Shown: piece after piece, positions 1 through 64,000 of the stretch | How the letters are laid out: each line of letters opens with the position of its first letter | Position numbering within the stretch: the stretch's first letter is position 1 | Assembly: GCA_963717045.1 (NCBI GenBank) | Contig: CAVQVD010000015.1 | Coordinates: 687,747 to 751,746, forward strand | Direction of reading: 5' to 3' | Origin: an uncultured delta proteobacterium | GTDB taxonomy: Bacteria; Desulfobacterota; Binatia; Binatales; Binataceae | Length of the DNA: 64,000 bases | Position numbers and translations under genes: made by a program | The notes under the pieces: generated by a model | The model's input: only the letters and a program-made list of their open reading frames with translations | What the model was told of the DNA's origin: nothing | The model's database searches: none

Positions 1-1031
1 AGTTCGCGGCTGGGCGATGCGGTCAGCCGATCAAGCTCAACTTCGGTGACGTGGGTTACTACCGCACCATGTACGACCCTGCCACCGAAGAAGCGCTGGC
101 CAAGGCTATCGAAACGATGTCGCCGGCAGATCGCGTCAACCTGCTCGCCGACGATTGGGCGCTGGTCGAGGCGAATCGCATGACCCCCGGCAGGTATTTC
201 ACGCTGGTCGATGCGGTCGCGGAGGATCGCAACCGCGCGGTGTGGGAGCAGGTGATACACACGATCGGCCGCCTCGACGATCTCGAGCGCGGCCTTCCCG
301 GCAGGGCCGCCTTTCAGGCGTACGGGCGATCACGCCTGCGACCCGTCTTCGATCGGCTCGGATGGGACCATGCGGCGGGGGACTCGGAGGACAATACGAT
401 CCTGCGTTCCAAGGTAATCGCGGAGCTGGGCGGCCTAAACGACGGCTCGATCGTGGCCGAAGCGAAGCGGCGCTTTGCGGAGTTCGTGAAGAACCCGAGA
501 TCGCTCGACGTGAATCTGCGCGGCCCGGTGATCTTTCTTGCTGGCCGCAGTGCAGATCGCGCGACCTACGATGAACTGAGGGCGCTCGGCCGTAAGGCTA
601 CCAGCACGGAGCTTCGCGTGCGCTATTACATCGCGCTCGCCGCCGCCGTAAATCCCGAACTGGCCAAAGAAACGCTCGCGATCACCCTGACGGACGAATT
701 GCCGGTCGACCTCGCCAACGGGGTCATCCTGGAAGTCGCGGCAGGGGAGCATCCCGAACTCGCGCTGGCCTTCGTAAAGGCGCACTTTGAAGCGCTGGCC
801 GCGAAGCGCGGCCCCACCTTCCGCGCGTTCTTCATGCCCTCGTTGATGACCAACTTTGCCGACCGTGCGCATGCCGAGGAACTCGCCCACTTCGCGCCGG
901 CGTACGAGACAGCCGGCGGACGGATCGCGGCCGCGCGCGCCCAGGAGGAGATCCTGGAAGCGGCGGACTTCCGCGCGCGCCAGATCCCAGCCGTCGATCA
1001 GTGGGTGAAGCGTCACACGCCCTTGTCTTAG
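1..1031 (+). CDS. M1-family aminopeptidase N, C-terminal (ERAP1_C-like) domain; 5' end lies outside window (partial)
   Basis: Open frame from base 3 with no stop before 1031; LS..DR..LLADDWALVEANRM pattern typical of aminopeptidase N C-terminal domain. Confidence 0.55.
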   Translation, partial: FAAGRCGQPIKLNFGDVGYYRTMYDPATEEALAKAIETMSPADRVNLLADDWALVEANRMTPGRYFTLVDAVAEDRNRAVWEQVIHTIGRLDDLERGLPGRAAFQAYGRSRLRPVFDRLGWDHAAGDSEDNTILRSKVIAELGGLNDGSIVAEAKRRFAEFVKNPRSLDVNLRGPVIFLAGRSADRATYDELRALGRKATSTELRVRYYIALAAAVNPELAKETLAITLTDELPVDLANGVILEVAAGEHPELALAFVKAHFEALAAKRGPTFRAFFMPSLMTNFADRAHAEELAHFAPAYETAGGRIAAARAQEEILEAADFRARQIPAVDQWVKRHTPLS

Positions 1032-1048
1032 CGAGGCGGAGAGACCTC

Positions 1049-1723
1049 ATGCCTGAGCAGCCAGTCTATGGACCGGTCGCAACGCATCTACGGTTCGAAA
1101 ACGAGCACGTGCGCGTCTGGGAAATGGACCTTGTCCCAGGTCAGATCTGCGGGCTGCACCGGCATACGCTCGACTACGTTTTGTACATCCTCGAGGGCGG
1201 CAGGATTTCGGTCGAGTCTCCCGCGATGACCTCGAACCGATTTCCCGGCCGAACCACGTACGAGCTGGAGGTCAGCGCGCGGGCGATTTCATACGTCCCC
1301 GGAGGTGGCGCCGAGAGCGCTCGCAACGTCAGCGCGGGACGGTTTCGCGAGGCCTTGTTCGAGATTCGCCGGCCGCCGCCGAACGGTATCGCCAATCCTG
1401 GTTTCGCTCTGACCGAAGCCGTCGCGGGAAGACCGCCTGAAAGGGGAGAAGTGATGCTGCTCGAGAACACCCGCATCCGGGCGCTAGAGGTGACTCTTCC
1501 TCCGGGCGACAAAGTCGGGCTGCGGCGGTGTCCGCGCGACGCCGCCGTGTTCGTGATTGAAGGCGGCCGAGTGGGACAGCGCGAGGTGCGTGAAGGTAAG
1601 AACGATACGCAGGAACTCGACCTCGCCTCGAGCACCGTACTCTGGCAGCCCAGTGGCTGCGAGCGCGAACTGATCAATGTGGGCTCACGCACATACCGCG
1701 AGCTGCGCCTCGAGTTCCGCTAA
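1049..1723 (+). CDS. bicupin domain protein
   Basis: Two cupin-like cores (VRVWEMDLVPGQICGLHRHTLDYVLYILEGG and IRALEVTLPPGDKVGLRRCPRDAAVFVIEGG); GGAG RBS before ATG 1049. Confidence 0.5.
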   Translation: MPEQPVYGPVATHLRFENEHVRVWEMDLVPGQICGLHRHTLDYVLYILEGGRISVESPAMTSNRFPGRTTYELEVSARAISYVPGGGAESARNVSAGRFREALFEIRRPPPNGIANPGFALTEAVAGRPPERGEVMLLENTRIRALEVTLPPGDKVGLRRCPRDAAVFVIEGGRVGQREVREGKNDTQELDLASSTVLWQPSGCERELINVGSRTYRELRLEFR

Positions 1724-1812
1724 ACCCCGCCACGCCTTGCGGCGCCGGACGCTCTGTATTAGAGCCTGACCATCAGTCTACGTTTTCCGATCTCCGCTTT
1801 TGGAGTGACATA

Positions 1813-3060
1813 ATGCCTACGAACAGTACGCACAACGGGCACAATGGGAATGACGGCGGGCTGCTTGCGGGCCTCCGGGTTATCGACTGCGGAACCTACG
1901 TCGCCGGCCCTGCGGCCGCCACCATCATGTCCGACTTTGGCGCCGAGGTAATCAAAATCGAGCGTCCCGGTGGCGGCGACCTGTGGCGGCTCTTTTCGAA
2001 GCTTCCCGGCACGGCCAAATCGGAACTCGATTGGTGTTGGGTGCTAACGAGCCGCAACAAGAAGAGTGTCGCGTTGGATCTCGGACGTCCCGAAGGACGC
2101 GAAGCTCTGATCCGCCTCGTACGTACTTCCGATGTCTTCCTCACCAATTACCAGAGAACGCTGCTCGAAAAATTTCATCTCACCTGGGAAGACCTGGCAC
2201 CTGTCAACGACCGGCTGATTTATGCGCACCTTACCGGCTATGGCGACGCCGGGGAGGACGCGGATGATCCGGCGTTCGACGCGCTGGCATACTGGGCGCG
2301 TTCAGGTTTGATGACGAGCGTAACCGGAATCGAGGGCTCGCCCAGCGCACCGCGGCCGGGGATGGGCGATCATCCGACCGCAATGTCGCTCTTTGGAGCG
2401 ATCATGCTCGGCCTGTACAGGCGCGAGCGTACTGGGCGCGGATCCAGGGTCAGTACGTCGTTGCTCGCGAGCGGAGCGTGGGCCAACGCGTGCGATATCC
2501 AGGCGAAGCTGTTGAACGCGGTGTTTCCCGCGCGCGGCGAGGGCACGCATCCGCCCAACCCACTCACCGCCGTGTACCTCAGCCGCGATGGCAAGATGTT
2601 TCTCCTGGTGCTGATCGATCCGGACAACGAGTTTCCGCGCCTGTGCCAGGCTTTCGGCCAGCCGGAGCTGGGTACGGGGGAGCTATTCGCGACCAATGAC
2701 GGCCGCGACCGGAACGCGGCGGCGCTGTATGCAATTCTGCAATCGGAGTTCGAGTCGCGGGACCTCGCGGAGTGGCGCATGATCTTTAAAGGTAACGACA
2801 TCAAATGGGCGCCCCTCCCCAAGCTCGACGACGTCGTCAAAGATCCCCAGATGCGCGCCGCCGAGGCTATCATCGAAATGGACTATCCCGGGGCGGGTAT
2901 CGTCGAGACGGTGAACAGCCCGCTTTTTGTCTCCGGCGTGGAGAAGCGAAAACCCACTGCGGCGGCTGAGGTTGGCGCTCACACTCGCGAAGTATTGCAG
3001 GAACTCGGCTACGGCGCCGACGCGATCGAGTCGATACTGCGCGATAGTGCCCGGGGATAG
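1813..3060 (+). CDS. CoA-transferase family III (CaiB/BaiF-type)
   Basis: N-terminal GLRVIDCGTYVAGPAAATIMSDFGAEVIKIE motif characteristic of family III CoA transferases. Confidence 0.8.
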   Translation: MPTNSTHNGHNGNDGGLLAGLRVIDCGTYVAGPAAATIMSDFGAEVIKIERPGGGDLWRLFSKLPGTAKSELDWCWVLTSRNKKSVALDLGRPEGREALIRLVRTSDVFLTNYQRTLLEKFHLTWEDLAPVNDRLIYAHLTGYGDAGEDADDPAFDALAYWARSGLMTSVTGIEGSPSAPRPGMGDHPTAMSLFGAIMLGLYRRERTGRGSRVSTSLLASGAWANACDIQAKLLNAVFPARGEGTHPPNPLTAVYLSRDGKMFLLVLIDPDNEFPRLCQAFGQPELGTGELFATNDGRDRNAAALYAILQSEFESRDLAEWRMIFKGNDIKWAPLPKLDDVVKDPQMRAAEAIIEMDYPGAGIVETVNSPLFVSGVEKRKPTAAAEVGAHTREVLQELGYGADAIESILRDSARG

Positions 3061-3216
3061 GCGTTTCCTCTCACTCCGCCATTACCGCCGCGGACCCGAG
3101 TGAGATAAGCTGGGGGCGGGGCTTACGGCATTTTTTGGCATTTAAGGAACGTAAAGGCTAAGCAAAAAGCACAGCGATTCCTTCGCACAAGGTCGCTAAA
3201 GGAGCTGAGATAAACG

Positions 3217-4569
3217 ATGCATTTCATGTGGTTTACGGAACGGGCGTACCATTACGATCCTGAGGTTGATCCGGCGAAGTACCATGCGTTGGAGAATCAG
3301 ATCGTCGGACTGCGCAGCTTCTTCAACACTCCTAATCGCTTCTTCGAACGCGAGCACGGGGCGAAACTGCTCAACCAGTATCTCGACGAGAAAATCTACA
3401 CCGATTCCGAGCTCAAGAATTTCGACGGCGTGATGCTCAACGAGCATCATGGCACGCCATTTTGCCTCGGCGCGGTGATGGATGTCGAAGCTTCGATCCT
3501 GGCCAAGACCACCAAGCGGCTGAAGATGGTTCTGCTCGGCAATCCCGTCGCCACCGTCGCCAATCCGCTGCGCCTGGCGGAAGAGCTCGCCATGATTGAT
3601 CTCATCTCGGGCGGACGCCTGGTCTCCGGATGGGTGCGCGGTGCCGGTTCCGAGCAGTTCGCCAACAACACCAATCCGGCGCTTAATCGCGAACTGTTCG
3701 AGGAAGGCGTCGAGTTCATCGTCAAGGCGTGGACCACGCCCGGGCCGTTCCGCTACGAAGGCAAGCACTTCAATTTCCGCAACGTGAATCCCTGGGTGCT
3801 GCCGCTCCAGCGGCCGCATCCGCCGTTCTGGATTCCCGGCCTGGTGAGTCCCGATACCGCCTTCTGGTGCGCCCGTAAGCGCTATCCGTACGTCGCCCTC
3901 GCAACCAGGCTGCAGCCAACGATCGAGCTGTGGGACTTCTATGCCAAGGCCGCGGCTCAGGAGGGCTACCAGGCGGGGCCGGAGAATTTCGGTTACCTGC
4001 AGCCGGTGGTGGTGGCCGATACGCAGGAGCGGGCGGAAGAACTCGGCAAGCGGATTCTCTTCGGCGGCGCCTTTGCGCACTTCGCGCGGCCGGAGTGGAT
4101 GTTCCCGCCGGGATACAATTCCAAGGCCGCGACCAAGCGGCTGGCCGAAGTGAATTTCGGCGCCAACGCGGCGGCCAAGTCGCTTTATGGCGACGGCGGC
4201 AACAACGAATCCCAGGAACAGATCGAGGCCGTCAAGCAGCACATCTACAACGGCTATCCGGACGTCCTTAAAGACTACGTGATGATTGCCGGCACGCCGG
4301 ACAATGTGATTCCCAAGCTCTGCAAAGTGCTCGACGTCCTGCGGCCGGGAATCTTTTCGTTCTGGCTCGACGGACCGGTGCCCGCGAAGGACCGGATGCG
4401 ATGTCTTGAGTTGCTGAACCGCGACGTGATCCCGGCTATGCGTGACTACGGCAAGACGCTCGGACTGGTCGACCCGTTCAAACGCGCGCCCGGCTCGCGC
4501 CTCTTGCGCGCGGGGGTTACACCCGACCCAGTGAGCAATGCCGACGCGCTCGCCTCGATAGGTGCCTGA
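3217..4569 (+). CDS. LLM-class (luciferase-like) flavin-dependent oxidoreductase
   Basis: 450 aa, luciferase-like monooxygenase pattern (LNEHHGTPF, LRLAEELAMIDLISGGRL); strong GGAG RBS. Confidence 0.75.
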   Translation: MHFMWFTERAYHYDPEVDPAKYHALENQIVGLRSFFNTPNRFFEREHGAKLLNQYLDEKIYTDSELKNFDGVMLNEHHGTPFCLGAVMDVEASILAKTTKRLKMVLLGNPVATVANPLRLAEELAMIDLISGGRLVSGWVRGAGSEQFANNTNPALNRELFEEGVEFIVKAWTTPGPFRYEGKHFNFRNVNPWVLPLQRPHPPFWIPGLVSPDTAFWCARKRYPYVALATRLQPTIELWDFYAKAAAQEGYQAGPENFGYLQPVVVADTQERAEELGKRILFGGAFAHFARPEWMFPPGYNSKAATKRLAEVNFGANAAAKSLYGDGGNNESQEQIEAVKQHIYNGYPDVLKDYVMIAGTPDNVIPKLCKVLDVLRPGIFSFWLDGPVPAKDRMRCLELLNRDVIPAMRDYGKTLGLVDPFKRAPGSRLLRAGVTPDPVSNADALASIGA

Positions 4570-4587
4570 AGCGAAATTGACGCAACC

Positions 4588-4620
4588 CCTGGGCCGGACT
4601 GCCAATCCGGTCGGCCCAGG
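4588..4620 (+). terminator. GC-rich stem-loop (9-bp stem CCTGGGCCG/CGGCCCAGG) downstream of LLM gene, no U-tract
   Basis: Perfect inverted repeat seen in sequence 19 nt after stop codon; separates LLM gene from CuMMO operon. Confidence 0.35.
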
Positions 4621-4701
4621 GTTCACACCCCGCCCCCCTCCCTTAATAAGCCGCAAATCCAATCTTGCCTGAGAACTCCCGTTCCCGGAGGTCTTCGGCT
4701 G

Positions 4702-4730
4702 TTGACGGCGGCTGAAAATCGGTCTAAACG
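4702..4730 (+). promoter_or_regulatory. possible sigma70-like promoter for CuMMO operon (TTGACG-17 nt-TAAACG)
   Basis: Hexamers with 17-nt spacing about 40 nt upstream of subunit C start; weak -10, speculative. Confidence 0.2.
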
Positions 4731-4769
4731 GGCATAAGGAAAGCAAATTTCTTAGGCGAGGGTCTGCTT

Positions 4770-5606
4770 ATGAGCTCTATCGAAGAGGTGGCGGCAGGAC
4801 GTCGTCCAACCGATTGGCTGGTCGGTTGGAAAACCTTATTTGTCGGATGCGGGCTGCTGATGGCCTGCAACATTTTCCTCTGGATCTGGGACTATAAATA
4901 CGCCTTCACCGCGGGACTGGATTCCTCGAGCCGCGCCTTCGCGCTTCATTATCGCACGCTGTTCTGGGCTGAACTGCTGAGCGTTGGGGCCTTTGCAGGC
5001 GTGTGGTACGGATGGCTGGTGCGCACCGGCCGGACTCTCGTCGGCGAATCGATACCGCCCGCCGAAGAGACTCGCCGGGTCGTGGTGCTGTGGGGAATTA
5101 TCGGAGTTACCAGTCTCTCGATCTATATCGAGGCGAGCTTTTGGCCCAACTGGGACGGTGCGTGGCATCAGACGATGGTGCGCGACACCGCGCTCACTCC
5201 TACGCACATCCCGATGTTCTATTTTTTCTTTCCGATGTCGGTGGTGCTCGCTTTAGGAGCATACCTCTACGGCCGATTCAGGTTGCCGGCAGTCTACGGC
5301 GGCGAGAAGGGATTTCCATGGTCGTTCTTTCTGCTGATTGCCGCCGCCGTTCTGGAATTCGTCGAGGTCGCCTTCAACGAATGGGGTCACAGCCTCTGGA
5401 TGTCGGAGGAATTCTTCTCGGTGCCGTTCCACTGGCCATTTGTCATTTATGGATGGCTGGCGGGCGGAATGTTCGCGGTGTGGGGCGAAACCATCCTGCA
5501 TCTGTTCCAGATCGAAAAAGAGGGCGCGCGCGGTCGAAGAACTGCCGACGCATACGGCTGCCGCCGGCTAAGTGGGCCAGCGGTCCGCGGCTCTTTTCAA
5601 ACCTGA
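4770..5606 (+). CDS. pmoC: copper membrane monooxygenase subunit C (PmoC/AmoC family)
   Basis: Aligns along whole length to AmoC/PmoC: FWPNWDGAWHQTMVRDTALTPTH (Asp/His/His metal ligands), NEWGHSLWMSEEFFSVPFHWPFV. Confidence 0.9.
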   Translation: MSSIEEVAAGRRPTDWLVGWKTLFVGCGLLMACNIFLWIWDYKYAFTAGLDSSSRAFALHYRTLFWAELLSVGAFAGVWYGWLVRTGRTLVGESIPPAEETRRVVVLWGIIGVTSLSIYIEASFWPNWDGAWHQTMVRDTALTPTHIPMFYFFFPMSVVLALGAYLYGRFRLPAVYGGEKGFPWSFFLLIAAAVLEFVEVAFNEWGHSLWMSEEFFSVPFHWPFVIYGWLAGGMFAVWGETILHLFQIEKEGARGRRTADAYGCRRLSGPAVRGSFQT

Positions 5607-5656
5607 CGTCCTATTGGATCTTGCTGAGATTTTGCTGACATCTTGCGAGGAGAGGC

Positions 5657-6454
5657 ATGGCGACAGCACCATCGATAACGGCGGCCGCCGCGGCGGAAAG
5701 ACAACGCAGGCTTGCGCTGCGTGACCTGCTCAACGCGAAATATCAGTGGATCGATCGCACCTGGGACGCGGTCTTCTGGATCACGGCGATCTTTGTTGTC
5801 GCCGGAGCCGCGGATATAACGCGGCTGCTGTTCGCTGGCGACTGGGATTTCTGGACCGATTGGAAAGATCCGCAATGGTGGCCGGTGGTCACCGCCTTCG
5901 CCACCATCATCATTCCGTCCGCGCTCCAATACATTCAGTGGGCCGCATGGCGCTTTCCCACCGGTGCGACCTACACCTGCGTATGCCTCTTCATGGCTTC
6001 GTGGATCGGACGTTACTTCCAATGGCACGTTGCCGAGGGCTATCCGATGAATTTCGTATGGCCGATATCGACGATCCCGGCGGCCATAATTCTCGACTGG
6101 CTATTGATGAGAACGAAGAGCTTCGTACTGACGTCGCTTTTCGGGGGAGGGATATGGGCGGTGATGGTGTGGAGTTTCAACTACATCCCGCTCGCTCCGT
6201 TCCTCCAGCCGATGCAATTCATGCATCACATTCTTACCGTCGCGGACGTCCAGGGAATCGTTTACATCCGCACCCAGACACCCGAATACATGCGGCATAT
6301 CGAGCGCGGCGCGTTGCGCAGCTTTCTCGGTGAGACGCAGTACGTATCGCTGCTGTTTGGCGGCACGCTGGCGATGCTCGGTTATTGGATCGGCCAGTTC
6401 ATCGGGCGCTATCTCGCCGTGTGGCCGATTGGCAGATACATCAAGACCGTTTAA
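5657..6454 (+). CDS. pmoA: copper membrane monooxygenase subunit A (PmoA/AmoA family)
   Basis: LLFAGDWDFWTDWKDPQWWPVV ... YIRTQTPEYMRHIERGALRSF, near-identical to hallmark AmoA/PmoA blocks; GGAGAGG RBS. Confidence 0.9.
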   Translation: MATAPSITAAAAAERQRRLALRDLLNAKYQWIDRTWDAVFWITAIFVVAGAADITRLLFAGDWDFWTDWKDPQWWPVVTAFATIIIPSALQYIQWAAWRFPTGATYTCVCLFMASWIGRYFQWHVAEGYPMNFVWPISTIPAAIILDWLLMRTKSFVLTSLFGGGIWAVMVWSFNYIPLAPFLQPMQFMHHILTVADVQGIVYIRTQTPEYMRHIERGALRSFLGETQYVSLLFGGTLAMLGYWIGQFIGRYLAVWPIGRYIKTV

Positions 6455-6475
6455 AGCCGCTTCGGGGAAACAGCT

Positions 6476-6709
6476 ATGCGCATCGTCTTTCGCCTCTCGC
6501 GCGCCACGATGGTCGCGCTCTTATGGACCGGTATATTCGCCGCCCGCGCGTATGCTCACGGAGGAATTGCCGGACCCGACGAACTTGGGCCGCCGGTAAT
6601 CACCTCGGCCGTACTTGGCATTGGGGGCTATTGGCTAATGATGCTGTGGCCAGCGCGCAGCCGTCCTGTCGTCAACAACAGACGCAAATCGGCGCGTCAC
6701 GCGCGATGA
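6476..6709 (+). CDS. small hypothetical exported membrane protein encoded between subunits A and B (signal peptide, N-terminal His after predicted cleavage, one TM helix, basic tail)
   Basis: 77-aa ORF with GGGGAA RBS-like element; signal peptide ...ARAYA|HGG mirrors PmoB signal peptide ...PRAFA|HGE; fills otherwise 310-bp A-B gap. Confidence 0.35.
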   Translation: MRIVFRLSRATMVALLWTGIFAARAYAHGGIAGPDELGPPVITSAVLGIGGYWLMMLWPARSRPVVNNRRKSARHAR

Positions 6710-6764
6710 ACGCGATGAAATAGAAGAGTCTTCAGGCGATTTCTACGCCATTCGGGGAGGCGGA

Positions 6765-8015
6765 ATGCGAATGCGACTTCCGGTTGTTTTGTCAGCGGCT
6801 CTCTTCTTGCTGTCCGCGTCGTACGCGCCGCGCGCCTTTGCCCATGGCGAAGCGGCGGACGAGCCGTTCCTCAAGGATCTGACGGTCGCCTTCTATGACG
6901 TGCACATTTCTCCGACCGAGATCAAAGTAGGTGAGCCGGTTACGATCACCGGAGCGGTAAAAATTCTCGAGACCTGGCCCTATACGCTGGATCCGCCGCA
7001 AACCGCCTACATCACGCCGGTAGTTCCAGGACCAGTATTCGCGCTCACTGACCGCGAGGTGAATGGAGCTCAGACCCCCGGCTCAATCCTGGTCGACAAG
7101 GGGGGAATCTATCATTTCAGGATGGTGATAAAGGGCCGCCGTCCCGGAAACTGGCACGTGCATCCGGGAATCGCGATCCAGGGTACCGGAACTCTCATCG
7201 GCCCGGGCGAGTGGGTCGCGGTTGAGCCGGGCGCCGAGCCCTTCAAGATGGACGTGACGCTGCTCACCGGTCAGACCGTCAACCTCGAGCACTATGGCGG
7301 CAGCTTCGTCTGGTGGTGGTCATTCGCCGGATTCCTGATTGGCATGGTCTGGCTGCTCTATTGGACCGTGCCCAAGCGGACTGTCACCCGTCTCGCGGTG
7401 ACCACGCAAATTCCGGTCAACGACGATGCGCCTGACATCGGACTAATCACGCCGCGCGATCACATGTGGATGGACGTGCTAGCCGGCGCGATAATCGCGA
7501 TACTCGTGGTCGGCTGGATTTACATGGCGGTGAAGTTTCCCGTGCGGCTGCCGCAACAGACGGTGCGGTTTGCGCCCGAGGTCATCGACCCCAGTACTCA
7601 CTCGGCCCAGGTGATGAAGGCGGATTCGGTTTACGATGAGCAAAGCGACACCTTGGTTATAAAGGTAACGGTTAAGAACACCGGGACCACTCCGTTGAGA
7701 CTGAAGCAGTACATCATGGCGATGGCTACGTTCGTCAACGGCGACAAAGACGAACTGGCCAAGGCTGGGCCGGCGCATTACGTCGGCCGGATGCAGGTCG
7801 AGCCCGACTCTCCGATCGAGCCCGGCCAGACTGCAAACCTGCAATTGAAGATCAGCAGCCCGCTGTTCGACGAAGAACGGCTTATCCCGCTGCATGATCC
7901 GCAGGAACGAATCGCGGGGCTGTTGCGCTTTACCGATCCGAAGGGCCATGAGGATCTCGTGACCCTGAAGACCGATCTCGTGCCAACGGAGTTTCGCCCG
8001 CAATACCTGCCTTAG
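6765..8015 (+). CDS. pmoB: copper membrane monooxygenase subunit B (PmoB/AmoB family)
   Basis: Signal peptide then HGE (N-terminal His ligand), KGRRPGNWHVHPG (HxH ligands), TLLTGQTVNLEHYGG, two TM helices and C-terminal cupredoxin-like domain. Confidence 0.9.
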   Translation: MRMRLPVVLSAALFLLSASYAPRAFAHGEAADEPFLKDLTVAFYDVHISPTEIKVGEPVTITGAVKILETWPYTLDPPQTAYITPVVPGPVFALTDREVNGAQTPGSILVDKGGIYHFRMVIKGRRPGNWHVHPGIAIQGTGTLIGPGEWVAVEPGAEPFKMDVTLLTGQTVNLEHYGGSFVWWWSFAGFLIGMVWLLYWTVPKRTVTRLAVTTQIPVNDDAPDIGLITPRDHMWMDVLAGAIIAILVVGWIYMAVKFPVRLPQQTVRFAPEVIDPSTHSAQVMKADSVYDEQSDTLVIKVTVKNTGTTPLRLKQYIMAMATFVNGDKDELAKAGPAHYVGRMQVEPDSPIEPGQTANLQLKISSPLFDEERLIPLHDPQERIAGLLRFTDPKGHEDLVTLKTDLVPTEFRPQYLP

Positions 8016-8037
8016 CGCGGACTGGATAAGGAGCGAC

Positions 8038-8583
8038 GTGAAGATCAAACGACGGGAGTTCCTGCACAAGAGTGCACTTGTGGTCGCCGGCGTATCCGCG
8101 GCTGCCGCCGGTGTAGCGGTCACCGGCTTGGCCGCCGAATGGACTGCCCATCTGAAGAAATTTCGCCCGCATGAGGCCGAAGCGCTGCTCAAGATGGCGC
8201 GGCAGATATTTCCGCACGACCGTCTAGACGATAGCTACTATATAAAAGTAGTCGAAGACCTCGATGCAGAGGCGTCAAGCACGCCCGCTACCGCCCGCAT
8301 GATAAGTGCGGGAGTAGCCAATCTCGATCGTTCGGCCAAGGGCAACTTCGCCGCTCAGCCGGCTGTCGACCAGGTCGCCGCGCTCAAGAAGATTGAGGAT
8401 ACGCCATTCTTCGAAAAAGTTCGCAGCACGGAACTGGTTTCGCTCTATAACAACCAGGAAGTCTGGAAGGTTTTCGGATACCAGGGCGCCTCCTATCGCT
8501 TCGGCGGCTACCTGCATCACGGCTTCGACGATTTGAACTGGCTGCCTCAACCACCCGAAGTAGCAAGCCCGAAACCAGGCTGA
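8038..8583 (+). CDS. gluconate 2-dehydrogenase subunit 3 family protein (Tat-exported small subunit of membrane flavoprotein dehydrogenases)
   Basis: Twin-arginine signal KRREFLHKSALVVAGVSAAAAG; 181 aa; immediately precedes GMC flavoprotein. Confidence 0.65.
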   Translation: MKIKRREFLHKSALVVAGVSAAAAGVAVTGLAAEWTAHLKKFRPHEAEALLKMARQIFPHDRLDDSYYIKVVEDLDAEASSTPATARMISAGVANLDRSAKGNFAAQPAVDQVAALKKIEDTPFFEKVRSTELVSLYNNQEVWKVFGYQGASYRFGGYLHHGFDDLNWLPQPPEVASPKPG

Positions 8584-8598
8584 ACGGAGAGTTGCGAC

Positions 8599-10167
8599 GT
8601 GGCTCGATTCGATTCGAAGGACGACTCCGTAGTCGTGATCATCGGTTCGGGGGCGGGCGGAGGTACGCTCGCCAACGAGCTCTGCCAGAAGGGCTTAAAG
8701 GTTGTGCTGCTCGAGGCGGGGCAGCGCCAGTCGCTGCAGACTTTCCACAACGATGAATGGTTCGCATTCAAACAATTGGCCTGGCTCGACAAGCGAACGA
8801 CCTCTGGCAGTTGGCGCGTAGCGAAAGACTTTCCCAATCTTCCGGCCTGGACCTGCAAGACGGTCGGCGGAACGACCGTGCACTGGGCGGGGGCCTCGTT
8901 GCGCTTTCAGGAGCACGAGTTCAAAGCCAAGACTACCTATTCTAGTGTCAGCGGTGCGAACCTTCTCGACTGGCCGATAAGTCTCGCGGAGTTGGCGCCT
9001 TACTATGCCAAGGCCGAAGACAAGATGGGGGTTACGAGGACCAACGACATTCCCGGATTGCCTGGAAATAACAATTTCAAGGTGATGTACAACGGCGCGA
9101 CGCGAGTAGGATACAAGACCGTGCATACCGGGCGCATGGCGATTAACAGCCGGCCCCGCGATCGCCGTTCGTCATGCTGGCAGATGGGATTTTGTTTTCA
9201 AGGGTGCAAGTCGGGAGCTAAATGGTCCACTCTCTATACGGAGATTTCAAAAGCCGAGGCTACCGGCAAACTCGACTTACGGCCTGGATCGCAGGCGCTG
9301 CAGATTCAGCACGACGGCAACGGCAAGGCGACCGGCGTGCTGTATGCCGACAAGGACGGCAAACATTTCGTACAGAAAGCGCGTATCGTGTGTCTGGCGT
9401 GCAATTCGATCGAGAGCGCGCGACTGCTGCTCAACTCGGCCTCGTCGAAATTCCCCCAGGGGCTGGCGAACTCATCCGGCCAGGTCGGCAGGAACTACAT
9501 GCGGCACACGAGCGGATCCGTTTACGGCATTTTCGGCAAGCCGGTGCATATGTATCGCGGTACTGTGATGGCCGGGATTATCACCGACGAAGCCGAGTTG
9601 AATACCAAGCGCGGCTTTGTCGGAGGGTTCGAGATGGAAACCATCTCGCTCGGAATGCCATTTGCGGCCGCGTTCCTGGATCCGGGAGCGTGGGGGCGCG
9701 ACTACGCGAGCGTGCTCGAACAGTTTCCCAACATGGCTGGGATGTGGATCGTCGGAGAGGACATGCCGCAGGCCACTAACGCCGTGACGCTGCATCCAAA
9801 GGAAAAAGATCAATTCGGCTTGCCGATTCCGAACGTGCACTACGACGATCATGCAAACGACGTCGCCATGCGCAACTACGCATATAAAAGAGGCGCCGCG
9901 GTGTATGATGCCGTAGGAGCACTCAAGACGATCGCGGTCCCGCCATATCCTTCGACTCATAACCTCGGCACCTGCCGCATGAGCGAACGGCCCGCCGATG
10001 GCGTTTGCAACAAGTGGGGCCAGACTCACGACGTGAAGAATCTCTTCATCTCGGACGGCAGTCAGTTCACGACCAGCGGCGGAGAAAATCCCACGCTGAC
10101 GATCGTGACCCTGGCCATCAGGCAAGCCGATCACATCGCCGCCGAGAGCACGAGGCGTAACCTCTAG
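8599..10167 (+). CDS. GMC-family FAD-dependent oxidoreductase (flavoprotein dehydrogenase large subunit)
   Basis: N-terminal VVVIIGSGAGGGTLANELCQKGLKVVLLEAG dinucleotide fold and GMC-like C-terminal block. Confidence 0.85.
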   Translation: MARFDSKDDSVVVIIGSGAGGGTLANELCQKGLKVVLLEAGQRQSLQTFHNDEWFAFKQLAWLDKRTTSGSWRVAKDFPNLPAWTCKTVGGTTVHWAGASLRFQEHEFKAKTTYSSVSGANLLDWPISLAELAPYYAKAEDKMGVTRTNDIPGLPGNNNFKVMYNGATRVGYKTVHTGRMAINSRPRDRRSSCWQMGFCFQGCKSGAKWSTLYTEISKAEATGKLDLRPGSQALQIQHDGNGKATGVLYADKDGKHFVQKARIVCLACNSIESARLLLNSASSKFPQGLANSSGQVGRNYMRHTSGSVYGIFGKPVHMYRGTVMAGIITDEAELNTKRGFVGGFEMETISLGMPFAAAFLDPGAWGRDYASVLEQFPNMAGMWIVGEDMPQATNAVTLHPKEKDQFGLPIPNVHYDDHANDVAMRNYAYKRGAAVYDAVGALKTIAVPPYPSTHNLGTCRMSERPADGVCNKWGQTHDVKNLFISDGSQFTTSGGENPTLTIVTLAIRQADHIAAESTRRNL

Positions 10168-10787
10168 TGGCGCGACTTTTTTTCGGTCGAGGTAATGGCG
10201 TATCGTCGGCCTTGCTCGTTTTGGTGGCGATGCTTGCGCTGGCGCTTCCGCTCGCCGCGCGGGCTGAACTCGGCAATTCCGGACGGCCACGCACGGCGCT
10301 CAGTCCCACCGACGGACTGCCAAAAGTAAGCCTGACAGATCAAAATGGCAGGGCGATCTCGCTTTCGTCATTGAAGGGCAAGCCCGCGCTGGTCGCGTTT
10401 ATTCACACCTCGTGCGAGGGACCCTGCGAGCTGATCACCGCACAAATGAAATCGGTGGCGCGCGACCTGGGTCCCGGGTTCAAATCGAAAGTCACGATGG
10501 TCTCGATCACGACCGAACCCAAGGAGGACGGATCGCGCGAGTTGCTTGCCTACGCCAAGGCGCAAGGTGTGGACGCCGATGGATGGGTGTTCCTGACCGG
10601 GGCGCCGGCGAAAATCCGCCGCCTGCTGGCCCTGTACGGAGTATCGGCCGAGGACGACGATTCGGCTCACGTCCTTGAGCTGTTTCTGCTCAGTGCCGAT
10701 GGTGTCGGAATGCGCCGCTACAACGGTGTTGCGACACGACCGGAAACGATCGCCGCGGATATCAAGAAAACCGCCTTGCCTCACTAG
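10167..10787 (+). CDS. SCO1/SenC family copper chaperone (thioredoxin-like)
   Basis: Signal/TM anchor, CEGPC (CxxxC) copper-binding motif and downstream conserved His; GTG start overlaps stop of GMC gene. Confidence 0.8.
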   Translation: MARLFFGRGNGVSSALLVLVAMLALALPLAARAELGNSGRPRTALSPTDGLPKVSLTDQNGRAISLSSLKGKPALVAFIHTSCEGPCELITAQMKSVARDLGPGFKSKVTMVSITTEPKEDGSRELLAYAKAQGVDADGWVFLTGAPAKIRRLLALYGVSAEDDDSAHVLELFLLSADGVGMRRYNGVATRPETIAADIKKTALPH

Positions 10788-10911
10788 ATCGAGCTCTGCG
10801 CATACGGGGCCGCGTGACCGGCGAGAGACAAAGTTTCGCCGGCCGGTCGATCTGGCGCTCGCCCGTTCGACTATAGAACGTAAGACGAACCCGCGAACCA
10901 GGGAGGCGACA

Positions 10912-11259
10912 ATGCAGTACATGCTTTTGATCTATGACGCCGAAGGGCGGCAGATGAGCCCGGAGGAACAGGGCAAGCTTTTTCAGGAATACATGGCCTT
11001 TACCCAAGGCATCGTTAAGGCGGGAAAGTTCAAGGCCGGCGACCCGCTCGAGCCGACCAGCACGGCCACCACCGTCAGGGTGCGCGACGCGAAGACGCTG
11101 ACCACCGACGGTCCGTTCGCGGAAACCAAGGAACAGCTTGGCGGTTACTATATCGTTGAGGCCGATAACCTGGACGAAGCAGTCTCTATTGCCGCGCGGA
11201 TCCCGGGAGCTCGCACCGGATCGATCGAGGTGCGGCCGATCATGAAGATGCACATGTAA
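10912..11259 (+). CDS. YciI-like (DGPF domain) protein
   Basis: MQYMLLIYDAEG...DGPFAETKEQLGGYYIVEA pattern; GGGAGG RBS; typical partner of COG4941 sigma factors. Confidence 0.7.
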   Translation: MQYMLLIYDAEGRQMSPEEQGKLFQEYMAFTQGIVKAGKFKAGDPLEPTSTATTVRVRDAKTLTTDGPFAETKEQLGGYYIVEADNLDEAVSIAARIPGARTGSIEVRPIMKMHM

Positions 11260-11303
11260 GTTATGGCGGATGGGCCACCCGTCGCGGTGGGCTTTGGCGG
11301 GCG

Positions 11304-12563
11304 GTGTTAATGAGTTCATCGGCGATAGAGCGCCTCTACCACGAGGAGTTCGGGCGGATCCTCGCTACTGTGATTCGCCTGGTCGGCGACTTCGACCTGG
11401 CGGAGGAGGCAACGCAGGAGGCATTCGCCGTGGCGCTCGCGCAATGGCCGCGCGATGGCGTGCCTGCCTATCCTCGCGCCTGGGTGGTCAGCACCGCGCG
11501 TCACAAGGCGATCGATCGCTTGCGGCGCCACGGACGCTTTGCCGAGAAGCTGGACGAACTGGCCGGCGGCCTTCACACAACCTACGAGGAAAACGCGATC
11601 GCGGGAGAAGCGCAAAGCTCGGTGCCCGACGAGCGTCTGCGGCTAATCTTCACCTGCTGCCATCCGGCGCTCGCGCTCGAAGCGCAGGTAGCCCTTTCGC
11701 TTAGGACGCTGTGCGGACTCTCGACCGAGGAAATCGCACGCGCCTTCTTCGTGCCCGCCGCCACCATGGCGCAGCGGCTGGTACGGGCCAAGCGCAAGAT
11801 TCGCAAAGCCGGCATCCCCTACGAGATTCCGCGCGCTGACGTGCTGCCCGAGCGCCTCGACGCGGTGCTCGCAGTCATCTACCTGGTCTTTAACGAAGGT
11901 TACTCGGCAACGGCCGGCGAGGCGCTCGTGCGTGCGGAACTATGCCGCGAAGCGATCCGCCTCGGGCGCATCCTGTGCGAGCTTTTGCCCGGCGAGTCAC
12001 TCGGCGCGCGTGACGGGGAATCGAATGGACTGCTGGCGCTGATGATGCTGCACGACTCGCGCCGCGCGGCGCGCACCAACGCCGCCGGCGACTTGGTGCT
12101 GCTCGAAGATCAGGACCGGTCGCTGTGGAACCGCACGCAGATGGAAGAAGGCCTCGCACTGGCCGCCTTAGCGATGCGCGCGCCGGAGCACGGCCCATAC
12201 GCGTTGCAGGCCGCGATTGCCGCGGAGCACGCCAGGGCCCGGCGCTCCGCGGATACCGACTGGCGCGCGATCGCCGGGCTCTACGACGCGCTGCTTCGGG
12301 TGCGGCCGACGGCCGTGGTTGAACTGAACCGGGCGGTGGCGATCGCGATGGCGAACGGGCCGCAGGCTGGCCTCGACGCGATCGCCAGGCTGAAGGCGAA
12401 CCATGAACTGGACTCCTACTACCTACGCTGGTCCGCCGAGGCCGACCTGCTCCGCCGGTTGGGCCGCCGCGCCGAAGCAGAACAATCCTATCGCCAAGCG
12501 CTCGAACTCGTCACTTCAAACCCCGAGCGAAGGTTTCTCGAACGGCGGATTCAGGAGTTGTAG
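11304..12563 (+). CDS. ECF-type RNA polymerase sigma factor with C-terminal TPR-like extension (COG4941-type)
   Basis: Sigma-70 region 2 and 4 features (AFAVALAQW, HKAIDRLRR, LRTLCGLSTEEIARAF) plus about 200-aa C-terminal domain. Confidence 0.8.
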   Translation: MLMSSSAIERLYHEEFGRILATVIRLVGDFDLAEEATQEAFAVALAQWPRDGVPAYPRAWVVSTARHKAIDRLRRHGRFAEKLDELAGGLHTTYEENAIAGEAQSSVPDERLRLIFTCCHPALALEAQVALSLRTLCGLSTEEIARAFFVPAATMAQRLVRAKRKIRKAGIPYEIPRADVLPERLDAVLAVIYLVFNEGYSATAGEALVRAELCREAIRLGRILCELLPGESLGARDGESNGLLALMMLHDSRRAARTNAAGDLVLLEDQDRSLWNRTQMEEGLALAALAMRAPEHGPYALQAAIAAEHARARRSADTDWRAIAGLYDALLRVRPTAVVELNRAVAIAMANGPQAGLDAIARLKANHELDSYYLRWSAEADLLRRLGRRAEAEQSYRQALELVTSNPERRFLERRIQEL

Positions 12564-12757
12564 TTTTTCGTTTCCGTTTGCGCTTGTGGGACCGCAGTGC
12601 CGACCGATGTGTCCGCCCGGAGCGGCTGAAACAAATCGCCGCCGAGAACCGTTTCTATTTCAGCAGAAGCTGTGAAAAGGTGGTAGGCGTTGCGCCCGAC
12701 TGCGGATGAGCGCGGAGGGCGCGCGGAAAGATCAAGAAGAAGCCGGCAAGGGACGCC

Positions 12758-13924
12758 ATGTTTTGGGGCGGCAAGCAGTACGGCAGGCGATGCGAGTGGA
12801 CGGTGACGGCGGTCATCTGCCTCGCGATGTTATTCGTCGCGGCATCGCAGGCGACGCCTCAGCAGGGCAGATTTCCCTCGCCTCCTTCGAACATTCACGG
12901 GCAAGGCGGCTCGGTGCTCGAGGTACCCACCGCGCCTGCGAGCCAGATCGGCAAAGATACCTCCACAATACCGCAGCTTCCGCCGCAGCAGGGCCAGGAA
13001 CTCGAACTTCCGTCGCGCGCGTTGCGCGGCCAGAGCGGCTACGAGCAACTTACCGTCACGGTCACAGATCAGGGCGGGCGCTACGTTACCGGGTTGCAGA
13101 GGGGCGACTTCCGGATCTATGTCGATGGGATCCAGCGGCCGCTCGAGTTCCTGCGCCGCGATACCAACACGCCCGTATCGATTGGTATCCTGGTCGATAC
13201 CTCTGGCAGCATGGAGCCCAAGATCCCGCAGGCTCGCGCGGCGATCGCGCAGTTCATCCGCGATCTCAACCCGCACGACGACATTTTTCTGTTTGCCTTC
13301 TCCGATCAGCAATTTCTATTGCAGCCCTTTACCACGAATCATGAACTGGTAATGCGCCGGCTCGGCCTTCTGCACGCCTACGGCGATACGGCAATCTTCG
13401 ACACGATCATGGATGGCTTGTACACCATCAATCGCGGCCGCTATGACAAAAAAGCGCTCCTGGTCGTGACCGACGGGATGGACAACGCGAGCCAGGCGAC
13501 GCTGTCGCAGGTGGTGGGGCGGGCGCGCCGGATGGGCGTGCTGATCTATTCGATCGGAATCGGCGATCCGAACTCGAGCCGGATCGGCTTTGGCATCGGA
13601 TCGCTGCTGTTGGGCGGCAATCGCGACCACGTCGACGCTGCGATGCTGCGCGAGCTGTCGACCGAGAGCGGCGCGCGCACCTACCTGCTCGGCGAGGTAC
13701 GCGACGGAGAATTGCTGCGACAGGATTGCCTCGCGATCAGCAACGAGCTGCGAGAACAATACTCCGCCGGCTTCGTCGTGCCGGATCCTTCGATGCCGGG
13801 TTATCGCAGCCTGCGCGTGGATATTCCGGGAAGGCCAGAGCTTACGGTGCGCACCCGCAAGGGCGTCACCGTTAGTCCGGGAGCGCCGCCAGCTTACGCG
13901 GGTGCGAGTGTGCCGAATCCATAA
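12758..13924 (+). CDS. von Willebrand factor type A (VWA) domain protein, secreted/membrane anchored
   Basis: N-terminal hydrophobic anchor; VWA MIDAS-like block ILVDTSGSM ... LLVVTDGMDN. Confidence 0.7.
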   Translation: MFWGGKQYGRRCEWTVTAVICLAMLFVAASQATPQQGRFPSPPSNIHGQGGSVLEVPTAPASQIGKDTSTIPQLPPQQGQELELPSRALRGQSGYEQLTVTVTDQGGRYVTGLQRGDFRIYVDGIQRPLEFLRRDTNTPVSIGILVDTSGSMEPKIPQARAAIAQFIRDLNPHDDIFLFAFSDQQFLLQPFTTNHELVMRRLGLLHAYGDTAIFDTIMDGLYTINRGRYDKKALLVVTDGMDNASQATLSQVVGRARRMGVLIYSIGIGDPNSSRIGFGIGSLLLGGNRDHVDAAMLRELSTESGARTYLLGEVRDGELLRQDCLAISNELREQYSAGFVVPDPSMPGYRSLRVDIPGRPELTVRTRKGVTVSPGAPPAYAGASVPNP

Positions 13925-13965
13925 ATGAAATCACGCACGGCGCGCTGGACCGCGCGGCTCGTAGT

Positions 13966-14982
13966 TCAGTGGCCGAGCGGGACCGGAGTTTTTTTCACCT
14001 TGCGGAGCTTGACCACAGTCCGAAACGGCCGCGTGGGATCCTTGCGGGCAAACCACGGACCCGCCGTGGCTGATACCTCTCCCACGTAGATATCGCCTTC
14101 GCGGCCGACCGCGATCCCGTGCGGTGCGATCATCTGATCCGGACCTTCGCCCTGCGCATTGTCCAGCAGCGTCGCGCGCAACGTACCATCGAGCGAGTAG
14201 ATACTCACTCTTGGACCATAGCCGGGCTGATTCTGAATCTCCCAGAGCGCCGGTGCGATTTGACACCACCATGAGGTAGATAGCTCGCCGATATAGCACA
14301 ACTGCGACTGACCGGTATCGATATACATTCCGCATGGGCGGCCCATGTCCGTCCATATATCTTCGAGCTTGCCATTTGGAGTGAAGACCTGGACGCGCTG
14401 ATTCTCGCGGTCGGCGACATAAACGTAGCCGTCGCGGTCGGTGCAGATGTTGTGTGGAAGACAGAACTGTCCAGGTTTGTTTCCGGGCTCTCCCCATGAG
14501 TATAGCAAGCGGCCGTCGGGCGTGTACTTGTGCACCTTGGCGTTGCCGTAGCCATCGGATACGAACAGCTCTCCGGTAGCCGGATGGATCGCCATATGAG
14601 TACAGCGGCACAAGGGTTGCCCACTCATGCCCTTGGAGGGTCTGCCGCTGGTGCCAAGCGTCAGCATCACCTTCCCCTCGGGCGTGCATTTTCTTACGGT
14701 GTGATCGAGGTTGTCGGTCAGCCACACGGCATCGTCGGGGCCGATCGTGACGGCATGCGCATTTGGGAATACCGTCTTATCGCCCCAGGAGCGTAGGAAT
14801 TCTCCATTCTTGTCCAGCACGACTACAGGATGTTCGCCGCGATTGAACAGATAGACGTGCTCATTTGAGTCGATACCCACACCGGCCACGTCGAAGGTCC
14901 CGTCTATGCCAGTAGCCTCCGACATTCCCCAGCCTTCCACAATCTCATAAATGTACTCGTCATTTCCGGTTCGTATCGGCAT
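13966..14982 (-). CDS. NHL-repeat six-bladed beta-propeller protein (peptidyl-alpha-hydroxyglycine amidating lyase-like)
   Basis: Repeated NHL-type blades (GxxxxPxGIAV, YVADxxNxRVQVF). Confidence 0.6.
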   Translation of the reverse strand: MPIRTGNDEYIYEIVEGWGMSEATGIDGTFDVAGVGIDSNEHVYLFNRGEHPVVVLDKNGEFLRSWGDKTVFPNAHAVTIGPDDAVWLTDNLDHTVRKCTPEGKVMLTLGTSGRPSKGMSGQPLCRCTHMAIHPATGELFVSDGYGNAKVHKYTPDGRLLYSWGEPGNKPGQFCLPHNICTDRDGYVYVADRENQRVQVFTPNGKLEDIWTDMGRPCGMYIDTGQSQLCYIGELSTSWWCQIAPALWEIQNQPGYGPRVSIYSLDGTLRATLLDNAQGEGPDQMIAPHGIAVGREGDIYVGEVSATAGPWFARKDPTRPFRTVVKLRKVKKTPVPLGH

Positions 14983-15593
14983 GCTCTATCTCCGCGGGAG
15001 AGGACTGTATGACCATTGATACCTCGCCCCTGGCGGCTTGCCAATGGACTGCCCGCGCCCTGAACTGACAGCGCCACACGGCACACTCCGCCAGACGTCC
15101 CCTTGGACTTGAAGCCACCTCTGACGAGAAAGCGCATCGCGCCCCGGTTGGAGGCCATCACGTCAGCCTCCAGGCGATTGAGCCGCAACTGTTGCGCCAC
15201 CCCGATAAGAGATTCCAGCAAGAGCTTGCCAATGCCTTTCCGTTGATAGGCATCAATGACACTCAGCGCCACCTCGGCCACGGACCTGCATTCTTCCGTC
15301 GCGACGTACCGGCCATCGCTCACGATGTTCTCCGAGTCGTCGTGGTTGGCGGTCGTTACTACCAGAGCCACATGGCGCGGAAAATCCGGCTCCGTAAAAT
15401 AGCGCAGCTCGCGAGAGGTGAAGTCGCGCTTGACGCCAAAGAACCGATGGTAACGAGAGTCGGAACTTAACCCGTACAGGTGACGCGCGAGCCCTTCCTT
15501 GTCATCGGGGCGAATTGCCCGAATGCGTACCGGAGTGCCATCGCGCAAAGTCGCACTCGCGGAGTAATCCGATAGATCGTCGATTGCCCACAT
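14904..15593 (-). CDS. GNAT-family N-acetyltransferase
   Basis: QRKGIGKLLLESLI acetyl-CoA binding motif; paralog of 16057-16641. Confidence 0.6.
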   Translation of the reverse strand: MWAIDDLSDYSASATLRDGTPVRIRAIRPDDKEGLARHLYGLSSDSRYHRFFGVKRDFTSRELRYFTEPDFPRHVALVVTTANHDDSENIVSDGRYVATEECRSVAEVALSVIDAYQRKGIGKLLLESLIGVAQQLRLNRLEADVMASNRGAMRFLVRGGFKSKGTSGGVCRVALSVQGAGSPLASRQGRGINGHTVLSRGDRACRYEPEMTSTFMRLWKAGECRRLLA

Positions 15594-15730
15594 GCTTGCT
15601 CCTCATCATCCTGAATGCCGCTGAAAACTGCTGAGACACCGCTGAGACCCGCTGACACTCTAGCAAACCGCGGTCATTCGAATCCTTCGTCCGTCGCTCA
15701 TAGGCTTCAGTGCGAAACTTTTGGCCATTC

Positions 15731-15755
15731 GCGAAACGCATTGTGTGCGTTGCGC
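15731..15755. promoter_or_regulatory. imperfect 10-bp inverted repeat (GCGAAACGCA-N5-TGCGTTGCGC) in 460-bp intergenic region upstream of GNAT gene; candidate operator
   Basis: Seen directly in sequence; function unknown. Confidence 0.2.
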
Positions 15756-16056
15756 GAACAATGCCAAGACATTGCTGAGTCAAGCAGCATCTATGCCATC
15801 GTTTACCGGCAATCCACGGCCACCAACGCTTTCCTTCAAAGAGCAAGCAGTGCCCATTCGTTGTGCTTGCGCCATTAGCGTGTGCACATGATGTCTACTA
15901 AACGCTACGGGTGCGACTTGAATAGATGTGATATTGAGACGAGGATCGTTGTAGCCTGGGGGTCGAGTAATGAACTCGGCCGCGAGCCCGATAGCTGCGC
16001 AGGCTTGCGCGTTTCAGGCTGGCAGTGTAGTCGCGCGGGTGGGGGGACGCAAAACG

Positions 16057-16641
16057 CTACGCAGTCACTCGATCGCTCAGTCCTTCTAGATCGTGGCTCA
16101 TAATAAGAAGGTCGCGCGGCCGGCCCTGGCGATCGACTACCCAGTCCTGCAGTAGTGCTTCGACAGTGAAACCGATCTTCTCGAACGCGGCTCGCGCACC
16201 CGCCTGATCCGGCGTCATCATCGCGGCCATTTTCTTGAGTCCGCGCGCCTCGCCCAGTCGGAATATCTGCGCGGCAAGTTGCCTGCCGAGGCCCGCACCC
16301 CGGTATGGGACGCCGACCTGAACCCGGATCTCACCTACTCTGCGCGTCCAGCGCGCCTGCTCGAGATGGAGACTCGCGTAACCAGCCAATTTGCCGCCAA
16401 CTTCAGCGAGCACGGTCACGGTCGCGCCCTTTTCAAGATTTGCGATCCATTCGTCAATCAGCGCGGGCTGGGTGATGTCGGTGCGCAGGAATAGCAAATC
16501 ATCGGGCGGGAGCGATTGCGCAAAGGTCAAAAGTTCTTTCTTGTCCGTCGCTTCCATCAGCCGGAGCGATACCCGCCGTCCATCGGAAAGCGCCAACTCT
16601 CTGGCATAGCCAGAACCTTCTCGCGTTTCCTGGTCAACCAT
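16057..16641 (-). CDS. GNAT-family N-acetyltransferase
   Basis: YRGAGLGRQLAAQIF motif; similar N-terminus to neighbouring GNAT. Confidence 0.7.
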   Translation of the reverse strand: MVDQETREGSGYARELALSDGRRVSLRLMEATDKKELLTFAQSLPPDDLLFLRTDITQPALIDEWIANLEKGATVTVLAEVGGKLAGYASLHLEQARWTRRVGEIRVQVGVPYRGAGLGRQLAAQIFRLGEARGLKKMAAMMTPDQAGARAAFEKIGFTVEALLQDWVVDRQGRPRDLLIMSHDLEGLSDRVTA

Positions 16642-16842
16642 CGGATTCTCCTAACGGCGAGCGCCGCCCCAATGACCTGTAGGATCAGAATCGCAACAAC
16701 TATCTGCAACTGAAGGGTATCAAATGATCGACTCTTTGCGGAGCAGTCTGCGCTTCGTCCTCACCAGTTTTTCAATTGACCAAACCGGAGAAATGGCGCA
16801 TCGTTGGGTACCTAAGGCGCAAGATAATAGGGTACCTCAAGA

Positions 16843-18397
16843 ATGGCTGAGGCTAGCAAACTTTCCCGCCGCTTGAGCAGCCAAGACGCCTCATTCCTAT
16901 ACAACGAGACGCCGCACGGCCCGCTTCACGTCGGTCTTCTTCAGACCTTCGAGGGCGAGATCGAGTTTGACCGGCTGATAAATCACCTCGAGCGTCGTAT
17001 CCACCTTTTGCCGCGCTACCGGCAACGCCTGGTGTTCGCACCGTTCAATCTGGCGCACGCGACCCTCGAGGACGATCCCCAGTTTGAACTGCGCAATCAC
17101 GTCAAGCGTCATTTGCTGGAGCGCGGCGCCGGGGACGCCGAACTCGGCCTCGGCGGCGATGCGGGCTAACGAACCCGCGCTCGAGCGGAGCCGGCCGTTA
17201 TGGGAGTTGCATCTATTTCGAGGGCTCGCGGACGGACGTTCGGCGCTGTTGTGGAAGATCCATCATTGTATAGTCGACGGAGTCTCGGCCTTACAACTGA
17301 TTGCGACCGCGATGGATCTGAGGCCCGATGCTCCGGCGCCCGCACCAGAGAAGGAGCCGTGGAAACCTGCGAGACTGCCCGACAGCTCAAGGTCGCTGTT
17401 GGATGCGGCGGTCGCGCTGGTCCAGAGTCGCCTCGACGAATTGCACGAGGCGGGGAAGCTGTTGAGCGCCCCGGCCGACCTGGCCGAGCGGAGCGCGGCG
17501 ATGACCAACGCCGCGGCCCAGATGTTCCAGATGATGTCGCGGCCGGTGGTCGCGGCGCCGTGGAATCTTGGATTCGTAAGCCGGAGCCGCTCGCTCGCCT
17601 GGCTCAGAGTTTCGTTCGGCGACCTGCGCGCAATTCGCAGCGCTCTGGGGGGAACCGTCAACGACGTCGTTCTGAGTATTCTGAGCGAGGGCGCGGCGCG
17701 GTACCTGAAAGATCACGAAGTCGCGACCGAGGGGCTGCCGCTACGAATCGGATGCCCGGTCAACGTGCGGCGCGAGAGCGAAGCCGGCGCGATGGGTAAT
17801 CGGGTTTCGATGATGTTTCCCGAATTGGCCGCGACGCCGATGGACCCGATCGAACGCTATCGCTCTGTGGTCCGCGAGACTGAGCGGATAAAGGCGGCGC
17901 GCGAACCGCAGGGGATGGACTTGCTAACGGCGGCTGCCGACTCAGTTGCGCCGAGCCTGCAGGACCTGAGCTCAAAGATGACCAACGCCGCGATCGAGGC
18001 CGCGACTCGGCTTTCCGAGTTCAGCGGAGGGATCGCCCGAATGATCGCAAGGCCTGCGATAGGAATCAACTTCATCGCGACCAACGTACCGGGGGCGCAG
18101 GTTCCGCTGTACCTGGCGGGGCGGCGGATGCTCGAGTTCATCGGCCTGGTGCCATTGGCGGGCAGCTTCGGTTATGGCGTGGCGATTCTGAGTTACAATA
18201 AGAGCTTGTTTTTCGCGATGGCGGCGGAGCCCCGTTTGATGCCCGACGTGGAATTGATGAAGTCGCGTATCGCCGACGCCTTCGCGGATCTCAAGGCCGC
18301 GGCACAAAGCGTGATGCCCGAGCAAGAGCGATCGATTCGCGCAGCCGGGAACGCGCCGAAGCGCGATTCGGCGATGGCCCGATTAACTGAAGCGTAA
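16843..18397 (+). CDS. wax ester synthase/diacylglycerol acyltransferase (WS/DGAT) family; reading frame broken by apparent 1-nt indel near 17150-17170 (two ORF fragments 16843-17169 and 17084-18397)
   Basis: N-terminal fragment LSSQDASFLYNETPHGPLHVG and C-terminal fragment with catalytic HHCIVDG motif lie in adjacent frames and together give a full-length WS/DGAT. Confidence 0.65.
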
Positions 18398-18510
18398 GAA
18401 CACAAACCGGACAATCGCTCGCGGCGAGAGCTTCACCAGATCCCTGGAGAGCATCGGACCTCCAGCTCGACAAGTTTCCGGCGTCGCCGGCCTCGCAAAG
18501 GGGCCGCAAG

Positions 18511-19026
18511 GTGTCAGGAGAAAGAGCAATGGGACAACCACAGAAAGAGGGTGATATACCGACGTTGTACAAGGCCTTGGGGGCAGAAGTGCAGGAGCTT
18601 CTGCGTAAAGCTACGGCGGCGGGAGGGGAGCGCGGTGAAGTCGAAGCCGCGGCCTGGAAAGCTTATGACGCGTGGGTGCGCGCGACACACGCCTCGATCG
18701 AGAAAGTGGTAGCGATGCCCGCGCTCGGCGATGCCGCCGCGATGGTTCTGAATACTTTTTTGCGCGCGGCGCAGGTAGGCAACTCCGTGGTGGGCTCGCT
18801 GTTCGCGCCGGTGTGGCCCTTGGTCGGGTTGACGCCGCTTACCGAGACCCAGGCGCTGTTCGATAGAATCGAAAGTTTGCGGCGCGAGGTGCGGCAACTT
18901 ACCGCGCCAAGAACGTACAAGCCGGTCGAGCCGGTCGAGCACTCCCGCGCCACTGCGTCTCGCGGCCGGCGCGGGCAAAACGGCAGTCAAACCAGCGAAA
19001 AGAAATCGGCTTCCATCAGCCAATAA
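18511..19026 (+). CDS. putative PHA synthase subunit PhaE-like / phasin-like protein
   Basis: 171-aa Ala-rich helical protein directly upstream of class III phaC; assignment by context only. Confidence 0.35.
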   Translation: MSGERAMGQPQKEGDIPTLYKALGAEVQELLRKATAAGGERGEVEAAAWKAYDAWVRATHASIEKVVAMPALGDAAAMVLNTFLRAAQVGNSVVGSLFAPVWPLVGLTPLTETQALFDRIESLRREVRQLTAPRTYKPVEPVEHSRATASRGRRGQNGSQTSEKKSASISQ

Positions 19027-19071
19027 CACGGCAAGGGGCGCCATCATCGCGTCCCGCAGGAGGCAACCGCT

Positions 19072-20142
19072 ATGTCACTTCTCACTGAACTCCCGATGTA
19101 TTGGATGGACGGCGCCGTGCGCGCACTCGACGGCAACCGTCGTGGATTGAGCGACCATTATCCGCTGAGCGAGGATCCGCCGGGGGTGACCCCGTATGAG
19201 ATTGTTCACGAGGGCGGAAAGGTCAGGCTGCGGCACTACGCCGCGCGCGGCAATGCCCATCGCACGCCACTGGTCTTCGTTTACGCACTAATCAAGCGTC
19301 CTTTCATACTGGATATGTTTCCAGGCCGCAGTGTGATGGCGAACCTGACCCGTCAGGGATTCGATGTTTACATGGTGGAATGGATTCCACCCGCGCGGGC
19401 TGACAGCTGGCGAGGATTCGACGCCTACGTGAACCAGGATCTCGGCGATACCATGCGCGCCGTTCAGCGCCTTACCGGCGAACCGAAAGTCAACCTGCTG
19501 GGCTATTGCTTCGGCGGTCTGCTGACAACCCTGTACGCGGCGCTCCATCCCGGAGATATCAAGAACCTGATCACTCTCACGACGCCCTTCGATACCGCGG
19601 TCGATGACAATCCGCTGTTCAATCTCGAGAGCAGATTCAGCGGCCAGACTGTCGACCTGATAACCTCGGTTTACGGCAACTGCCCGGCCTGGTTCATCAG
19701 AGGGCTGTTCACGGCGACCGCCGTCGTTCATCACGCAGTCGACAAGTACGTCGCGCTTTACCGAAACAAGGAGAAGGAGGACTACGCTGAATTCTTCGAC
19801 TTGTTCGAGCGCTGGATGTCCGGGGACGTGCCATTGGCCGGGCGCATATTCCGCGAGGTGACGCGCGATTTTTTCCAGAACAATCTGCTCAAGAAGGGCG
19901 AGTTCAAGGTCGGCGGCGAGCGCGTGGACTTGACCAACATCATCTGTCCGCTGCTCAATGCGATCGGCGAGTTCGATGACGTCGTGTACCCGGCCTCGAG
20001 CCTCCCGCTAATCGATTTCGTCGGAAGCGAGGACAAGCTCAACCTGACGTTCGCGGCGGGACACGTCGGGATGATCGTGAGCAGCGCGGCGCACAAGAAG
20101 TTTTGGCCGCAGGTCGGCGCGTGGCTCACCGAGCGCGACTGA
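19072..20142 (+). CDS. phaC: class III poly(3-hydroxyalkanoate) synthase subunit PhaC
   Basis: 356 aa; lipase-box GYCFGG; alpha/beta hydrolase pattern of 40-kDa PhaC. Confidence 0.85.
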   Translation: MSLLTELPMYWMDGAVRALDGNRRGLSDHYPLSEDPPGVTPYEIVHEGGKVRLRHYAARGNAHRTPLVFVYALIKRPFILDMFPGRSVMANLTRQGFDVYMVEWIPPARADSWRGFDAYVNQDLGDTMRAVQRLTGEPKVNLLGYCFGGLLTTLYAALHPGDIKNLITLTTPFDTAVDDNPLFNLESRFSGQTVDLITSVYGNCPAWFIRGLFTATAVVHHAVDKYVALYRNKEKEDYAEFFDLFERWMSGDVPLAGRIFREVTRDFFQNNLLKKGEFKVGGERVDLTNIICPLLNAIGEFDDVVYPASSLPLIDFVGSEDKLNLTFAAGHVGMIVSSAAHKKFWPQVGAWLTERD

Positions 20143-20203
20143 AGGCATGCAACTGTGAGTAGAGGGCAGAGTGATATCCCGACTGTGTATAGGGGGAAAG
20201 CAC

Positions 20204-20671
20204 ATGGCAACATTCGCCGCTTCTGAGACTGCGACGTATCAGTTCGATGATCGTAATATTCGATGGTACAAATTTGCGGATTTCGAGCACTTCGTCTTTG
20301 CCATGCTCGACATAGATGTGTCACAGAAGCTCGTCGATCTGATTCTCAAATTCGCGCCAAACAAGCAGATCTTTCTGCATCGACACCTGGCGCTCACCAA
20401 CACGTTGGTCGTCCAGGGTGAGCATCGTCTGTATGAACCCAATGGCGCTCTCAAGGAGGTTCGCCCCGTCGGGAGTTATACCTCCAGTCCTCCAGGGGAG
20501 CCGCATCGAGAGGGAGGAGGAGATGCAGGAGCTGTGGTGTTTTACAGCATTCGCGGAAAGGATGGCGCTTTATTCGAAGTGCTTGACGATGACCGGAAAG
20601 TCCTTGGTACGCTCGACATGAAGGATTTCATTGACGCGCTCAAGGAACAGAAGAACGCGCGGACTTCTTGA
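20204..20671 (+). CDS. cupin domain protein (metal-binding HxH...E...H motifs); locally low GC
   Basis: FLHRHLALTNTLVVQGEH and PPGEPHREG cupin motifs; about 52% GC versus about 65% neighbours. Confidence 0.5.
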   Translation: MATFAASETATYQFDDRNIRWYKFADFEHFVFAMLDIDVSQKLVDLILKFAPNKQIFLHRHLALTNTLVVQGEHRLYEPNGALKEVRPVGSYTSSPPGEPHREGGGDAGAVVFYSIRGKDGALFEVLDDDRKVLGTLDMKDFIDALKEQKNARTS

Positions 20672-20717
20672 CTTGGTATAGTATCGCGGGCGATCCCGAA
20701 AAAATTGGGACACAAGC

Positions 20718-22121
20718 CTAGAGCAGGGCGCGGCGCATATCGGAGAGTATCGCGCTCAAGTAAGTGACGAAACGCGCGGCGAGCGCGCCATCGATCACCC
20801 GGTGATCGTACGCGAGCGAGAGCGGCAGCATCAGGCGCGGAACGAAAGCGCCGTCGCGCCATACTGGTTTTCTCGCGAGCCGCGAGAGCCCGAGAATAGC
20901 CACTTCGGGCGCGTTGATAATCGGCGTGAACGCCGTGCCGCCAATTCCGCCCAAGCTCGACACGGTGAAGCATCCGCCTTGGATGTCGGTCAGCTTGAGC
21001 TTGCCCTCGCGCGCCGTCTGCGCGAGCGTCGCCGTCTCGCTCGCGATCTGTAGCACGCCCTTTTTGTCGACGTCGCGAATGACCGGCACCACCAGCCCCT
21101 CGGGCGTGTCGGCGGCAAAGCCCAGGTGGAAATACTTCTTGAGAATGAGATTGTCGCCGTCGAGCGAGGAGTTGAACTCAGGAAACTCGGTCAGCGCGCG
21201 GACCAGCGCCTTGAGCACGAACGCGAGCAGCGTGACGCGGATGCCGTCGGTCGCGTGTGACTCGCTAAGTTCGTGGCGCAAGGCCTCGAGCTCGGTCACG
21301 TCCGCCTCATCGAACTGGGTGACGTGAGGGATCATCACCCAGTTGCGCGCCAGGTTCGCCTTCGAGGCACGGCGGATGCGCGATAGTGGGCGCGTCTCGA
21401 TCTCGCCGAATTTGGCGAAGTCGATCTTTGGCCAAGGCGGCAGATCCAAAGCGACGCCCGCGCCGGCTCCATTCCCGCGGGCAGGACCTGCGAGCGTTGA
21501 CTTCACGAATCTCTGCACATCGCTTCGAAAGATTCGTCCGTTCAAGCCGGTGCCCGAGACGGCATGCAAATCGACTCCGAGTTCCCGAGCAAATTTGCGC
21601 ACAGACGGACTCGCGTGAGGCTTGTGTTCGGTCTCCGACTCGGGCGCCGGACGCAGGCCCGGTTCGGGCCGCGCCGGCGGACGGGGCGTGGCGGATTTGT
21701 CCGGCGCTGATAAACCATCGGCCGCGGCCGCTGGCGGCTGGACCACGGCGGAAGACCTTCTATTTGTCGACTTGGCCGTCTCGGCGCCAGCTGGCGCTGG
21801 TTTGGCCGCAGCGGGCGCTGCTGCCTCGACGGGCTTGGCGGCGGCAGGGGACTCCGGAGTCGCAGGTTTTCCCGCAGGCGTTGCGGTTTCGATCACGACG
21901 ATTGGCGAGCCCTCCGAAACCTTATCGCCGACCTTGACCCGGATCTCCTTGACCACGCCGGCTTCTGTAGAGGGCACTTCCATCGAGGCCTTGTCGGACT
22001 CGATAGTGACGAGCGAGTCGTCGACCCGGACCGGGTCGCCCGGCTTGACCATCACTTCGATGACTTCGACGTCGGAGAACTCGCCGATGTCGGGAATCTT
22101 GATATCGACCAGCGCGCCCAT
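20718..22121 (-). CDS. aceF: pyruvate dehydrogenase complex E2, dihydrolipoyllysine-residue acetyltransferase
   Basis: Single lipoyl domain (IESDKASMEVPS), Ala/Pro linker, E3-binding domain, catalytic DHRVIDG; start 4 nt after E1 stop. Confidence 0.85.
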   Translation of the reverse strand: MGALVDIKIPDIGEFSDVEVIEVMVKPGDPVRVDDSLVTIESDKASMEVPSTEAGVVKEIRVKVGDKVSEGSPIVVIETATPAGKPATPESPAAAKPVEAAAPAAAKPAPAGAETAKSTNRRSSAVVQPPAAAADGLSAPDKSATPRPPARPEPGLRPAPESETEHKPHASPSVRKFARELGVDLHAVSGTGLNGRIFRSDVQRFVKSTLAGPARGNGAGAGVALDLPPWPKIDFAKFGEIETRPLSRIRRASKANLARNWVMIPHVTQFDEADVTELEALRHELSESHATDGIRVTLLAFVLKALVRALTEFPEFNSSLDGDNLILKKYFHLGFAADTPEGLVVPVIRDVDKKGVLQIASETATLAQTAREGKLKLTDIQGGCFTVSSLGGIGGTAFTPIINAPEVAILGLSRLARKPVWRDGAFVPRLMLPLSLAYDHRVIDGALAARFVTYLSAILSDMRRALL

Positions 22122-22125
22122 CGCA

Positions 22126-24786
22126 TCACACCGTCGCGGGGTTCGGCTTTTCCGGATCGATGCCGTACTTTTTAATCGCAGCATCGACTTTGGAGGCGGG
22201 AACCTGCTCTTCTTCGGCGAGCGCCTTGAGCGCTGCGAGCGCGATGTAATGCCGGTCGATCTCGAAGAAGCTGCGCAGACGGGCGCGATAGTCACTGCGG
22301 CCGTAGCCGTCGGTGCCGAGCACACGATAACGGCGTGGCACGTATGGACGAATCTGATCCGCGAAGGTCCGCATATAGTCAGTCGCCGCCACCACCGGCC
22401 CGGGCCGATCGGCGAGGCAGGTCTCGACGTAGCTCCGTCGCTGGGGCGCGGTGGGGTGCAGCAGATTCCAGCGCTCGGTCTCGATTCCGTCGCGTCTTAA
22501 CTCGGTGAAGCTCGGCACGCTCCAGACATCGGAGACAACGCCGAAGTCGTCTCTCAGTAGATCGGCCGCGGCTATAGCCTCGCGCAGGATGGTTCCCGAA
22601 CCGAGTAACTGCACGCGCGGCCCCTTGCCGTTGCTGCCGCCGTTGGTCAACGGGTACATGCCCTTGAGAATACCTTGCTCCGCACCCTCGGGCATCGCGG
22701 GATGGACGTAATTCTCATTCATCAGAGTGATGTAGTAAAAGACGTCCTCTTGCTCGGCCAGCATCCGCCCCAGACCGTCGTGAATGATTACCGCAAGCTC
22801 GTAAGCGAAGGTCGGATCATAGGCGACGCAATTCGGGACCGTCGAAGCGAGGACGTGACTATGGCCGTCTGCGTGCTGCAGCCCTTCGCCATTGAGCGTG
22901 GTGCGGCCGGAAGTTCCCCCGAGGAGAAAGCCGCGGCATCGCGAGTCGCCGGCGGCCCAGGCCAGGTCGCCAACGCGTTGAAACCCGAACATCGAATAGA
23001 AGATGTAGAAAGGAATCATCGGTAGATTATGGGTACTGTATGAAGTGGCCGCGGCTATCCAGGACGACATCGCGCCCGCCTCGTTGATTCCCTCCTGAAG
23101 AATTTGGCCGTGCTGGTACTCGCGGTAGAACATCAACTGGCCGGCGTCCTCGGGCTTGTAGAGCTGGCCGACCTGCGAGAATATCCCGAGCTGACGGAAC
23201 ATCCCCTCCATGCCAAAAGTGCGCGACTCGTCGGGGACGATTGGTACGACGCGGTTGCCGATGTTCTTATCGCGCACCAGGGCGGAAAGAATCCGCACGA
23301 AGGCCATCGTGGTCGAGACCTCGCGATCGCCGGTGCCTTTGAGCTGCGAGTCGAAGGCCGCCAACAGCGGCACCTGAAGCGGCTGCGAAGTGCGCCGGCG
23401 CTGCGGGAGACTGCCACCCAACGCTTTGCGACGCTCGCGCAGATACTGAATCTCGATGCTGTCTTCGGGCGGGCGATATAGCGGCACGTCGGCAATCTGG
23501 TCGTCCGGCACCGGGATTTTGAAGCGGTCCCGAAAGGCCTTGAGCTCCTCGAGCCCCATCTTCTTCTGCTGATGGGTGATATTCATGCCCTCGCCAGCGG
23601 CGCCCATCCCATAGCCCTTGATGGTTTTGGCGAGGATGACGGTAGGCTGATTGCGTTGGCTGACGGCGGCGGAGTACGCAGCGTAAACCTTGATTGGATC
23701 GTGGCCGCCGCGGCGGAGCTGCCAGATTTCGTCGTCGGTCATGCCCGAGACCATCTCGAGCAACTCCGGATACTTGGCGAAGAATTCCTTGCGCACGTAA
23801 GCGCCGTCGCGCGACTTGAAAGCCTGGTATTCGCCGTCGACGCATTCCTCCATCCGCTTGCGCAGCAAGCCCAGCTTGTCGCGCGCGAGCAATGCGTCCC
23901 AGTTGCTGCCCCAGATGACCTTGATGACGTTCCATCCGGCGCCCCGGAAGTCGGACTCGAGTTCCTGAATAATCTTGCCGTTGCCGCGCACCGGACCGTC
24001 GAGCCGCTGCAGGTTGCAGTTGACGACGAAGATCAGATTATCGAGCTTTTCGCGCGAAGCGAGCGCGATCGCCCCGAGCGACTCCGGCTCGTCCATCTCG
24101 CCGTCACCCATGAAGGCCCATACCTTCCGGTCACCCATCCCGCCAAGGCCCCGGCCCTCGAGGTACTTCATGAAGCGCGCCTGATAGATCGCCATGATCG
24201 GCCCGAGGCCCATCGACACGGTCGGGAACTGCCAGAAATCCGGCATCAGCCAGGGATGCGGATAGGACGAGAGTCCATGGCCGTCGACTTCGCGCCGGAA
24301 GTTGAGCATCTGCTGCTCGGTCAGGCGTCCTTCGACGAATGCGCGCGCGTAAATTCCGGGGGAGGAGTGTCCCTGAATGTAGATGATGTCGCCACCGTGA
24401 CCCTCGGCGGGTGCGCGCCAGAAATGTCCGAAGCCGATGTCGTAGAGGGTCGCGGCGGACTGGAAGCTTGCGATATGACCGCCGAGCTCGGAGTGAGGCT
24501 GGTTTGCCCGCACCACCATCGCGAGCGCGTTCCAGCGAATAATCGAGCTGATGCGACGCTCGATCTCGCGGTCGCCGGGGTAATGCGGCTGACGATCGGC
24601 GGGGATCGTGTTGAGATACGGCGTGTTCGCGTTGTAAGGCAGATACGTGCCGCGCAGGCGCGCCGTGGTAATCAGTTGCTCGAGCAGATAATGAGCCCGA
24701 TCGACACCCTCGGCGTCAATCACAGCCTCCAGCGAATCGAGCCATTCGCGGGTCTCCTCGGGGTCTATGTCCTGAATCGTTTCCAT
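22126..24786 (-). CDS. aceE: pyruvate dehydrogenase E1 component, homodimeric type
   Basis: 886 aa, typical AceE length and N-terminal METIQDIDPEETREWLDSL. Confidence 0.9.
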   Translation of the reverse strand: METIQDIDPEETREWLDSLEAVIDAEGVDRAHYLLEQLITTARLRGTYLPYNANTPYLNTIPADRQPHYPGDREIERRISSIIRWNALAMVVRANQPHSELGGHIASFQSAATLYDIGFGHFWRAPAEGHGGDIIYIQGHSSPGIYARAFVEGRLTEQQMLNFRREVDGHGLSSYPHPWLMPDFWQFPTVSMGLGPIMAIYQARFMKYLEGRGLGGMGDRKVWAFMGDGEMDEPESLGAIALASREKLDNLIFVVNCNLQRLDGPVRGNGKIIQELESDFRGAGWNVIKVIWGSNWDALLARDKLGLLRKRMEECVDGEYQAFKSRDGAYVRKEFFAKYPELLEMVSGMTDDEIWQLRRGGHDPIKVYAAYSAAVSQRNQPTVILAKTIKGYGMGAAGEGMNITHQQKKMGLEELKAFRDRFKIPVPDDQIADVPLYRPPEDSIEIQYLRERRKALGGSLPQRRRTSQPLQVPLLAAFDSQLKGTGDREVSTTMAFVRILSALVRDKNIGNRVVPIVPDESRTFGMEGMFRQLGIFSQVGQLYKPEDAGQLMFYREYQHGQILQEGINEAGAMSSWIAAATSYSTHNLPMIPFYIFYSMFGFQRVGDLAWAAGDSRCRGFLLGGTSGRTTLNGEGLQHADGHSHVLASTVPNCVAYDPTFAYELAVIIHDGLGRMLAEQEDVFYYITLMNENYVHPAMPEGAEQGILKGMYPLTNGGSNGKGPRVQLLGSGTILREAIAAADLLRDDFGVVSDVWSVPSFTELRRDGIETERWNLLHPTAPQRRSYVETCLADRPGPVVAATDYMRTFADQIRPYVPRRYRVLGTDGYGRSDYRARLRSFFEIDRHYIALAALKALAEEEQVPASKVDAAIKKYGIDPEKPNPATV

Positions 24787-25070
24787 CAGACCTTTTCCTG
24801 TGGTTGGGCCTGTTGCTTGCCCTGGGTTTTTAGCGCTGGTCTGGAAGTGCGCCTGCAGCCGCTCTCCTTAAAGCTACATTTTGCGCCGACCATGGCGAAA
24901 GTGCATCCTACGTCGGGCATCTTTTCCCACTGGACGGCTGCCTGTTGGGCCTGGAGCCCCAGCTTTCCGAGCGCGGGCGAAAAGGCGGCGGCCGCCATGA
25001 GCGATCAGCCCTAGCCAGCAGTTCTGTTGACGCGGGCGGATGCTTCGCGTTATCGCCTTGGTTGAAACCT

Positions 25071-26375
25071 ATGCACGACGCGACCTCGCGATGGGATCAC
25101 CTGGTGCAGGAGGGGCGAGTGCATCGCTCGCTCTACACCGACGCCTCGATCTTCGCCGAGGAGATGACCCGGATTTTCGGCGGTACCTGGGTTTATCTCG
25201 GCCACGAGAGCGAAATCAGCAAGCCCAACGATTTCGTCACCCGCAATCTCGGCCTGCGGCCGATTATCCTGACCCGCGATGGCAGCGGCAAAATCAACGC
25301 GCTGATGAACCGCTGCTCGCATCGCGCAGCGACGGTGTGCCGCGCGCGTGAGGGTTCGGCGCGCTATTTCACCTGCGGCTATCACGGATGGACCTACAGC
25401 AATAGCGGCGAGTGCGTCTCCGTGCCGGGCGAGGACGCATACGGGCCCGATTTTCGGATCGCCGACTATAACCTCGCAAGGATTGCTCGCGTAGAGATTT
25501 ACCGGGGATTCATTTTCGGCACTCTGAACCGCGAGGCGCCGGCCCTGGTCGAGCACCTGGGCGCGGCGCGCCCGCTGATCGATCAGTGGCTGGATCGCTA
25601 TCCGGGGGCGGAGGTGGTTGTACGCAGCTCCGCTCAACGGATGGTCATGGGCGCTAACTGGAAACTGGTATACGACAATGCGGGCGACGGCTATCATCCG
25701 CCGTTCTCACATCGTTCGTTACTGCTGATGACCGCGCGTCGCCACGGACCCGACCGCGACATGTCGTACTACGGAACGAGCGCGCCCGACGATTGCGCTA
25801 TGTATACGCAGGCGCTCGGCAACGGCCATACTTTTATCGATCAGCGGCCCGAAATGCATGCGGGTTCGGCCTGGGAGCGGCAGCGGCCGCAGCCGGGGCG
25901 GGAGACCTACGAGGCGCAACTTCGCCGGCGCCTCGGCGATGAGGAGGCGAAACGGCTGCTGGAGGTCGCGGTCGGATCGGGGATGAACCTCAACGTCTTT
26001 CCCAACCTGCTCATCATCGGCAACCAGATTCAGGTGGTCGAGCCGCTAGCGGTCGACCGGGTTCAGGTGACATGGTATGCGACCACGCTCGAAGGAGTGC
26101 CGGACGAGATCAACCTGCTGCGAATGCGCACGCAGGAGGATTTCCCCAATTTCGGCGAGGTCGATGACTGCGCGAATTTCGAGGCCTGTCAGCAGGGTAT
26201 GGCGATTCCGGAGCTCGAGTGGATCGATATCAGCCGCCATCTTCGCACCGGCGTCGAGCGGACCGACGCCCAAGGCGTCATCACCGGACCGATAAGCGAC
26301 GATCTCCATTTCCGCGCCTACTACAAAGAGTGGAAGCGGCTGATGAGCGCGGAGCTGAAGCTTACGGTGGGATAG
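25071..26375 (+). CDS. Rieske non-haem iron ring-hydroxylating oxygenase, alpha subunit
   Basis: Rieske CSHRAATVC...CGYHGW; mononuclear Fe block; start chosen at ATG 25071 (MHDATSRWDHLV). Confidence 0.85.
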   Translation: MHDATSRWDHLVQEGRVHRSLYTDASIFAEEMTRIFGGTWVYLGHESEISKPNDFVTRNLGLRPIILTRDGSGKINALMNRCSHRAATVCRAREGSARYFTCGYHGWTYSNSGECVSVPGEDAYGPDFRIADYNLARIARVEIYRGFIFGTLNREAPALVEHLGAARPLIDQWLDRYPGAEVVVRSSAQRMVMGANWKLVYDNAGDGYHPPFSHRSLLLMTARRHGPDRDMSYYGTSAPDDCAMYTQALGNGHTFIDQRPEMHAGSAWERQRPQPGRETYEAQLRRRLGDEEAKRLLEVAVGSGMNLNVFPNLLIIGNQIQVVEPLAVDRVQVTWYATTLEGVPDEINLLRMRTQEDFPNFGEVDDCANFEACQQGMAIPELEWIDISRHLRTGVERTDAQGVITGPISDDLHFRAYYKEWKRLMSAELKLTVG

Positions 26376-26388
26376 GAGACCGGAGTTC

Positions 26389-26970
26389 GTGACCAGGGAC
26401 GACTCGACCGCTGGGGAGCCCTCGCTCTATGTGAATGACGCGCTGTACGAGAGGCTGATGTCGCTTGATCGTCTGTGGAAGCAGCCTGGCGAGCCGCCGG
26501 CGCGGGAGCTCGAGGAGTATTGCGAGCGTCTGATCAAGCGCGAAGCCCGGCTGCTCGACGACGGTGAGTTCGAGCGCTGGCTCGAACTGTTCAGCCGCGA
26601 ATGTATCTATTGGATACCGCTTGGGCGGGGCAACGATCCCCGGCGCGAGGTGACGATCGAGTTTCACGATCGGCGGCGGCTGGTGGATCGGGTCGCGCGG
26701 CTGCGCACCGGGAGCGCCTATTCGCAAATTCCGCCCACCCGCACCTGTCATCTTCTGAGCAATCTGGAGATTTTCCCGAGCGGCGCGGACGAACTCGCGG
26801 CCCGGGCGAATTTTACGATTCACACCTACCGGTGCGGCGTTCGTCGTACGCTGGCTGGCTGGTGCGGGTACCTTTTTGTCAAAGAGGGCGGTGGCTGGAA
26901 GATTGCGCTGAAACAAATCAACCTGATCGACGCCGACGAGGGCCAGGAGAACAACTCCTTTTTCCTGTGA
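26389..26970 (+). CDS. ring-hydroxylating oxygenase beta subunit (NTF2/SnoaL-like)
   Basis: About 190 aa, immediately downstream of alpha subunit, beta-subunit-like pattern. Confidence 0.75.
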   Translation: MTRDDSTAGEPSLYVNDALYERLMSLDRLWKQPGEPPARELEEYCERLIKREARLLDDGEFERWLELFSRECIYWIPLGRGNDPRREVTIEFHDRRRLVDRVARLRTGSAYSQIPPTRTCHLLSNLEIFPSGADELAARANFTIHTYRCGVRRTLAGWCGYLFVKEGGGWKIALKQINLIDADEGQENNSFFL

Positions 26971-27045
26971 CGCCGCGGTCCGTTGCGGCCGCGCCTGCCG
27001 TTCTCCGACGTCGAGCCGGGACGTGCGGCGATAGCGGGGTGACAA

Positions 27046-28527
27046 TTGGCTGGATCGGATGAGAAGCAACCGTCGGGCCTCTCGCGCCCAGAATTCGTCG
27101 AGCGCCATGGCCTTTGGACGCTAGCGCAAAAAGAGCGTGTTCAGGGGGTTCGCGACACGATCGAGCGTCACCGGATAACCTCGGTGCGGGTCGTATTCGC
27201 CGACCAGCACGGAATCGCGCGCGGCAAAACGCTGACTGCGCGAAACTTTCTGGCCGCCCTCGAACGTGGCCACGCCGTGGTAAGCACGCTGTTCGCGTTC
27301 GATACCTCAAATCATGTCGCCTTCCCGGTTTTCACCGGCCAGGGCGGTCTGCCGCTCGCTGGGGCCGGCGGTTCCGGCGACCTTCTGATGGTTCCTGACC
27401 CGGAGACCTTTCGCGTGCTGCCATGGGTTCCCGCCACGGCCTGGGTGTTGTGCGACCTGTACCTGCCGGACGGCGCGCCGGTGCCTATCGCGCCCCGTTA
27501 CATCTATCGGCGGGCGCTCGAAGAGCTGAAGCGCAAGGGCTACGGATCGATGGTGGGTCTCGAAGTCGAGTTCTATGTGATGAAGCTCGAGGACGCCTGT
27601 CTGCGTCCCGAGCAGTCCGGACAGCCGCCGGATCCGCCGCAGGTCAATTTGCTGTCTCACGGCTTCCAGCATCTGGCCGAGCAGAAGATCGACGAGATGC
27701 AGCCGATACTCGAAACCTTGCGCGAAAATCTGGAGGCGCTTGGTCTTCCGATTCGCAGTCTCGAGACCGAATGGGGCCCGAGCCAATGTGAAGTCACTTT
27801 CGAGCCCGAAACGGGGCTACGACCCGCCGATGACATGCTCCTGTTCAGGAGCGCGGTGAAGCAGATCTGTCGGCGCCACGGATACCATGCGACATTCATG
27901 TGCTGGCCGGCGCTGCAGAACGTCTATGCGAGCGGCTGGCATCTGCATCAATCGCTGTACTCGCTGGCGACCGGCGAAAACGCGTTTGTGGCGCCCGACT
28001 CCTCGCAACTGCTATCGGCTACCGGCCGCGATTTCGTCGGTGGACTGCTGCATCATGCGGCAGCAAGTTGCGTCTTCAGTAACCCGACGATCAACGGCTA
28101 CAAGCGGCTGCGTCCCAACTCTCTCGCGCCACATCGGGCCAACTGGGCCACGGAGAATCGAGGCGCGATGATTCGCGTAATCGGCAGTCCGACGGACCCT
28201 GGCACGCATCTTGAGAACAGGATTGGAGAACCTGCCGCCAATCCATACCTGTACCTGGCGGCAAACCTGATCGCGGGTATGGATGGGGTCGAGAAGCGGA
28301 TCGATCCGGGCCCTCCGACCAGCGATCCCTATGCCGACGCCGACCGCGCGGTACTGCCGCGGTCGCTGATGGATGCGGTGGGCGCGCTCAAACATAGTGC
28401 GCTGTTTCGGGAGAAGATGGGCAACGATTTCATCGACTACCTGGTAGCGCTGAAGGAATTCGAGATTTCGCGTTTCCTTTCGTTCGTTACCGACTGGGAG
28501 CACCGCGAGTACTTCGAGATGTTTTGA
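27046..28527 (+). CDS. glutamine synthetase-like gamma-glutamyl-amine ligase family protein (GmaS/PuuA/AtdA1/IpuC-type)
   Basis: GS catalytic domain blocks (GLEVEFYV, EYGPSQCE, NGYKRLRP); paralog of 57883-59322. Confidence 0.8.
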   Translation: MAGSDEKQPSGLSRPEFVERHGLWTLAQKERVQGVRDTIERHRITSVRVVFADQHGIARGKTLTARNFLAALERGHAVVSTLFAFDTSNHVAFPVFTGQGGLPLAGAGGSGDLLMVPDPETFRVLPWVPATAWVLCDLYLPDGAPVPIAPRYIYRRALEELKRKGYGSMVGLEVEFYVMKLEDACLRPEQSGQPPDPPQVNLLSHGFQHLAEQKIDEMQPILETLRENLEALGLPIRSLETEWGPSQCEVTFEPETGLRPADDMLLFRSAVKQICRRHGYHATFMCWPALQNVYASGWHLHQSLYSLATGENAFVAPDSSQLLSATGRDFVGGLLHHAAASCVFSNPTINGYKRLRPNSLAPHRANWATENRGAMIRVIGSPTDPGTHLENRIGEPAANPYLYLAANLIAGMDGVEKRIDPGPPTSDPYADADRAVLPRSLMDAVGALKHSALFREKMGNDFIDYLVALKEFEISRFLSFVTDWEHREYFEMF

Positions 28528-28679
28528 AGGCCGTCGGCTGTGCCGTTAATAACTGGATCCGCAGGCGGCTGTAGCGATCTCTGTTCGGCGGGTGGTGTCG
28601 ATGCTATATGGAATTCGCCTGGTCGTTTTCGAATCGGTGGAAAAGTGGATTTCCGCAGAGGGTAAGGAGGCTGCGTTAA

Positions 28680-30314
28680 ATGGGCGAGCGTGGAGCACCG
28701 GTCTCACTAGCAGTCGCATCTATCGCGATTTCGTTCTTGAGCGTGATTTCATTTTTAAGTTTGACGGGCGTGGCGGAAGCGCAGCAGAAGAACAACAACA
28801 CGCTGCTGGTATGCACGGCGTGTCATATACCCAAGGACGGCAAGCTGGATTCGATCGAATCGGTGCGGATGACACCCGAGGGCTGGCGGATGACGCTCAG
28901 CCGAATGATTCGCAATCACGGTCTGCAGCTCAAAGAGGACGAGGCTCACAATATTCTCAAGTACCTCAGCGACAATTACGGTTTGGCGCCCTCCGAGATC
29001 GCTCCGTACGAATATGCGCTTGAACAGCGCAACAGCACCTTGCAGGACTTCGATCGGGCGGGTTTGCCGCCCAACGTGATGGGCGCTTGCGTGCAGTGTC
29101 ATTCGTTCGCGCGGATCGCCCTGCAGCGGCGGACGCCGGAGATGTGGAAGCGGCTGCCCGACCTGCATGAGTACTTCGTGCCGTTCGTGGCTTCCGACAC
29201 GTCCTCGGCGGGCAATCTTATCGACCCGTGGCGCAAGGTGGCGACCGGAGAGGCGGTGCCATACTTAGCCAAGCGCTTCCCGTTCGAGGCGCCTGCGTGG
29301 AAGGAATGGCAGGCGGCAGCGAGGCCGGATTATTCGGGGAAATGGATGGTGGTGGGGCACGACCCGGCCAAGGGCGGCGACTATACCGGAGTGCTCACGG
29401 TGACCTCGTCGGGTGACGATCAGTATCGCGGCAAGTTCACCCATGAGTTCGAGGATGGCTCCTCGGTGACGGGCAGCACGGAGGCGGTGCTGTACGCGAA
29501 GTTCGAGTGGCGCGGGCGGGCCAAGGTGGGGGACCGGCAGGAAGCAGAGATTTTCTTCGGGAACGAGAACGGCACCCGGATGCACGGGCGGCGCCTGCTG
29601 ACGCCGGTGGGCGATCTTGGGATGGACGAGACCCTGTACAAGGCTGGGAGCGCAGCCACGCTGCTGACCGCCATCCCCAAGTCGATCCAAGCCGGACAGA
29701 CGGTCAAGGTGCGGCTGTTCGGGATGCATCTGCCCGCCAGCGTGAGCGCGGACGCGATTAGCTTTGGCGATGGCCTAAGGGTGAAATCGGTCAGCCAGTC
29801 CGATGACAACACGGTGGTCGCCGAGGTGGAGGCCGACGCCAACGCCAAGCCAGGACCGCGCAGTGCGAAGATCGCAGGAGTCGAGGGCGAGCAGCCGATT
29901 TACCTGTACAAAACCGTGGATTACATCAGCATTACGCCCGAACGGGGCTATGGGCGGCCGGGCGGGACGCGTGGCCCCAAGGTCAACCAGCAATTCGAGG
30001 CGAGCGCGTTCACCCATGGGCCGGATGGCAAGCCGGTCAACATCGGGCGGGTCGGCCCGCTGACCTGGGACGTGGCGGAGCGGGTGAGCAGAATCGGCGA
30101 CGACGACGTGCTGTACGTCGGGAAGGTCAATCCATACGGAACATTTATTGCCGCCTCCGACGGACCTAACCCGGAGCGCGAGCATAGCGAATCCAACGTG
30201 GGCGACGTGTGGGTCGAAGCATGGTACAAGCCCGACCCGTCGAAGCCGCCGATGGGCGCGCGGGCCTTCATGCTGTTGATGCCGCCGAAGTTCGTGTTCA
30301 ATCCAATAAATTGA
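28680..30314 (+). CDS. qhpA: quinohemoprotein amine dehydrogenase alpha subunit (dihaem cytochrome c)
   Basis: Signal peptide, two CxxCH haem motifs (CTACH, CVQCH) in N-terminal domain, about 540 aa. Confidence 0.8.
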   Translation: MGERGAPVSLAVASIAISFLSVISFLSLTGVAEAQQKNNNTLLVCTACHIPKDGKLDSIESVRMTPEGWRMTLSRMIRNHGLQLKEDEAHNILKYLSDNYGLAPSEIAPYEYALEQRNSTLQDFDRAGLPPNVMGACVQCHSFARIALQRRTPEMWKRLPDLHEYFVPFVASDTSSAGNLIDPWRKVATGEAVPYLAKRFPFEAPAWKEWQAAARPDYSGKWMVVGHDPAKGGDYTGVLTVTSSGDDQYRGKFTHEFEDGSSVTGSTEAVLYAKFEWRGRAKVGDRQEAEIFFGNENGTRMHGRRLLTPVGDLGMDETLYKAGSAATLLTAIPKSIQAGQTVKVRLFGMHLPASVSADAISFGDGLRVKSVSQSDDNTVVAEVEADANAKPGPRSAKIAGVEGEQPIYLYKTVDYISITPERGYGRPGGTRGPKVNQQFEASAFTHGPDGKPVNIGRVGPLTWDVAERVSRIGDDDVLYVGKVNPYGTFIAASDGPNPEREHSESNVGDVWVEAWYKPDPSKPPMGARAFMLLMPPKFVFNPIN

Positions 30315-30330
30315 TACGCTGTTTTTTGAG

Positions 30331-31821
30331 GTGCAACCTGTGCTACCTGACGAACTGGAATTCCGGCCCGAGAACGCTCATGTGGTCAATCACAGCGGAA
30401 TGACCGTGCTGGTGGCCGCGAAGACCATGTCGTTGTTCACGATGGATCCGCTGTCGGAAGCTGTGCTGCAGTACTGCGAGAGCAAGCGGCGGTTCACGCT
30501 GGAAGATGTCGTCAAGCAACTCGCACAACCCGCTGGCGAGTTCGTCGGCGAAGACGTGGCGCACGTGGTGCGGGAATTCATGAACGTGGACGTGCTGATG
30601 GGTGGACAGAACAGCGCCCCAACCGCGCTCCCGTTCGTGGACACGGAAAAGTTTCCGCTAAGTTCCCTGGTGCTCAACGTCACCAATAAGTGCAACCTGC
30701 ACTGCACCTACTGCTACGAGCCGGACGGAGCCAAGTACGGCCCGGCGCCAGTGCGGATGGAATGGGAGACGGCGCGCTCGAGCGTGGACTTTCTGTTCGA
30801 GAAGGCGGGGCGAAACCGCGAGGTCAATATCGTTTTCTTCGGCGGCGAGGCGCTGCTCAATTTCAAGCTGATGAAGCAGGTGGTCGATTACGCCGAAAAT
30901 AAGAGCGTGGCGGTGGGCAAGAAGGTAGACTTTTCGATCACCACCAACGGGACGCTGCTGGTTGACGAGATAATCGACTTTCTGCAGGAGCATCGCTTCG
31001 GCGTGACGATCAGTATCGACGGGCCCAAGGAGATTCATGACCGCCGCCGCTTCTTTCTCAGCCACGCCGGCGAGAAGAAAGGCTCGTACGACCAGATCAT
31101 GAGCCGCGTCGAACGCTTGCTCGAGCGCTACACGGCGCGCCCGATCGTGGCCCGGGTCACAGTGACCAAGGGCGCGGTCGAAATCGTTCGGATTTACGAA
31201 CACCTGAGCGGCCTGGGATTCTTCGAGGTCGGGTTCTCGCCGGTGACCGCGAAGCCGGGACTTGATTACGGCCTCGAAGCGGCCGACCTGCGCGAGGTGC
31301 TGGCCGGGTTCAAGGAACTCGGCGGGCGCTACGTGGAGCGGGCGATCGGCGGTCAGTACACAGGCTTCTCGAACCTGAGCACGATGCTGACCGACCTGCA
31401 TCTTGGGACCAACAAGATGTTCCCGTGCGGCGCGGGCCTGGGGCTTCTCGACGTCGACGGCAACGGCGACGTATACCTGTGTCATCGGTTCCCCGGGGTC
31501 GAGGAACATAAGTACGGCAATGTGAAGCAAGGTGGAATCGAATACGGACGTCTAACCGAATTCGTCAACAGCGTGCAGGTGGGCAACAAGCCAGTGTGCC
31601 AGACCTGCTGGATTCGCGGAATCTGCGGGGGTGGATGTTATCACGAGGCACTGCAGGAGTTCGGTGAAGCGGCGCTGCCCAATTTGCACTATTGCGTATT
31701 TCTGCGCGAGTGGACTGAGTATGGGATCGGGGTGTTTACCGAACTCGAGCAGAAGAACCCGGGCTTTGTCGAAAAATATATCGTGCGAAGCCGTGGAGAT
31801 GTGCCCAAGGAACTGAGTTGA
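30331..31821 (+). CDS. qhpD: radical SAM/SPASM maturase for QHNDH gamma subunit
   Basis: CNLHCTYCY radical-SAM motif plus C-terminal SPASM Cys cluster (CQTCWIRGICGGGCYHE). Confidence 0.85.
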   Translation: MQPVLPDELEFRPENAHVVNHSGMTVLVAAKTMSLFTMDPLSEAVLQYCESKRRFTLEDVVKQLAQPAGEFVGEDVAHVVREFMNVDVLMGGQNSAPTALPFVDTEKFPLSSLVLNVTNKCNLHCTYCYEPDGAKYGPAPVRMEWETARSSVDFLFEKAGRNREVNIVFFGGEALLNFKLMKQVVDYAENKSVAVGKKVDFSITTNGTLLVDEIIDFLQEHRFGVTISIDGPKEIHDRRRFFLSHAGEKKGSYDQIMSRVERLLERYTARPIVARVTVTKGAVEIVRIYEHLSGLGFFEVGFSPVTAKPGLDYGLEAADLREVLAGFKELGGRYVERAIGGQYTGFSNLSTMLTDLHLGTNKMFPCGAGLGLLDVDGNGDVYLCHRFPGVEEHKYGNVKQGGIEYGRLTEFVNSVQVGNKPVCQTCWIRGICGGGCYHEALQEFGEAALPNLHYCVFLREWTEYGIGVFTELEQKNPGFVEKYIVRSRGDVPKELS

Positions 31822-31892
31822 TCGGGAACTGAGTTGCTGCCACCGGGCGCAGAATCCCGCGCCGTGCTCTGGACCCGTAACAGGAGGAGAAC

Positions 31893-32210
31893 ATGAAACA
31901 CTTGAAGGCGGCGAACAAGAAGGCCCGTGCGGTTGAAGCAATTCGCACGGGGGGAGACGTGGTCGGGATGGTGCAGCCGATGGGCTGTACCACGATTTTC
32001 AATCCCGGCTGGGAAGCCGACCCTTGGGGTGGCGCGCATGCGATGTGCAGTCCCACGGAAGCCGATCTGGCGGGATGCTCGGGCGTGTGCTGGTGGCCGG
32101 CACAAGTGCCGGACAGCCTGCAGAACTATCCTGAATGGGCAAAGGGCTGCTCCGGTGTGAACATGGAAGACTGGAGAAGCCTGAACGTGGAGTTCCCCAA
32201 AGTTAAGTAG
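31893..32210 (+). CDS. qhpC: quinohemoprotein amine dehydrogenase gamma subunit (CTQ and thioether-crosslinked peptide) with leader
   Basis: Numbering from Met25, Cys7/Glu16, Cys27/Asp33, Cys37/Trp43 and Cys41/Asp49 fall exactly at published QhpC crosslink/CTQ positions; CSGVCWWPAQV. Confidence 0.8.
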   Translation: MKHLKAANKKARAVEAIRTGGDVVGMVQPMGCTTIFNPGWEADPWGGAHAMCSPTEADLAGCSGVCWWPAQVPDSLQNYPEWAKGCSGVNMEDWRSLNVEFPKVK

Positions 32211-32365
32211 AGACGAACGCCTCGGCCGCCGCTGGCCGAGCAACTACATTGGCTTGTCGAGGGGCGTCGGCCTTGCATGCAAGGTGCGCGAGCCAGTCGC
32301 TTCGTCGCGGCCGCGCGCTCAAAGGGTGATCAGGTAGGCTGCAAGGCGAGTCGCAAAGGATTGTC

Positions 32366-33517
32366 ATGACCAACAAGAATGGTTGGCAGCTACGTCTGTA
32401 CGGTTCGTGGATTTTTGGACTCGCGCTGATGATGTGGGCGGGCACTGCGTCGGCCAAATGGTACATGGTCGTGGGGACGCTGCCCAACCTCATTCAGGTC
32501 GTCGACACCACGACTGACAAAGTTGTCAGGACTATTCCGTTGGAGGGTCCCGGGCCGATTCTGCAGGTCTCGACCGATTCTGCGACGCCGCGGTATGCCT
32601 ACGCGACGACCAACCTGGACCAAGCCGTCGCCGTAGTTGACCTGGAACAGGGTAAGCAGGTCGCGACCTACAAGCTGTCGAGCGATACCGAGACCGTACG
32701 GGTTTCGGCTACCAACCTTAATCCCAAGGGCGACAGGTTGTACATAAGCGAGCTGCCGCTCAAGGTGACCCCGGGCCGCTATCAGCACGAAGAGCAGCGC
32801 TTCGTGGTTTACGACACTGCGACCAACAAGGAAGTAAAGTCCTTTCCGGCGCCGGCGCAGACCCTATCGTTCGCATTCTCGCCTGATGGCAAACGGCTCT
32901 ACGCTTTCTGCGTTGGGCAGGACGTGATGGTGCTCGACGCGAACGACGGCCACGTGCTGGGCACGATTCCGCTCGCCCATCGCAATATCACGGGCATCCG
33001 CGCAACGTATGGGCTGCCCCTCCTGGCGAATTACCAGGAGCAGAATTACCTGATCACTTTCGCGATTATCGTCGAGGATTCAATAACCGATACCGACACG
33101 CTGGCGGTTGGCCTGCTCGACCTCAAGCAGCAGCAGCCGGCGCTGCAGATTATCGAGACCGAACCCTTCGTCGAGAACTGGTATTCGGTCGAAGGCATCG
33201 CCACCCCGCCCAACCTGCACAAGGCGTATTTCGTATGGAACGATCTCTGGAAAATCGATTACCAGACCAAGAAGCGGGAAAAAGCAGTCTCTCTTCCCAA
33301 TAGCCAAGCGGTGCCGCTGCTCTCGCCCGACGGCAAGAAGGTGTATTGCGGCGGCCAGTGGCATGCTCTCTTTGTTTACGATGCCAACACGCTCAATCAC
33401 ATCGACGACGTCGAACTCGGCCATTCGATGGCCGGGATCGGGATGCGGTTCGTGCAGAACGATAAAGATCTGGCGGCACCCGGATCCACCAGCCAGGATC
33501 CGCAAAGCTCACAATAG
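32366..33517 (+). CDS. qhpB: quinohemoprotein amine dehydrogenase beta subunit (seven-bladed beta-propeller)
   Basis: Signal peptide, 383 aa, YVTN-like propeller repeats, position in qhp operon. Confidence 0.7.
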   Translation: MTNKNGWQLRLYGSWIFGLALMMWAGTASAKWYMVVGTLPNLIQVVDTTTDKVVRTIPLEGPGPILQVSTDSATPRYAYATTNLDQAVAVVDLEQGKQVATYKLSSDTETVRVSATNLNPKGDRLYISELPLKVTPGRYQHEEQRFVVYDTATNKEVKSFPAPAQTLSFAFSPDGKRLYAFCVGQDVMVLDANDGHVLGTIPLAHRNITGIRATYGLPLLANYQEQNYLITFAIIVEDSITDTDTLAVGLLDLKQQQPALQIIETEPFVENWYSVEGIATPPNLHKAYFVWNDLWKIDYQTKKREKAVSLPNSQAVPLLSPDGKKVYCGGQWHALFVYDANTLNHIDDVELGHSMAGIGMRFVQNDKDLAAPGSTSQDPQSSQ

Positions 33518-33571
33518 TAAGTCAGGTTTGCGAGCGGATATCTGTTAACCGCATCCGCGAAAATTTAACTG

Positions 33572-34357
33572 GTGAGGAAGCCAACCGGCCGCCGTCTCCG
33601 TATCGCGGCCACGTCGCCGGAATTCGATCCCGAATCATTAGGCGCGCGCACGGGCGCGGGCGTTCGCGTCGCGCTCATCGATAGCGGGATCAACTCCGCC
33701 CATTCACACGTTGGTCCGCTCGCTGGCGGAGTAGCTTTTAGCGCCGGCTCTAACAGCAAGGTGCTGCAGAGCTCTGATTTTAACGACACTCTGGGACACG
33801 GTACCGCGCTGGCCGGAATTCTGAAATTCAAAGCGCCCGAGGCGACATTGTTCGCCGTGAAGGTTTTCACAGACCGCCTGGTGACGTCGATCGAAATTCT
33901 CGAAGCGGCACTCGGCTGGGCGATAGAGCAGAAGATGCACGTGATCAATCTGAGTCTAGGGACCGACAACCCCGCGCATCGTGCGCGGATGGCAAAGATA
34001 GCGGCGAGGGCCAAGCGCGCCGGAACGTTGATCGCCGCCTCGTCTCCACCCGGACGGTCAGACATGCTTCCCGCGGCCCTCGACGGCGTCTTCGGTGTGG
34101 CAGCGAGTGACGATTGTTCGTGGAGCGAGTACCGATACGTCCCGGACGACCCGATTCATTTCAGGGCTCACCCGTCGCCGCGCCCGTTGCCCGGCCTGGA
34201 CCAGTCGCGCAACTATCGCGGGCACAGCTTTGCCTCGGCGCATCTGAGCGCTTTGCTGGCGCTGCTGATTGAGGATCGCCCGGAGTTGGGATTCGCGAAC
34301 GCTCGCGAGCGCTTGTTGAAATGTACCGGACTGCCGCTGCCGTTGAAGAATCCTTGA
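33572..34357 (+). CDS. qhpE: subtilisin-like S8 serine peptidase (QhpC leader peptidase)
   Basis: Catalytic triad blocks ALIDSGI, HGTALAGI, GHSFASAH; GTG start. Confidence 0.8.
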   Translation: MRKPTGRRLRIAATSPEFDPESLGARTGAGVRVALIDSGINSAHSHVGPLAGGVAFSAGSNSKVLQSSDFNDTLGHGTALAGILKFKAPEATLFAVKVFTDRLVTSIEILEAALGWAIEQKMHVINLSLGTDNPAHRARMAKIAARAKRAGTLIAASSPPGRSDMLPAALDGVFGVAASDDCSWSEYRYVPDDPIHFRAHPSPRPLPGLDQSRNYRGHSFASAHLSALLALLIEDRPELGFANARERLLKCTGLPLPLKNP

Positions 34358-34399
34358 TGATCGTTCGCGGGAACGCACGCGGCCGTTGCCCCGCTTGTT

Positions 34400-36140
34400 C
34401 TAGGCAACGCGCTCCTGCGCCCGCATTTTCTGCGACACGCCGTCGGGGTGGTCGCCGTAGCTGCCGCTCCACAACACGCGGCCGTTGTCGAGCACCATCA
34501 CGTGATCGTCCTGCCGGATCGAGGACAGCCGATGCGTGATCATTATCACCGTGCGGCCGGGCAGCGCTCGTTCAACAGCGGCCCGGATTTCAGCTTCGCT
34601 GACCACGTCCAGCGCCGAAAGGGCTTCATCAAGGACCAGGATTTTAGGACCCTTGAGTAGCGCACGAGCGATAGAGATGCGCTGCCGTTGGCCGTCGGAG
34701 AGCGTCGCTCCATGCTCGCCGACCGGGTTATCGTAGCCATCGGGCAACGAGCTAATGAAATCGTGGAGTCCGACCGCGCGCGCGGCGGCGATCACCTGCT
34801 CCCGCGAGGCGTCCGGACAGGCATAGCGGAGGTTTTCGATCATCGGCGCGTGAAACACGAAGGCCTGATGTCCGGTCACTACCAGTTGGTTTCTGAGCCA
34901 TGCCAGATCGAGAGTGCGGAGCTCGTGGCCGTCGAGCAGGATCGAGCCGGCCGCCGGGTTCGATCAACCGGGCCATCAGGTCGACGATCGAGGTCTTACC
35001 GGCGCCGCTTGGGCCAACAATTGTGAATCTCCCGCCTGCGGGAATTTTGAAATTCAGGTCGTCGAGAATCGGTACGGCTGGATCATGGCTGAAGGTGACC
35101 CGCCGAAATTCGATCTCTCCGTGAACCTCGGGCAGCCGGAGGGTTCCTGGCGCGCTTTCGTTTTCGGTTGGCAGGTCAAGGAATTCGAAGATACGGTCCA
35201 CGGAGACGCCCGCGCGCTGCAGCCGCAGGTAGAGATCGATCAGCGCCTGTAATGGACTGAACGCGCGCATCTGATAGGCCGAGAATGCCACCAGACTGCC
35301 GATCGTCATGTGCCCTTCGATTACCAAGTATCCGCCGTAAAGCGTCACCAGTGCGGAACCGAGAAATGTGCTGGCGGCAGAAGCGCTGCTGCCCAGATAC
35401 GCGAGCATCTCGAGCCGCGTGACTGAGTTGACGAATGCGACGCCCAGGGCGGAAAGCCGGGCGTGCTGGACTTTTTCGGCTACAAAAAGCTTTACAAATT
35501 TTATTGCCGACAGTGACTCTACCAAAAATGACGAAATTGCCGCGTTGAGTTCGCGGACGGCGCGAGTCTGATTCACGATCAACGGTCGAAACCGCATCAC
35601 TCCGTACAGTTGCAACGGCACCAGCGCCAAGCTGAGTAAAAACAGCTTCCAGTTCAACCACAGGAGAAAACCGGTCGCGGCGAACAGCGTGAAAATGTTT
35701 GCGATAAAATTGAAGCCAGCGTCGGTCAGCATCGCTTGCACTTCAGCGATGTCGGTATTGAGACGCGAAAGAAGGTCGCCGACTTTTGCCCGCACGTGAA
35801 AACGCATCGGCAGCGCTTGCAGATGCTCGAACAGATGCTGGCGTAGATTGAACAGCACCCGCGCCGTTACACTGGTGTAGTAGTAGCGATTGAACGCGCC
35901 GAGCACATAGCTCGCGACGGTAACGGCGATCATTACGCCGGTGAGAATCCAGAGCAGGCGTAGATTGCGGGCCTGAAGGACATCGTCAATCAGAATCTTG
36001 GTGAAAATAGGCCAGAGCAGGCCCAAAATCGTATTCGAGAACGACAACAGAAAAATGATGGCGAGCTTGGAACGAAATCCCGAAAGAAACGGCAGCAGTC
36101 GGCGAACGCGCGAAAGGCTGACTTTGCTGAGCGGCCTCAT
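34400..36140 (-). CDS. qhpF: ABC exporter, fused permease-ATPase (QhpF-like); frame broken by 1-nt indel near 34940-34960 (fragments 34930-36140 and 34400-34879)
   Basis: Six-TM domain then Walker A GPSGAGKTS in one frame; LSDGQRQR signature, Walker B ILVLDEA and H-loop continue in adjacent frame; start chosen at ATG 36140 with GGAG RBS. Confidence 0.7.
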
Positions 36141-36383
36141 TAAGCTCCATTTTTCTCGAGCTATGAGGCGCATTAGTCCATAACCCGAGCCCCGGCGTAA
36201 TCCGACGCCGCATTCGTTCCTGACCATTCGATCATCATCCGAAGCGGCTATCGACTTTCGCGTGCGCAATGATAGTAATCCGCTCGGCAGGAAAGCAAGA
36301 TAAGAGAGAATCAGTAGAAGATCGACTCAAATCAGTAAAGGACTGACCTAGATCGGTAAGGGACTGCTGTCGAATCGAAGCAA

Positions 36384-37121
36384 ATGGAAAGAACCACCGA
36401 TATCGCCAATCCGAAGGACGGCTCCCAACTGATGCTGATTCCCGAGGGTGAATTCCTGATGGGCAGCGATGATGGCTATCCCAGCGAGCGCCCCGCCCAT
36501 CGCGTCTTCGTGAGCCCGTTTTATATCGCCAGAACCCTTGTCACCAACTCCCAATACCGAAGCTTTGTGCTGGAGACCGGATACGCGGCGCCTTACATGG
36601 ATGATCCCCGGGCCGAGTGGGCGAATTGGGATCGGGACAGCAAAAACTTTCCCGCCGGCCGTGAAACGCACCCGGTGGTGCTCGCCTCGTGGATTGATGC
36701 TTCGGCTTACTGCGAATGGGCAGGGACCAGACTGGCTACCGAGGCCGAGTGGGAAAAGGCGGCTCGCGGAGGCTTGGACGGCAAGCTGTTTCCGTGGGGC
36801 GATGAGGAAATCTCCCACGAGCTAGCCAACTACGACAATCAGGACGGTACCACTCCGGTGGGCGTTTATCCGCCAAATGGCTATGGTCTTTACGACATGG
36901 TGGGTAATGCGTGGGAATGGGTGGCCGACTACTATGACCCCAAATACTATTCGCGGTCGCCCATGCGCGATCCCCGCGGACCGGAGCAAGGCTCATCGCG
37001 GGTGCTGCGCGGTGGTTCGTGGCTGCTGTTTGCCCGTTACTGCCGAGTTTCGTACCGATTCAGGAATAGTCCAAACTTCCACGCTAGCTTGATTGGCTTT
37101 CGTGTGGCTCGGTCGCTATGA
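36384..37121 (+). CDS. formylglycine-generating enzyme (FGE/SUMF1) family protein
   Basis: LMLIPEGEFLMGSDD, YCEWAG, MVGNAWEWVADYY, RVLRGGSW blocks typical of FGE domain. Confidence 0.8.
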   Translation: MERTTDIANPKDGSQLMLIPEGEFLMGSDDGYPSERPAHRVFVSPFYIARTLVTNSQYRSFVLETGYAAPYMDDPRAEWANWDRDSKNFPAGRETHPVVLASWIDASAYCEWAGTRLATEAEWEKAARGGLDGKLFPWGDEEISHELANYDNQDGTTPVGVYPPNGYGLYDMVGNAWEWVADYYDPKYYSRSPMRDPRGPEQGSSRVLRGGSWLLFARYCRVSYRFRNSPNFHASLIGFRVARSL

Positions 37122-38556
37122 GAGCGCCTTCTCGGTAGAGCCGGACCAGGGCCGCACGCACCATGCCGGAATCCGCGCGGGTTCCCTCGCGTCGCTTCAG
37201 ATAGCCCGCCACGATATCGGTTATCGCGGGCTTCTTTTTGATCTCCTTGAGCAGAGCCGGTACGCATACGTTGTGAAGGAATCGAAGACCCCGCGTGTTA
37301 CTGTCGCTCACGAAAACCTCACGGGTTTTCACGCGCGGCCATTCGAGCACTGGGCGCCGCTCGATCCTGACGTCCGAGGCGAGGCGTACGTGCGAAACCT
37401 CGGTAGGTGGCTTGAGCGTCGCTCCGTTGGCCGGCGCGCGCGAGAGCGAAGCCAGCAGGCCGCTGCGCTTCTGCCAGAAAACGGAATCCGGCCATCGCCG
37501 TTCCTGGTCGTAGTATTCGGCGGATTGGCGATAGTGCGTCGAGTAAGCATTGCTCTGTGCGTCGCGATAGAAGCTAAGAGCGCTTGCGGATGACGCCGGG
37601 CTGCTCAGGCTAGTGTTTATCACCGCGGCCCCGGTGATTGCCGACGCCATCGCTGTCTGCACGCCCTCTGAAGAGAGCGGATCGATGAATAGTCCGGCGT
37701 CGCCCAAAAGCAGAAAGCGCTCGCCGGCGAACTGACGAGCGGTATACAAGGTCGCGTCCGAAACCCGGAGCGGGTGCGGTAGGCTGGCGGTCGCAAGAAA
37801 TTTCGAGACGTATGAAAGCCTGTCTATTTCGGACAGATAGAAAGCCCCGAGTCCGAGTTCCCGAATGCGCCGGCCCTCGCTCCAATCGACCAGCAGAGTG
37901 ACGTTGCGCAGCCCGTTCTGCAGCGGGACCGACCATACCACGCCGTTCTCATACGCTTCGAGTAGAGTGTTGCCGAAATCATCGCCCGCGGGCGCCGCGG
38001 CGTCGCGCCAGTAGCCGGTTACCGCAAGCGTTTGGAAGTCCGGGTCGCGTTGGCGAAAATCCTGACGCGCGAGAATTCCGGCATGACCGCTTGCATCGAC
38101 AAAAAATCGCCCCCTGATCGGGGCCTCGCGCGCGGTATGCACCGTCACGCCACGCCTATCGATGCGGACGCCATTGACGCCCGCGCCGAGCCTGACCTCC
38201 ACTTTTTTCTGGCGACGCGCATTCTCCAGCAACAGCATATCGAAGGTCTCGCGCCAGACCTGGAAGCCCATTCTGGATTTGTCTGCGCTGTAGTAACCGG
38301 TGCGCGGCTCGGGAGTGCCCCAGCACACGGTGTGGCCGGCCATTCGGAGGAACCCGCCGCTCTCCACCGTTTGGCGCAACCTGAGAAAATCCAGGACCGA
38401 AAGGATGCTGGGGGTCAGCGATTCACCGATTCGGTAGCGGGGAAATTTGCTTTTGTCCAGCAGCAGGACCCGAAAGCCGAGCCCAGCCAGCAGATAGCCG
38501 GCGGTGCTGCCAGCCGGACCTGCGCCGGCGATTACAACGTCGGGGTTTGTGGCCAC
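37084..38556 (-). CDS. qhpG: FAD-dependent monooxygenase of tryptophan-halogenase-like fold (QhpG-like)
   Basis: VVIAGAGPAGSTAGYLLA GxGxxG motif, about 490 aa, adjacent to qhp genes. Confidence 0.7.
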   Translation of the reverse strand: MATNPDVVIAGAGPAGSTAGYLLAGLGFRVLLLDKSKFPRYRIGESLTPSILSVLDFLRLRQTVESGGFLRMAGHTVCWGTPEPRTGYYSADKSRMGFQVWRETFDMLLLENARRQKKVEVRLGAGVNGVRIDRRGVTVHTAREAPIRGRFFVDASGHAGILARQDFRQRDPDFQTLAVTGYWRDAAAPAGDDFGNTLLEAYENGVVWSVPLQNGLRNVTLLVDWSEGRRIRELGLGAFYLSEIDRLSYVSKFLATASLPHPLRVSDATLYTARQFAGERFLLLGDAGLFIDPLSSEGVQTAMASAITGAAVINTSLSSPASSASALSFYRDAQSNAYSTHYRQSAEYYDQERRWPDSVFWQKRSGLLASLSRAPANGATLKPPTEVSHVRLASDVRIERRPVLEWPRVKTREVFVSDSNTRGLRFLHNVCVPALLKEIKKKPAITDIVAGYLKRREGTRADSGMVRAALVRLYREGALIATEPHESQSS

Positions 38557-38654
38557 TCGGCGATCTTATGCATTCATGAATGGGCGCCGCAAAGGGCTTG
38601 GCGCGCTTACGATCCGCGGCCGCGAACGCGTCCACGTGGATCGCGTTCAACCGC

Positions 38655-40001
38655 TCACTGTACGATTTTCATCAACCCCTCGGGGCTCGCATATTGGCTC
38701 GCATCGAGGTACTGCGGCTGGCAGTCCCCATTGTAGCAGGAGGTTTGAGTCAGGCTTATCGAGACGTGCCTGTCGACAAAATTTATCGACCATCCGGCCT
38801 GCGGGCCATTTGTGCCCAACACCGAGCCCCCACTAGGCACACCAAGGGGGGTCCAGAATTGCGTGATAAATTTGAAAAGGCCGCCCCGCGGGTCGTAAAG
38901 CTCGATCGCCAGCGGCAAGAACGTTTCCTTGTCGATATACAGAACCCTGCGGCCATAACAGTAACCTTGGCTGTGCGCCGGGAGACGGGACATCTCGATC
39001 ACGTAGACATTTCTAAGTTCCCACTTGCCAAGGCTCGGCCTTCCCCAAGGCAGAATTCCCTTGGCCGCGGGGTAGTAGTAGTCGCCTGGCAGTTGAGTGG
39101 ACGTTCCGCACTGCCTGAGAGCGGCCGGCTCGCCATGCACCAGCGCGAGTATCCGCTTTTCGCCCAGGTACTTGATCTCGAACTGCTGCGGAAGACCTGG
39201 AGGTCCCAGCGCCGCATCTTCCCACGTGAAGTCGGAATTTTGCAGGGGCGCACAACGGGCCGCATCCGAGGAACGGATCGGCCGCCGGGAACTCGGGAGA
39301 TAGGTGTAGATGTCGTCGAGCTTGGTGATGTCGTCGTAGGTGAGATCGAGCGAAGTGGTATATTTTCCCTGTTCCGGAGCAATCTGCTGGATGTACTTGG
39401 CAAAGAAGTAGTTGCCCTCGGTCCGGATCGTGGAGGGCATCGCCGGATCGCTTATATGAGTCAGCTGGGAGTATACAACGTCCTCCTGCCCGCTGGCGGT
39501 GAAGTTACCGTAGGAATCGCCTGAGTAGCTGCAGAAGATGGAACGCTGAACGCGCGGATTGTAATGGTAGTATAGGTCGTAAAATATTGCGTATGGCGCA
39601 AGCGCTGACTGGCTAAGTGGATTGGGAAAAGGAATACCAGTGGTATATCCCTCTGGAATGTAGCCGCCATCGGGGAGTTTCCTGAGTGTCGCGTGGCCGG
39701 CGTTCTTTTCGGTAGCGGCCAGGTAACTCGGCGGAAGTGGCATCGGCAGAGTGGGCCCCACTTCCAGTTGAACGTCGGACGGCAGTTTCCAGAAGTATCC
39801 GCCGGCAAAGAGCGCCTGCATGGCGGGTGGCATGAACTGCTTGTAACGCTCCCAGTTAGCGTGGGTGATTTGAGTACCGGGTGGCAGCGTGGCGTCAGAG
39901 CGTGCGGCCTCAGCGGAGTATAATTCGCAACGCAGAGTGAACAGCAGCAGAACGGCGATAGACCCAATGATCGCCGCGTGCGAACGCCTGCCTGGTTTCA
40001 T
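38655..40001 (-). CDS. secreted hypothetical protein (DUF1329-like)
   Basis: Signal peptide; Tyr/Pro-rich 448-aa protein; family call is tentative. Confidence 0.45.
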   Translation of the reverse strand: MKPGRRSHAAIIGSIAVLLLFTLRCELYSAEAARSDATLPPGTQITHANWERYKQFMPPAMQALFAGGYFWKLPSDVQLEVGPTLPMPLPPSYLAATEKNAGHATLRKLPDGGYIPEGYTTGIPFPNPLSQSALAPYAIFYDLYYHYNPRVQRSIFCSYSGDSYGNFTASGQEDVVYSQLTHISDPAMPSTIRTEGNYFFAKYIQQIAPEQGKYTTSLDLTYDDITKLDDIYTYLPSSRRPIRSSDAARCAPLQNSDFTWEDAALGPPGLPQQFEIKYLGEKRILALVHGEPAALRQCGTSTQLPGDYYYPAAKGILPWGRPSLGKWELRNVYVIEMSRLPAHSQGYCYGRRVLYIDKETFLPLAIELYDPRGGLFKFITQFWTPLGVPSGGSVLGTNGPQAGWSINFVDRHVSISLTQTSCYNGDCQPQYLDASQYASPEGLMKIVQ

Positions 40002-40392
40002 GTTCGACGCTCCCCAATCGAGTTGAATTTCTCACTCACACCGGAGCGCAAGCATACAGTGGGCGCCGCGCGCGCGTCAAATCACAGGCTAACGATTGGG
40101 GCGCTGCCGAAACAGGCAGCAGCGGCCAGAGCACTAGGCAGGCAGAGTTATAGGAAATCGCGCTCAACCTGCAAGGGCTGAAACTACGTCGGTTAATCGT
40201 GTGTGTGGCTGACTGGATAATGGAAGTGAATAGTGCGTCTCGGTGGATGCATACTCGTGCCTGGAACGCGACGTCGGTTGTTTACGCGCGTCCGGCCCGC
40301 TTGCAAAGCCAGGGCAGGCGGGTGTTGAATTCCAGTCTAGAGGTGAGCGAGCGGCGGACGCGAAGAGTCTAGTCCCCGTGAGAAGAACTCCA

Positions 40393-41649
40393 ATGCTCTT
40401 CCGGCCAAGAAAGACAAATACACCTAAGCGGAGTGTGGCGGCGGCCGCTTTGCTCGTGGCGGCGGCTTCGCTCGCGCTGGTAGGCTGCAGTCGCGCGGAG
40501 CGTAGATCAAGTTCGGTGTCGCAGACGACGCAAGCCGCCGCTGCCTCAACCGCGACTCCGGCCGGCTACGTCTATGTAACCAACAATGGCGAAGGCACTG
40601 TGTCTGAGTTCAGCCGGCACGCTGACGGCGCGCTCGATTTTCTACGCACGGCAAAAGCCGGAGCAATAAACGGCCCCACTGGAATCGCGATCGATCCGTC
40701 CAGCCGCTTTCTCTACGTGACTAACGAGGGCGACGGCCGGATTTACGAATTCCGCATCAAACGCGACAGCGGCGACCTCGCGGCGATTGGGAATGGACCG
40801 GTGGACGCTGGAGCCGGAAGCCATCCACAGCAGATAGCGATTAGTCCCCGAGGCGACTTCGCATACGTCACCAATTACGGCAAAGGCATTGATGGTTCAA
40901 TTGCGGAATACGCAATCAACAACACGACCGGTGCGCTCAAGCCATTGGAGATATTTCGTGGTGGCGGTCTGCAGCGTCCGCTGGGGATCGCGTGCACGCC
41001 CAACGGCAGATTCGTTTACGTTTCCGACAGTGGCGCCGGAACGCTGGTCGCGTTCGCGGTCGAATCCTCCGGAAAACTTAAGCAGGTAGCGACTTCTCCC
41101 AGCCTTGGTGATAAGCCGGGGCAGCCCGGACTTGTCGCGATTCATCCATCTGGCAAATTTGTCTACACAGTCGACCGTGCGCTGGGTTTTGTGGTGGTGG
41201 CCAAGACCGCCGAGAACGGAAAGCTCAGCGTGATAAACACTTATCATGTTGGAATTTCGACCTCGGGGCCATTCGGTATCGCACTGGCGGCCGTGGGTTC
41301 GAAGATGTTCGTCTACACCGGCAACCGAGGCTCAGACACGATCTCTTCGCTCGAGGTGAAGCCGAACGGACTGGAGGTCGTGGGCGAGTGCCCAACCGGG
41401 ATGGGTTATCCGACCGGTATGGTGACCGATCCAAGCGGCCATCTTCTGTACGTGGTCAATCGCGATGCTTCGACGGTGACGCAGTTCGCGCTCGCCGCGG
41501 ACAATGGTATTGCGATCCTTCCGGCCGCTGCCGTCTTTACCGGGCTGGCACCCAGCGAAGCGAGCCATCCACTATATATTGCGATGACTCGTTGGGACGC
41601 GCCTTCTTCGGTAGCGCACGAAGAAACCCCGGAGCAACGGACGAATTGA
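40393..41649 (+). CDS. lipoprotein, lactonase-like seven-bladed beta-propeller (YVTN repeat family)
   Basis: Lipobox LALVGC; repeated YVTN/YVVN blades (FLYVTNEGDG, FAYVTNYGKG, LLYVVNRDAS). Confidence 0.7.
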   Translation: MLFRPRKTNTPKRSVAAAALLVAAASLALVGCSRAERRSSSVSQTTQAAAASTATPAGYVYVTNNGEGTVSEFSRHADGALDFLRTAKAGAINGPTGIAIDPSSRFLYVTNEGDGRIYEFRIKRDSGDLAAIGNGPVDAGAGSHPQQIAISPRGDFAYVTNYGKGIDGSIAEYAINNTTGALKPLEIFRGGGLQRPLGIACTPNGRFVYVSDSGAGTLVAFAVESSGKLKQVATSPSLGDKPGQPGLVAIHPSGKFVYTVDRALGFVVVAKTAENGKLSVINTYHVGISTSGPFGIALAAVGSKMFVYTGNRGSDTISSLEVKPNGLEVVGECPTGMGYPTGMVTDPSGHLLYVVNRDASTVTQFALAADNGIAILPAAAVFTGLAPSEASHPLYIAMTRWDAPSSVAHEETPEQRTN

Positions 41650-41679
41650 GCTTTCCGCGGATTTAAAAATTCGCGAGTC

Positions 41680-42864
41680 TCAACCGCGCGTGCTTTTGAG
41701 CTCGACCGGGGCATAGAAGGGCCGGTCTCCGAGAGCATCGATAGCGCGGAAGAATTCCGGGCCTGACGCACTACCGTCCTCTTCAAGTTGCATCGTCTGG
41801 CGCAGATAATTCCAGCGCTCCGGGCATAGCCGCCGAGTCTCCTGAAAGTAACGCTTGGCTTCCTCCGCGTGTCCCTGATGATGGAGGTACTGTCCGACTC
41901 TAAAATAGGCCGTGGCAAGCGGATCGACGTTCACGGGCGCATGAATTCGCCTGCGAACCTCTTCGGCGGAGAGCACGTACTCACTGGCTTCACCTTTGGC
42001 CACCCAGTCGCGGATAGCGTCGACGTAAGTTCTGCGGATCGCTCGGCCGCGCTCGATCGCTTCCTTCTTCATCTGGAAGGTGGTGCGATCCATCGAACGG
42101 AACCCATCGTTGGTGCCAGCAGCCTCCGCAGGACGCACGATCTTGCCGCGCTCGTCGATCCACACGGCCATCGGTACGTTGGTCATGTTGTATAGCTCGG
42201 CAACCACGTGGCGTTCGTCGATTAGATTGGGATAAGTGGGAGCCGCCGCGCGATCGCATAGCGCCGCGTCCCATCCCATGATTTCCTGAAACAAGGGATC
42301 GATCCGCACCGGTTCCGGCGGTTTGATGAAATCACGCACCGCGGCAGTCCCGCCGCTATCGAATGCTACAGAGACAATCACAAAGTTGCGGTCTTTCAGT
42401 TCGTTGTAGATAGCCTGCCAGACTGGCAGGTCAAAGCGGCATCCTCACCAGCTTGCCCACGAAAGCAGGAGAACCTTGCGGCCCCGGTAGTCCGAAAGCG
42501 AATGCAAGTTGCCTTCCATATCCGGCAAAGTGAAATCGGGGGCGTCAAGCGACTCGAGGGCGGCGCGCCGCGTATCCGCCGACTCACCAAAGAACCAAAG
42601 TGAATGCGGGTCGTCGTGGACGACGGGTTGGCCGAGCTGCCGAGCCAGGGCTGCTAAGTTGACCAAGTCGCCGGCACGCAAAAAGTCGTCACGGCGGCCG
42701 GGTGGAACCGGCACGCAGCGCTCATCGCGACAAAGGCCCTGTGGCTTGAGCTCCCAGCCCGTCGCGGCACGCAGCTCGCTCACAGGCATCCAGAGATCGT
42801 CAGCCTGGGCCTGGGCGTTCTCGACGGTCACGGGCTGATCTTCGTAAATAATAGTCACTGCCAT
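41680..42864 (-). CDS. TlpA/ResA-like thioredoxin-fold oxidoreductase with in-frame TGA at catalytic position (candidate selenoprotein, W-U-G-C); otherwise two ORFs 42445-42864 and 41680-42381 in the same frame
   Basis: APDFTLPDMEG...RKVLLLSWASW-TGA-GCRFD...NVPMAVWIDERGKIV is a continuous redoxin fold if TGA is read as Sec/Cys; no frameshift. Confidence 0.5.
42414..42430 (-). promoter_or_regulatory. SECIS-like hairpin (CCUGCCA-GUC-UGGCAGG) 14 nt downstream of the in-frame UGA
   Basis: Perfect 7-bp stem with GUC loop, close to E. coli fdhF minimal SECIS (apical GGUC) in shape and spacing. Confidence 0.4.
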
Positions 42865-42948
42865 CGATTTCCCTCCGGCGCGGCGCTTACGGAGTTAATA
42901 CTAGCTCAAAATCAAGCAGATTCTCAAAGCCGGCGCGATAGCCACTAA

Positions 42949-43509
42949 TCAGTTCTTGGCCTGGGTTATGGTGACCGAGGAAATGAGCTTGAGAGCGCGC
43001 TGCTTTTCGGCAGAGGACAGGTTGTCGGCCGGATCCATCGGCGCGTAAGTTACCTGTAGCTCCCATGGTCCGATGTAAGCAATCCGCTGCAGCAGGTAGC
43101 GTTCGCCCTTTTGACCGGGGCATCCGATTCCGCGCATCTCGAAAATCACATTCTCAGCGGTCTTGCTAAGCGTCGTAGCGATGGCTTTCTGACACTGCTG
43201 GTTGGCCGTATGAACGAGGGCGTTGACGACCGCTTGGGGCGAGTCGAACGTGGGCTTGGGAGTCTGAGCAAGCACCACCCGGACCTTTGCGGTCGCCGGC
43301 GCCTCGCCCTTACGCACCAGAACCTTTACCGTCGCGCGTGGAGCGTGCTGGTCGCGGACCACCTGCCAATCTTCCCAGCCCATCGCGGGTGGCAAGTTCA
43401 TCTGATCACCGGCCGGCTCTTTCACGGCCGGAGTGGCCGCGCTCGTGACTGGCCGAGCGACCATCAATGGCAACAGGCAAATCAGGAACGAGAAGCTGGT
43501 AGCTCTCAT
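42949..43509 (-). CDS. secreted hypothetical protein
   Basis: Signal peptide MRATSFSFLICLLPLMVARPVTSAA; no recognisable domain. Confidence 0.4.
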   Translation of the reverse strand: MRATSFSFLICLLPLMVARPVTSAATPAVKEPAGDQMNLPPAMGWEDWQVVRDQHAPRATVKVLVRKGEAPATAKVRVVLAQTPKPTFDSPQAVVNALVHTANQQCQKAIATTLSKTAENVIFEMRGIGCPGQKGERYLLQRIAYIGPWELQVTYAPMDPADNLSSAEKQRALKLISSVTITQAKN

Positions 43510-43591
43510 TGCGCGCGAGATTAACAAAGTCAGGGAACCTGCGCCAGCAAAGACCCCGTATGTCCGGCAATGGCGGCAGACCTACGAACGT

Positions 43592-44605
43592 TTAGCGTTG
43601 ATGTCCCACCCAGTCAGCGCTGTTCAATGAAGACAAAAACTTGTTCAGATACGAATCGCTACGGCCGTTGAACCAGCTTCCCGAAAAATGAGTCTCGATA
43701 CAGCCATAGGCAAGATATTGAAGATTGTTCCATCCAGAGACGTTTGAAGGTGCGTTGGGGTTAGACGCCGCATTGTTGACGGCATTCGCATAGTCGGCTC
43801 CCGATTTCCTGTTTTGTGAATGGAAATAGCTATATTGATCGCCGTTCACGCATCCACGCATCTCGGCGTAGCGATAATCCAAGCTGAAGGAGGTTGACTC
43901 TTCTATCATCGGCCATGTGGCCCACTCGTAATACACTTTGGTCTGGGCGATGCCCCACGAGTCATACTGATTCGTTCCACTTAGTCCGCCAAACCCCTCC
44001 ATCTCACAGAATTGCCCGTTAGGCGTGACCGAAGTTACTACCCCGCCCGTGATCGAGGTCGGGGTACAGCCGGATGGGCTGTTTTCATCCCCACCCTCGT
44101 TGCATCCGGAGCCTCCGTGCGCTGCAGCACAATCTTGATGCCAGCCGCTCTCGATCCATGCCTGCGCACGTATGTAGTCTTCGTCAATCCCCCACTTGCA
44201 CGCGGTGATGCGAATCAGGTCATCTGTCGTCCCCGAGTAATTGCCATCAACCTGGGCGAAGTCCGTTTGTGGAAGTTCGCTGCAACAGGGGGCGTCGGCG
44301 TAGAAATAGGATGGAATCTGCCCGGCCGCATTATTTGAATTCCACTGCGTAGGGCTCCCATCGTTTTCATTCCATGGTGCGTTTTCCGGGAGGGGAGACG
44401 CATTCACTGCTGTAGCGCAGCTTCCTTCGGTAGGCAATTTCGCACCGGGACCGAACATGGAATAGTGTCCTGGCGGAACAGCAGTCGGCGACGGGATGGG
44501 GGTTGGAGTCGGACGAGTAGCTGCCGGCGATGCCAGCGCCATTAGCAACACGCAAAGCAGAACGACAAGGCATGCTACATGAAACGCAGACACCTTAATT
44601 GTCAT
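43592..44605 (-). CDS. secreted Cys-rich hypothetical protein
   Basis: GGGGGA RBS before MTIKV start; signal peptide; Pro/Thr linker; many Cys/Trp. Confidence 0.45.
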   Translation of the reverse strand: MTIKVSAFHVACLVVLLCVLLMALASPAATRPTPTPIPSPTAVPPGHYSMFGPGAKLPTEGSCATAVNASPLPENAPWNENDGSPTQWNSNNAAGQIPSYFYADAPCCSELPQTDFAQVDGNYSGTTDDLIRITACKWGIDEDYIRAQAWIESGWHQDCAAAHGGSGCNEGGDENSPSGCTPTSITGGVVTSVTPNGQFCEMEGFGGLSGTNQYDSWGIAQTKVYYEWATWPMIEESTSFSLDYRYAEMRGCVNGDQYSYFHSQNRKSGADYANAVNNAASNPNAPSNVSGWNNLQYLAYGCIETHFSGSWFNGRSDSYLNKFLSSLNSADWVGHQR

Positions 44606-45080
44606 ATACTCGTCCCCCGCCACGAGCTGCTGCTGCCCTAGTGAACCACGCGCACTGGCCGTCCTTAGAGATGCGCCGGAGAGATACGCCGCTGGCTCGG
44701 GAATGTGCCGCTAGCAAGATCGAACTGATCGCTGCGGGCAGAACCGCCTAAAATTTGTGTATCTACGACGTGGAGCTATAAGGAGGATGCGGAATAAGAA
44801 GATGTCGGCGTGGCCCCCCCAAGTGCCGACGAAATTAAAGTATCATCATGGCGAAGTCAAGCGTTCTGTTCCCGAACGAAATCGCCCAGGCGCCTCCAAG
44901 TCGCCTGGGTGGAAGATATGGAAAATAGCGGGCCAGCTTTGTTGCGTGGTGGAAAATTGTCGCTGCGATCCGCCTGTAACCGAGGGCCGTGCTTTAACGT
45001 CTCATAAGGCATAAATTGATACGAAGAGAACACCCGACCGTGCGCGGTAAAGCTCCGGCTGGTGCTACAAAACGAAGGAA

Positions 45081-46304
45081 ATGATGGATTCAAGCGCTCC
45101 GCCAGGAGGAGGCGCCAGGGATGTGTACCTCGCACAAAGGGGGCGGACGTCCATTCGTTGGGCTTGGGTCACGCTCCTTCTGGTTGCCGTCGTCGTAGCC
45201 GGATACTTTTTGCTGGCCCGACTCGTCGGATCTCATAGCCCCTCCGCCTCGGCCGCGGTTCACCCGGGGGTGCCGGTTTCGGCGATGGCAGTGACGCGCG
45301 GCGACCTCAACCGCTACCTGACCGCGATAGGAACCGTGACTGCCTTCAACACCGTGACGGTGAAGACGAGAGTCGACGGCCAGATCGTCAGAGTCGCCTT
45401 CAAGGAAGGTCAGACAATGCATCAAGGCGACCTGCTGGTGGAAATCGATCCGCGGCCATACCAGGCGACACTGGAACAGGCCGTGGGGCAACTGGCGAAA
45501 GATGAAGCCACGCTGGCCAATGCGAGAATCACCTTGGAGCGGGATCGTGCGTTATTTCAACAGGGGGTGATCGCAGCCCAGGACTTTGACAATCAGCAAT
45601 CGCTGGTAGGCCAGTCCGCGGGAGCGGTGGCAAGCGACAGGGCCAATATCGCGGCTGCCAAGGTGCAGGTGGCATATACCCGGATAACCTCGCCGATCAC
45701 GGGACGCATCGGGTTGCGCCTCGTGGACCAGGGCAACATCGTGCACGCGACCGATGCCACGGGTCTCGCGGTAATTACTCAGTTGCAGCCGATAGCGGTC
45801 GATTTCAGCATTCCCGAAGACAACCTGCCACAAATAATCAAGGACATGCGGCAGGGACAGGAGTTGCCCGCCGACGCGTTCGACCGGGAGCTCAAGACGC
45901 AACTCGCGACGGGTACGCTCGAAACCTTCGATAGCCAGATCGATCAAACTACCGGAACGATCAAGCTGAAAGCGGTCTTTTCTAACTCTGACTATTCGTT
46001 GTTTCCCAACCAGTTCGTCAATATCAAATTGCTGGTGGACACGCTGCGCGATACCCTATTGGTGCCGGCGGCCGCGGTGCAGAGAAATCCGCAGGGTACG
46101 TTTGTATATGTAGTCAAACGAGATAACACGGTCGAGGTGCGCACCGTAGCCGTAGCCGCTTCGCAGGGAGACATGATCGCTCTCAGTTCCGGGTTGGCGG
46201 CGGGCGAGATGGTGGTGACCGACGGACTGGACAAGCTGCAGGCGGGCACCAAGGTGATCGCCCAGGTGCCAGTCAAGGCAACGGTGCAGAGGAGCAGCCA
46301 GTGA
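45081..46304 (+). CDS. mdtA: RND efflux membrane fusion (periplasmic adaptor) protein
   Basis: Biotinyl-lipoyl/beta-barrel MFP pattern, 4-nt overlap with downstream permease. Confidence 0.8.
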
Positions 46305-49300
46305 ATCCGTCGCGGCTGTTCATTCTGCGGCCGGTGGCAACTTCGCTCCTGATGGCCGGTATCCTGCTCGCGGGTCTGGTCGCCTATCGCCAGTTACCGG
46401 TCTCGGCGCTGCCGGAGGTGGACTACCCGACGATCCAAGTTCTCACGTTTTATCCCGGAGCGAGCCCGGACGTGATGGCGTCGTCGGTCACCTCGCCGCT
46501 GGAGCGCCAGTTCGGCCAGGTCCCCGGGCTCAACCAGATGACCTCGAACAGCTCATTCGGCAGTTCGGTCATAACGCTCCAGTTCGTACTCAGTCTCAAC
46601 ATCGACGTGGCTGAGCAGGAAGTGCAGGCTGCGATCAATGCAGCTTCGACCTATTTGCCCACGGATCTGCCTAATCCGCCAATCTACAACAAGATCAATC
46701 CGGCTGACGCTCCGATCCTTACGCTCGCCCTGACCTCGACTCAGCTGCCATTGACCCAGGTGGAAGATTTGGCAGACACGCGCCTGGCGCAAAAAATATC
46801 GCAGGTGTCCGGGGTTGGACTGGTCAGTATCAGCGGCGGGCAAAAGCCGGCGGTGCGGGTCCAGGCCAATCCGACTGCGTTAGCTTCTTACGGCCTGAGC
46901 CTCGAGAGTCTCCGCAGCGCGATCGCGGCGGCCAACATCGACGAGGCCAAGGGAAATTTCGACGGGCCGCAGCAAGCCTACACCATCGGCGACAACGACC
47001 AGTTGCTCACGAGCGCGGACTATCGGCCACTGATAGTGGCCTACCGCAATGGCGCGCCAGTGCGGCTGGAAAACGTGGCTCGGATCATCGACGATGCCGA
47101 GAACGTCAAAGAGGCGGCCTGGATGAATACGGTGCCGGCGGTGATTCTCAACGTTCAGCGGCAGCCGGGCGCCAACATCATCGCGGTGGTGGATAAAGTG
47201 AAGGCGCTGTTGCCGCGCCTGCAGAGCTCGCTGCCGGGATCGGTGAAGGTGGTCGTACTCACGGATCGCACCACTACGATTCGGGCCTCAGTGCAGGACG
47301 TGGAGTTCGAGTTGCTGCTGACTATCGCGCTGGTAGTGATGGTCATCTTTTTGTTCCTGCGCAATCTATCGGCGACGGTCATTCCCAGCGTGGCGGTTCC
47401 GCTTTCCCTAATTGGCACGTTCGGCGTGATGTACCTGCTGGGGTACAGCCTCAACAACCTAACACTCATGGCGCTGACAATCTCGACCGGCTTCGTGGTC
47501 GATGATGCAATCGTCATGATCGAGAATATCGCCCGCTATATCGAGGAAGGTGACGCGCCGCTCGCGGCAGCTTTGAAAGGCTCGCAGCAGATTGGCTTCA
47601 CGATTTTGTCTTTGACCGTCTCGCTGATCGCGGTGCTGATTCCGCTGCTCTTCATGGGTGACATCGTGGGCCGCCTGTTCCGCGAATTCGCGATCACGCT
47701 CGCCGTCACCATCCTGGTTTCGGCGGTGGTTTCGCTGACGCTGACCCCGATGATGTGCGCGAGGCTGCTAAAGCATACGCCCGAGGCCGAACAAGGCCGA
47801 TTCTACCGCGTGACCGGACGAATGTTCGACGCCACCATCGAGTACTATGGGACGACCCTGCAATGGGTGCTGCGCCATCAGAATGCGACGCTATTGGTGG
47901 CGGTGGGCACGTTGGTTCTCACAGTAGTGCTCTACATCATCGCGCCCAAAGGTTTCTTTCCCCTACAGGATACCGGGGTGATTCAAGGAGTATCGGAGTC
48001 GTCGCCCGCCGCGTCCTTTCCGGCGATGGTGGAGCGCCAGCAAGCGTTGGCGCAGGTGATTCTCAAAGACCCCGCGGTCGAAAGCCTGTCCTCGTTCATT
48101 GGCATCGATGGGATCAACACCACCATGAACAGCGGCCGATTTCTGATCAACCTCAAGCCGCTGGCGCAACGCAAAGTCAACATCAGTGCGGTGATTGACC
48201 GCCTGCAGCCGCAACTTGCCAAGGTTCGGGAAATCACGCTGTTTCTGCAGCCGGTCCAGGATTTGACCGTCGAGGACCGGGTCAGCCGCACGCAGTATCA
48301 GTACAGCCTGGAAGACCCCAACGTGAATGAGTTGAACACCTGGACCGCCAAGCTGATGGCGAAACTCGCCACGGTGCCAGAGTTGCGCGACGTAGCTACC
48401 GATCAGCAGAACAACGGTTCACAGGTCGAGTTGGTAATCGATCGCAGCACCGCGTCGCGGCTGGGGATCACGCCGCAGATGATCGACGACACGCTCTATG
48501 ACGCGTTCGGGCAGCGCCAGGTATCCACGATGTTCACGCAGCTAAATCAATATCACGTGGTGCTCGAGGTCGATCCCGAATTCCAGAGCAATCCGCGCGC
48601 GCTTCGCGACATCTATCTCTCGTCGCCGACTGGAGGATCGGTGCCGCTCAGCACCTTCGTGCACTTCGAGCCGAGCAAAGTGCCCTTGATCGTGAGTCAT
48701 CAGGGGCAATTCCCGGCGGTCACTATCTCGTTCAATCTGGCGCCCGGCTATTCGCTCGGCAACGCGGTAACCGCGATCGAGACCGCCCAGCGCGAGATTG
48801 GGATGCCGGCCAGCGTCGAGACCGCATTCCAAGGCACCGCGCAGGCCTTCGAGGCTTCGCTCCGCAACGAACCGCTTTTGATCCTGGCTGCGCTCGTCAC
48901 TGTGTACATCGTCTTGGGCGTGCTGTACGAAAGTTATATCCATCCGATCACGATTCTCTCGACGCTGCCATCGGCAGGGGTCGGAGCGATTCTCGCTCTG
49001 TTGCTTTGCGGCAGCGATCTCAACGTGATCGCCCTCATTGGAATCATTCTGCTGATCGGTATTGTCAAAAAAAACGGCATCATGATTGTCGATTTTGCGC
49101 TCGAAGCCCAGCGAAAGGAGGGCAAGCCCGCGACCGACGCTATTTATCAGGCTTGCCTGCTTCGCTTTCGGCCGATCATGATGACCACGATGGCCGCGCT
49201 GCTCGCCGGCTTGCCGCTGGCGCTGGGCAGCGGCACTGGCTCGGAGTTGCGCCGTCCGCTCGGAATCGCGATGGTCGGGGGACTGCTGCTCAGTCAACTG

Positions 49301-49417
49301 CTGACGCTGTATACGACCCCAGTGATTTTTCTCGCCTTCGAGCGCCTCGCGGCACGGACGACAACGGCGTCTGGTGACTCCGCGCACCCTGAGCCGGACC
49401 TCGCGCGCGCCTCATGA
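46301..49417 (+). CDS. mdtB: RND multidrug efflux permease (MdtB-like)
   Basis: 1038 aa, 12-TM RND pattern, tandem with second permease. Confidence 0.85.
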
Positions 49418-52400
49418 CGTTCTCAGAGACCTTCATCCGCAGACCTGTCGCGACCACGCTTTTGACCGTGGCGATCGCGCTGGCGGGTGCGACAGCATTT
49501 CGGTTGCTGCCGGTTGCTCCATTACCGGAAGTCGATTTTCCAACTATCCAGGTCAGCGGCAATTTGCCCGGCGCCAGTCCAGAGACGATGGCATCTTCGG
49601 TGGCGACACCACTGGAACGGCAGTTCGGGCGCATTGCGGGGTTGACCGAACTTACGTCGACCAGTGCGCTCGGAACTACCAACATCGTGCTGCAGTTCGA
49701 TTTGAACCGTAATATCGACGCAGCGGCGCGCGACGTGCAGGCCGCGATCAATGCTGCGCGCAGTCAACTGCCAGCCAATCTGCCAAGCAACCCGACCTAC
49801 AAGAAAGTAAATCCAGCCGATGCACCGATTCTGATCCTGGCACTGTCTTCCAGTACACTGCGCCGTGGCCTGATCTACGATGCGGCGGATTCGGTTTTGG
49901 CGCAGAAGTTGTCGCAGATTCAAGGTGTGGGTCAGGTTACGGTCGGAGGCAGTGCGCTGCCCGGCGTTCGTGTCGAGCTGAATCTCAACGTCTTGAACAA
50001 CGACGGCATCGGTCTCGAGCAAGTGCGCAGTGCGATCAAGAACGCCAACGCCAACCGCCCCAAGGGAGAGGTCGCCGATCAATCCAATGCCTGGGCGCTA
50101 AACGCCACCGACCAACTACTCAGCGCCGATCAGTACCGCCCGCTGATCATCGCCTATCACAACGGCGCCGCCGTTCGCCTTTCCGACGTAGCCGACGTGG
50201 TGGATTCGGTTGAAGACGTGCGCAACGCGGGAGTCGTTGACGGCACTCCGTCAGTTCTAATCATCATTTTCCGGCAACCCGGCGCCAACATTATCGCCAC
50301 GGTGGATCGGGTGCTCGCGGACCTGCCCCAGTTGCAGGCTTCGATTTCCCCGGCGATCAAGATGTCCGTGGTGCTTGACCGGACCACGACCATTCGCGCG
50401 TCCGTCAATGACGTCGAGTTGACCCTGCTCATCTCGATCGCGCTGGTCATCATGGTGGTATTTTTCTTTCTGCGTAACTGGCGAGCCACCGTGATTCCAG
50501 GCGTGGTAGTTCCGATTTCGCTGATTGGAACCTTCGGCGTCATGTATCTATGCGGGTATAGCCTCGACAACCTCTCACTGATGGCGCTGACTATTTCCAC
50601 CGGCTTCGTCGTCGACGACGCGATCGTGGTTATCGAGAACATCTCTCGCTACCGTGAGGAGGGCATGGCGCCTTTCGAAGCGGCCGTTCGCGGAGCGCGC
50701 GAAATCGGATTCACGGTGGTCTCGATCAGTATTTCGCTGGTCGCGGTGTTTATCCCGATCTTGCTAATGGGCGGAATCGTGGGTCGCCTGTTCCGCGAAT
50801 TCGCAGTCACCCTGTCGACGGCGGTGGTGGTTTCGATGATCGTTTCGTTGACCACTACACCGATGATGTGCGCCAAGCTGCTGCGGTCCGAGGCTGACGA
50901 GCAGCACGGTCGCTTCTACCGGGCGAGCCAGAGAGTTTTCGACCGCGCGCTGGCTGGATATACGATCGGACTCGAGTGGGTGCTGCGGTATTCACGCTTC
51001 ACCCTAGCGATAGCCCTGCTCACGGTCGGTCTTAGCGTGTACCTGTTCTCGGTCATCCCCAAAGGATTTTTTCCACAGCAGGATACTGGCCGTCTGATGG
51101 GCGCTATTCAGGCCGACCAGGACACCTCGTTTCAGTCGATGCGCGATCGGCTCACCGAGTTCGTCCGCGTCATCAAGGCGGACCCGGCCGTCGATCACGT
51201 GATCGGATTTGCCGGAGGAAACGCCGGCAGCACCAACTCGGCCCGCATGTTCATCGCCCTGAAACCGCTCGCGCTGCGCAAACTCAGCGCCGATCAGCTC
51301 ATCGCGCGGCTGCGCAAAAAGACCGCACACATCCCGGGTGCGACGCTCTATCTTCAAGCCGTGCAGGATCTGCGCATCGGCGGCCGCTCGAGCAACGCGC
51401 TCTATCAGTACACCCTCCAAGGATCCGACCTGCAGGAGCTTAACCAATGGGCACCGCGCCTGCTCCAAAAAATGCGCGCTATGCCGATACTGACCGACGT
51501 GAATAGCGATCAGCAGAACAGCGGTCTTCAGGCCGCCCTGGTGGTAGACCGCGATAGCGCATCGCGCCTGGGGCTCACGCAACAGGTGATCGACGATACA
51601 TTGTACGATGCCTTCGGCCAGCGTCAGGTATCGACGATGTATACGCCGCTGAATCAATATCACGTCGTGATGGAAGCCGCGCCCAGGTATTGGCAAGATC
51701 CCACTTCGCTGTCGCAACTCGACGCGCGCTCGACTAATAACACTGAAGTCAAACTTAGTACCTTCACCCACTACCAGCCGACCACCACCGCGCTCTCGGT
51801 GAATCATCAGGGACAATTTCCCTCGGTGACGGTCTCGTTCAACCTGAGGCCGGGCGTTTCTCTCGGCCAAGCGGTGGTGGCGATCGATGCGACTCAGAGG
51901 AAAATCGGTTTTCCAAGCAGCATTCACGGCAGCTTCGCGGGCACCGCCCAGGCCTTCCAGGATTCGCTGGCGAACGAACCGATGCTGGTCCTGTCCGCGC
52001 TCTGCGCCGTCTATATCGTGCTGGGAATTTTGTACGAGAGTTACGTTCATCCGGTAACGATTCTTTCGACTCTGCCTTCCGCCGGTGTCGGTGCGCTGCT
52101 GGCATTGATGGTGTTCCGCATCGACCTGACCGTCATCGCGCTCATCGGTATCATTCTGCTGATTGGTATCGTCAAGAAAAACGCGATCATGATGATCGAC
52201 TTCGCCCTGGAAGCTGAGCGCAAGCATGGCAAAACCTCCCTGGAAGCCATCGAGGAAGCTTGTCGCTTGCGCTTTCGGCCGATCATGATGACCACGATGG
52301 CGGCGCTGCTCGGCGCCTTGCCGCTGGCAGTGGGTAGCGGCACCGGTTCGGAACTGCGCCGACCGCTCGGAATCGCAATTGTCGGCGGTCTGATCGTGAG

Positions 52401-52530
52401 CCAGATGCTCACGCTGTTCACCACGCCGGTGATCTATCTATATATGGAACGGCTTCGACTATGGGGTGAAAGCCTGCGCAGACGCATTTCGCGCAAGCCC
52501 GCGATCGGGCCGGGAATCGCCGACGTCTAG
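49414..52530 (+). CDS. mdtC: RND multidrug efflux permease (MdtC-like)
   Basis: 1038 aa paralog of preceding permease; start overlaps its stop (ATGA). Confidence 0.85.
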
Positions 52531-52588
52531 TTTTGTTTGCGAACCGACCGCAGCATCACAAGGTCGCGCTCAGTTTCCTCTTCCGCAG

Positions 52589-53662
52589 CTAGTACTTCGC
52601 GATAACTTCGTTGCCGAACTCGCGAATCATTTCGCGGCCGTCGGTCCCGGTGAGACGCAGCGCTATGCCCGTCACGCCAGCCTCTTCGAGTTCTTTGACA
52701 CGTTCGATTACCGCCGACGCCGGTCCCGTTATGGTAGTCGCCTCGAGCAGTTGCCGCGTAACGTACCGTTCCTCTCCCGGCTTGGTAAAGATCAGATGCC
52801 CCAGGTGAATTTCCTGGTATCGCTTCTCCCACGGCGTTTTCATTTTCATTATGTATTCGTCGAAGTAGCGTTTGGCCAACGGCTGAAATTCGGGGGGCGC
52901 AAAAGGACCAATCGGGGTGTTTTCCGGATGCCAGATAGTGTGCAAGCTGAGCGCGCCCCAGGAACCAAGGCGAGCGAAAACCCGGGGTGACATGATGTCT
53001 TCCCCTCGGCGCAACACGCATCCCGCCGTCACTATGACGGTCGGAATTTTCTCGAGCGCCCGTCCAGCGCCCTTTGCCGCGTTGCGGATCTCGGTAAGTC
53101 CGTCCCGAATCAATCCCGGGTTCGCGCCCACCGTAATCCAGCCGTCGCCAACTTCGCCCACCACGCGGGTGGCCTTGGGCAGATTGGCGCCTACGTAAAT
53201 CGGAACCGGATCTTTGACGTTGATGAAACCCATCTCGGGATGAAGCAGACGCACCGCTCGCTCCCGATCGTCTTCGCGGTAGAGGCCTTCCTTCCCGGCC
53301 AGCAGTTCGCGCAATAACTTGACCTCTTCGGCCAGCGCTTTGACCGGCGTCGCCGGCATCCCCATGACATTGCGCGCGCTGAAACCGGTTCCTATGCCGG
53401 CGATCACGCGGCCGGGCGCGAGTTCGTTGATCGTAGCTATGGCGGACGCGCTGACCGGCGCCGCGCGGTTGCCCGCGCATAGAACGAAGGTTCCCAGAAC
53501 CGACGTGTGCGAGTGCTCGGCCGCCAGAGCCATGGTGGCGAAGATGTCGCTGTAACACATATGCGAATCGTCGAACCAGGCATGACTGAAGCCGTATTCT
53601 TCCGCCATTTCCACGTCACGCCAGGCGCGAATGTAGGTTGGATAGCTGATTCCGAATTGCAT
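52589..53662 (-). CDS. LLM-class flavin/F420-dependent oxidoreductase
   Basis: 357 aa luciferase-like fold pattern (MQFGISYPT..., GRVIAGIGTG). Confidence 0.7.
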   Translation of the reverse strand: MQFGISYPTYIRAWRDVEMAEEYGFSHAWFDDSHMCYSDIFATMALAAEHSHTSVLGTFVLCAGNRAAPVSASAIATINELAPGRVIAGIGTGFSARNVMGMPATPVKALAEEVKLLRELLAGKEGLYREDDRERAVRLLHPEMGFINVKDPVPIYVGANLPKATRVVGEVGDGWITVGANPGLIRDGLTEIRNAAKGAGRALEKIPTVIVTAGCVLRRGEDIMSPRVFARLGSWGALSLHTIWHPENTPIGPFAPPEFQPLAKRYFDEYIMKMKTPWEKRYQEIHLGHLIFTKPGEERYVTRQLLEATTITGPASAVIERVKELEEAGVTGIALRLTGTDGREMIREFGNEVIAKY

Positions 53663-53878
53663 AGGCGGGTGCCTCCTCGGAGTCGAATGTGTTTACGGCC
53701 TGAAGCATCCTGGCGCGCTTTCCCTCGATAGCGTCACTCGCGGGCAAATGCAACGTCGGCTACCGGTTGTCCGCGGCTTGGCGAAGTGGATAAGATTCAG
53801 CCAGCTTGGCGCCGATAGAATGGCGCCAATCCGAAGGACCTTTCCAACGGCATCGCGGGAACATCCCAGGAGCTTACA

Positions 53879-54769
53879 ATGAGCATTAGACACCTTGCCG
53901 CCTCCGCCAGTGCCGACGACATCGCCGCTGCGCTCGCTGAGGATGGAGCCGCGATCGTCGACGCTCTCGGGCCAGCGTCTCTGATGGACCGAGCCGCCGA
54001 GGAGTTGCAGCCGTACATCGCAGCGACGCGCATCGGCCGCGATGATTTCGCGGGGCGCCACACGCGCAGAACAGGTGGACTGATAGCGCGCTCGGAAACC
54101 TGCCGCGAGCTGGTGATGAACCCGCTCGTACTGTCGACGGCCAAGAAGATGCTGGCGCATGCCGCAACTTTTCAAATCCATCTGACGCAAGTCATCACGA
54201 TCGAGCCGGAAGCGCCGCCTCAGGCAATTCATCGCGACCAGTGGGTATTCGATTTTTTCAAGTTTCCGAAGGGCTTCGAGGTTCAACTCAACACGATTTG
54301 GGCGATGACTGATTTCACGGCGCAAAATGGCGCGACTCGCGTCATTCCCAAGAGTCATCTGTTCGATGACGGACTCAAGTTCGAGGAAAAGGATAGTGAA
54401 CCGGCCGAGATGGCCAAGGGTTCGGCACTGTTCTACACCGGAAGCGTTTATCACGGCGGCGGCGCCAATCGCTCGAACATGACTCGATGCGGTATCAATC
54501 TAACCTACAGTCTTTCGTGGTTGCGGCAGGAAGAAAACCAATATTTGTCGGTGCCGTTGGAGATCGCGCAAACCTTGCCGGTCGAATTGCTGCGCTTGAT
54601 GGGCTATGCATACGGCGGCTATGCGCTCGGTTACGTGGACGACGTTCGCGATCCGATTAAAGTCGTGAAACCCGACCTGGCAAAGACTCGCACCACAAAC
54701 CTTGCCGATGCGGAATCGCGTTTTCGCGATCAAGCGAAGCAGTGGCGGGGCGAAAACAAGAACGCCTGA
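53879..54769 (+). CDS. phytanoyl-CoA dioxygenase (PhyH) family Fe(II)/2-oxoglutarate oxygenase
   Basis: PhyH-family pattern including HRDQ and HGGGAN blocks. Confidence 0.7.
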   Translation: MSIRHLAASASADDIAAALAEDGAAIVDALGPASLMDRAAEELQPYIAATRIGRDDFAGRHTRRTGGLIARSETCRELVMNPLVLSTAKKMLAHAATFQIHLTQVITIEPEAPPQAIHRDQWVFDFFKFPKGFEVQLNTIWAMTDFTAQNGATRVIPKSHLFDDGLKFEEKDSEPAEMAKGSALFYTGSVYHGGGANRSNMTRCGINLTYSLSWLRQEENQYLSVPLEIAQTLPVELLRLMGYAYGGYALGYVDDVRDPIKVVKPDLAKTRTTNLADAESRFRDQAKQWRGENKNA

Positions 54770-54817
54770 AGCTTCCTTTTCGAGTAGACACGGGCCCGTG
54801 ACCATTCTTCCCTTCGT

Positions 54818-55579
54818 TTGACAGTGAGTTCGATTGTGTGTCAGCGTCCGAACGAACGTTCGGACGTACGCGCGAGACTCGGGCTCGCGTTAGGCGCAGA
54901 AATGCCGATGGACAATCGTAAGAGGACCCTGGTTGCATCCAAGACGCGGGCTCCCGCGGTTAGTACTAAAAGCCGTATCGACCGCGGAGCGGCGCGGCTC
55001 TTCGTCCGCAATGGCTACGACGGCACTTCGATGCGCGATCTGGCGCGCAATCTCGGCCTGCAGCCCTCCAGTATCTATGGCCACGTGAAGAGCAAGCAGG
55101 AATTGCTCTTCCGGGTGATGGAACGGCTTATGGACGAAGTGCTGACACGCGCCAACGAGGCGCTAAAGACAGACGGCCGGCCCGAGGAGCTGGTGCGAAG
55201 ATTGGTGGTCACGAATATCTGCCAGCCGGGACCCTATGAAACGGCGCTCTTGCAGTCAGGGCTCAAGAGTCTGCAGCCGTCGTACCGCGCATCGATAGCT
55301 CGCAAGCAAAGAGAATATCGTACCCTATGGCTCAGGGTCCTTGAGGACGGCAAGAAACAAGGAGTCTTCAGGATCAGAGATCCCAAGCTCGCCTTCCTAG
55401 GCATCGACGGAGCGCTTGTCCACATCGAGCGCTGGTTCAATCCCACCGGTCGATTGACGCGCCTGGAGGTAGCCGAGGTGTTCGTCGACTGGATCCTGAA
55501 CTCTCTAGGCTTTCAACCACCGGGGAAAAACCGCAGCGGAGACATTGCTAATGCGAAAAGGGCAAGACTACGTCGATAA
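54818..55579 (+). CDS. TetR/AcrR-family transcriptional regulator (start may be ATG 54902)
   Basis: HTH RIDRGAARLFVRNGYDGTSMRDLARNLGL. Confidence 0.65.
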   Translation: MTVSSIVCQRPNERSDVRARLGLALGAEMPMDNRKRTLVASKTRAPAVSTKSRIDRGAARLFVRNGYDGTSMRDLARNLGLQPSSIYGHVKSKQELLFRVMERLMDEVLTRANEALKTDGRPEELVRRLVVTNICQPGPYETALLQSGLKSLQPSYRASIARKQREYRTLWLRVLEDGKKQGVFRIRDPKLAFLGIDGALVHIERWFNPTGRLTRLEVAEVFVDWILNSLGFQPPGKNRSGDIANAKRARLRR

Positions 55580-56975
55580 TTTAAGTCATTTAAAAAGCCG
55601 CGTTTTCGTGCAGGGACAGCTCGTCGATAATTTGGCAGAGCACCCGCTGTTCCAATCGACGATTTTCGCGTGGGGCAAATGGCTCTGCGACGCGGCCTTC
55701 GAGCCTGAGTTGCAGAGCCTGATGACCGCCAAATCGGAACTCACCGGCGACGAGGTGCACATCTTTTGGCACATCCCCACCGATCGGGACGGGTTGCTCC
55801 AAAATTTCGACGCTGCGATCAAGCTGGCCGAACGCGTGCCGATTACCGGATACACAAGTATCGCGCGGGACGAGCTCGCCGGCCTTCTCTCCGTCCTGCC
55901 GGAAGTCGATCGAAAATACGAAACTGATTACACAGGACGCTTGAAGGAGTATCTGCGAACCTTTCAACGCCGCCAGTTTATCGGCTCCGCCGCCATTACG
56001 GATGTGAAGGGCGACCGCAACCTTCGCCCTTCGCAACAGCCCGACCCGGATATGTATCTACGCGTGGTCGAGCGAAGAAAGGATGGAATCGTCGTGCGCG
56101 GTGCAAAAGCCCACACCAGCGGCGGCGTCGTGTGCGAGGAATTGATCGTGATCGCGCAGCGTGCAATGCGCGAGGATGACCGCGATTATGCAGTCGCTTT
56201 TGCCATTCCTGTCGACACTCCCGGAATTACCCTGGTGGCGCGCGGCATCGGCATGCCGGCGGATGCGGAGCAGGCTCCCTTGAGCCATGGTGGCGCGGTT
56301 GTCGAATCCCTGACTATTTTCGACGACGTGTTCGTGCCGGCGGAACGCATCTTCTTGTGCGGCGAGTACGAATTCTGCGGCGACGTCGCCAACAATTTCG
56401 CAACTATCAATCGTCACGGTTACCTGGGAACGGACTATGGCAAGTTGGAGCTTTTCATCGGCGCTGCGGCGCTCATCGCGGAGTATAACGGAGTCGCCGA
56501 CAAGCCTCACGTCCGCGACAAGATTGCGGAAATGATCAAACTGGCGAGCGCTATTTATGCGCTGGGAATAGCCGCCGCGATGAAACATACGGTCATCAAT
56601 GGCGTGGCCTTCCCCGACGCGGTCATGACAAATGCGGGTAAGCATTTGACCATGGAGGCTCACTACACCTGCTCCCGCCTGCTCAACGAGGTGGCCGGCG
56701 GGGCCGCGGTGACAATGCCATCGGTATTAGACCTGAAGCATCCAGAGGTCGCTCCCTATATCGAAAAGTACTTCAAGGCTGCCCCCGGAGTCTCTGTGAC
56801 CGATCGGATCAAGCTCTTCCATTTCATCGGCGACCTCTGCTCCTCGGAGTATGCGGGATGGTGGTACAACGAGATTATCCACGGTTCGGGATCGCCGGCT
56901 GCGGAACGGATGCAGATGTATCGAGAATTCGACCTTGAATCGACCAAGCGACTAGTCAAGACATTGATTAGCTGA
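55545..56975 (+). CDS. 4-hydroxyphenylacetate 3-hydroxylase (HpaB) family protein, possibly 4-hydroxybutyryl-CoA dehydratase-like
   Basis: N-terminal YVDNLSHLKSRVFVQGQLVDNLAEHPLF typical of HpaB/AbfD family; 476 aa. Confidence 0.65.
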   Translation: MLMRKGQDYVDNLSHLKSRVFVQGQLVDNLAEHPLFQSTIFAWGKWLCDAAFEPELQSLMTAKSELTGDEVHIFWHIPTDRDGLLQNFDAAIKLAERVPITGYTSIARDELAGLLSVLPEVDRKYETDYTGRLKEYLRTFQRRQFIGSAAITDVKGDRNLRPSQQPDPDMYLRVVERRKDGIVVRGAKAHTSGGVVCEELIVIAQRAMREDDRDYAVAFAIPVDTPGITLVARGIGMPADAEQAPLSHGGAVVESLTIFDDVFVPAERIFLCGEYEFCGDVANNFATINRHGYLGTDYGKLELFIGAAALIAEYNGVADKPHVRDKIAEMIKLASAIYALGIAAAMKHTVINGVAFPDAVMTNAGKHLTMEAHYTCSRLLNEVAGGAAVTMPSVLDLKHPEVAPYIEKYFKAAPGVSVTDRIKLFHFIGDLCSSEYAGWWYNEIIHGSGSPAAERMQMYREFDLESTKRLVKTLIS

Positions 56976-57020
56976 GAGCGCGCGGATGGGGAGCGGCACG
57001 GCGCGCTCGCGAGCAAGAAC

Positions 57021-57863
57021 CTAGACTTGGTATTTTTTGCTGGTCTCGAGGATCTCAGGCGCCCCAAGAAGATCGGTGATTTCGGGTAGAATTTCGAAGC
57101 CGGGGCCGCCGGAGATCATGCCCGTGCGCGCAAGCTCCCTCATCGCATCGCGGGTACGCTGATAAATAGCAAAAAGCGTGGCGATATGGATCATCACCTT
57201 GAAGCCGTATTGCGCGATTTCCGTCGGATGCAGTAATTGTCCGTTATACAGGAGCGGCAGTCCTGTGAGCAGCCGCGCACAGTTTCTGAGATCGTCGAGC
57301 GTCTTGATGCCATCGACGAAGATGAGATCGGCGCCGGAGGCGCGGTAAGCGCGCGCCCGCCGCGTCACCTCTTCCCAACCGAGCGGGGCAAGTGCGTCGG
57401 TGCGCGCGATAATCACCAGATTGGGATCGCGCCGGGCATCGAGGGCCGCGCGCAGCTTGGCTTCCATGTTCTCCCGCGGGATGACCTGCTTGCCCTCCAG
57501 AAAGCCGCAACGCTTGGGCCACACCTGGTCTTCGATATGCAATGCCGCCGCGCCCGCGTCCTCGTACTCGCGCACGGTGCGTTGCACATTGATCGCTTCG
57601 CCATAGCCCGTGTCGGCATCGCAGATAAGCGGTATGTCCACCGATCGCGCAAGTGCTCTGACGTTCTCGACCATTTCGCCCATCGTAAGCAGGCCGAGAT
57701 CCGGGAATCCGCGCGCCGCGGCCGTTCCGAAGCCGGTCATGTAGATCGCCTTGAATCCCTCGTGCTGCGCGAGCCTCGCCTGCAGGCAATCGTAAACGAA
57801 CGGAGCGACGACCATATCCGGCCCGTTCAAGAGCTTTCGCAGGCGTGATCGTGTTTCAAGCAT
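57021..57863 (-). CDS. isocitrate lyase/PEP mutase superfamily enzyme (methylisocitrate lyase / carboxyvinyl-carboxyphosphonate phosphorylmutase-like)
   Basis: ICL/PEPM pattern (DADTGYG, KRCGFLEGK). Confidence 0.75.
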   Translation of the reverse strand: MLETRSRLRKLLNGPDMVVAPFVYDCLQARLAQHEGFKAIYMTGFGTAAARGFPDLGLLTMGEMVENVRALARSVDIPLICDADTGYGEAINVQRTVREYEDAGAAALHIEDQVWPKRCGFLEGKQVIPRENMEAKLRAALDARRDPNLVIIARTDALAPLGWEEVTRRARAYRASGADLIFVDGIKTLDDLRNCARLLTGLPLLYNGQLLHPTEIAQYGFKVMIHIATLFAIYQRTRDAMRELARTGMISGGPGFEILPEITDLLGAPEILETSKKYQV

Positions 57864-57882
57864 GTGCGCTATGTCCTTGTGC

Positions 57883-59322
57883 TCAGAAGATCTCGAAGTA
57901 CTCGCGCTGTTCCCATTCGGTAACTTCTAAATCGAAGCGCGCGACCTCGGCCTCTTTGATGAGAGAATAATAATCGACGAATGTGCCGCCGAGTCCGGCG
58001 CGCAAGCATGAGTCTGCGCGCAGCGCCGCGATTGCTTCGGTGAGCGAGCGCGGCAGCATCCTCGCCGCGGCTTCATAGGGCGCGTCGGTCGGTGGTCCCG
58101 GGTCGAGTTGGCGCTCAATCCCGTCGAGACCCGCGAGAATTTGCGACGCCATATACAGGTATGGATTCGCGGCCGGCTCGCCCACGCGGTTCTCGAGCCG
58201 CGTCGCCGAATCCCCAGGCCCGCCAAGCACCCGGACCATAACGTTGCGATGGTCGTGTCCCCAAACCGCGCGGTCGGGTGCCAGGGCATGTCTGCCGAAG
58301 CGTCGATAGCCATTGATGGTCGGTGTCGCAAGCGCGGCCGCGCCCGGCGCGTGCTCGAGAAGACCGGCAAGGTAATGCTGTCCGACCGGCGACAGCACGC
58401 CGGCGTCACCAGCGGGGACGAACGCGTTGGCTCCGGTGCGTTTGTCGCGCAGCGACTGATGCAGGTGCCAGCCGCTGGAGAATACGTTCGGAATTCGCGG
58501 TCGGCACATGAAGCTCGCAAGGTAACCGTGACGGCGGCAAACCTGCTTCATCGCGCTGCGCGCCAGTATCATCATGTCGGCTGGTTCGAGGCCCTGACGC
58601 GGCTGGAACGTGAACTCGCATTGACTCGGTCCGTACTCGACCTCGAGCGTGCGCAAAGGCAGGCCCAGCCCCACGATGTTGCGGCGCAAAATTTCGAGCA
58701 CGGGTTCGAGCTGATCGTAACGCAGCTCCGTCAGGTGCTGATAGCCCTGCGTAAGCAGACTGACCTCGGGCGGCGGTCCAGGCTGACCCGCGTCGCTGAG
58801 CTGAAGTCGCGGGTTTTCAAGCTTGAAGATGTGAAATTCAATTTCCAGTCCGACTACGTAATTGAAGCCTGCTTCAGCGAGTCGGTCCAGCGCGCGCCGG
58901 TACAGGTAGCGAGTCGAGATCGGAACCGGCTGGCCATTGGTGAAATACAGATCGCACAGCAGCCAGGCGGTGCTGGCCGCCCATGGCAGAATATGGAATG
59001 TGGCCGGGTCCGGAACGATGACCACGTCCGCGGCCGCTTCCATGTCGCGCCTGGTGAAACCGGCGCCGCTCAACGAAAGCACGGATGGCACCGTGTGATG
59101 TGCGGTATCTTTCGCCAGCAGCGTCATCGGGAAGGTGCTTCCCTCGCGCATCATCCGCGGCAGTTCGTCGGCGACGATTGTCTTGCCCCGCAGCACTCCA
59201 TGCTGATCGGCGAAGGAGAGCCGCACGACCTCGAGCTGTTGGGACTCGACGCGCTTTTCGGCCTCGTTCGCCGCTTTCGCCCGCTCGTCGGTCCACAGGC
59301 CGTGACGTTCGACGAAACTCAT
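57883..59322 (-). CDS. glutamine synthetase-like gamma-glutamyl-amine ligase family protein (second copy)
   Basis: Same blocks as 27046-28527 (FVERHGLW, VVGLEIEFHIFKLE, EYGPSQCEFTF). Confidence 0.8.
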   Translation of the reverse strand: MSFVERHGLWTDERAKAANEAEKRVESQQLEVVRLSFADQHGVLRGKTIVADELPRMMREGSTFPMTLLAKDTAHHTVPSVLSLSGAGFTRRDMEAAADVVIVPDPATFHILPWAASTAWLLCDLYFTNGQPVPISTRYLYRRALDRLAEAGFNYVVGLEIEFHIFKLENPRLQLSDAGQPGPPPEVSLLTQGYQHLTELRYDQLEPVLEILRRNIVGLGLPLRTLEVEYGPSQCEFTFQPRQGLEPADMMILARSAMKQVCRRHGYLASFMCRPRIPNVFSSGWHLHQSLRDKRTGANAFVPAGDAGVLSPVGQHYLAGLLEHAPGAAALATPTINGYRRFGRHALAPDRAVWGHDHRNVMVRVLGGPGDSATRLENRVGEPAANPYLYMASQILAGLDGIERQLDPGPPTDAPYEAAARMLPRSLTEAIAALRADSCLRAGLGGTFVDYYSLIKEAEVARFDLEVTEWEQREYFEIF

Positions 59323-59385
59323 CTCATCGCGCTCCGCATTTCGGCCCGCGCAGATCCTTCTTTAGCTCATCAACTAACCTGCGTA

Positions 59386-60783
59386 TCATTCGGCGCGCTC
59401 CTGCGCCGCCCAGGCCGAGCTCTGTCGGCGTCGCGTATCGAAATTCTTCCAGTATGCCTCTAGCGCCTGGCTGGGAGCGATTCCGTCGAGCGTAATTGGA
59501 CCACGCATGCGTTCGGCAGCGGCCTCATCCAGGACCATCAGCGGCTGCTTGCCTGCAGCAGCCCCTTCGATCGCGTCGATCAGAATCCTGCGATAAGCCG
59601 TTATTGCTTTATCCGACGCGCCGAGGTGCTCACGCGTGCGATCCTGAATCGGTCCCTGCGATTCGACTGCCCATTGGTCGTGAACGTTTATGTCTTCGCC
59701 CATGCCCGTATACGTCTGCCGGCGCTGCTCCACCGCGTCGAATCCATAATTGTTCGCGGCATTGAGCCGCGGCTTGTAATCCGGCAGCGTGTAGAGCTCG
59801 AGCCGATGACGGCGCATTGCCTCCTTGTCGACCTTTCCGGCAAAGCTGGTGAAAATCGCGTACCAGTAACAACTTACGTCGTCGATCGGTACTTGCCACT
59901 GCGTAACCGTCATCTCGGGACTTAGTGGAATGACGAAGGCGTTGGGAAACAGTAAATTGGTTACGCGAATATGAGTCCACGAATCGTCGAGCTCGCGCAA
60001 GGTTATGATCCGAAAGCCATAATCCGTGTATTCAGTTTCGATGTGCGGGCGCGGATACTCCCGCATGATTTTCGTCATCGGCAGTGTCGAGTCCGCCGAA
60101 GTACTACGAAACTGTATCCCATAGTTCTCAGCGGGGTCATGGTCTTCGAAAAACCGATGTAGAAACGATGCGTGGGCGGGATCGATTCCGACCTCCAGCG
60201 TCTGTAGCCAGTTGCAGCCGACGTATCCTTTAAAGGCGAAGGTGTACGCGTCTGGCGCTATGAAACAGTCGAAATGCGGGAACGCCGGCGGCTCACCGGG
60301 GCCCAGATAGGCAAACAGGATGCCGTTGCGTTCGCGAACAGGGTAGCCATTGTGGCGAATCTTGGTGTGAAGCTTGCTCCCCTCCGGCTCCGCCGGCGTC
60401 TCGAGACATTTTCCGCTGATGTCAAATAACCAGCCGTGGAATGCGCAACGGAGACCGCCGTTTTCGAGGCGGCCGAAAGCGAGATCCGCGCCGCGATGCG
60501 GACAGGAGCGGTCGACGAGTCCATAGCGCCCCTGCTCGTCACGAAAAAGCACCAATTTCTGCCCGAGTAGCTCGATCGCCTTGACCCGGCGCTCCGTCGC
60601 CAGCTCTTCGACCAATGCGGCAGGCTGCCAGTAAAGCCGCATCAGTTTTCCGGCTGGCGTACCCTGCCCGGTCCGGGTGATCGTCTCGTTGCGTTGGGCG
60701 CTCATCATATGAGAGGGCTCGTGAACGATCGGCGCGCGATGCGCAGGTCCGTCCGTTAAGCTAATCGCGGTCGAGCTTATCAA
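59386..60783 (-). CDS. Rieske oxygenase alpha subunit, single-component VanA/phthalate-family type (no beta subunit)
   Basis: LYWQPAALVEEL then Rieske CPHRGADL...CAFHGW. Confidence 0.8.
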   Translation of the reverse strand: MISSTAISLTDGPAHRAPIVHEPSHMMSAQRNETITRTGQGTPAGKLMRLYWQPAALVEELATERRVKAIELLGQKLVLFRDEQGRYGLVDRSCPHRGADLAFGRLENGGLRCAFHGWLFDISGKCLETPAEPEGSKLHTKIRHNGYPVRERNGILFAYLGPGEPPAFPHFDCFIAPDAYTFAFKGYVGCNWLQTLEVGIDPAHASFLHRFFEDHDPAENYGIQFRSTSADSTLPMTKIMREYPRPHIETEYTDYGFRIITLRELDDSWTHIRVTNLLFPNAFVIPLSPEMTVTQWQVPIDDVSCYWYAIFTSFAGKVDKEAMRRHRLELYTLPDYKPRLNAANNYGFDAVEQRRQTYTGMGEDINVHDQWAVESQGPIQDRTREHLGASDKAITAYRRILIDAIEGAAAGKQPLMVLDEAAAERMRGPITLDGIAPSQALEAYWKNFDTRRRQSSAWAAQERAE

Positions 60784-60831
60784 GCGCGATGCGGTGGTGA
60801 CAAACCAGCCCTCCAGTGGCCGGACCGTTGC

Positions 60832-61800
60832 TCAGAGCTTCGGAATAACCTCGCTGGCCAGCAGTTCCAGATGCTCAATTTCATCGAAGACCGGATTCAA
60901 TAATAAGTGTCGGGCGCCGGCGCGAACGATCTCTCCCAACTTGTCTATACACTCCGCGCGATTGCCCCAGATGGAGACGCGCGAAGCCATCTCTGCGTTC
61001 TTGTAGCGCATGCCAAACCAATCGCGCAGCCGGCGCTCCGCACGCGCCCGATCGTCGTCGATGGCTATGTAGACACGCTTCGAGATCGTGAATTCGTCGG
61101 GGTCGCGTTTGGCTTCTTCAAGGAAGCGCCGCAACTGCTCGGCCTGCAGGACGAAGTCAGCCGAGGAAGAGGAGCCGGCTCCCATCCAGCCGTTGCCAAG
61201 GCGGGCCGCGCGCTTCAGGGCCACAGCGTCACGAGCGCCAAACCATAGCGGTGGATGCGGCTTTTGCGCGGGCTTCGGTTCCATGGCCACGTTCTCAAAC
61301 CGCCAGAATTCGCCGTTCATTGTCGCCCTGGGCTGCGTCCATAGTTCTTTCATGACCTGAAGCCCTTCGACGAAACGACGCCCACGGCGTTCGCTGGACA
61401 CGCCGAAGACTGACTCGGGCACGTGTGCGCCGCCAATCCCCACGCCGACGATGAGCCGTCCGCGACTCAGTTGATCCAGCGAGGCCAGGCTTTTGGCTAA
61501 TTGAACGGGATTGCGAATCACGGTTAGCAGCACGGAGGTGCCCAAGTGAGGTTTCGACGTGAGGGCAGCAGCGTATGTGAGTAGCGTAACCGGCTCAAGG
61601 ATCGGAGCGTCACCGATGATCTGCTCCTGGACCCACAAGCCTTCATAGCCGAGCGCTTCCGCTCGCGGAAGAAATCGACGGATGACGCCCGCATCGGTCG
61701 AGGGATCGGCGAAACTTTGGGGGATTGCGATGCCGCAGGGGATATTACCTATAGTCATATAAGCCATGCTCCTTGTAGAACAGATTCTTTCTGTGAGCAC
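60832..61800 (-). CDS. LLM-class F420/flavin-dependent oxidoreductase
   Basis: 322 aa luciferase-like pattern (GRLIVGVGIGG, PHPPLWFGA). Confidence 0.7.
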   Translation of the reverse strand: MLTERICSTRSMAYMTIGNIPCGIAIPQSFADPSTDAGVIRRFLPRAEALGYEGLWVQEQIIGDAPILEPVTLLTYAAALTSKPHLGTSVLLTVIRNPVQLAKSLASLDQLSRGRLIVGVGIGGAHVPESVFGVSSERRGRRFVEGLQVMKELWTQPRATMNGEFWRFENVAMEPKPAQKPHPPLWFGARDAVALKRAARLGNGWMGAGSSSSADFVLQAEQLRRFLEEAKRDPDEFTISKRVYIAIDDDRARAERRLRDWFGMRYKNAEMASRVSIWGNRAECIDKLGEIVRAGARHLLLNPVFDEIEHLELLASEVIPKL

Positions 61801-61821
61801 TTTACATCTTCGCGATGATCA

Positions 61822-62556
61822 TCATGTGAAATGGCCAGCGAAATAGCCGGGTAGCAGGCTGGGGAGCATGCGGACCGGCACTTCTTCGACCGCACCTTGC
61901 GCTAAGCTTCCGAGCTGGAACGGTCCATAGGCGATCCGGATCAGGCGAGTCACGCGCAAGCCGAATATTTCGAGCAACTTCTTTATTTCGCGGTTTTTGC
62001 CTTCGTGCAGCGTCATGGTCAGCCAGCAATTGCTGCCCTGGCGACTATCGAGGACTGTCTGCACAGGGCGGTAGCGGACGCCATCAATAGTCAGTCCTAG
62101 GGCAAGCTTCGCAATCATCGCTTCATCCAGCTCGCCATGAGCCCGAATTCGGTAGCTGCGGGAAATCGCCTGGGCTGGATGTTCGAGATAACGTGCCAGT
62201 TCGCCATCATTGGTCAGTAGCAAAAGACCTTCGGTATTGATGTCGAGGCGTCCGACGGAAATCAAACGCGGCAGCGTTTTGGGAAGCGAGGCGAAGACGG
62301 TCGAGCGTCCCTGAGGATCGCGGGCGGTCGTAACGAGTCCGGCGGGCTTGTGATAACGCCAGAGTTTGGATTGGTCCGGAACAGTTACCGCTTTGCCGTC
62401 GACCGCCAGTGCATCGTCGAGTCCGACCAGCGTTGCGGGATGTTTCACGAGGGCGCCATTCAGCGTCACCCGACCTTCTTCGATGAGCCGTTCGGACTCG
62501 CGGCGGGACGCCACCCCGGCACGCGCCACTAATTTAGCGATTCTTTGCTTTGCCAC
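61822..62556 (-). CDS. pseudouridine synthase, RsuA/RluB family
   Basis: S4 domain plus catalytic GRLDINTEGLLLLTNDG. Confidence 0.8.
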   Translation of the reverse strand: MAKQRIAKLVARAGVASRRESERLIEEGRVTLNGALVKHPATLVGLDDALAVDGKAVTVPDQSKLWRYHKPAGLVTTARDPQGRSTVFASLPKTLPRLISVGRLDINTEGLLLLTNDGELARYLEHPAQAISRSYRIRAHGELDEAMIAKLALGLTIDGVRYRPVQTVLDSRQGSNCWLTMTLHEGKNREIKKLLEIFGLRVTRLIRIAYGPFQLGSLAQGAVEEVPVRMLPSLLPGYFAGHFT

Positions 62557-62567
62557 AGAGCTTGCGA

Positions 62568-63239
62568 TTATTGCGACCGGACGTAGTCGGTGATATCTCG
62601 CACGCCGGCCTTTTCAAACCCGACCTGACGCTCCCTACACTTATTGCATTCACCGCAATGTCTCAGGCCGCGAGGAGCCATGCAGGTCAGAGTCGATTCA
62701 AGCGGCAGATGTTTGAACTGCCGTATAACATCCCATTTGCGTAGATCCCGGAACCCGGCCTTTACTTCGATCTCGTGCCCTAGTCCGCTGCTGAGCGCGG
62801 ACGCGAAGTCGCTGAAGAACTTCGGAGTCGCGTCGGGAAACGGATTTCCCGCGAGCGAGCCGATTGCGATTCTCGAAACATCGTGCGTGCTGCACCACAC
62901 CGCGGCGAGCCCAATTAAAAGGATGTTTCTGCCGGGCAGATAGACGGAGCTATCCGATTCCTCGGCTCCGGGGACCGAGTCGCCGGAAACGCTCCAGTGG
63001 CCGCCATACATAGTCTCGATTGGCGCGGACAACGTCGTTACCGCTTTCACGTGAAAGTTGTTTAAATCCCGCAGGAACACCCCGAGCGCTTCACGCTCCA
63101 TCTCCTCCCACGCCAGTCCGCATCGCACATAGATTGGATATACTTCGGCCGCTTTGGCTTCTTCCGCAAGCAATACGGAGCTATCTAGACCGCCGCTCGA
63201 CAAGACCGCGATTTTGTCCAAGCAAGTTCTCCCCATCAC
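62568..63239 (-). CDS. queC: 7-cyano-7-deazaguanine synthase
   Basis: PP-loop VLSSGGLDSS and zinc motif CGECNKC. Confidence 0.85.
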   Translation of the reverse strand: MMGRTCLDKIAVLSSGGLDSSVLLAEEAKAAEVYPIYVRCGLAWEEMEREALGVFLRDLNNFHVKAVTTLSAPIETMYGGHWSVSGDSVPGAEESDSSVYLPGRNILLIGLAAVWCSTHDVSRIAIGSLAGNPFPDATPKFFSDFASALSSGLGHEIEVKAGFRDLRKWDVIRQFKHLPLESTLTCMAPRGLRHCGECNKCRERQVGFEKAGVRDITDYVRSQ

Positions 63240-63399
63240 TGAGTCGATCGGATATGAAAAGCTTCGGCCGACAACACGAGAGCTAAATTACGTATCGAAA
63301 TCGCAAACGCACTTATGCTTTGAGGTTACACTTTCAAATTCTTCAATACCACTTGAGCCTCGACCTTCGCCTTTGCGTCTATATCACGACGTTTCGCAA

Positions 63400-64000
63400 T
63401 TACTCCCTCGAGGCCTTGGCTCCTGCCGCATCTGTTACTTTCCGAGCCCGTTCCCTTTCAAGTCGGAGCATTGGAAACAGCTTTGGCGCCATTTGTGACG
63501 CGAATTCCTTGAACAAGCGCACCGGCTTCGGGATATAACGGTTGCCGAGATGAACCACAGAAAGATTGAAGCTGCGGAAGCGCCACTTTGGCATAACCTC
63601 GACGAGCCGCCCGTCGCGCAGCAGATCCGGCTGCACCACCGGCGGAAGGTCGCCGATGCCGGCGCCCGCGAGCAGTGCATGCGCAAGGCCGGTGTAATCG
63701 TTCATCGAGAGGTAAGGTTTGAACGTCAGAGTTTTCTTGTCCCTTCCGTTAGCATTAACAAAGCTCCAGCGATTTTCGGGCTTCCAATGCGAGAACGCGA
63801 GCAGCCGATGCCCAAGCAGAAGATCTTGCGGTGCTTTGGGCGGCTTGCAGTTCTCGAGATAGGCGCGGCTCGCTACAAGCTGATGCCGGTAGGTCAGGAT
63901 CCGCCGCGCGATGAGCGTCGAGTCCCTGAGGGCGCCGAACCTGAACATGAGGTCGACGGCATCGGCAATATGATCGACGGACCGGCGGCGGTCCAGCGGA
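63400..64000 (-). CDS. LysR-family transcriptional regulator (C-terminal substrate-binding domain; N-terminus beyond window end)
   Basis: LysR substrate-binding-domain-like pattern; frame remains open to base 64000. Confidence 0.55.
   Translation of the reverse strand, partial: PLDRRRSVDHIADAVDLMFRFGALRDSTLIARRILTYRHQLVASRAYLENCKPPKAPQDLLLGHRLLAFSHWKPENRWSFVNANGRDKKTLTFKPYLSMNDYTGLAHALLAGAGIGDLPPVVQPDLLRDGRLVEVMPKWRFRSFNLSVVHLGNRYIPKPVRLFKEFASQMAPKLFPMLRLERERARKVTDAAGAKASRE

Follow-up and report, generated by a model that had tools for sequence, protein, structure and literature searches.

Nearly all gamma-glutamylation-dependent arylamine dioxygenases known to us come from plasmid-borne clusters in pollutant-degrading bacteria. 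The described proteobacterial systems (AtdA1-A5, TdnQTA1A2B, DcaQTA1A2B and NpaA1-A5) act on aniline, chloroaniline or 1-naphthylamine, and in the aniline clusters the genes follow the order Q-T-A1-A2-B-R. A six-component aniline dioxygenase, Skt, occurs in Rhodococcus ruber R1 and other Actinomycetota (bioRxiv 10.1101/2024.12.29.630347), where the genes for the alpha and beta subunits come first and the glutamine synthetase (GS)-like gene after them; in these actinobacterial loci a GATase-like gene lies between beta and ligase, and genes for a ferredoxin and a ferredoxin reductase follow. The same preprint noted aniline-dioxygenase-like clusters without a nearby electron-transfer chain in Bacillota and Cyanobacteriota. 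For NpaA and AtdA the GATase was found to be dispensable, as the GS-like protein, alpha, beta and a reductase suffice (PMC11335346).

The 64-kb stretch of DNA analysed here (64,000 nucleotides, referred to as the window), from an uncultured soil bacterium that probably belongs to Binatia, encodes the same three core proteins as the Atd, Tdn, Dca and Npa systems, at 45-54% identity, and shares with them the catalytic residues, the loss of the ammonium site in the ligase and the arylamine tunnel residues. It thus belongs to an already known kind of pathway, in a stripped-down layout. The gene order is alpha-beta-GS, as in the actinobacterial loci, although the GATase-like, ferredoxin and ferredoxin reductase genes of the latter are all missing; the window also lacks the GATase, BenC-type reductase and LysR regulator of the proteobacterial aniline clusters. 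The same minimal layout is found in other phyla, i.e. in the partner-less clusters of Bacillota and Cyanobacteriota and in alpha-beta-GS or GS-alpha-beta loci of Gamma- and Alphaproteobacteria, all of them uncharacterised. Two further differences from Atd, Tdn, Dca and Npa are the chromosomal placement of the module, with the GC content of its surroundings and no transposases nearby, and the position of the ligase outside their clade (see below).

The earlier note had read a two-subunit Rieske dioxygenase and a GS-like ligase into positions 25071-28527, and this reading holds for Pfam domains, coordinates and intact reading frames. All three genes lie on the forward strand. The first (25071-26375) encodes an AtdA3/TdnA1/DcaA1-like Rieske oxygenase alpha subunit of 434 aa (Pfam Rieske, E 1.5e-18; Ring_hydroxyl_A, E 2.8e-16), the second (26389-26970) an AtdA4/TdnA2/DcaA2-like beta subunit of 193 aa (Ring_hydroxyl_B, E 4.3e-28), and the third (27046-28527) a 493-aa putative gamma-glutamyl-(aryl)amine ligase, GS-like, of the GoaS class and similar to AtdA1, TdnQ and NpaA1 (Gln-synt_C, E 5.4e-87). 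The start codons are backed by homologues of equal length (434, 193 and 493 aa). Moreover, the beta gene begins 13 nt past the alpha stop codon with a GGAG box in front, and a conserved GGAG/GGGG box precedes the ligase start codon by 7-8 nt. Alpha, beta and ligase are real genes. Two other genes of the window look frameshifted. A horizontal-transfer signature was considered and rejected, since the GC content is not anomalous and none of the window ORFs that flank the module was seen to encode a transposase.

Co-transcription of the three genes would fit the gaps of 13 nt (alpha-beta) and 75 nt (beta-ligase) on one strand and the absence of any convincing terminator. The only match to an intrinsic terminator between them coincides with the conserved FFL codons at the C-terminal end of beta, and terminator-like matches are fewer than in shuffled sequence. 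A promoter is presumed to lie upstream of alpha, in the interval that separates it from the divergently oriented aceE (24787-25070), although no sigma-70-like site was found there on the forward strand. Conservation in the beta-ligase spacer is confined to the ribosome-binding box and the start codon, so a further conserved element was discarded, and no Rfam match to a regulatory RNA or riboswitch was obtained in the window.

The closest named relatives of all three proteins are aniline or chloroaniline dioxygenase components, in agreement with the proposal of an aniline-dioxygenase-like core in the earlier note. Over its full length, alpha shares 54% identity with DcaA1 of plasmid pNB8c (E 8e-177, BLASTP 490 bits), and it is 55-61% identical to its actinobacterial homologues; beta is 45% identical to DcaA2 (E 5e-51), and the ligase 47% identical to both DcaQ and NpaA1. 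In alpha, the Rieske ligands C82/H84/C102/H105 are kept, as are the bridging D206 and the mononuclear iron ligands H209/H214/D365-366. Among NCBIfam models, alpha and beta score best with those of the benzoate/anthranilate dioxygenase type (BenAB, AntAB), enzymes with the same Rieske alpha/beta fold. Still, such an assignment was rejected on two grounds. The alpha-DcaA1 score is twice that obtained with the BenA model (249 bits against a curated cut-off of 781), and the linkage to a GS-like gene is specific to the clade of the window alpha. Among 51 related loci, defined by an alpha at least 45% identical, 49 carry a GS-like gene within 10 kb; among fetched loci with an alpha below ~45% identity only one does (L063, 44-45%), and none at 41% or less. 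In fetched loci of the Ben/Ant type (alpha ~32-38% identical) a GS-like neighbour is absent and a BenC-type reductase usually present, unlike in the window. On these comparisons, alpha is assigned to the AtdA3/TdnA1 clade, which is nearly always linked to a GS-like gene.

The third protein shares the GS fold and the ATP, glutamate and metal residues with GlnA, PuuA and GmaS, and presumably with IpuC. In terms of the Salmonella enzyme, E129, E131, E212, E220, H269 and H271 as well as S273, R321, R339, R344, E357 and R359 are all kept, so that no residue for ATP, glutamate or metal binding has been lost. Conversely, the ammonium site is lost (D50' to V79, S53' to L82, E327 to L360, Y179 to H209), and the adenylylation tyrosine is absent. 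Loss of the ammonium-site residues is the pattern described for GoaS enzymes, which do not use ammonium. In NpaA1, mutagenesis has shown that arylamine turnover needs the tunnel residues F75', F86' and W235, and these align with F85, F96 and W243 of the ligase. The pocket is not identical: NpaA1 M81' corresponds to V91, H209 replaces V201 of NpaA1 and a tyrosine of DcaQ, and V79-S80-T81-L82 stands where DcaQ has T-M-A-P. Since the ammonium site is lost and the ATP, glutamate, metal and tunnel residues are kept, the protein is predicted to be a gamma-glutamyl-arylamine ligase and not a glutamine synthetase.

Similarity scores agree with this prediction. The best solved structure is NpaA1 (PDB 8WWU; E 7.9e-129, 434 bits), compared with 214 bits (E 2.8e-62) for the best true glutamine synthetase, ~140 bits for GmaS structures and 91 bits for PA5508. 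A grouping with bona fide glutamine synthetases, which the earlier note had named as a refutation, did not emerge: the ligase is 28% identical to E. coli GlnA, scores 253.5 bits against the GlnA model TIGR00653 (cut-off 429) and lacks D50', S53', Y179 and E327. An alkylamine ligase of the PuuA or GmaS type was likewise rejected, with 255.8 bits for the gamma-glutamylputrescine synthetase model GGputSyn (cut-off 650), 239.3 bits for the type III/GmaS-like model (cut-off 469.6) and 25% identity to PuuA. The parallels to the methylamine, isopropylamine and putrescine ligases that had been drawn earlier are therefore remote ones.

Two neighbour-joining trees with bootstrap were calculated with our own script, one of them for the ligase. 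In both the deep nodes are poorly supported (26-68% in the ligase tree), and no branching order of the clades is claimed. The characterised ligases (AtdA1-like/DcaQ plus the actinobacterial Skt type) form one clade with 100% bootstrap, and the window ligase falls outside it; it groups, with 64-68% support, with ligases of uncharacterised alpha-beta-GS modules and of alpha-only Rieske oxygenases. The protein is thus not placed in the AtdA1/TdnQ/DcaQ clade, and for this reason aniline itself is not established as its substrate. Outside Binatia the closest ligases (52-58% identity) are those of the alpha-only clusters, in which a Rieske alpha gene and a GS-like gene are accompanied by ferredoxin and reductase genes (Methylobacterium nodulans pMNOD01, Cupriavidus, Polaromonas JS666, Novosphingobium resinovorum SA1 pSA3); we take these to be of the SadA/SadB 4-aminobenzenesulfonate dioxygenase type. 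Their oxygenase belongs to another Rieske family, with a LigXa_C catalytic domain, no beta subunit and 26% local identity to the window alpha. It should be noted that the window holds a second GS-like/Rieske pair of this alpha-only type at 57883-60783, which is absent from the earlier note.

Taken together, the homology of all three proteins, the intact catalytic residues, the lost ammonium site, the conserved linkage and purifying selection (see below) make it probable that the three genes encode the substrate-handling part of a gamma-glutamylation-dependent arylamine dioxygenase of the aniline-dioxygenase type. By analogy to AtdA and NpaA, the GS-like ligase would use ATP to form gamma-glutamyl phosphate and transfer the glutamyl group to an aromatic amine, giving a gamma-glutamyl-arylamide. 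The alpha/beta oxygenase would then dihydroxylate the ring at the amide-bearing carbon and its neighbour, and the adduct would collapse to a catechol, the nitrogen leaving still bound to the glutamyl moiety. The electrons would be delivered by a reductase or ferredoxin whose gene, like those for catechol degradation, would lie at another place in the genome; electron supply and downstream route are assumed here because no reductase, ferredoxin or catechol-cleavage gene is present in the 64 kb. An aromatic amine as substrate, a redox partner acting in trans and co-transcription of the module are likewise inferred.

Directly after the ligase follows a quinohemoprotein amine dehydrogenase (QHNDH) operon that is absent from the earlier note, qhpA-qhpD-qhpC-qhpB-qhpE (28680-34357, forward strand). 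The NCBIfam models QH_alpha (391 bits), quino_hemo_SAM (537 bits) and QH_gamma (126 bits) score above their cut-offs, as does QhpG, and QH_beta (162 bits) and QhpE (156 bits) just below; in terms of the gene set, QhpA, the radical-SAM protein QhpD, QhpC and the flavoprotein QhpG pass, with QhpB and the protease QhpE slightly under. The candidate for QhpF, assigned by position only, is an ABC exporter on the reverse strand (34358-36269), frameshifted in the window and intact in L012, a relative with 90% identity. As only 152 nt separate the ligase from qhpA, which has the same orientation, and no terminator was found in between, module and operon could form one amine-catabolic unit for aralkyl or alkyl primary amines (such as phenylethylamine, benzylamine or butylamine), or for compounds that bear an amino group of each kind, rather than for anilines. 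The comparison with L012 fits such a unit: the block from alpha through qhp is syntenic, and nucleotide similarity starts only at 25070, exactly at the alpha start codon, with the upstream region not conserved. However, this synteny does not extend to relatives at 74-85% identity, which have the three genes without QHNDH, and the adjacency recurs in only 2 of the 51 related loci. Moreover, the tunnel residues of the ligase match those of the arylamine enzyme NpaA1, and the alkylamine ligases are distant (25% identity to PuuA, ~140 bits for GmaS). We consider a single unit of this kind unlikely.

A broader reading, which we regard as doubtful, would join these elements. In it, the Binatia alpha-beta-GS clade would be a native minimal oxygenase for natural aromatic amines and not a xenobiotic aniline system, here within one amine-scavenging super-operon with the periplasmic QHNDH and with the aryl nitrogen delivered directly as a glutamyl amide. 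The partner-less three-gene form would then be ancestral, and the five-gene aniline clusters on plasmids a recent derivative.

The arylamine dioxygenase core favoured above has to be reconciled with its missing partners. The earlier observation that no GATase or ferredoxin-reductase gene is adjacent extends to the whole 64 kb: GATase, reductase and ferredoxin genes were absent from the window in Pfam searches of most predicted genes and in the remaining ORF translations, which were read individually, and tblastn with DcaT, PuuD, DcaB and an adrenodoxin-type ferredoxin plus its reductase returned nothing in the window at E<=0.01. A hidden redox partner or GATase was dismissed, as Pfam, ORF reading and relaxed tblastn were all empty. 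Equally, neither a LysR regulator nor a catechol-cleavage gene was found in the 64 kb. The lack of a GATase does not count as a true gap, the characterised systems being able to do without it; the reductase function is essential and must be supplied in trans. Across the 51 loci, 37 lack a GATase and 33 lack any GATase, reductase or ferredoxin partner, which makes the partner-less layout the commonest among the sampled genomes. A missing nearby reductase is the rule, not the exception, in the aniline-dioxygenase-type family.

The absence of redox partner and GATase from the 64 kb, along with the frameshifted appearance of two other window genes, could also be taken to mean that the module is an inactive remnant that no longer serves as an oxygenase system. 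We judge this highly improbable. The reading frames are intact, the catalytic residues are all conserved, and the partner-less layout is the majority state. Against three relatives, dN/dS is 0.07-0.15 per gene (0.07-0.10 for alpha), i.e. the module is under strong purifying selection. At least six further contigs of relatives (74-91% identity) carry the three genes in unchanged order, and among the Binatia relatives the unit sits in differing flanks. In several genomes the module stands alone, and this, together with the absence of catechol-cleavage genes nearby, would suit a biosynthetic or detoxifying role, in which an endogenous aromatic amine is converted into a metabolite or a toxic amine neutralised, and not growth. 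Such a role appears just as improbable, as no biosynthetic genes flank the module, the characterised relatives are all catabolic, and a 72% relative has genes for a meta-cleavage-type hydrolase, an FAA-hydrolase and further Rieske oxygenases divergently adjacent. Finally, a coincidental adjacency of an ordinary glutamine synthetase or polyamine ligase and a benzoate/anthranilate-type dioxygenase, each acting on free substrates, would draw on the best NCBIfam models (BenA, 249 bits; gamma-glutamylputrescine synthetase or GlnA, ~255 bits), but is scarcely credible with those scores far under the curated cut-offs (781, 650 and 429 bits), the ammonium site lost, alpha scoring twice as high with DcaA1 and the GS-like linkage near-universal in the alpha clade.

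For the arylamine dioxygenase core, the comparison finds the three proteins encoded chromosomally in uncultured lineages from soil, among them Binatia and Xanthobacteraceae, usually without a dedicated reductase or amidotransferase and under strong purifying selection. In the literature, no link between Binatota and aniline or amine dehydrogenase was found, and both Rieske oxygenases and quinohemoprotein amine dehydrogenase go unmentioned in the main genomic survey of this group. Caution is advisable in annotation, as a metabolic reconstruction of Binatota or comparable groups may readily list such a ligase as glutamine synthetase or gmaS. A chromosomal, usually partner-less core that is maintained by selection in soil lineages points to a substrate range of the aniline-dioxygenase-type family that is wider and probably natural, and the loci described here are concrete candidates for finding the aromatic amines that soil bacteria consume.

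Three forward-strand genes at 25071–28527 make up the module: a Rieske oxygenase alpha subunit of 434 aa (25071–26375; Pfam Rieske, E 1.5e-18; Ring_hydroxyl_A, E 2.8e-16), a beta subunit of 193 aa (26389–26970; Ring_hydroxyl_B, E 4.3e-28) and a glutamine synthetase (GS)-like ligase of 493 aa (27046–28527; Gln-synt_C, E 5.4e-87). The earlier note had described an alpha-beta Rieske oxygenase with a GS-like partner at this position, a description borne out by the Pfam domains and by homologues of equal length for each of the proteins. The intergenic gaps are short (13 nt between alpha and beta, 75 nt between beta and ligase), and the start codons of the second and third genes are preceded by GGAG-type boxes. 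Alignment shows that the alpha subunit retains its Rieske ligands (C82/H84/C102/H105), the bridging aspartate (D206) and its iron ligands (H209/H214/D365-366). Gene by gene, dN/dS against three relatives is 0.07–0.15, and the alpha-beta-GS unit is repeated on Binatia-like contigs at 74–91% protein identity, within unrelated flanks. The module is predicted to be a maintained, functional unit. The region has an even GC content, and no mobile-element genes were seen flanking the module in the window. The host is probably one of the Binatia; the nearest named homologues are found in ‘Candidatus Binataceae’ and ‘Candidatus Binatia’ MAGs.

Curated NCBIfam models did not place the module proteins, as all best scores fell below the cut-offs. 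For alpha the best model was BenA (249 bits vs. a cut-off of 781), and for the ligase gamma-glutamylputrescine synthetase (256 vs. 650), GlnA (253.5 vs. 429) and the type III/GmaS-like model (239 vs. 470). Direct comparisons were far clearer. GS-like genes on chloroaniline plasmids of Delftia, Comamonas, Achromobacter and Variovorax match the window ligase at 47–48% identity over 97–99% of its length. On plasmid pNB8c the matching gene, dcaQ, stands at the head of a classical cluster of GS-like, amidotransferase (GATase), alpha, beta, reductase and LysR regulator genes, whose alpha (DcaA1) is 54% identical to the window alpha over the full length (E 8e-177) and whose beta (DcaA2) is 45% identical to the window beta. 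Among solved structures, the ligase is closest to 8WWU (E 7.9e-129, 434 bits), the structure of NpaA1, which serves as gamma-glutamyl-naphthylamide/anilide synthase in the 1-naphthylamine pathway. Scores were lower for the best true glutamine synthetase (214 bits), for the structures of GmaS (about 140) and for PA5508 (91). The proposal that the ligase is of the gamma-glutamyl-amine type, which a grouping with bona fide glutamine synthetases would have contradicted, agrees with identities of 28% to GlnA and 25% to PuuA, as compared to 44–57% to Rieske-linked ligases (74–91% for the closer Binatia relatives).

The residues of the ligase were compared in an alignment with E. coli GlnA, PuuA and 25 Rieske-linked GS-like proteins. 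All metal, ATP and glutamate residues of the Salmonella GS are kept (E129, E131, E212, E220, H269, H271, S273, R321, R339, R344, E357 and R359). Those for binding and deprotonating ammonium are replaced, D50' by V79, S53' by L82, the flap E327 by L360 and Y179 by H209, and the adenylylation tyrosine is not present in the ligase in this alignment. The same pattern of replacement has been reported for glutamyl-organic-amine synthases, which do not use ammonium. The tunnel residues F75'/F86'/W235 of NpaA1, which mutagenesis has shown its arylamine turnover to require, correspond to F85/F96/W243, and its E232/E234, which hold the amino group, to E240/E242. Other pocket positions are unlike those of the characterised ligases, namely H209, which varies even among Binatia, and V79-S80-T81-L82. 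An aromatic amine is the best-supported substrate class, aniline itself not being established.

A neighbour-joining tree of the ligases (200 bootstraps) placed those of the characterised DcaQ/AtdA1-like type together with actinobacterial ligases in a clade with 100% support, with the window ligase outside. The Binatia ligases form a clade of their own, likewise at 100%. This clade joins, with weak support (64–68%), uncharacterised ligases of gamma- and alphaproteobacterial alpha-beta-GS units and ligases paired with alpha-only Rieske oxygenases. The closest non-Binatia ligases (52–58% identity) are of the latter kind, which occurs in Bradyrhizobium, Methylobacterium nodulans, Cupriavidus, Polaromonas JS666 and Novosphingobium resinovorum SA1; we take such clusters to be of the 4-aminobenzenesulfonate dioxygenase (SadA/SadB) type. 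The tree of the alpha subunits was poorly resolved at depth.

A second pair of this kind lies in the window itself, on the reverse strand at 57883–60783, and comprises a GS-like ligase of 479 aa, 50% identical to the first, and an alpha-only Rieske oxygenase with a LigXa_C catalytic domain. Ligase and oxygenase are 64% and 68% identical, respectively, to a pair on plasmid pMNOD01 of Methylobacterium nodulans. No ferredoxin or reductase gene was found near the pair, which is flanked by genes for a PEP-mutase/isocitrate-lyase-family protein, two luciferase-like oxidoreductases, an HpaB-like hydroxylase, a TetR regulator and a PhyH dioxygenase.

The linkage of oxygenase and ligase was surveyed in 80 loci from GTDB species representatives, chosen by alignment of alpha homologues, and several metagenome contigs. 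Each locus was scored by tblastn for ligase, GATase, BenC-type reductase, ferredoxin and ferredoxin reductase. Where alpha was at least 45% identical to the window alpha, a GS-like gene was present within 10 kb in 49 of 51 loci (window counted) and was nearly always adjacent. Below 45%, it was found in a single fetched locus (44–45%), and at 41% or less in none, most of these loci having a BenC-type reductase in its place. A GS-like gene thus marks this alpha clade, which is strong comparative evidence that the oxygenase would act on the ligase's product. The earlier aniline-dioxygenase-like reading was essentially right. The module probably belongs to the known family of gamma-glutamylation-dependent arylamine dioxygenases, here in a little-studied phylum.

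The absence of an adjacent GATase or ferredoxin-reductase gene, already remarked upon in the earlier note, extends to the whole window: no class-I GATase, BenC-type reductase, ferredoxin or ferredoxin reductase was detected in the 64 kb by Pfam searches of most predicted genes, inspection of other ORFs by eye and relaxed tblastn. Among the 51 related loci, 33 have the ligase without any such partner within 10 kb; a GATase-like gene occurs in about 14 and a redox partner of any kind in about 11. Missing partners are not exceptional, and most loci in the sample have the minimal layout. Experiments have shown that the GATase can be dispensed with, only ligase, alpha, beta and reductase being needed (PMC11335346). 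As a reductase is required and none is encoded in the window, it would have to be supplied in trans. Clusters of Bacillota and Cyanobacteriota without a nearby electron-transfer chain are described in a 2024 Rhodococcus ruber preprint (bioRxiv 10.1101/2024.12.29.630347).

Layouts sort by lineage in the survey: Q-T-A1-A2-B-R in Beta- and Gammaproteobacteria, alpha-beta-GATase-GS-ferredoxin-reductase in Actinomycetota, GS-alpha-beta in many Xanthobacteraceae and other alphaproteobacterial MAGs, and alpha-beta-GS in Binatia, Bacillaceae and some Gamma- and Alphaproteobacteria. A large uncharacterised GS-alpha-beta group (loci L030–L059; Xanthobacteraceae, Pseudolabrys, Bradyrhizobium and other alphaproteobacterial MAGs) lacks partners within 10 kb. 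In the four of these that were aligned (L031, L034, L045 and L047), the position of alpha D357, otherwise invariant in the GS-linked clade, is Q, S or G. A more distant Binatia MAG (GCA_050184825.1; 62% alpha identity) has an alpha-beta-GS-GATase locus (L096, 7229–14181), with IclR regulator, 2-oxoacid dehydrogenase E1 alpha, E1 beta, Rieske alpha, Rieske beta, GS-like and GATase genes in this order on one strand and a divergent gene for a xanthine-dehydrogenase-family enzyme nearby.

Upstream of the module, pyruvate dehydrogenase E1 and E2 genes lie on the opposite strand (translations read by eye). Downstream, 152 nt from the ligase and on the same strand, starts an operon for quinohemoprotein amine dehydrogenase (QHNDH). 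Its qhpA (28680–30314), qhpD (radical-SAM maturase) and qhpC (gamma subunit, 31893–32210) scored above the NCBIfam cut-offs, and qhpB and qhpE (protease) slightly below. Convergent to it are qhpG (37084–38556, above cut-off) and an ABC exporter gene (34358–36269), a QhpF candidate by position only; a forward-strand FGE-sulfatase-domain gene lies between them (36384–37121). The exporter gene is frameshifted near 34,950, just past the Walker A motif, with the remaining ATPase domain in another frame. Its orthologue in locus L012, a 90% relative from MAG MFD05502.bin.1.141, reads through without interruption for at least 589 aa. The frameshift reflects either a pseudogene or an assembly indel.

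Window and L012 have the whole block from the alpha gene to the qhp genes in common. Their nucleotide similarity begins at the alpha start codon (25070, one base before it; 10000 in L012), and the flanks upstream are unrelated (aceE vs. cupin and MMPL transporter genes), which suggests a rearrangement with its breakpoint at the module's 5' edge. Relatives at 74–85% identity were found to lack the QHNDH neighbour, so that the adjacency is confined to the lineage of window and L012.

Elsewhere on the forward strand, a pmoCAB-type copper membrane monooxygenase operon in the order C-A-B (4770–8015; AmoC, E 1.4e-44; AMO, E 1.9e-59; Monooxygenase_B, E 8e-84) is followed by genes for a GMC oxidoreductase with small subunit and an SCO1/SenC copper chaperone (8038–10787); such operons have been described as a trait of Binatota in a genomic survey. 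A forward-strand wax-ester synthase/acyltransferase-like gene (16843–18397, read by eye) is seemingly split into overlapping frames (16843–17169 and 17084–18397), pointing to another frameshift or assembly indel besides that of the exporter gene. A class III PHA synthase-like gene comes next (19072–20142, also read by eye). At 45081–52530 (+), translations indicate a membrane-fusion protein gene and two tandem genes for RND-type efflux pumps of 1038 aa.

The adjacency of module and QHNDH genes may be a local grouping of amine-utilisation genes, and one transcript for both is possible. That the Binatia alpha-beta-GS clade acts on naturally occurring aromatic amines and, through co-expression, forms a single unit with QHNDH for scavenging amines seems improbable to us. 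The module itself would be no surprise to a specialist; worth pursuing are how widely partner-less modules occur among uncultured soil bacteria and what they act on.

Follow-up and report, generated by a model that had tools for sequence, protein, structure and literature searches.

Identity and gene content of the locus

The question raised by this DNA from an uncultured Binatia bacterium (family Binataceae) is whether positions 28680-38556 of the analysed stretch (64,000 nucleotides, referred to as the window) encode a quinohemoprotein amine dehydrogenase (QHNDH) together with its maturation proteins, and whether this gene set is intact and unusual. A preliminary description had named the region a qhp (QHNDH) locus, and gene content, order and coordinates agreed with this. 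Judged from sequence, the region is, with a probability of roughly 0.88, a qhp cluster for the synthesis and maturation of QHNDH; the cluster is real, but nothing out of the ordinary.

The plus strand carries qhpA, qhpD, qhpC, qhpB and qhpE, followed by qhpF (minus), a gene for a protein with an FGE domain (plus) and qhpG (minus) (Table 1). The placement of qhpF and qhpG on the minus strand was thus correct in the preliminary description, while that of the FGE-like gene on the same strand was not; profile matches upheld the identification of both the FGE-domain gene and the qhpG homologue.

Table 1. Features of the qhp locus and its upstream neighbours, with positions in the window.
Feature	Position	Strand	Description	Model match or remark
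Rieske oxygenase alpha	24945-26375	+		Pfam; NCBIfam sub-threshold
Rieske oxygenase beta	26389-26970	+		Pfam; NCBIfam sub-threshold
Glutamine-synthetase-like ligase	27046-28527	+		Pfam; NCBIfam sub-threshold
qhpA	28680-30314	+	Dihaem c-type cytochrome alpha subunit	TIGR03908, 391 bits (cutoff 274)
qhpD	30331-31821	+	Radical SAM/SPASM maturase	TIGR03906, 537 bits (cutoff 453)
qhpC	31893-32210	+	Gamma subunit precursor	NF037958, 126 bits (cutoff 50)
qhpB	32366-33517	+	Beta subunit, seven-bladed propeller	TIGR03907, 162.5 bits (below cutoff 223)
qhpE	33572-34357	+	Subtilisin-like leader peptidase	NF049966, 155.6 bits (just below cutoff 165)
qhpF	34400..36140	-	qhpF-type ABC exporter (TMD + NBD)	ABC_membrane and ABC_tran matches split over two ORFs
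Frameshift site	~34956-34958	-	CC to CCC on the coding strand (GGG on plus)	~12 codons past Walker A
32-nt element	36250..36281	+	Promoter-like (TCGACT ... TAGTAAT), qhpF/FGE-like intergenic region	
FGE-like gene	36384-37121	+	FGE-sulfatase-domain protein, 245 aa, without signal peptide	PF03781, 223 bits
Convergent overlap, 38 nt	37084..37121		3' ends of FGE-like gene and qhpG	Both ends fixed by stop codons
qhpG	37084..38556	-	FAD-dependent peptidyl-tryptophan dihydroxylase homologue	NF049967, 251 bits (cutoff 240)

Equivalog cutoffs of curated family models were exceeded by four of the seven qhp genes. For qhpB and qhpE, the qhp model was by far the top match, yet it stayed below the NCBIfam cutoff, which counts against the assignment, as do the broken qhpF and the lack of any AraC/HTH_18 domain in the ~62 ORFs scanned across the window. 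The latter result agrees with the earlier statement that an AraC-type qhpR is absent. In favour of the assignment, the subunits QhpA, QhpB and QhpC all matched QHNDH chains in the PDB, and haem, radical SAM, FAD and Walker motifs were all found across the proteins of the locus.

QhpA starts with a signal-peptide-like segment, contains all four Pfam QHNDH alpha domains and two CXXCH motifs (residues 45 and 137), and matched 1JMX_A (5.8e-78) and 1JJU_A (1e-61). QhpD, with 11 cysteines in total and a CX3CX2C motif at residue 121, is predicted to form the Cys-to-Asp/Glu thioethers in QhpC. The QhpB sequence is divergent from the proteobacterial model; its top PDB matches were nonetheless QHNDH beta subunits along their entire length, namely 1JJU_B (7e-24, residues 33-353 against 3-321) and 1JMX_B, and qhpB follows qhpC in nearly all surveyed loci. 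QhpE, called as a 251-aa protein in relatives, matched Peptidase_S8 at 2.5e-17.

QhpC consists of a leader of ~25 residues and a core with the full set of crosslink and CTQ residues. These residues proved conserved position for position on alignment with 1JJU_C and 1JMX_G, with 8/8 equivalents of Cys7, Glu16, Cys27, Asp33, Cys37, Cys41, Trp43 and Asp49 (1JJU chain C) being kept; the corresponding C32, E41, C52, D58, C62, C66, W68 and D74 were invariant in an alignment of 20 sequences. Conservation of a fifth, clade-specific cysteine (C86) is confined to QhpC of the Binatia and Acidobacteriota types.

Gene order and neighbourhood

The architecture had been called non-canonical, a view with little support. 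Gene order and strand are known to vary between qhp loci (Oozeki et al.), and a tblastn survey of 80 genome loci yielded at least five arrangements, including that of the Paracoccus loci, where qhpG is divergent from qhpA. The eight-gene arrangement of the window recurred in every close relative (L001, L008, L013, L014, L017, L096 and L097); A-D-C-B-E forward, F reverse, FGE-like gene forward and G reverse is the normal order for the Binataceae lineage.

Scans of the window with Pfam and NCBIfam revealed no other amine dehydrogenase or oxidase; the proposal that the locus is a third amine-oxidising system there is not supported. What the scans did reveal was a divergent CuMMO operon and two pairs of glutamine-synthetase-like and Rieske oxygenase genes. 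The Rieske alpha and beta genes and the ligase gene at 24945..28527 lie co-directionally upstream of qhpA, a synteny kept in the closest relatives (L008, L013 and L014); they are no known part of qhp.

Predicted maturation route

The steps of the qhp pathway and the roles of the genes have been described (PMC7876137), and by homology to the Paracoccus denitrificans system the following route is proposed. QhpC would be synthesised with its ~25-residue leader, and in the cytoplasm the radical-SAM enzyme QhpD would introduce the three thioethers Cys32-Glu41, Cys52-Asp58 and Cys66-Asp74. The flavoprotein QhpG, in complex with QhpD and QhpC, would dihydroxylate Trp68, the leader would be cut off by QhpE, and the crosslinked gamma subunit would reach the periplasm via the ABC exporter QhpF. 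There QhpA (dihaem) and QhpB (propeller), both exported via Sec, would join it, and formation of the cysteine tryptophylquinone from Cys62 and Trp68 would probably be completed at this stage. The enzyme should convert primary amines to aldehydes and ammonia, with electrons passing through the haems.

The FGE-like gene and qhpG

The earlier label "FGE/SUMF1-like" was right as to the fold of the protein encoded between qhpF and qhpG, but not as to the catalytic cysteine pair, and no NCBIfam model reached its cutoff. Aligned to the S. coelicolor FGE, the protein has Leu in place of the first catalytic Cys and keeps the second; the same replacement is found in more than 100 orthologues sharing the motif RGG[SA]W[LM]LF..[FY]CR. 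Since one of the two catalytic cysteines is missing, the protein is not a canonical formylglycine-generating enzyme. On its sequence, it is assigned to a single-Cys subfamily that is a frequent, though not universal, neighbour of qhpG in Binatia. Upstream of the gene, a 32-nt element occurring once in the window was the best-conserved block in the intergenic alignment (window, L008, L013, L014, L017), and we infer it to be a putative promoter, although it was not called in a consensus promoter scan.

The FGE-like gene might serve QHNDH biogenesis as a functional accessory specific to the Binatia lineage and be no passenger, in which case its product might act on the fifth Cys of QhpC or on the Cys-Trp link, or might be a QhpC-binding chaperone. 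FGE-fold enzymes act on cysteine thiols, which speaks for such a role. Likewise in its favour, the final Cys37-Trp43 linking and oxidation in CTQ formation have no assigned enzyme (PMC7876137). At least 15 Binatia loci, which fall into two architectures with different rearrangements, have the gene adjoining qhpG with the identical 38-nt 3' overlap, as in the gene calls of L093, L094 and L095 at 61-66% protein identity, and the gene is absent from all ~55 surveyed proteobacterial and acidobacterial qhp loci. The physical 3' overlap by itself could, however, account for the survival of the pair through rearrangement. Orthologues with 61-76% identity occur without qhpG beside them (L009/L010, L098, L107), two sensor kinase genes separate the pair in L011, and qhpG is present without the FGE-like gene in L026 and L029. 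Moreover, the fifth Cys of QhpC is also found in loci without the gene, only one of the two Cu-binding cysteines is present in the protein, and in other Binatia the gene closes a separate h1-h2-FGE unit, so that we consider an accessory role unlikely. It is far less probable still that the gene called qhpG encodes a flavin-dependent halogenase unrelated to CTQ biogenesis, even though its top PDB matches were halogenases (CmlS at 181 bits and two others at 141-143 bits, compared with only 70 bits for 7CTQ) and Pfam Trp_halogenase was matched. The NCBIfam QhpG model ranked first and above its cutoff, whereas the CmlS model reached 218 bits against a cutoff of 900; Met stands in place of the catalytic Lys, and where WxWxIP is expected the protein has the degenerate VVWSVP. 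CmlS is also the nearest structural counterpart of the characterised QhpG (PMC7876137), and the QhpG protein of P. denitrificans (7CTQ) matched the window protein, which has GAGPAG at residue 11, over its full length (1.4e-18). In every Binatia locus whose sequence reaches far enough, qhpG adjoins other qhp genes, and no second candidate was seen in those loci, which argues for the gene being qhpG.

The exporter gene and its frameshift

Only generic ABC-exporter models were matched by qhpF, and its assignment follows from its position in the locus. As previously noted, the given sequence has a frameshift in this gene, where a single additional base in a CC/GG run splits it into ORFs at 36140..34752 and 34879..34400 (minus strand). 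With this base removed, a 579-aa protein results, in which Walker A lies at residue 376 and LSDGQ at 480. Among the relatives compared, this assembly alone has the extra base that breaks qhpF: the insertion is absent from three 98%-identical contigs, it is the sole gap column in the four-way qhpF alignment, and no other indel relative to L001 over 15.4 kb breaks a frame intact in relatives. The earlier description of a complete locus that should be functional is overstated, qhpF being broken shortly past Walker A. All qhp genes have been described as required for the enzyme to be expressed in the periplasm (PMC7876137), and the function of the locus therefore hinges on whether the extra base is a sequencing error. 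If so, the locus is intact; if the insertion is genuine, the gamma subunit should not be exported and the enzyme should therefore not mature.

That the insertion is a real mutation, leaving the exporter non-functional, the periplasm without mature QHNDH and the locus inactivated in this strain, is possible but somewhat doubtful. The truncation deprives the main ORF of its Q-loop, signature motif and Walker B, and the assembly otherwise looks clean, with eight indels relative to L001 over the compared stretch, of which five are intergenic and two fall in the first 150 nt of a lactonase ORF as drawn, probably upstream of its true start. Against this, a change from CC to CCC is a change of homopolymer length in a GC-rich run, as is typical of sequencing or assembly errors, and all qhp genes other than qhpF are intact in the window. 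Window-specific substitutions in qhpF comprised 10 synonymous and 4 non-synonymous changes, giving no sign of decay. In 15 of 16 relatives the insertion is absent and the gene free of stops, the sole exception being an assembly riddled with frameshifts, and no independent contig on record has the same truncated product.

Comparison with known systems

The FGE-like protein shares the FGE-sulfatase fold with SUMF1/FGE, its top PDB matches being bacterial and human FGEs (1e-48 to 1e-45), but it is shorter and lacks a loop of ~17 residues; no gene for a sulfatase turned up in the window. SUMF2 (pFGE), the inactive paralogue, matched at 5.5e-29 and likewise lacks the complete Cys pair.

The LodB and GoxB maturase models matched the window qhpG below threshold (151 and 106 bits, respectively), a reflection of the flavoprotein chemistry common to these routes of CTQ biogenesis. 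Unlike qhp, the LodA/LodB and GoxA/GoxB systems have no radical SAM enzyme, thioether-crosslinked small subunit, haem subunit or ABC exporter.

All seven structural and maturation genes of Paracoccus denitrificans (qhpADCBEF and qhpG, with qhpR; 1JJU/1PBY, 7CTQ) have homologues in the window. Paracoccus-like traits are the crosslink and CTQ residues of QhpC, the dihaem qhpA, the radical SAM qhpD and the CmlS-related FAD protein qhpG, although tblastn identity to the Paracoccus loci is low (~50% for QhpC, ~25-35% for the others). The window differs in having no AraC-type qhpR, an inverted qhpF that is frameshifted in this assembly, a fifth Cys in QhpC, and qhpG located downstream instead of divergent from qhpA, with the FGE-fold gene between qhpF and qhpG. 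The subunits of Pseudomonas putida QHNDH (1JMX/1JMZ) were matched at 5.8e-78 (alpha), 1.3e-18 (beta) and 2.7e-24 (gamma); Pseudomonas loci (L087, L088, L090) have F-E-G upstream of A-D-C-B on the same strand and lack both the FGE-like gene and the fifth Cys.

Other Binatia have a type II order, with h1-h2-FGE forward, G reverse, F forward, E reverse and A-D-C-B forward. These loci share with the window the gene set, the FGE-like gene and its 38-nt overlap with qhpG, the fifth Cys and the lack of an AraC regulator. They differ in an E-F block that is inverted and placed on the opposite flank of A-D-C-B, and in two genes, absent from the window, that precede the FGE-like gene and code for small proteins, either membrane-bound or secreted (h1, h2); many of these loci have a second qhpA-C-B copy.

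Identity of the qhp locus

The locus is a qhp locus of known type, encoding quinohemoprotein amine dehydrogenase (QHNDH), which the preliminary description had recognised correctly in an under-studied phylum; as assembled, it carries one single-base lesion. ORF listing and family scans confirmed the qhp genes at the positions that description had given them. Homologous loci in other genomes and metagenomic contigs are denoted by L-numbers. A search with a QhpC alignment, at one genome per species, gave 80 of them, and all qhp genes were mapped in each locus by tblastn.

Features of the window, in window coordinates, with family model scores
Feature	Position	Strand	Score or remark
CuMMO operon, divergent, order C-A-B	4770-5606, 5657-6454, 6765-8015		AmoC/A/B all under NCBIfam equivalog cutoffs
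ORF, 181 aa	8038-8583		no Pfam match; 3' of CuMMO operon
GMC oxidoreductase	8599-10167		after 181-aa ORF
SCO1/SenC copper chaperone homologue	10167-10787		after GMC oxidoreductase
Glutamine-synthetase-like ligase and Rieske oxygenase, two pairs	24945-28527 and 57883-60783		
qhpA	28680-30314	+	TIGR03908, 391 bits (cutoff 274)
qhpD	30331-31821	+	TIGR03906, 537 bits (cutoff 453)
qhpC	31893-32210	+	NF037958, 126 bits (cutoff 50)
qhpB	32366-33517	+	TIGR03907, 162.5 bits (under cutoff, 223.2)
qhpE	33572-34357	+	NF049966, 155.6 bits (about 10 under cutoff, 165)
qhpF-type ABC exporter		-	split over two overlapping ORFs
FGE-like gene	36384-37121	+	PF03781, 223 bits, full domain
qhpG	37084-38556	-	NF049967, 251 bits (cutoff 240)
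Membrane fusion protein gene and two tandem 1038-aa RND transporter genes	45081-52530		transporter ends overlap by 4 nt

The alpha subunit QhpA contained all four Pfam domains of its family (PF09098, PF14930, PF09099 and PF09100) and two CXXCH motifs, and it matched 1JMX_A and 1JJU_A of the Pseudomonas putida and Paracoccus QHNDH structures, as is consistent with a four-domain dihaem c-type cytochrome. For the beta subunit QhpB, TIGR03907 was the best match by a wide margin, yet below its cutoff. Since a PDB search matched 1JJU_B across the full length (7e-24), the low score probably reflects divergence and not a different family, and QhpB is probably a divergent member of the QH_beta family of seven-bladed propellers; the place of its gene 3' of qhpC was kept in nearly all loci surveyed by tblastn. 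In the gamma subunit QhpC, alignment to 1JJU_C and 1JMX_G paired C32, E41, C52 and D58 with C7, E16, C27 and D33 of 1JJU_C, and C62, C66, W68 and D74 with its C37, C41, W43 and D49. All eight residues were invariant in an alignment of 20 sequences, so that the earlier manual alignment, which had found the crosslink residues and the Cys and Trp of the cysteine tryptophylquinone (CTQ) conserved, was right.

Among the maturation enzymes, QhpD carried the CX3CX2C motif at residue 121, in keeping with a radical SAM/SPASM thioether maturase, and QhpE, with a Peptidase_S8 domain and a position in the locus that the tblastn survey found conserved, is a candidate subtilisin-like leader peptidase. QhpG contained GAGPAG as its GxGxxG motif and would, by sequence, be an FAD-dependent peptidyl-Trp dihydroxylase; the qhpG-like FAD monooxygenase described for the minus strand thus stands, its family model scoring above cutoff. 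In a PDB search with QhpG, halogenases scored above the P. denitrificans QhpG, and the halogenase CmlS is also the nearest structural relative of the QhpG that has been characterised (PMC7876137). An assignment as flavin-dependent halogenase was rejected because, in the alignment to CmlS, the catalytic Lys position was occupied by Met and the WxWxIP motif was degenerate (GWVWMIP to GVVWSVP), and because the NCBIfam QhpG model was above its cutoff and the CmlS model far under its own.

A single additional base in qhpF

The exporter had been described as frameshifted, and alignment to near-identical contigs located the cause in one additional base at about 34956-34958, which breaks qhpF so that an intact exporter with both TMD and NBD was not found. 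Six metagenomic contigs, 98-99% identical to the window, contained the same locus, and the sole gap column in a four-way alignment of qhpF was this base, by which CC becomes CCC on the coding strand about 12 codons past Walker A. Without it, qhpF encodes a protein of 579 aa, equal in length to the gene calls of L001 and L003, with Walker A and signature motif present. As all qhp genes are required for periplasmic expression of the enzyme (PMC7876137), the working of the locus hinges on this single base.

The insertion could be a very recent, real lesion or a homopolymer error, and we consider the former possible but the less probable of the two. Comparison of the window with L001 over 15.4 kb revealed eight indels, five of them intergenic and two more within the first 150 nt of a lactonase ORF as drawn, probably 5' of its true start; the qhpF indel is the only one that breaks a frame intact in relatives, and the clean record of the other seven argues for a real lesion. 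Against it, 15 of the 16 relatives had a qhpF free of stops (the remaining one, L008, is an assembly full of frameshifts), and the contig index had no record of the truncated 462-aa product when searched for an exact match. The window-specific substitutions in qhpF (10 synonymous and 4 non-synonymous, only one of them 3' of the frameshift) likewise gave no sign of decay, but these counts are too few to be informative.

The FGE-like gene

Between qhpF and qhpG lies a gene for a short protein without signal peptide, which has the FGE-sulfatase fold and whose best PDB matches were true formylglycine-generating enzymes (FGEs), at 1e-48. FGE binds Cu(I) through two catalytic Cys residues at positions i and i+5 (Cys336 and Cys341 in human FGE). 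The protein of the window reads GGSWLLFARYC at the site of GGSYLCHDSYC in S. coelicolor FGE, the first Cu-binding Cys being replaced by Leu and the second kept, and this pattern was conserved in more than 100 orthologues. The protein is therefore not a canonical FGE, and this assignment was rejected; of the label "FGE/SUMF1-like" the fold holds, and the catalytic Cys pair is incomplete. No sulfatase domain, the source of the CxPxR substrate, turned up among the scanned ORFs of the window.

The FGE-like gene and qhpG are convergent and overlap at their 3' ends by 38 nt (37084-37121), so that one stretch of DNA codes for both C-termini on opposite strands. In the gene calls of L093-L095 the overlap was again exactly 38 nt (around 10689-10726), with proteins only 49-66% identical; for the FGE-like gene, identity to these loci was 61-66%.

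This conserved overlap is one of three observations that favour a real role of the FGE-like gene in QHNDH biogenesis, the others being that the gene and qhpG occur together in both Binatia architectures and that the gene was absent from about 55 qhp loci outside the Binatia. We nevertheless regard such a role as unlikely, as orthologues at 61-76% identity were found without qhpG (L009/L010, L098 and L107), two genes separate the pair in L011, and L026 and L029 have qhpG without the FGE-like gene. A scan of metagenomes with the FGE-like alignment contributed four informative loci only (L096, L097, L098 and L107): of the two patterns back-translated for it, one fitted the FGE family in general, with the result that 75 of 80 new loci contained no qhp gene and were nearly all distant relatives (39-52% identity). 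In the second architecture, the FGE-like gene comes third in a unit, after the small genes h1 and h2. The gene is a frequent, non-universal neighbour of qhpG in this lineage, in a context that is striking and not decisive.

Residues 52-56 of QhpC (CSPTE) form a C-x-P-x-E motif at the second crosslink Cys, which was kept in all QhpC sequences and superficially resembles the FGE recognition motif C-x-P-x-R; because it also occurs in QhpCs of genomes without the FGE-like gene, we treat it as a curiosity.

In the spacer between qhpF and the FGE-like gene, a 32-nt block at 36250-36281, ATCGACTTTCGCGTGCGCAATGATAGTAATCC, was, in the comparison of the window with L008, L013, L014 and L017, the only part that was well conserved. 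The block resembles a promoter whose -10 box would be TAGTAAT; consensus scans for promoters and terminators gave site counts no higher than in shuffled controls. On the 3' side of the block, the window has an insertion of about 75 nt that is absent from L013 and L014 and holds two imperfect direct repeats of 21 nt (36309 and 36330), which are weak and not conserved in relatives.

A fifth cysteine in QhpC

Alignment revealed a fifth Cys, C86 (in KGCSG), in every QhpC of the Binatia and Acidobacteriota types and in no proteobacterial one. The residue precedes the Asp of the DWR motif, which is invariant, by seven positions (six in the acidobacterial sequences), within the range of 6-9 of the three known QhpD thioethers. 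By its spacing, C86 might take part in a fourth crosslink or bear another modification, for which it is a lead only. A search of QhpA for Cys residues outside the haem motifs found none, which leaves C86 without evident partner in that subunit; QhpB contains two Cys residues (C182 and C328). A correlation of the fifth Cys with the FGE-like gene was rejected, as the Cys is also present in loci without that gene.

The QHNDH of Binatia might be a maturation variant in which C86 is crosslinked or modified and the FGE-fold protein is a new accessory in gamma-subunit processing, whose job could be, for instance, thiol handling or the Cys-Trp linking step; we give this reading a probability of roughly one in eight. 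The fifth Cys and the single-Cys FGE-fold gene are clade-specific oddities that are worth noting and not yet a claim. Together with the interlocking of that gene with qhpG, they offer cheap hypotheses for the reconstitution of a non-proteobacterial QHNDH.

Other genes of the window and regulation

Apart from QHNDH, family scans of the window gave neither an amine dehydrogenase nor an amine oxidase, so that counting the locus as a third amine-oxidising system is unsupported as written. The copper membrane monooxygenase (CuMMO) is probably of the hydrocarbon/CuMMO type reported for Binatota, in whose genomic survey such enzymes are described (PMC8262859). For the ligases of both glutamine-synthetase-like/Rieske pairs, the best match was the gamma-glutamylputrescine synthetase model, far under its cutoff. 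Of the two pairs, the first is immediately 5' of qhpA, in the same direction, and is kept there in L008, L013 and L014, which hints at a possible gamma-glutamylation/oxygenase route for an amine substrate beside QHNDH. The membrane fusion protein gene and the tandem RND genes have an MdtABC-like arrangement, and the window further contains several luciferase-like monooxygenases and pyruvate dehydrogenase E1/E2.

That an AraC-type qhpR is missing was borne out across the whole 64 kb, where Pfam scans of about 62 ORFs detected no HTH_18/AraC domain. The flanks of L001, L008, L011 and L093-L095, as annotated with Pfam, were likewise free of an AraC regulator, and the lack of qhpR therefore looks like a trait of the clade. 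L011 has two sensor kinase genes within the locus instead, and in the Paracoccus locus L066, taken as a positive control for an AraC-type qhpR, the ORFs 5' of qhpG proved to encode a CoA-transferase and a LysR regulator.

Gene order and comparison with known qhp loci

The closest loci (QhpC identity 95-97%) were labelled Candidatus Binataceae bacterium or uncultured delta proteobacterium (MFD bins), and those of the next tier (64-72%) almost entirely Candidatus Binatia. The order of the window, together with the Rieske alpha/beta and glutamine-synthetase-like genes on its 5' side and a DUF1329 gene on its 3' side, recurred in L001, L013 and L014, and with small differences in L008 and L017; L096 and L097 have the core of qhpE, qhpF, FGE-like gene and qhpG in common with it. 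A second Binatia arrangement has the FGE-like gene forward, qhpG reverse, qhpF forward and qhpE reverse, followed by A-D-C-B forward.

In this second architecture, the conserved genes h1, of about 150 aa and with a TM helix at the N-terminus, and h2, of about 160 aa and with a predicted signal peptide, adjoin qhpG in L018, L019, L022, L026, L029, L032, L033 and L093-L095 (e.g., L093 9032-9990). Neither had a Pfam match or a homologue in the window, and both stay beside qhpG even where the FGE-like gene is missing. Many Binatia genomes have, a few kb 3' of the first qhpA-qhpC-qhpB set, a second one (L019, L022-L025 and L033, e.g., L022 13748-17714; also L020/L021), which is absent from the window. 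It comes without qhpD, qhpE, qhpF and qhpG of its own, and this implies a maturation machinery shared by two QHNDH isoenzymes. In the close relative L016 (Candidatus Binataceae, 6870-11273) tblastn gave only qhpA, qhpD, qhpC and qhpE; qhpB, qhpF, the FGE-like gene and qhpG were not found within 10 kb, which could be due to a deletion, a masked stretch or misassembly.

The locus thus shows that the uncultured phylum Binatota has the full qhp system, in stereotyped form. In the main genomic survey of the phylum, neither qhp nor amine dehydrogenase occurs even once (PMC8262859), and given this silence, the finding is a modest extension of the amine metabolism predicted for a soil lineage that is distributed globally.

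The architecture had been called non-canonical, which did not withstand comparison over the 80 loci, where the order of the window proved normal for its clade. Proteobacteria alone showed at least three further arrangements in the tblastn survey: A-D-C-B-F-E-G on a single strand in Oceanospirillales, F-E-G 5' of A-D-C-B in Pseudomonas and Hydrogenophaga, and, in Paracoccus, A-D-C-B-E-F with G divergent from it. Over more than 1300 species, qhp genes vary in arrangement, order and coding strand (PMC7876137), and with this variation and its recurrence in relatives, the architecture of the window is typical of its lineage.

Follow-up and report, generated by a model that had tools for sequence, protein, structure and literature searches.

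An FGE-fold protein encoded beside qhpG in Binatia lacks one cysteine of the copper-binding pair and is probably repurposed

Aerobic formylglycine-generating enzymes (FGEs) convert a cysteine to formylglycine in a copper- and O2-dependent reaction at the recognition motif C-x-P-x-R. Their Cu(I)-binding cysteine pair is C272/C277 in the S. coelicolor enzyme and C336/C341 in the human one. Both active-site cysteines are needed for activity (PMC2459300; bioRxiv 10.1101/2021.05.21.445229), and mutants in which Ser replaces Cys are inactive (PMC2459300). With 206,907 representatives after clustering at 50% identity, the superfamily is a very large one. SUMF2/pFGE, Tsi3 and PorK/GldK have the FGE fold without catalytic cysteines, serve in binding or as scaffolds, and are located in the ER, in the periplasm or as an outer-membrane lipoprotein. 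In the sulfoxide/selenoxide synthases EgtB, OvoA and SenA, an FGE-like domain takes part in oxidative C-S chemistry on a thiol substrate; a DinB domain at the N-terminus, which carries a 3-His iron site, is required as well. PvdO (PDB 5HHA), a compact single-domain FGE-fold protein of the pvd clusters, is periplasmic and serves in maturation of the pyoverdine chromophore. It has been linked to the oxidation of a dihydroxy-aromatic group that belongs to a molecule of peptide origin, though an in vitro demonstration of its activity has never been given.

With respect to gene context, the closest described system is the biogenesis of quinohemoprotein amine dehydrogenase (QHNDH) and its cofactor CTQ, where qhpABCDEFGR have been described as the genes necessary for QHNDH expression in Paracoccus and Pseudomonas (PMC7876137). 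QhpG dihydroxylates the CTQ tryptophan, the maturation steps of QhpC, QhpD, QhpG and QhpE are cytoplasmic, and the final oxidation to CTQ and the electron donor of QhpG are stated as open questions (PMC7876137). An FGE-domain gene is not among this described set, as the earlier note on this DNA had correctly said, and our literature search found no paper connecting QHNDH with FGE-like genes, with Binatia/Binatota or with U32 proteins.

The window, by which we mean the whole 64-kb stretch analysed, holds a complete qhpA-D-C-B-E cluster. The gene qhpA (28680..30314, +) encodes the di-haem alpha subunit (TIGR03908, 391 bits, cut-off 274; four Pfam QHNDH alpha domains), qhpD (30331..31821, +) the radical SAM/SPASM maturase (TIGR03906, 537 bits, cut-off 453), and qhpC (31893..32210, +) the gamma subunit precursor (NF037958, 125.8 bits, cut-off 50). 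The beta subunit gene qhpB (32366..33517, +) matched TIGR03907 below its cut-off of 223.2 (162.5 bits, E=1.3e-47), and the subtilisin-like protease gene qhpE (33572..34357, +; PF00082) matched NF049966 just below its cut-off of 165 (155.6 bits, E=1.1e-45). The QhpC of the window has five cysteines, namely the four cross-link cysteines and C86, and carries the motif C52-x-P-x-E56 (C-S-P-T-E), which is nearly invariant across the QhpC alignment and whose cysteine is the one cross-linked to Asp33.

Upstream of the second part of the locus, that is, the exporter, the FGE-like gene and qhpG, this cluster lies entirely on the forward strand. The ABC exporter (qhpF-like; 34400..36140, -) has its PF00664 and PF00005 domains spread over two ORFs (34752-36269 and 34400-34879), split by a frameshift: a 1-base insertion at ~34951-34957, the extra G in GGCG[G]CCGGCTCG, moves the frame from -3 to -1 in comparison with the intact 578-aa protein of locus L009. 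A tblastn search with that intact protein placed the true exporter start at 36140. The FAD-dependent monooxygenase gene qhpG (37084..38556, -) was recognized by the QhpG model NF049967 (250.9 bits, cut-off 240).

Between the exporter gene and qhpG, where the earlier note had placed it, lies the FGE-like gene (36384..37121, +), which starts with ATG and encodes 245 aa with a single FGE-sulfatase domain. Its assignment to the FGE/SUMF1 family also held, with a PF03781 match of 223 bits (E=5.3e-66) that aligns residues 15-243 with positions 4-255 of the 255-position profile. No other FGE-domain ORF was found in the 64-kb window, and none of the NCBIfam equivalogs matched the protein at or above its cut-off. 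The AlphaFold model is a confident FGE fold (pLDDT 90.9), for which Foldseek gave TMq values of 0.80-0.84 to solved FGEs, among them that of M. tuberculosis, and of 0.81-0.84 to those of S. coelicolor, T. curvata and human; sequence identity to these enzymes is 35-38%. Read directly from the sequence, the N-terminus MERTTDIANPKDGSQLMLIPEGEF has neither a hydrophobic segment nor a signal peptide, and the protein is predicted to be cytoplasmic. The dN/dS values of 0.07-0.23 against eight orthologues show that the ORF is a real gene and evolves under purifying selection.

The gene is divergent from the exporter gene, across a 243-bp intergenic region between the two starts (36141..36383; G+C 0.53-0.56, lower than the surroundings), and convergent with qhpG, with a 38-bp overlap of the 3' ends (37084..37121). 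It therefore has a transcript in common with neither, and its earlier description as embedded applies to position alone. A promoter and terminator scan of 36100-38800 gave no sigma-70 consensus match, and no terminator or structural signal at the overlap. The 38-bp overlap recurs in loci L003, L006, L089 and L090; in L001 and L002 its length is 50 and 62 bp, respectively. In no locus does the FGE-like gene run in the same direction as a qhp gene, and its orientation towards qhpG in the other loci is convergent throughout. In type-2 loci its start overlaps the stop of a small upstream ORF for a secreted or membrane protein, which is not a qhp gene; these small ORFs were considered as operon partners and rejected, as they form two unrelated families without a Pfam match, neither of which occurs in the window.

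The active site departs from that of aerobic FGEs. In the alignment to FGEs of the PDB, S. coelicolor Cys272 falls on Leu215 and Cys277 on C220, the only member of the pair that is kept. Counted over 118 full-length relatives, the position of the first copper ligand is Leu in 110 and Cys in none. The active-site serine (S. coelicolor Ser269, M. tuberculosis S260) corresponds to Ser212 in the window protein and is Ala in 94 of the 118 relatives; this suggests that the position is not under FGE-type constraint. Relative to true FGEs, ~17 residues are deleted in the loop that follows the conserved A-N motif and three after the second cysteine. No ORF of at least 250 aa with a sulfatase-type C/S-x-P-x-R motif was found either in the 64-kb window or in the fetched Binatia loci. 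Conserved among the relatives are C110 and C220, together with a W-L-L-F-x-x-[FY]-C-R loop at the former active site, and the loop is so strongly conserved that the site seems to be functional and not in decay.

Since the bis-cysteine Cu(I) site is incomplete, the serine is unconserved in the group and a sulfatase substrate is not nearby, the protein is, judging from its residues, not a canonical FGE, and formylglycine would not be its product. The earlier note had pointed to the oxidative modification of cysteine by FGE domains, copper-dependent in aerobes, and asked for a check of the catalytic pair. Given that the pair is not intact, a copper-dependent modification of the FGE type is unlikely. 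Public source annotations name the protein formylglycine-generating enzyme, and the label of its orthologous group, 'formylglycine-generating enzyme required for sulfatase activity', is probably wrong because of the same incomplete pair.

Our survey took in 80 loci of species-representative genomes, each centred on QhpC. Only five Binatia-type loci and one Blastocatellia locus had an FGE-domain ORF; none of the proteobacterial-type loci did, those of Paracoccus and Pseudomonas included. The Blastocatellia locus (L065) was considered as an independent second lineage and rejected: its gene, the start of which overlaps the qhpE stop, encodes a canonical membrane-anchored FGE with the cysteine pair and is followed by an arylsulfatase gene. 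A relative of this locus (L078) has the sulfatase without the FGE.

Of 16 Binatia contexts, which represent two rearranged architectures, 12 have the FGE-like gene next to qhpG, convergent with it and overlapping it at the 3' end, and in 14 the gene is within 10 kb of qhpG. The two architectures are deeply diverged, with synonymous sites saturated, and the FGE-like gene is the sole non-qhp gene common to both. Inserted genes separate it from qhpG by 3.5 kb in L007 and by 8.5 kb in the P0044 contig. At loci L019 and L022 it is missing, with qhpG, the exporter, qhpE and qhpADCB intact and a small ORF ('b') directly abutting qhpG; no qhp gene lies within 10 kb of a further orthologue, P0031 (66% identity). 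The orthologous group of the protein is narrow and has its centre in Binatia, and the nearest relatives outside it (~52% identity) are encoded by stand-alone genes in unrelated contexts. As a negative control, and solely as such, we used the loci of distant FGE-domain proteins (35-51% identity) from a metagenome pattern scan, and among the matches listed 0 of 80 loci had a qhp gene.

The gene is probably not core to CTQ/QHNDH biogenesis; it is never co-directional with qhp genes and is missing both from otherwise intact Binatia clusters and from the other surveyed lineages. The question of whether FGE-domain genes co-occur with qhp loci, put by the earlier note, has a positive answer for Binatia, usually beside qhpG, and a negative one for the other lineages surveyed, apart from the canonical FGE of L065. 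What that note had named as the refuting outcome, a canonical FGE that is not conserved in the vicinity of qhp loci, is not what we observed.

Two features of QhpC were considered as a link to the FGE-like protein and set aside. The fifth cysteine (C86) looked like a candidate target: every QhpC with an FGE-domain gene in its locus has all five cysteines, and no four-cysteine QhpC has such a gene. The pattern follows phylogeny, however, and five-cysteine QhpC without the FGE-like gene occurs in L019 and L022, in Acidobacteria (L027) and in Blastocatellia (L032, L048, L078). The C-S-P-T-E segment was considered as an FGE recognition site, but C-x-P-x-E is nearly invariant also in lineages without the FGE-like gene.

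As a separate observation, eight qhp clusters carry paired U32-family (UbiU-like) genes in place of qhpG, and the pair and qhpG are mutually exclusive in qhp clusters. This exclusion suggests that the tryptophylquinone cofactor can also be reached by a route independent of oxygen, and it may matter more than the FGE-like gene.

On balance, we lean towards a repurposed FGE-fold protein that makes no formylglycine and has been kept beside qhpG by descent in Binatia. The scaffold would have been repurposed as in PvdO, SUMF2, Tsi3 and PorK, and the protein would most likely be a ligand- or peptide-binding module without Cu/O2 chemistry, which is the function that we infer by default. That its gene stands between those of the exporter and QhpG would go back to an ancestral tail-to-tail junction with qhpG in Binatia, hard to break given the overlapping 3' ends, and its retention there may be neutral. 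What the analysis shows directly are the fold, the loss of a catalytic residue, the selection and the distribution. PvdO gave the best mutual structural coverage (Foldseek TMq 0.84, TMt 0.79), is similar in length and likewise lacks the FGE cysteine pair; it is only 30% identical, however, its model NF051459 scored 110.6 bits against a cut-off of 500, and it works in the periplasm, in a pvd setting, whereas the FGE-like protein has no signal peptide and is encoded beside qhpG. With SUMF2/pFGE, Tsi3 and PorK/GldK it shares the fold without the catalytic cysteines, but not their locations or gene contexts, and for GldK there is no sequence-level orthology (121 bits, cut-off 350).

Against this preferred explanation we counted that the gene is the only extra one shared by both architectures, that it adjoins qhpG in 12 of 16 contexts and that its loop is conserved, as well as that the protein is predicted to reside in the cytoplasm, where the QhpC/D/G/E steps take place, and that the C-x-P-x-E of QhpC resembles C-x-P-x-R. 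Several of these points speak for a different reading, possible though in our judgement not probable, in which the protein is a Binatia-specific accessory in the maturation of QHNDH, encoded by what would amount to a ninth qhp gene, and would bind the Cys-rich QhpC or a QhpCDG complex. Among the steps to which no catalyst is assigned, the candidates would be the conversion of 6,7-dihydroxy-Trp to the quinone, formation of the Cys37-Trp43 thioether, or protection of a free thiol; the models would be the action of PvdO on dihydropyoverdine or the way in which EgtB/OvoA bind their thiol substrate with an FGE-like domain, and FGE copper chemistry would not be used. Like QhpD, QhpE and QhpG the protein would be cytoplasmic, and its gene sits inside the cluster. 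The adjacency to qhpG conserved over both rearranged architectures, the strong purifying selection, the conserved residues round the former active site, the fold similarity to PvdO and, in the clade of the window, the promoter region divergently shared with the exporter gene are all consistent with such a role, as are the two questions stated as open in PMC7876137. Against it, the gene is in no operon and on no common strand with a qhp gene, being transcribed separately, and it accompanies qhp genes in Binatia only. The otherwise intact clusters of L019 and L022 do without it, as do non-Binatia loci including the five-cysteine lineages of Acidobacteria and Blastocatellia, and P0031 is unlinked to qhp. 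Also against it, the lone 245-aa FGE domain has neither the DinB domain nor the His triad of EgtB (120.7 bits, cut-off 360), the protein scores below the cut-off of the PvdO model, and PvdO itself is periplasmic and of undemonstrated activity in vitro.

A Binatia-specific accessory role in QhpC maturation can be entertained only tentatively. Its most specific form is the more doubtful one: a copper-independent FGE-fold factor working with QhpG in the cytoplasm of Binatia, which would bind, for example, the C-x-P-x-E segment of QhpC or the 6,7-dihydroxy-Trp intermediate and, by analogy with PvdO, promote formation of the quinone and/or the Cys37-Trp43 thioether. As the FGE cysteine is absent and the position is kept in Binatia only, the protein would represent no new step of maturation in general and, at most, an accessory of this lineage; any additional modification step of the kind raised earlier would be confined to one lineage and would need non-FGE chemistry.

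Much less likely is a pairing at the RNA level, in which qhpG would be modulated by expression of the FGE-like gene, or the FGE-like gene by that of qhpG, through convergent transcription across the 38-bp overlap and irrespective of what the protein does. The overlap has indeed kept its length in the window and in four other loci despite the saturated synonymous divergence. Its length nevertheless differs in L001 and L002, the two genes are apart in L007 and on the P0044 contig, the scan gave no signal at the overlap, and purifying selection at the protein level indicates that the product itself matters.

Least credible of all is a canonical aerobic FGE that would convert cysteine to formylglycine, be it in QhpC or in sulfatases whose genes lie elsewhere. 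True FGEs are indeed the top matches in both sequence and structure (6muj, E=1e-48, 36-38% identity), the public annotations agree, and the protein shares with FGE/SUMF1 the PF03781 domain, the fold, the second cysteine position and, in the window protein, the serine (Ala in most orthologues). Against this reading, Leu replaces the Cys272 equivalent, where a Cys-to-Ser mutant is inactive, the loop after the A-N motif is shortened, a sulfatase partner is found neither in the window nor in the fetched Binatia loci, and the true FGE near qhp in L065 differs in its membrane anchor, cysteine pair and adjacent sulfatase.

The qhp cluster of Binatia thus has a conserved extra neighbour, which we regard as probably a repurposed FGE-fold protein. 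If it were nevertheless a QhpC maturation factor, this would be new chemistry for the FGE fold and would address the question of who makes the quinone and the Cys-Trp bond in CTQ biogenesis (PMC7876137).

A complete qhp locus, with genes for quinohemoprotein amine dehydrogenase (QHNDH), is present within the 64-kb window. On the forward strand, qhpA (28680-30314), qhpD (30331-31821) and qhpC (31893-32210) passed their NCBIfam equivalog cut-offs, and qhpB (32366-33517) and qhpE (33572-34357) matched just under theirs. They are followed by a qhpF-like ABC exporter gene on the reverse strand (34400-36140, the start at 36140 being placed by homology), the FGE-like gene on the forward strand (36384-37121) and qhpG on the reverse strand (37084-38556; cut-off passed). 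A 1-base insertion, a single extra G at 34951-34957 (GGCG[G]CCGGCTCG), splits the exporter gene into two ORFs; its orthologue in locus L009 is unbroken (578 aa), and many comparable splits occur in the related contig L003, and the frameshift either marks a pseudogene or comes from an assembly error or indel. (L and P numbers denote fetched loci or contigs.) The window QhpC is 95-97% identical to those of MAGs labelled Candidatus Binataceae or "uncultured delta proteobacterium" and 65-72% identical to those of many Candidatus Binatia genomes. Directly 5' of qhpA (24945-28527, forward) lie a putative Rieske-type oxygenase alpha and small beta subunit and then a glutamine-synthetase-like gene, with counterparts in the homologous L003 carrying precomputed matches to Ring_hydroxyl_B and Gln-synt_C. 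This block is also kept in L003, L009 and L010, which points to a linked pathway for amines or gamma-glutamyl amides.

The 245-aa FGE-like product matches PF03781 (FGE-sulfatase) along its whole length (E=5.3e-66) and is the only FGE-domain ORF of the window, which bears out the earlier note's placing of such a gene between the exporter and qhpG, outside the described qhp set. It is a real gene under strong purifying selection (dN/dS 0.07-0.23 against eight orthologues), and AlphaFold2 models a confident FGE fold (mean pLDDT 90.9, pTM 0.90). The gene runs divergently from the exporter gene, 243 bp away given the start at 36140, and converges on qhpG, with a 38-bp overlap of 3' ends; it therefore belongs to no qhp transcript. 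It is thus embedded in the locus by position, but not by a transcript common with any qhp gene.

Among solved structures, true FGEs come closest (S. coelicolor 6muj, E=1e-48; 35-38% identity and TMq 0.80-0.84 in Foldseek), and PvdO is as good a structural match (TMq 0.84, TMt 0.79). Bacterial FGEs need both active-site cysteines, since Ser mutants yield no formylglycine (PMC2459300), and both are the Cu ligands (bioRxiv 10.1101/2021.05.21.445229). This defining pair is incomplete here. Alignment of GGSWLLFARYC with the S. coelicolor GGSYLCHDSYC equates Ser269 with Ser212, Cys272 with Leu215 and Cys277 with Cys220; three residues are deleted after the second Cys and ~17 from the loop that follows the conserved A-N motif. 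In 118 full-length relatives, 50-99% identical, the residue at the Cys272 position is Leu in 110 and Cys in none, that at the Ser269 position Ala in 94 and that at the Cys277 position Cys in 110; the loop around what was the active site is conserved. The nearest outgroup has the Cys at position 222 instead, which in the structural disulfide C235-C346 of human FGE pairs with C235, while C110 (the C235 equivalent) stays. This points to a C220-C110 pair and not to C220 as a leftover catalytic residue. Judged from its sequence and predicted structure, the protein has the FGE fold but is not a canonical FGE. None of the NCBIfam equivalogs GldK, SenA, EgtB, PvdO and OvoA came near its cut-off; the protein is further set apart from PvdO by its location and from EgtB by having no DinB domain.

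Named sources of the orthologues are Binatia, Binataceae or a "Deltaproteobacteria" MAG, and two architectures recur. In the window type (window, L001, L002, L003, L009, L010), forward qhpADCBE precede the reverse exporter, the forward FGE-like gene and reverse qhpG. In type 2 (L006, L013, L016, L026, L089, L090), forward small ORFs and the forward FGE-like gene precede reverse qhpG, the forward exporter, reverse qhpE and forward qhpADCB. The FGE-like gene and qhpG stand tail to tail in both; for the window, L003, L006, L089 and L090 their overlap measures precisely 38 bp, kept even though synonymous sites are saturated between the types. When all window ORFs were compared, the two neighbourhoods had in common only qhpA, D, C, B, E, the exporter, qhpG and the FGE-like gene. 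As exceptions, two histidine-kinase genes (3.5 kb) separate the pair in L007, as do ~8.5 kb of other genes on contig P0044, and P0031 (66% identical) has no qhp gene within 10 kb. In type-2 loci a small ORF for a secreted or membrane protein lies upstream and overlaps the FGE-like start. These small ORFs form families "a" (~150 aa, N-terminal membrane anchor) and "b" (~140-190 aa, signal-peptide-like N-terminus), have no Pfam match, are not found in the window, and precede the FGE-like gene or directly adjoin qhpG (L006:9058-10004, L007:9515-9970, L019:1553-2584, L022:1502-2574, L089:9361-9822, L090:8989-10004). L019 and L022 lack the FGE-like gene at the locus and have qhpG, the exporter, qhpE and qhpADCB all intact; both small ORFs are kept, "b" directly adjoining qhpG.

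An HMM of 120 homologues and the window qhp proteins were used to search the six-frame ORFs of 80 loci centred on QhpC (±10 kb) in species-representative genomes. The co-occurrence sought by the earlier note was found in five Binatia-type loci (L009, L010, L013, L016, L026) but in no proteobacterial-type locus, including Paracoccus, Pseudomonas, Azospirillum, Marinobacterium, Amphritea and Hydrogenophaga. One further FGE-domain ORF, in Blastocatellia L065 (stretch 16277-19519, forward), is of another kind: a 388-aa, membrane-anchored canonical FGE with an intact GGSFLCSDRFC, overlapping the qhpE stop and directly followed by an arylsulfatase with CSPSR. It is an ordinary FGE-sulfatase pair, beside qhpE by chance; the related L078 has a sulfatase (14698-16422, forward) without FGE. 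In L012 (Candidatus Binataceae, QhpC 95% identical; 6666-11273), qhpA-D-C run directly into qhpE, and qhpB, the exporter, the FGE-like gene and qhpG are missing within 10 kb; either the cluster is split or the region misassembled. In several Binatia genomes there is a second qhpA-qhpC-qhpB set that has no qhpD, E, F or G to itself; it is located either downstream of the complete cluster, at a distance of a few kb, or on separate contigs (L016:13631-17723, L018:8831-12922, L026:14298-18369; also L014, L015, L017). This suggests paralogous dehydrogenases using one common maturation machinery.

Two adjacent peptidase-U32-family ORFs lie inside eight complete clusters (L029, L032, L039 from Sedimenticola selenatireducens, L040, L049, L053, L065 at 11662-13612, forward, and L066 from Magnetospirillaceae), and qhpG is missing in 8/8. 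Among complete clusters, 37 have qhpG without the pair, 8 the pair without qhpG, none both and 4 neither. The second ORF matches PF01136 (E=3e-33), with UbiU and TrhP matches under their cut-offs. Since UbiU/UbiV-type U32 proteins are oxygen-independent hydroxylases, this distribution suggests that the pair may be an anaerobic, UbiU/UbiV-like substitute for the flavin monooxygenase QhpG in biogenesis of the tryptophylquinone cofactor (CTQ). We found no paper linking U32 with QHNDH.

Binatia-type and Acidobacteria QhpC (L003-L027, L032, L048, L065, L078) carry a fifth Cys in E/D-W-x3-C, with E-D-W 6-7 residues later (Cys86 in the window, 32148-32150), found in 0/57 proteobacterial-type sequences. 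It may take part in a fourth thioether or stay a free thiol, and does not strictly co-occur with the FGE-like gene. Around the Cys cross-linked to Asp33, a nearly invariant C-x-P-x-E (C52-S-P-T-E56, 32046-32060) looks like a charge-reversed form of the FGE/sulfatase motif C-x-P-x-R. The likeness is probably a coincidence rather than an FGE recognition site, because the motif is kept in all lineages, whether the FGE-like gene is present or not.

We lean towards a repurposed FGE-fold protein that acts outside core CTQ biogenesis and is retained by descent. It would be an FGE scaffold that has lost the Cu site, reused as in the non-FGE PF03781 members PvdO, SUMF2, Tsi3 and PorK. Wide co-option of the fold is known. 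The superfamily comprises 206,907 representatives of 50%-identity clusters (E≤1e-3), and most distant members sampled, among the matches listed, also lack the Cys pair. Outside the group, the nearest relatives are ~52% identical (one cluster is named Latescibacterota) and stand alone in unrelated contexts, and among the matches listed no qhp genes lie near more distant FGE-domain proteins in 80 loci. The overlapping 3' ends offer a neutral reason for the convergent pair to persist and may have kept it.

A Binatia-specific accessory factor with a functional tie to qhp is possible but the less probable reading. The FGE-like gene is the only non-qhp gene kept with the cluster through rearrangement, its selection is strong and its former active-site loop conserved, the protein is cytoplasmic like QhpD, QhpG and QhpE, and no protein is assigned to the last steps of CTQ formation or as electron donor to QhpG (PMC7876137). 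However, the gene is never co-directional with a qhp gene, its type-2 start overlaps a small ORF instead, two otherwise intact Binatia clusters lack it, in two contexts it is parted from qhpG, and in one more there is no linkage. It is also absent in all other lineages surveyed, including experimentally studied systems and those whose QhpC has five Cys, and the overlap gives the pair a neutral reason to persist. That it is a ninth, Binatia-specific qhp maturation gene we consider unlikely. An RNA-level interaction through the 3' overlap is very improbable, and a canonical FGE hardly credible at all, given the incomplete Cys pair and no sulfatase-type C/S-x-P-x-R ORF (at least 250 aa) in the window or fetched Binatia loci.

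Of the proposed additional modification step, what stands is that an FGE-family gene usually keeps its place by qhpG in Binatia; Leu at the Cys272 position makes a canonical FGE very improbable, and among the loci surveyed the gene accompanies qhp only in Binatia. We found no paper linking FGE-like genes with QHNDH or describing qhp in Binatia. What is new here is a non-canonical, uncharacterised subfamily of the FGE fold whose conserved place beside qhpG is restricted to one lineage.

Follow-up and report, generated by a model that had tools for sequence, protein, structure and literature searches.

Can a single in-frame TGA join what look like two adjacent open reading frames into one selenoprotein gene? 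This question is raised by a locus in the window, the whole 64,000 nucleotide stretch of DNA from an uncultured delta proteobacterium that was analysed here. The original prediction had proposed a TlpA/ResA-like redoxin with UGA at its catalytic cysteine, this codon being read as selenocysteine (Sec) with the help of a SECIS hairpin. On the sequence comparisons set out below it is highly probable (about 0.92) that the gene encodes one cytoplasmic selenoprotein of 394 amino acids that belongs to the described UGC-containing ResA/TlpA-like redoxin family NF041054. The candidate is supported by its score against the model of that family, by the cysteine that homologues carry in the same column, by the conservation of the TGA and by a SECIS-type hairpin.

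A single frame with a conserved TGA

The frame opens on the minus strand with an ORF of 139 codons (42864..42448) that has an ATG start and runs into a TGA, beyond which the same frame continues for a further 254 codons to its final stop, giving a read-through product of 394 amino acids (Table 1). That two same-frame ORFs are parted by nothing more than one TGA is borne out by the strand reading, the ORF list and the translation. The peptide around the TGA is RKVLLLSWASW-U-GCRFDLPVWQ...NVPMAVWIDERGKIV, in which the active-site motif is W136-A-S-W-U140-G-C142.

Table 1. Features of the candidate selenoprotein gene, in window coordinates
Feature	Position	Strand	Remarks
Candidate selenoprotein gene	41680..42864	minus	394 codons plus terminal TGA stop (41682..41680); complete; ResA-like WAxxUGC family
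Shine-Dalgarno GGAGGG	42871..42876	minus	6 nt before the ATG at 42864; read from sequence
In-frame UGA, codon 140	42445..42447	minus	putative selenocysteine that opens the U-G-C redox motif
bSECIS-type hairpin CCUGCCA-GUC-UGGCAGG	42414..42430	minus	-11.5 kcal/mol; 14 nt past the TGA
N-terminal alpha/beta domain, aa 1 to ~100	42565..42864	minus	conserved G-x-C-x4-C-[VI] pair, C45 and C50
Thioredoxin-fold (ResA/TlpA/Prx-like) catalytic domain, aa ~105-250	42115..42552	minus	Pfam, Foldseek, invariant columns
C-terminal all-helical domain, aa ~255-394, TPR-like repeat	41683..42102	minus	Pfam TPR_2, helices of homologue model

A search of a collection of 5.8 billion proteins returned 588 relatives. 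The closest of these, with 78-100% identity, are fragments of 219-247 amino acids that start just past the TGA, because gene callers stop at this codon. More distant relatives (42-58% identity) are full-length, with 360-410 amino acids and 98-100% of the read-through protein covered. The full-length relatives read WASW-C-GC, thus a cysteine fills the TGA column, as the original prediction required of an alignment, and none of the 56 sequences aligned departs from C140, G141 or C142. The motif had also been described as one residue shorter than CxxC, and this shorter spacing, with its invariant G-C, proves to be a hallmark of the family.

The gene callers applied to JGI metagenomes see two separate genes here, giving exactly a 139 aa protein that ends at the TGA and a 233 aa 'hypothetical protein' from the GTG at 42381. 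The probability that they are right is very slight, as such a split would cut the thioredoxin fold at its active site, and the Cys-type homologues are single proteins. Furthermore the 21 in-frame codons that lie between the TGA and the GTG hold the invariant residues G141, C142 and W149, and also D145 and P147, both of them invariant or close to it.

It is apparent that the TGA itself is conserved. A scan for orthologues that took one genome per species gave 80 loci, 78 of which have TGA at the same codon and two TGC, the pairing that had been anticipated for Sec and Cys homologues. The loci come from Binataceae and 'delta proteobacterium' MAGs, which are the closest (86-90% amino-acid identity), and from Chloroflexota/Dehalococcoidia, Rokubacteria/Methylomirabilota, Alpha-, Beta- and Gammaproteobacteria, Myxococcota and Acidobacteriota. 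The family is widespread over many phyla and mostly in what would be the Sec form, and on a neighbour-joining tree built from the catalytic region Sec and Cys must have been exchanged no fewer than 10 times.

The TGA is also present in all four independent JGI metagenome contigs, which come from different samples and share 99.4-99.7% nucleotide identity with the window gene. It had been asked whether reads would show TGC instead, and with four independent assemblies sharing the TGA it is not a base error. There is a negligible probability that the gene is a Cys-type redoxin gene in which TGC has become TGA, by nonsense mutation in a pseudogene or by a miscall. Assembly errors do exist, as is shown by a probable indel in the ABC transporter gene of the window near 34940, but against this reading stand the identical codon across phyla and assemblies, the 254 codons past the TGA that are still conserved and in frame, and a synonymous-site constraint on the hairpin that is specific to the TGA genes (see below). 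TGA is moreover the ordinary stop of 16 of the 29 genes in the window that have domain support, thus the genetic code is standard, and no other credible TGA-split gene was found within the 64 kb. Sequencing error, pseudogene and alternative code are taken to be excluded by the combination of 78 of 80 loci, four assemblies and TGA as a normal stop.

A hairpin written in the codons after the TGA

The perfect 7-bp stem with a GUC loop that had been reported 14 nt past the TGA is there on reading the sequence, and it runs from the last base of the D145 codon through L146-Q150 (L-P-V-W-Q) to the base that opens the A151 codon. The consensus for bacterial SECIS (bSECIS) elements, as given in a 2026 review, is a loop of 3-9 nt on a stem of 4-16 bp, a G within the first two loop positions that is followed by G or U, a distance of 16-37 nt from UGA to loop, and a folding energy no higher than -7.5 kcal/mol (PMC13188914). 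The window hairpin agrees with all four rules, having a 3-nt loop on a 7-bp stem, a loop that opens with G then U, 21 nt from UGA to loop and an energy of -11.5 kcal/mol.

With the E. coli fdhF SECIS, and with bSECIS elements in general, it shares a position inside the coding sequence just past the UGA and a small apical loop opened by G-U. A bulged U in the upper stem is a defining feature of the fdhF element, whereas the helix in the window is perfect and lacks this bulge. The description as fdhF-like therefore stands for the general shape, the GU loop and the distance from the UGA, but not for the bulged U, and no Rfam model matches. The whole window gave no Rfam match at gathering thresholds, and when the region 42350-42480 was searched at E <= 10 the only match was a chance one to a Norovirus CRE, so that the hairpin, although it follows the bSECIS consensus, is matched by no Rfam SECIS model at that threshold.

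On its own, the 66-nt region is no more stably folded than shuffled sequence (z = 0.1), and because of this it is only the comparative evidence that makes the hairpin convincing. In a comparison of 73 distinct Sec-type sequences, pairing holds in 434 of the 438 cells (99%) of the six-pair core, with compensatory double changes between CG and UA at two core pairs and GU wobbles elsewhere, and slid controls for the pairing of the core stem were every one far lower. The seventh pair (A-U) is confined to a subset of orthologues that includes the window, and most orthologues therefore have a loop of 5 nt, CGUGU.

A rival hairpin, whose 5' arm UGCCGC (the Cys-Arg codons) pairs with GUGGCA, is present in several minimum-free-energy folds. 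It was rejected, having only 77% of cells paired, no covariation, a break in the gammaproteobacterial clade and a loop without an initial G.

As the peptide that underlies the SECIS-type hairpin is itself conserved, a codon control was assembled from Cys-type genes in which DLPVWQ is likewise encoded, taken from 27 metagenome loci found by pattern search and from other Cys-type loci, so that 70 Sec genes could be set against 25 Cys genes. The Leu codon ends in G in all 70 Sec genes and in 18 of the 25 Cys genes (Fisher p = 4e-5), Gln is encoded by CAG in 69 and 16 respectively (p = 1e-5), and the full 6-bp stem can form in 66 and 11 (p = 4e-7), these p-values being optimistic as the sequences compared are phylogenetically related. 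The sole Sec gene with CAA at Gln has a compensating UUG at Leu. Synonymous sites in the hairpin are, on these alignments, constrained in the Sec genes and free of constraint in the Cys genes, and since the tree needs at least the 10 changes between Sec and Cys given above the contrast in the stem is not the outcome of a single event. Conservation of the hairpin is nevertheless partly at the level of the protein, as the codons of DLPVWQ favour self-complementarity and give the full stem even in those 11 Cys genes.

These results bear on whether the UGA could be read as another amino acid, with Trp or Cys inserted by near-cognate suppression or under an alternative code. Two database entries (P0003 and P0033) do have W at the Sec column, and Sec machinery is not visible in the 64-kb window. 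Here selA, selB and selD were not found among the ORFs scanned with Pfam and NCBIfam, a set that took in all those from about 320 aa upwards apart from the second RND permease ORF (49414-52530), and ARAGORN found neither tRNA-Sec nor any other tRNA in the window, and in 60 related loci no tRNA-Sec but only a tRNA-Val (L035). However, the DNA behind P0033 (locus L111) has TGA at this codon and its translation with table 11 does not give the entry, thus the Trp of this entry is an artefact of the TGA having been translated. TGA terminates 16 of the 29 well-supported genes of the window, and a conserved hairpin that follows the bSECIS rules, with a codon constraint specific to the Sec genes, would be useless in simple suppression. 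Read-through without Sec is left with a slim chance, and the use of selenocysteine by the source organism, probably a Binataceae-like bacterium of soil, is implied.

Domains, fold and probable reaction

In all profile searches of the window protein in Pfam and NCBIfam a C took the place of U. Pfam AhpC-TSA (6e-14) and Redoxin (7e-11) match residues 107-243, spanning the TGA, with AhpC-TSA (PF00578) at 52.5 bits against a gathering score of 26. A Cys homologue of the same length and 56% identity (P0004) has an AF2 model of three domains with a mean pLDDT of 95, of which the middle one aligns in structure with ResA, DsbE and TlpA (Foldseek E = 4e-10, target TM 0.76), the best matches being ResA 1su9/1st9, DsbE 3gl3 and TlpA 1jfu/4txo. 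In this model the first long helix begins at the U-G-C position, as it does at CxxC in ResA. The continuous thioredoxin fold that had been read across the TGA is confirmed by these domain and structural matches, and the catalytic domain has, besides the active-site motif, an invariant D145 and a V230-P231 loop.

The extra domains at either end, put at about 100 and 130 aa, are also found, the C-terminal one (some 130-140 aa) being helical and TPR-like, with helices at 267-377 in the P0004 model and a Pfam TPR_2 match at residues 317-349 that is under the gathering score. The cysteine pair of the N-terminal domain (Table 1) is present in 102 of 111 loci. Agreeing with the earlier statement that there is no signal peptide, the N-terminus, MAVTIIYEDQPVTVENAQAQADD, has on inspection no hydrophobic or basic signal segment, and when the first 105 residues of the window protein were modelled separately the N-terminus folded within a globular domain.

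ResA and TlpA are extracytoplasmic thiol-disulfide reductases of cytochrome c and CuA maturation. The window protein has in common with ResA of Bacillus subtilis and TlpA of Bradyrhizobium a thioredoxin fold with the ResA-type insertion, a nucleophile that follows a conserved Trp where helix 1 begins, and the V-P loop. Judged from the model, D145, three residues past the second redox residue, would match the position of ResA Glu80, and N229-V-P231 probably occupies the position of the cis-Pro loop. It differs in that the W-C-x-x-C of ResA and TlpA is replaced throughout the family by W-U-G-C, leaving a single residue between the two redox positions, and in having no signal peptide or membrane anchor and additional domains at both ends. 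Its scores are far under the cut-offs for ResA (NF002854, 60.8 against 170 bits) and TlpA (NF047696, 46.2 against 230), both profiles matching only the catalytic core, and the gene is not beside cytochrome-maturation genes. Lacking CxxC and an export signal, and under both cut-offs, the protein is not TlpA or ResA proper.

Neither is it a canonical peroxiredoxin. The main functional rival keeps the same Sec gene and makes its product a peroxidase of the Prx or GPx kind, with Sec140 as the peroxidatic residue and Cys142 as the resolving one. The local A-S-x-U-G resembles the active-site string of GPx, which counts for such a reading. AhpC-TSA is, in addition, the best Pfam match, and there is a weak match to GSHPx at residues 111-165 (E = 1.8e-4). 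The family was moreover first named 'Prx-like' (PMC2398784). Against this, the Prx signature P-x3-[TS]-x2-C is absent, since U140 is preceded by L133-L-S-W-A-S-W, in which position -3 is Ala and position -7 Leu, and the NCBIfam models for PrxQ and Bcp give only 17-21 bits against cut-offs of 140-260, and are outscored by those for ResA and TlpA. Every one of the 40 best structural neighbours is a thiol-disulfide oxidoreductase or a thioredoxin (ResA, DsbE, TlpA, Etrx), and it is not until rank 41 of the Foldseek list that a Prx (Bcp1, 3drn) appears. D145 and the V-P loop, if placed as suggested above, fit an oxidoreductase of the thioredoxin type. A peroxidase is on this evidence unlikely, although a serious contender, and the most likely role predicted for the protein is that of a cytoplasmic selenol/thiol-disulfide oxidoreductase.

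For such an oxidoreductase the following course may be proposed. The UGA at codon 140 would be read as selenocysteine, with the hairpin made of the D-L-P-V-W-Q codons recruiting SelB with Sec-tRNA(Sec). Sec140, at the N-terminal end of the thioredoxin fold's first helix, which is the place of the nucleophilic Cys in ResA, would attack an oxidised substrate, be it a disulfide or perhaps a sulfenate or peroxide, and Cys142 would resolve the intermediate to give a strained Se-S ring across U-G-C, which a cellular reductant would then re-reduce. The two outer domains, the N-terminal one with the CX4C pair and the helical/TPR one at the C-terminus, probably serve to bind a partner or to relay to it. 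Cys213 had been considered as a third redox residue tied to the use of Sec, and was dismissed as C, S, A and N all occur there in both Sec and Cys forms.

Redox centres of the C-X-C type, whether engineered or natural, as in the CGC peptide and CGC-thioredoxin, serve as mimics of PDI, and mammalian thioredoxin reductase has a GCUG Se-S centre. These share with U-G-C a small-ring dichalcogenide, in which the two residues are adjacent or one apart, and strain, a relatively oxidising character and fast exchange are to be expected of a ring of this kind. Unlike the mimics and GCUG, the window protein is a natural enzyme with a thioredoxin fold and a predicted Sec in the first position. A Se-S centre spaced by one residue is unusual, and makes a reasonable biochemical target.

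A more specific proposal, offered tentatively and well short of even odds, joins the hairpin to the outer domains. The codons of DLPVWQ (CUG CCN GUN UGG CAG) are self-complementary, and it is possible that Cys genes are by this pre-adapted with a near-SECIS, and that the N-terminal CX4C pair relays electrons to U-G-C in a cytoplasmic selenoenzyme of three domains. A near-SECIS in Cys genes, suggested by the 11 of 25 with the full 6-bp stem, would explain the repeated switching between Cys and Sec, and a relay from CX4C to U-G-C would, if true, be a redox module without a studied counterpart.

Family membership and genomic setting

The read-through protein scores 317.1 bits (E = 1.7e-94) against the NCBIfam model NF041054.1 'WAxxUGC_long', for which the curated cut-off is 300. 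This family, 'ResA-like WAxxUGC motif-containing protein', is typed as an equivalog in NCBIfam, and all 15 of the aligned relatives match it as well. Besides the HMM score, the W-A-x-x-U-G-C motif, the long architecture of three domains and the bSECIS hairpin are all present, and the family shows the same pairing of Sec and Cys in one column. There is no substantive difference between the window gene and the family, of which it is simply a member. Its clade has an insertion of about 26 residues (aa ~182-207) that only some relatives share, and also Asn at position 213 where most family members have Cys.

The family, its motif and its use of Sec are already known, having been published in 2008 and curated by NCBI. 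In their analysis of GOS data Zhang and Gladyshev (2008) listed 'Prx-like (UGC-containing)' proteins of pfam00578 with the motif UGC, represented by 46 Sec and 855 Cys sequences (PMC2398784). The term 'WAxxUGC' does not occur in the searchable literature, and no experiments on a family member turned up in the literature searched. What is mildly new is a SECIS that appears to lie within the coding of a conserved peptide whose codons in the Cys genes already make half a hairpin, and the systematic splitting or mistranslation of the gene in public metagenome annotations. For annotation, the value lies in restoring two 'hypothetical proteins', or entries with TGA translated as Trp, to what is predicted to be one selenoprotein of 394 aa.

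The gene is convergent with that of a lactonase-type beta-propeller (40243-41649), and two ORFs that could not be annotated (42949-43527 and 43592-44623) lie upstream. Clustering of the flanking ORFs at 84 loci gave no partner gene common to the whole family, and synteny is held only within the closest clade. Recurrent neighbours are specific to single clades, as for example the UvrD-like helicase, PTPS and sigma-54 activator of one subgroup of the Binataceae. Elsewhere in the window, the ABC transporter gene near 34940 carries a probable indel or frameshift when compared with locus L112.

Selenocysteine and cysteine forms of the selenoprotein

Among the compared orthologous loci (L001-L115), genes with a TGA (Sec) and those with a Cys codon at the active-site column are intermixed on a neighbour-joining tree of the catalytic region, which requires at least 10 changes of state between Sec and Cys. 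Some of the Cys genes nested within Sec clades, such as L093, still carry an intact bSECIS-type hairpin, which suggests from sequence comparison a recent reversion from Sec to Cys. The orthologue on L002, a 3.7-kb contig (DATNET010000101.1) binned as Tepidiformaceae (Chloroflexota), is 88% identical to the window selenoprotein and its flanking genes match those of 'delta proteobacterium'/Binataceae-like MAGs, which suggests that the contig has been mis-binned.

The N-terminal domain, for which no characterised structural relative was found, has a conserved G-x-C-x4-C-[VI] pair that is kept in 102 of 111 loci and is found with either Sec or Cys at the active site, the pair may form a second redox centre, a metal site or a structural disulfide.

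Public annotation of the gene

The gene is mis-rendered in public metagenome annotation, both in four independent assemblies of it (L112-L115) and in the homologous protein entries P0001, P0003 and P0033. Metagenome records split it into a 139-aa ORF, 'AhpC-TSA (weak)', and a 233-aa 'hypothetical protein'. In P0033 the TGA is translated as Trp, as confirmed on its DNA; the same Trp is seen in the P0003 protein entry, with confirmation at the DNA level covering P0033 only.

Other gene clusters of the window

Features of the window (AmDH, amine dehydrogenase; GS, glutamine synthetase)
Feature	Position	Strand	Remark
AmoC/PmoC match	4770-5606	+	
AmoA/PmoA match	5657-6454	+	
Monooxygenase_B/PmoB match	6765-8015	+	
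GS-catalytic-domain gene	27046-28527	+	
Quinohemoprotein AmDH alpha subunit	28680-30314		
Radical-SAM gene, AmDH cluster	30331-31821		
Beta-propeller gene, AmDH cluster	32366-33517		
S8 protease gene, AmDH cluster	33572-34357		
ABC exporter, AmDH cluster	34752-36269	-	
FGE-sulfatase-like gene, AmDH cluster	36384-37121		
QhpG flavin monooxygenase	37084-38556		NF049967, 250.9 bits (cut-off 240)
C45-C50 pair, G-x-C-x4-C-[VI]	42715-42732	-	conserved, N-terminal domain
MdtA/MuxA-type adaptor gene	45081-46304	+	
MdtB/MuxB-type RND permease gene	46301-49417	+	
Second ORF	49414-52530	+	1038 aa
GS-catalytic-domain gene	57883-59322	-	

The genes at 28680-38556 are a quinohemoprotein amine dehydrogenase maturation cluster, and in the near-identical contig L112 a QH-AmDH gamma-subunit gene sits between the radical-SAM and propeller genes. 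Relative to this contig (98% identical) the ABC exporter is frameshifted at ~34940 (-), with the frame slipping by one after ...DLMARLIEP and the ATPase domain resuming in another frame; the ORF is 505 aa long here and 579 aa long in L112. Either the assembly carries an indel at this point or the gene is a true pseudogene.

Both GS-domain genes are adjoined by Rieske oxygenase genes (24945-26375 and 59386-60783), and the two may encode enzymes of gamma-glutamylation that serve the breakdown of amines or aromatic compounds. Three consecutive genes at 4770-8015 (+) are a copper membrane monooxygenase operon in the order C-A-B.

The adaptor, the RND permease and a further ORF (45081-52530, +) are encoded on the strand opposite to the selenoprotein gene, some 2.2 kb upstream of it; the position of the adaptor gene is conserved solely in the closest clade.
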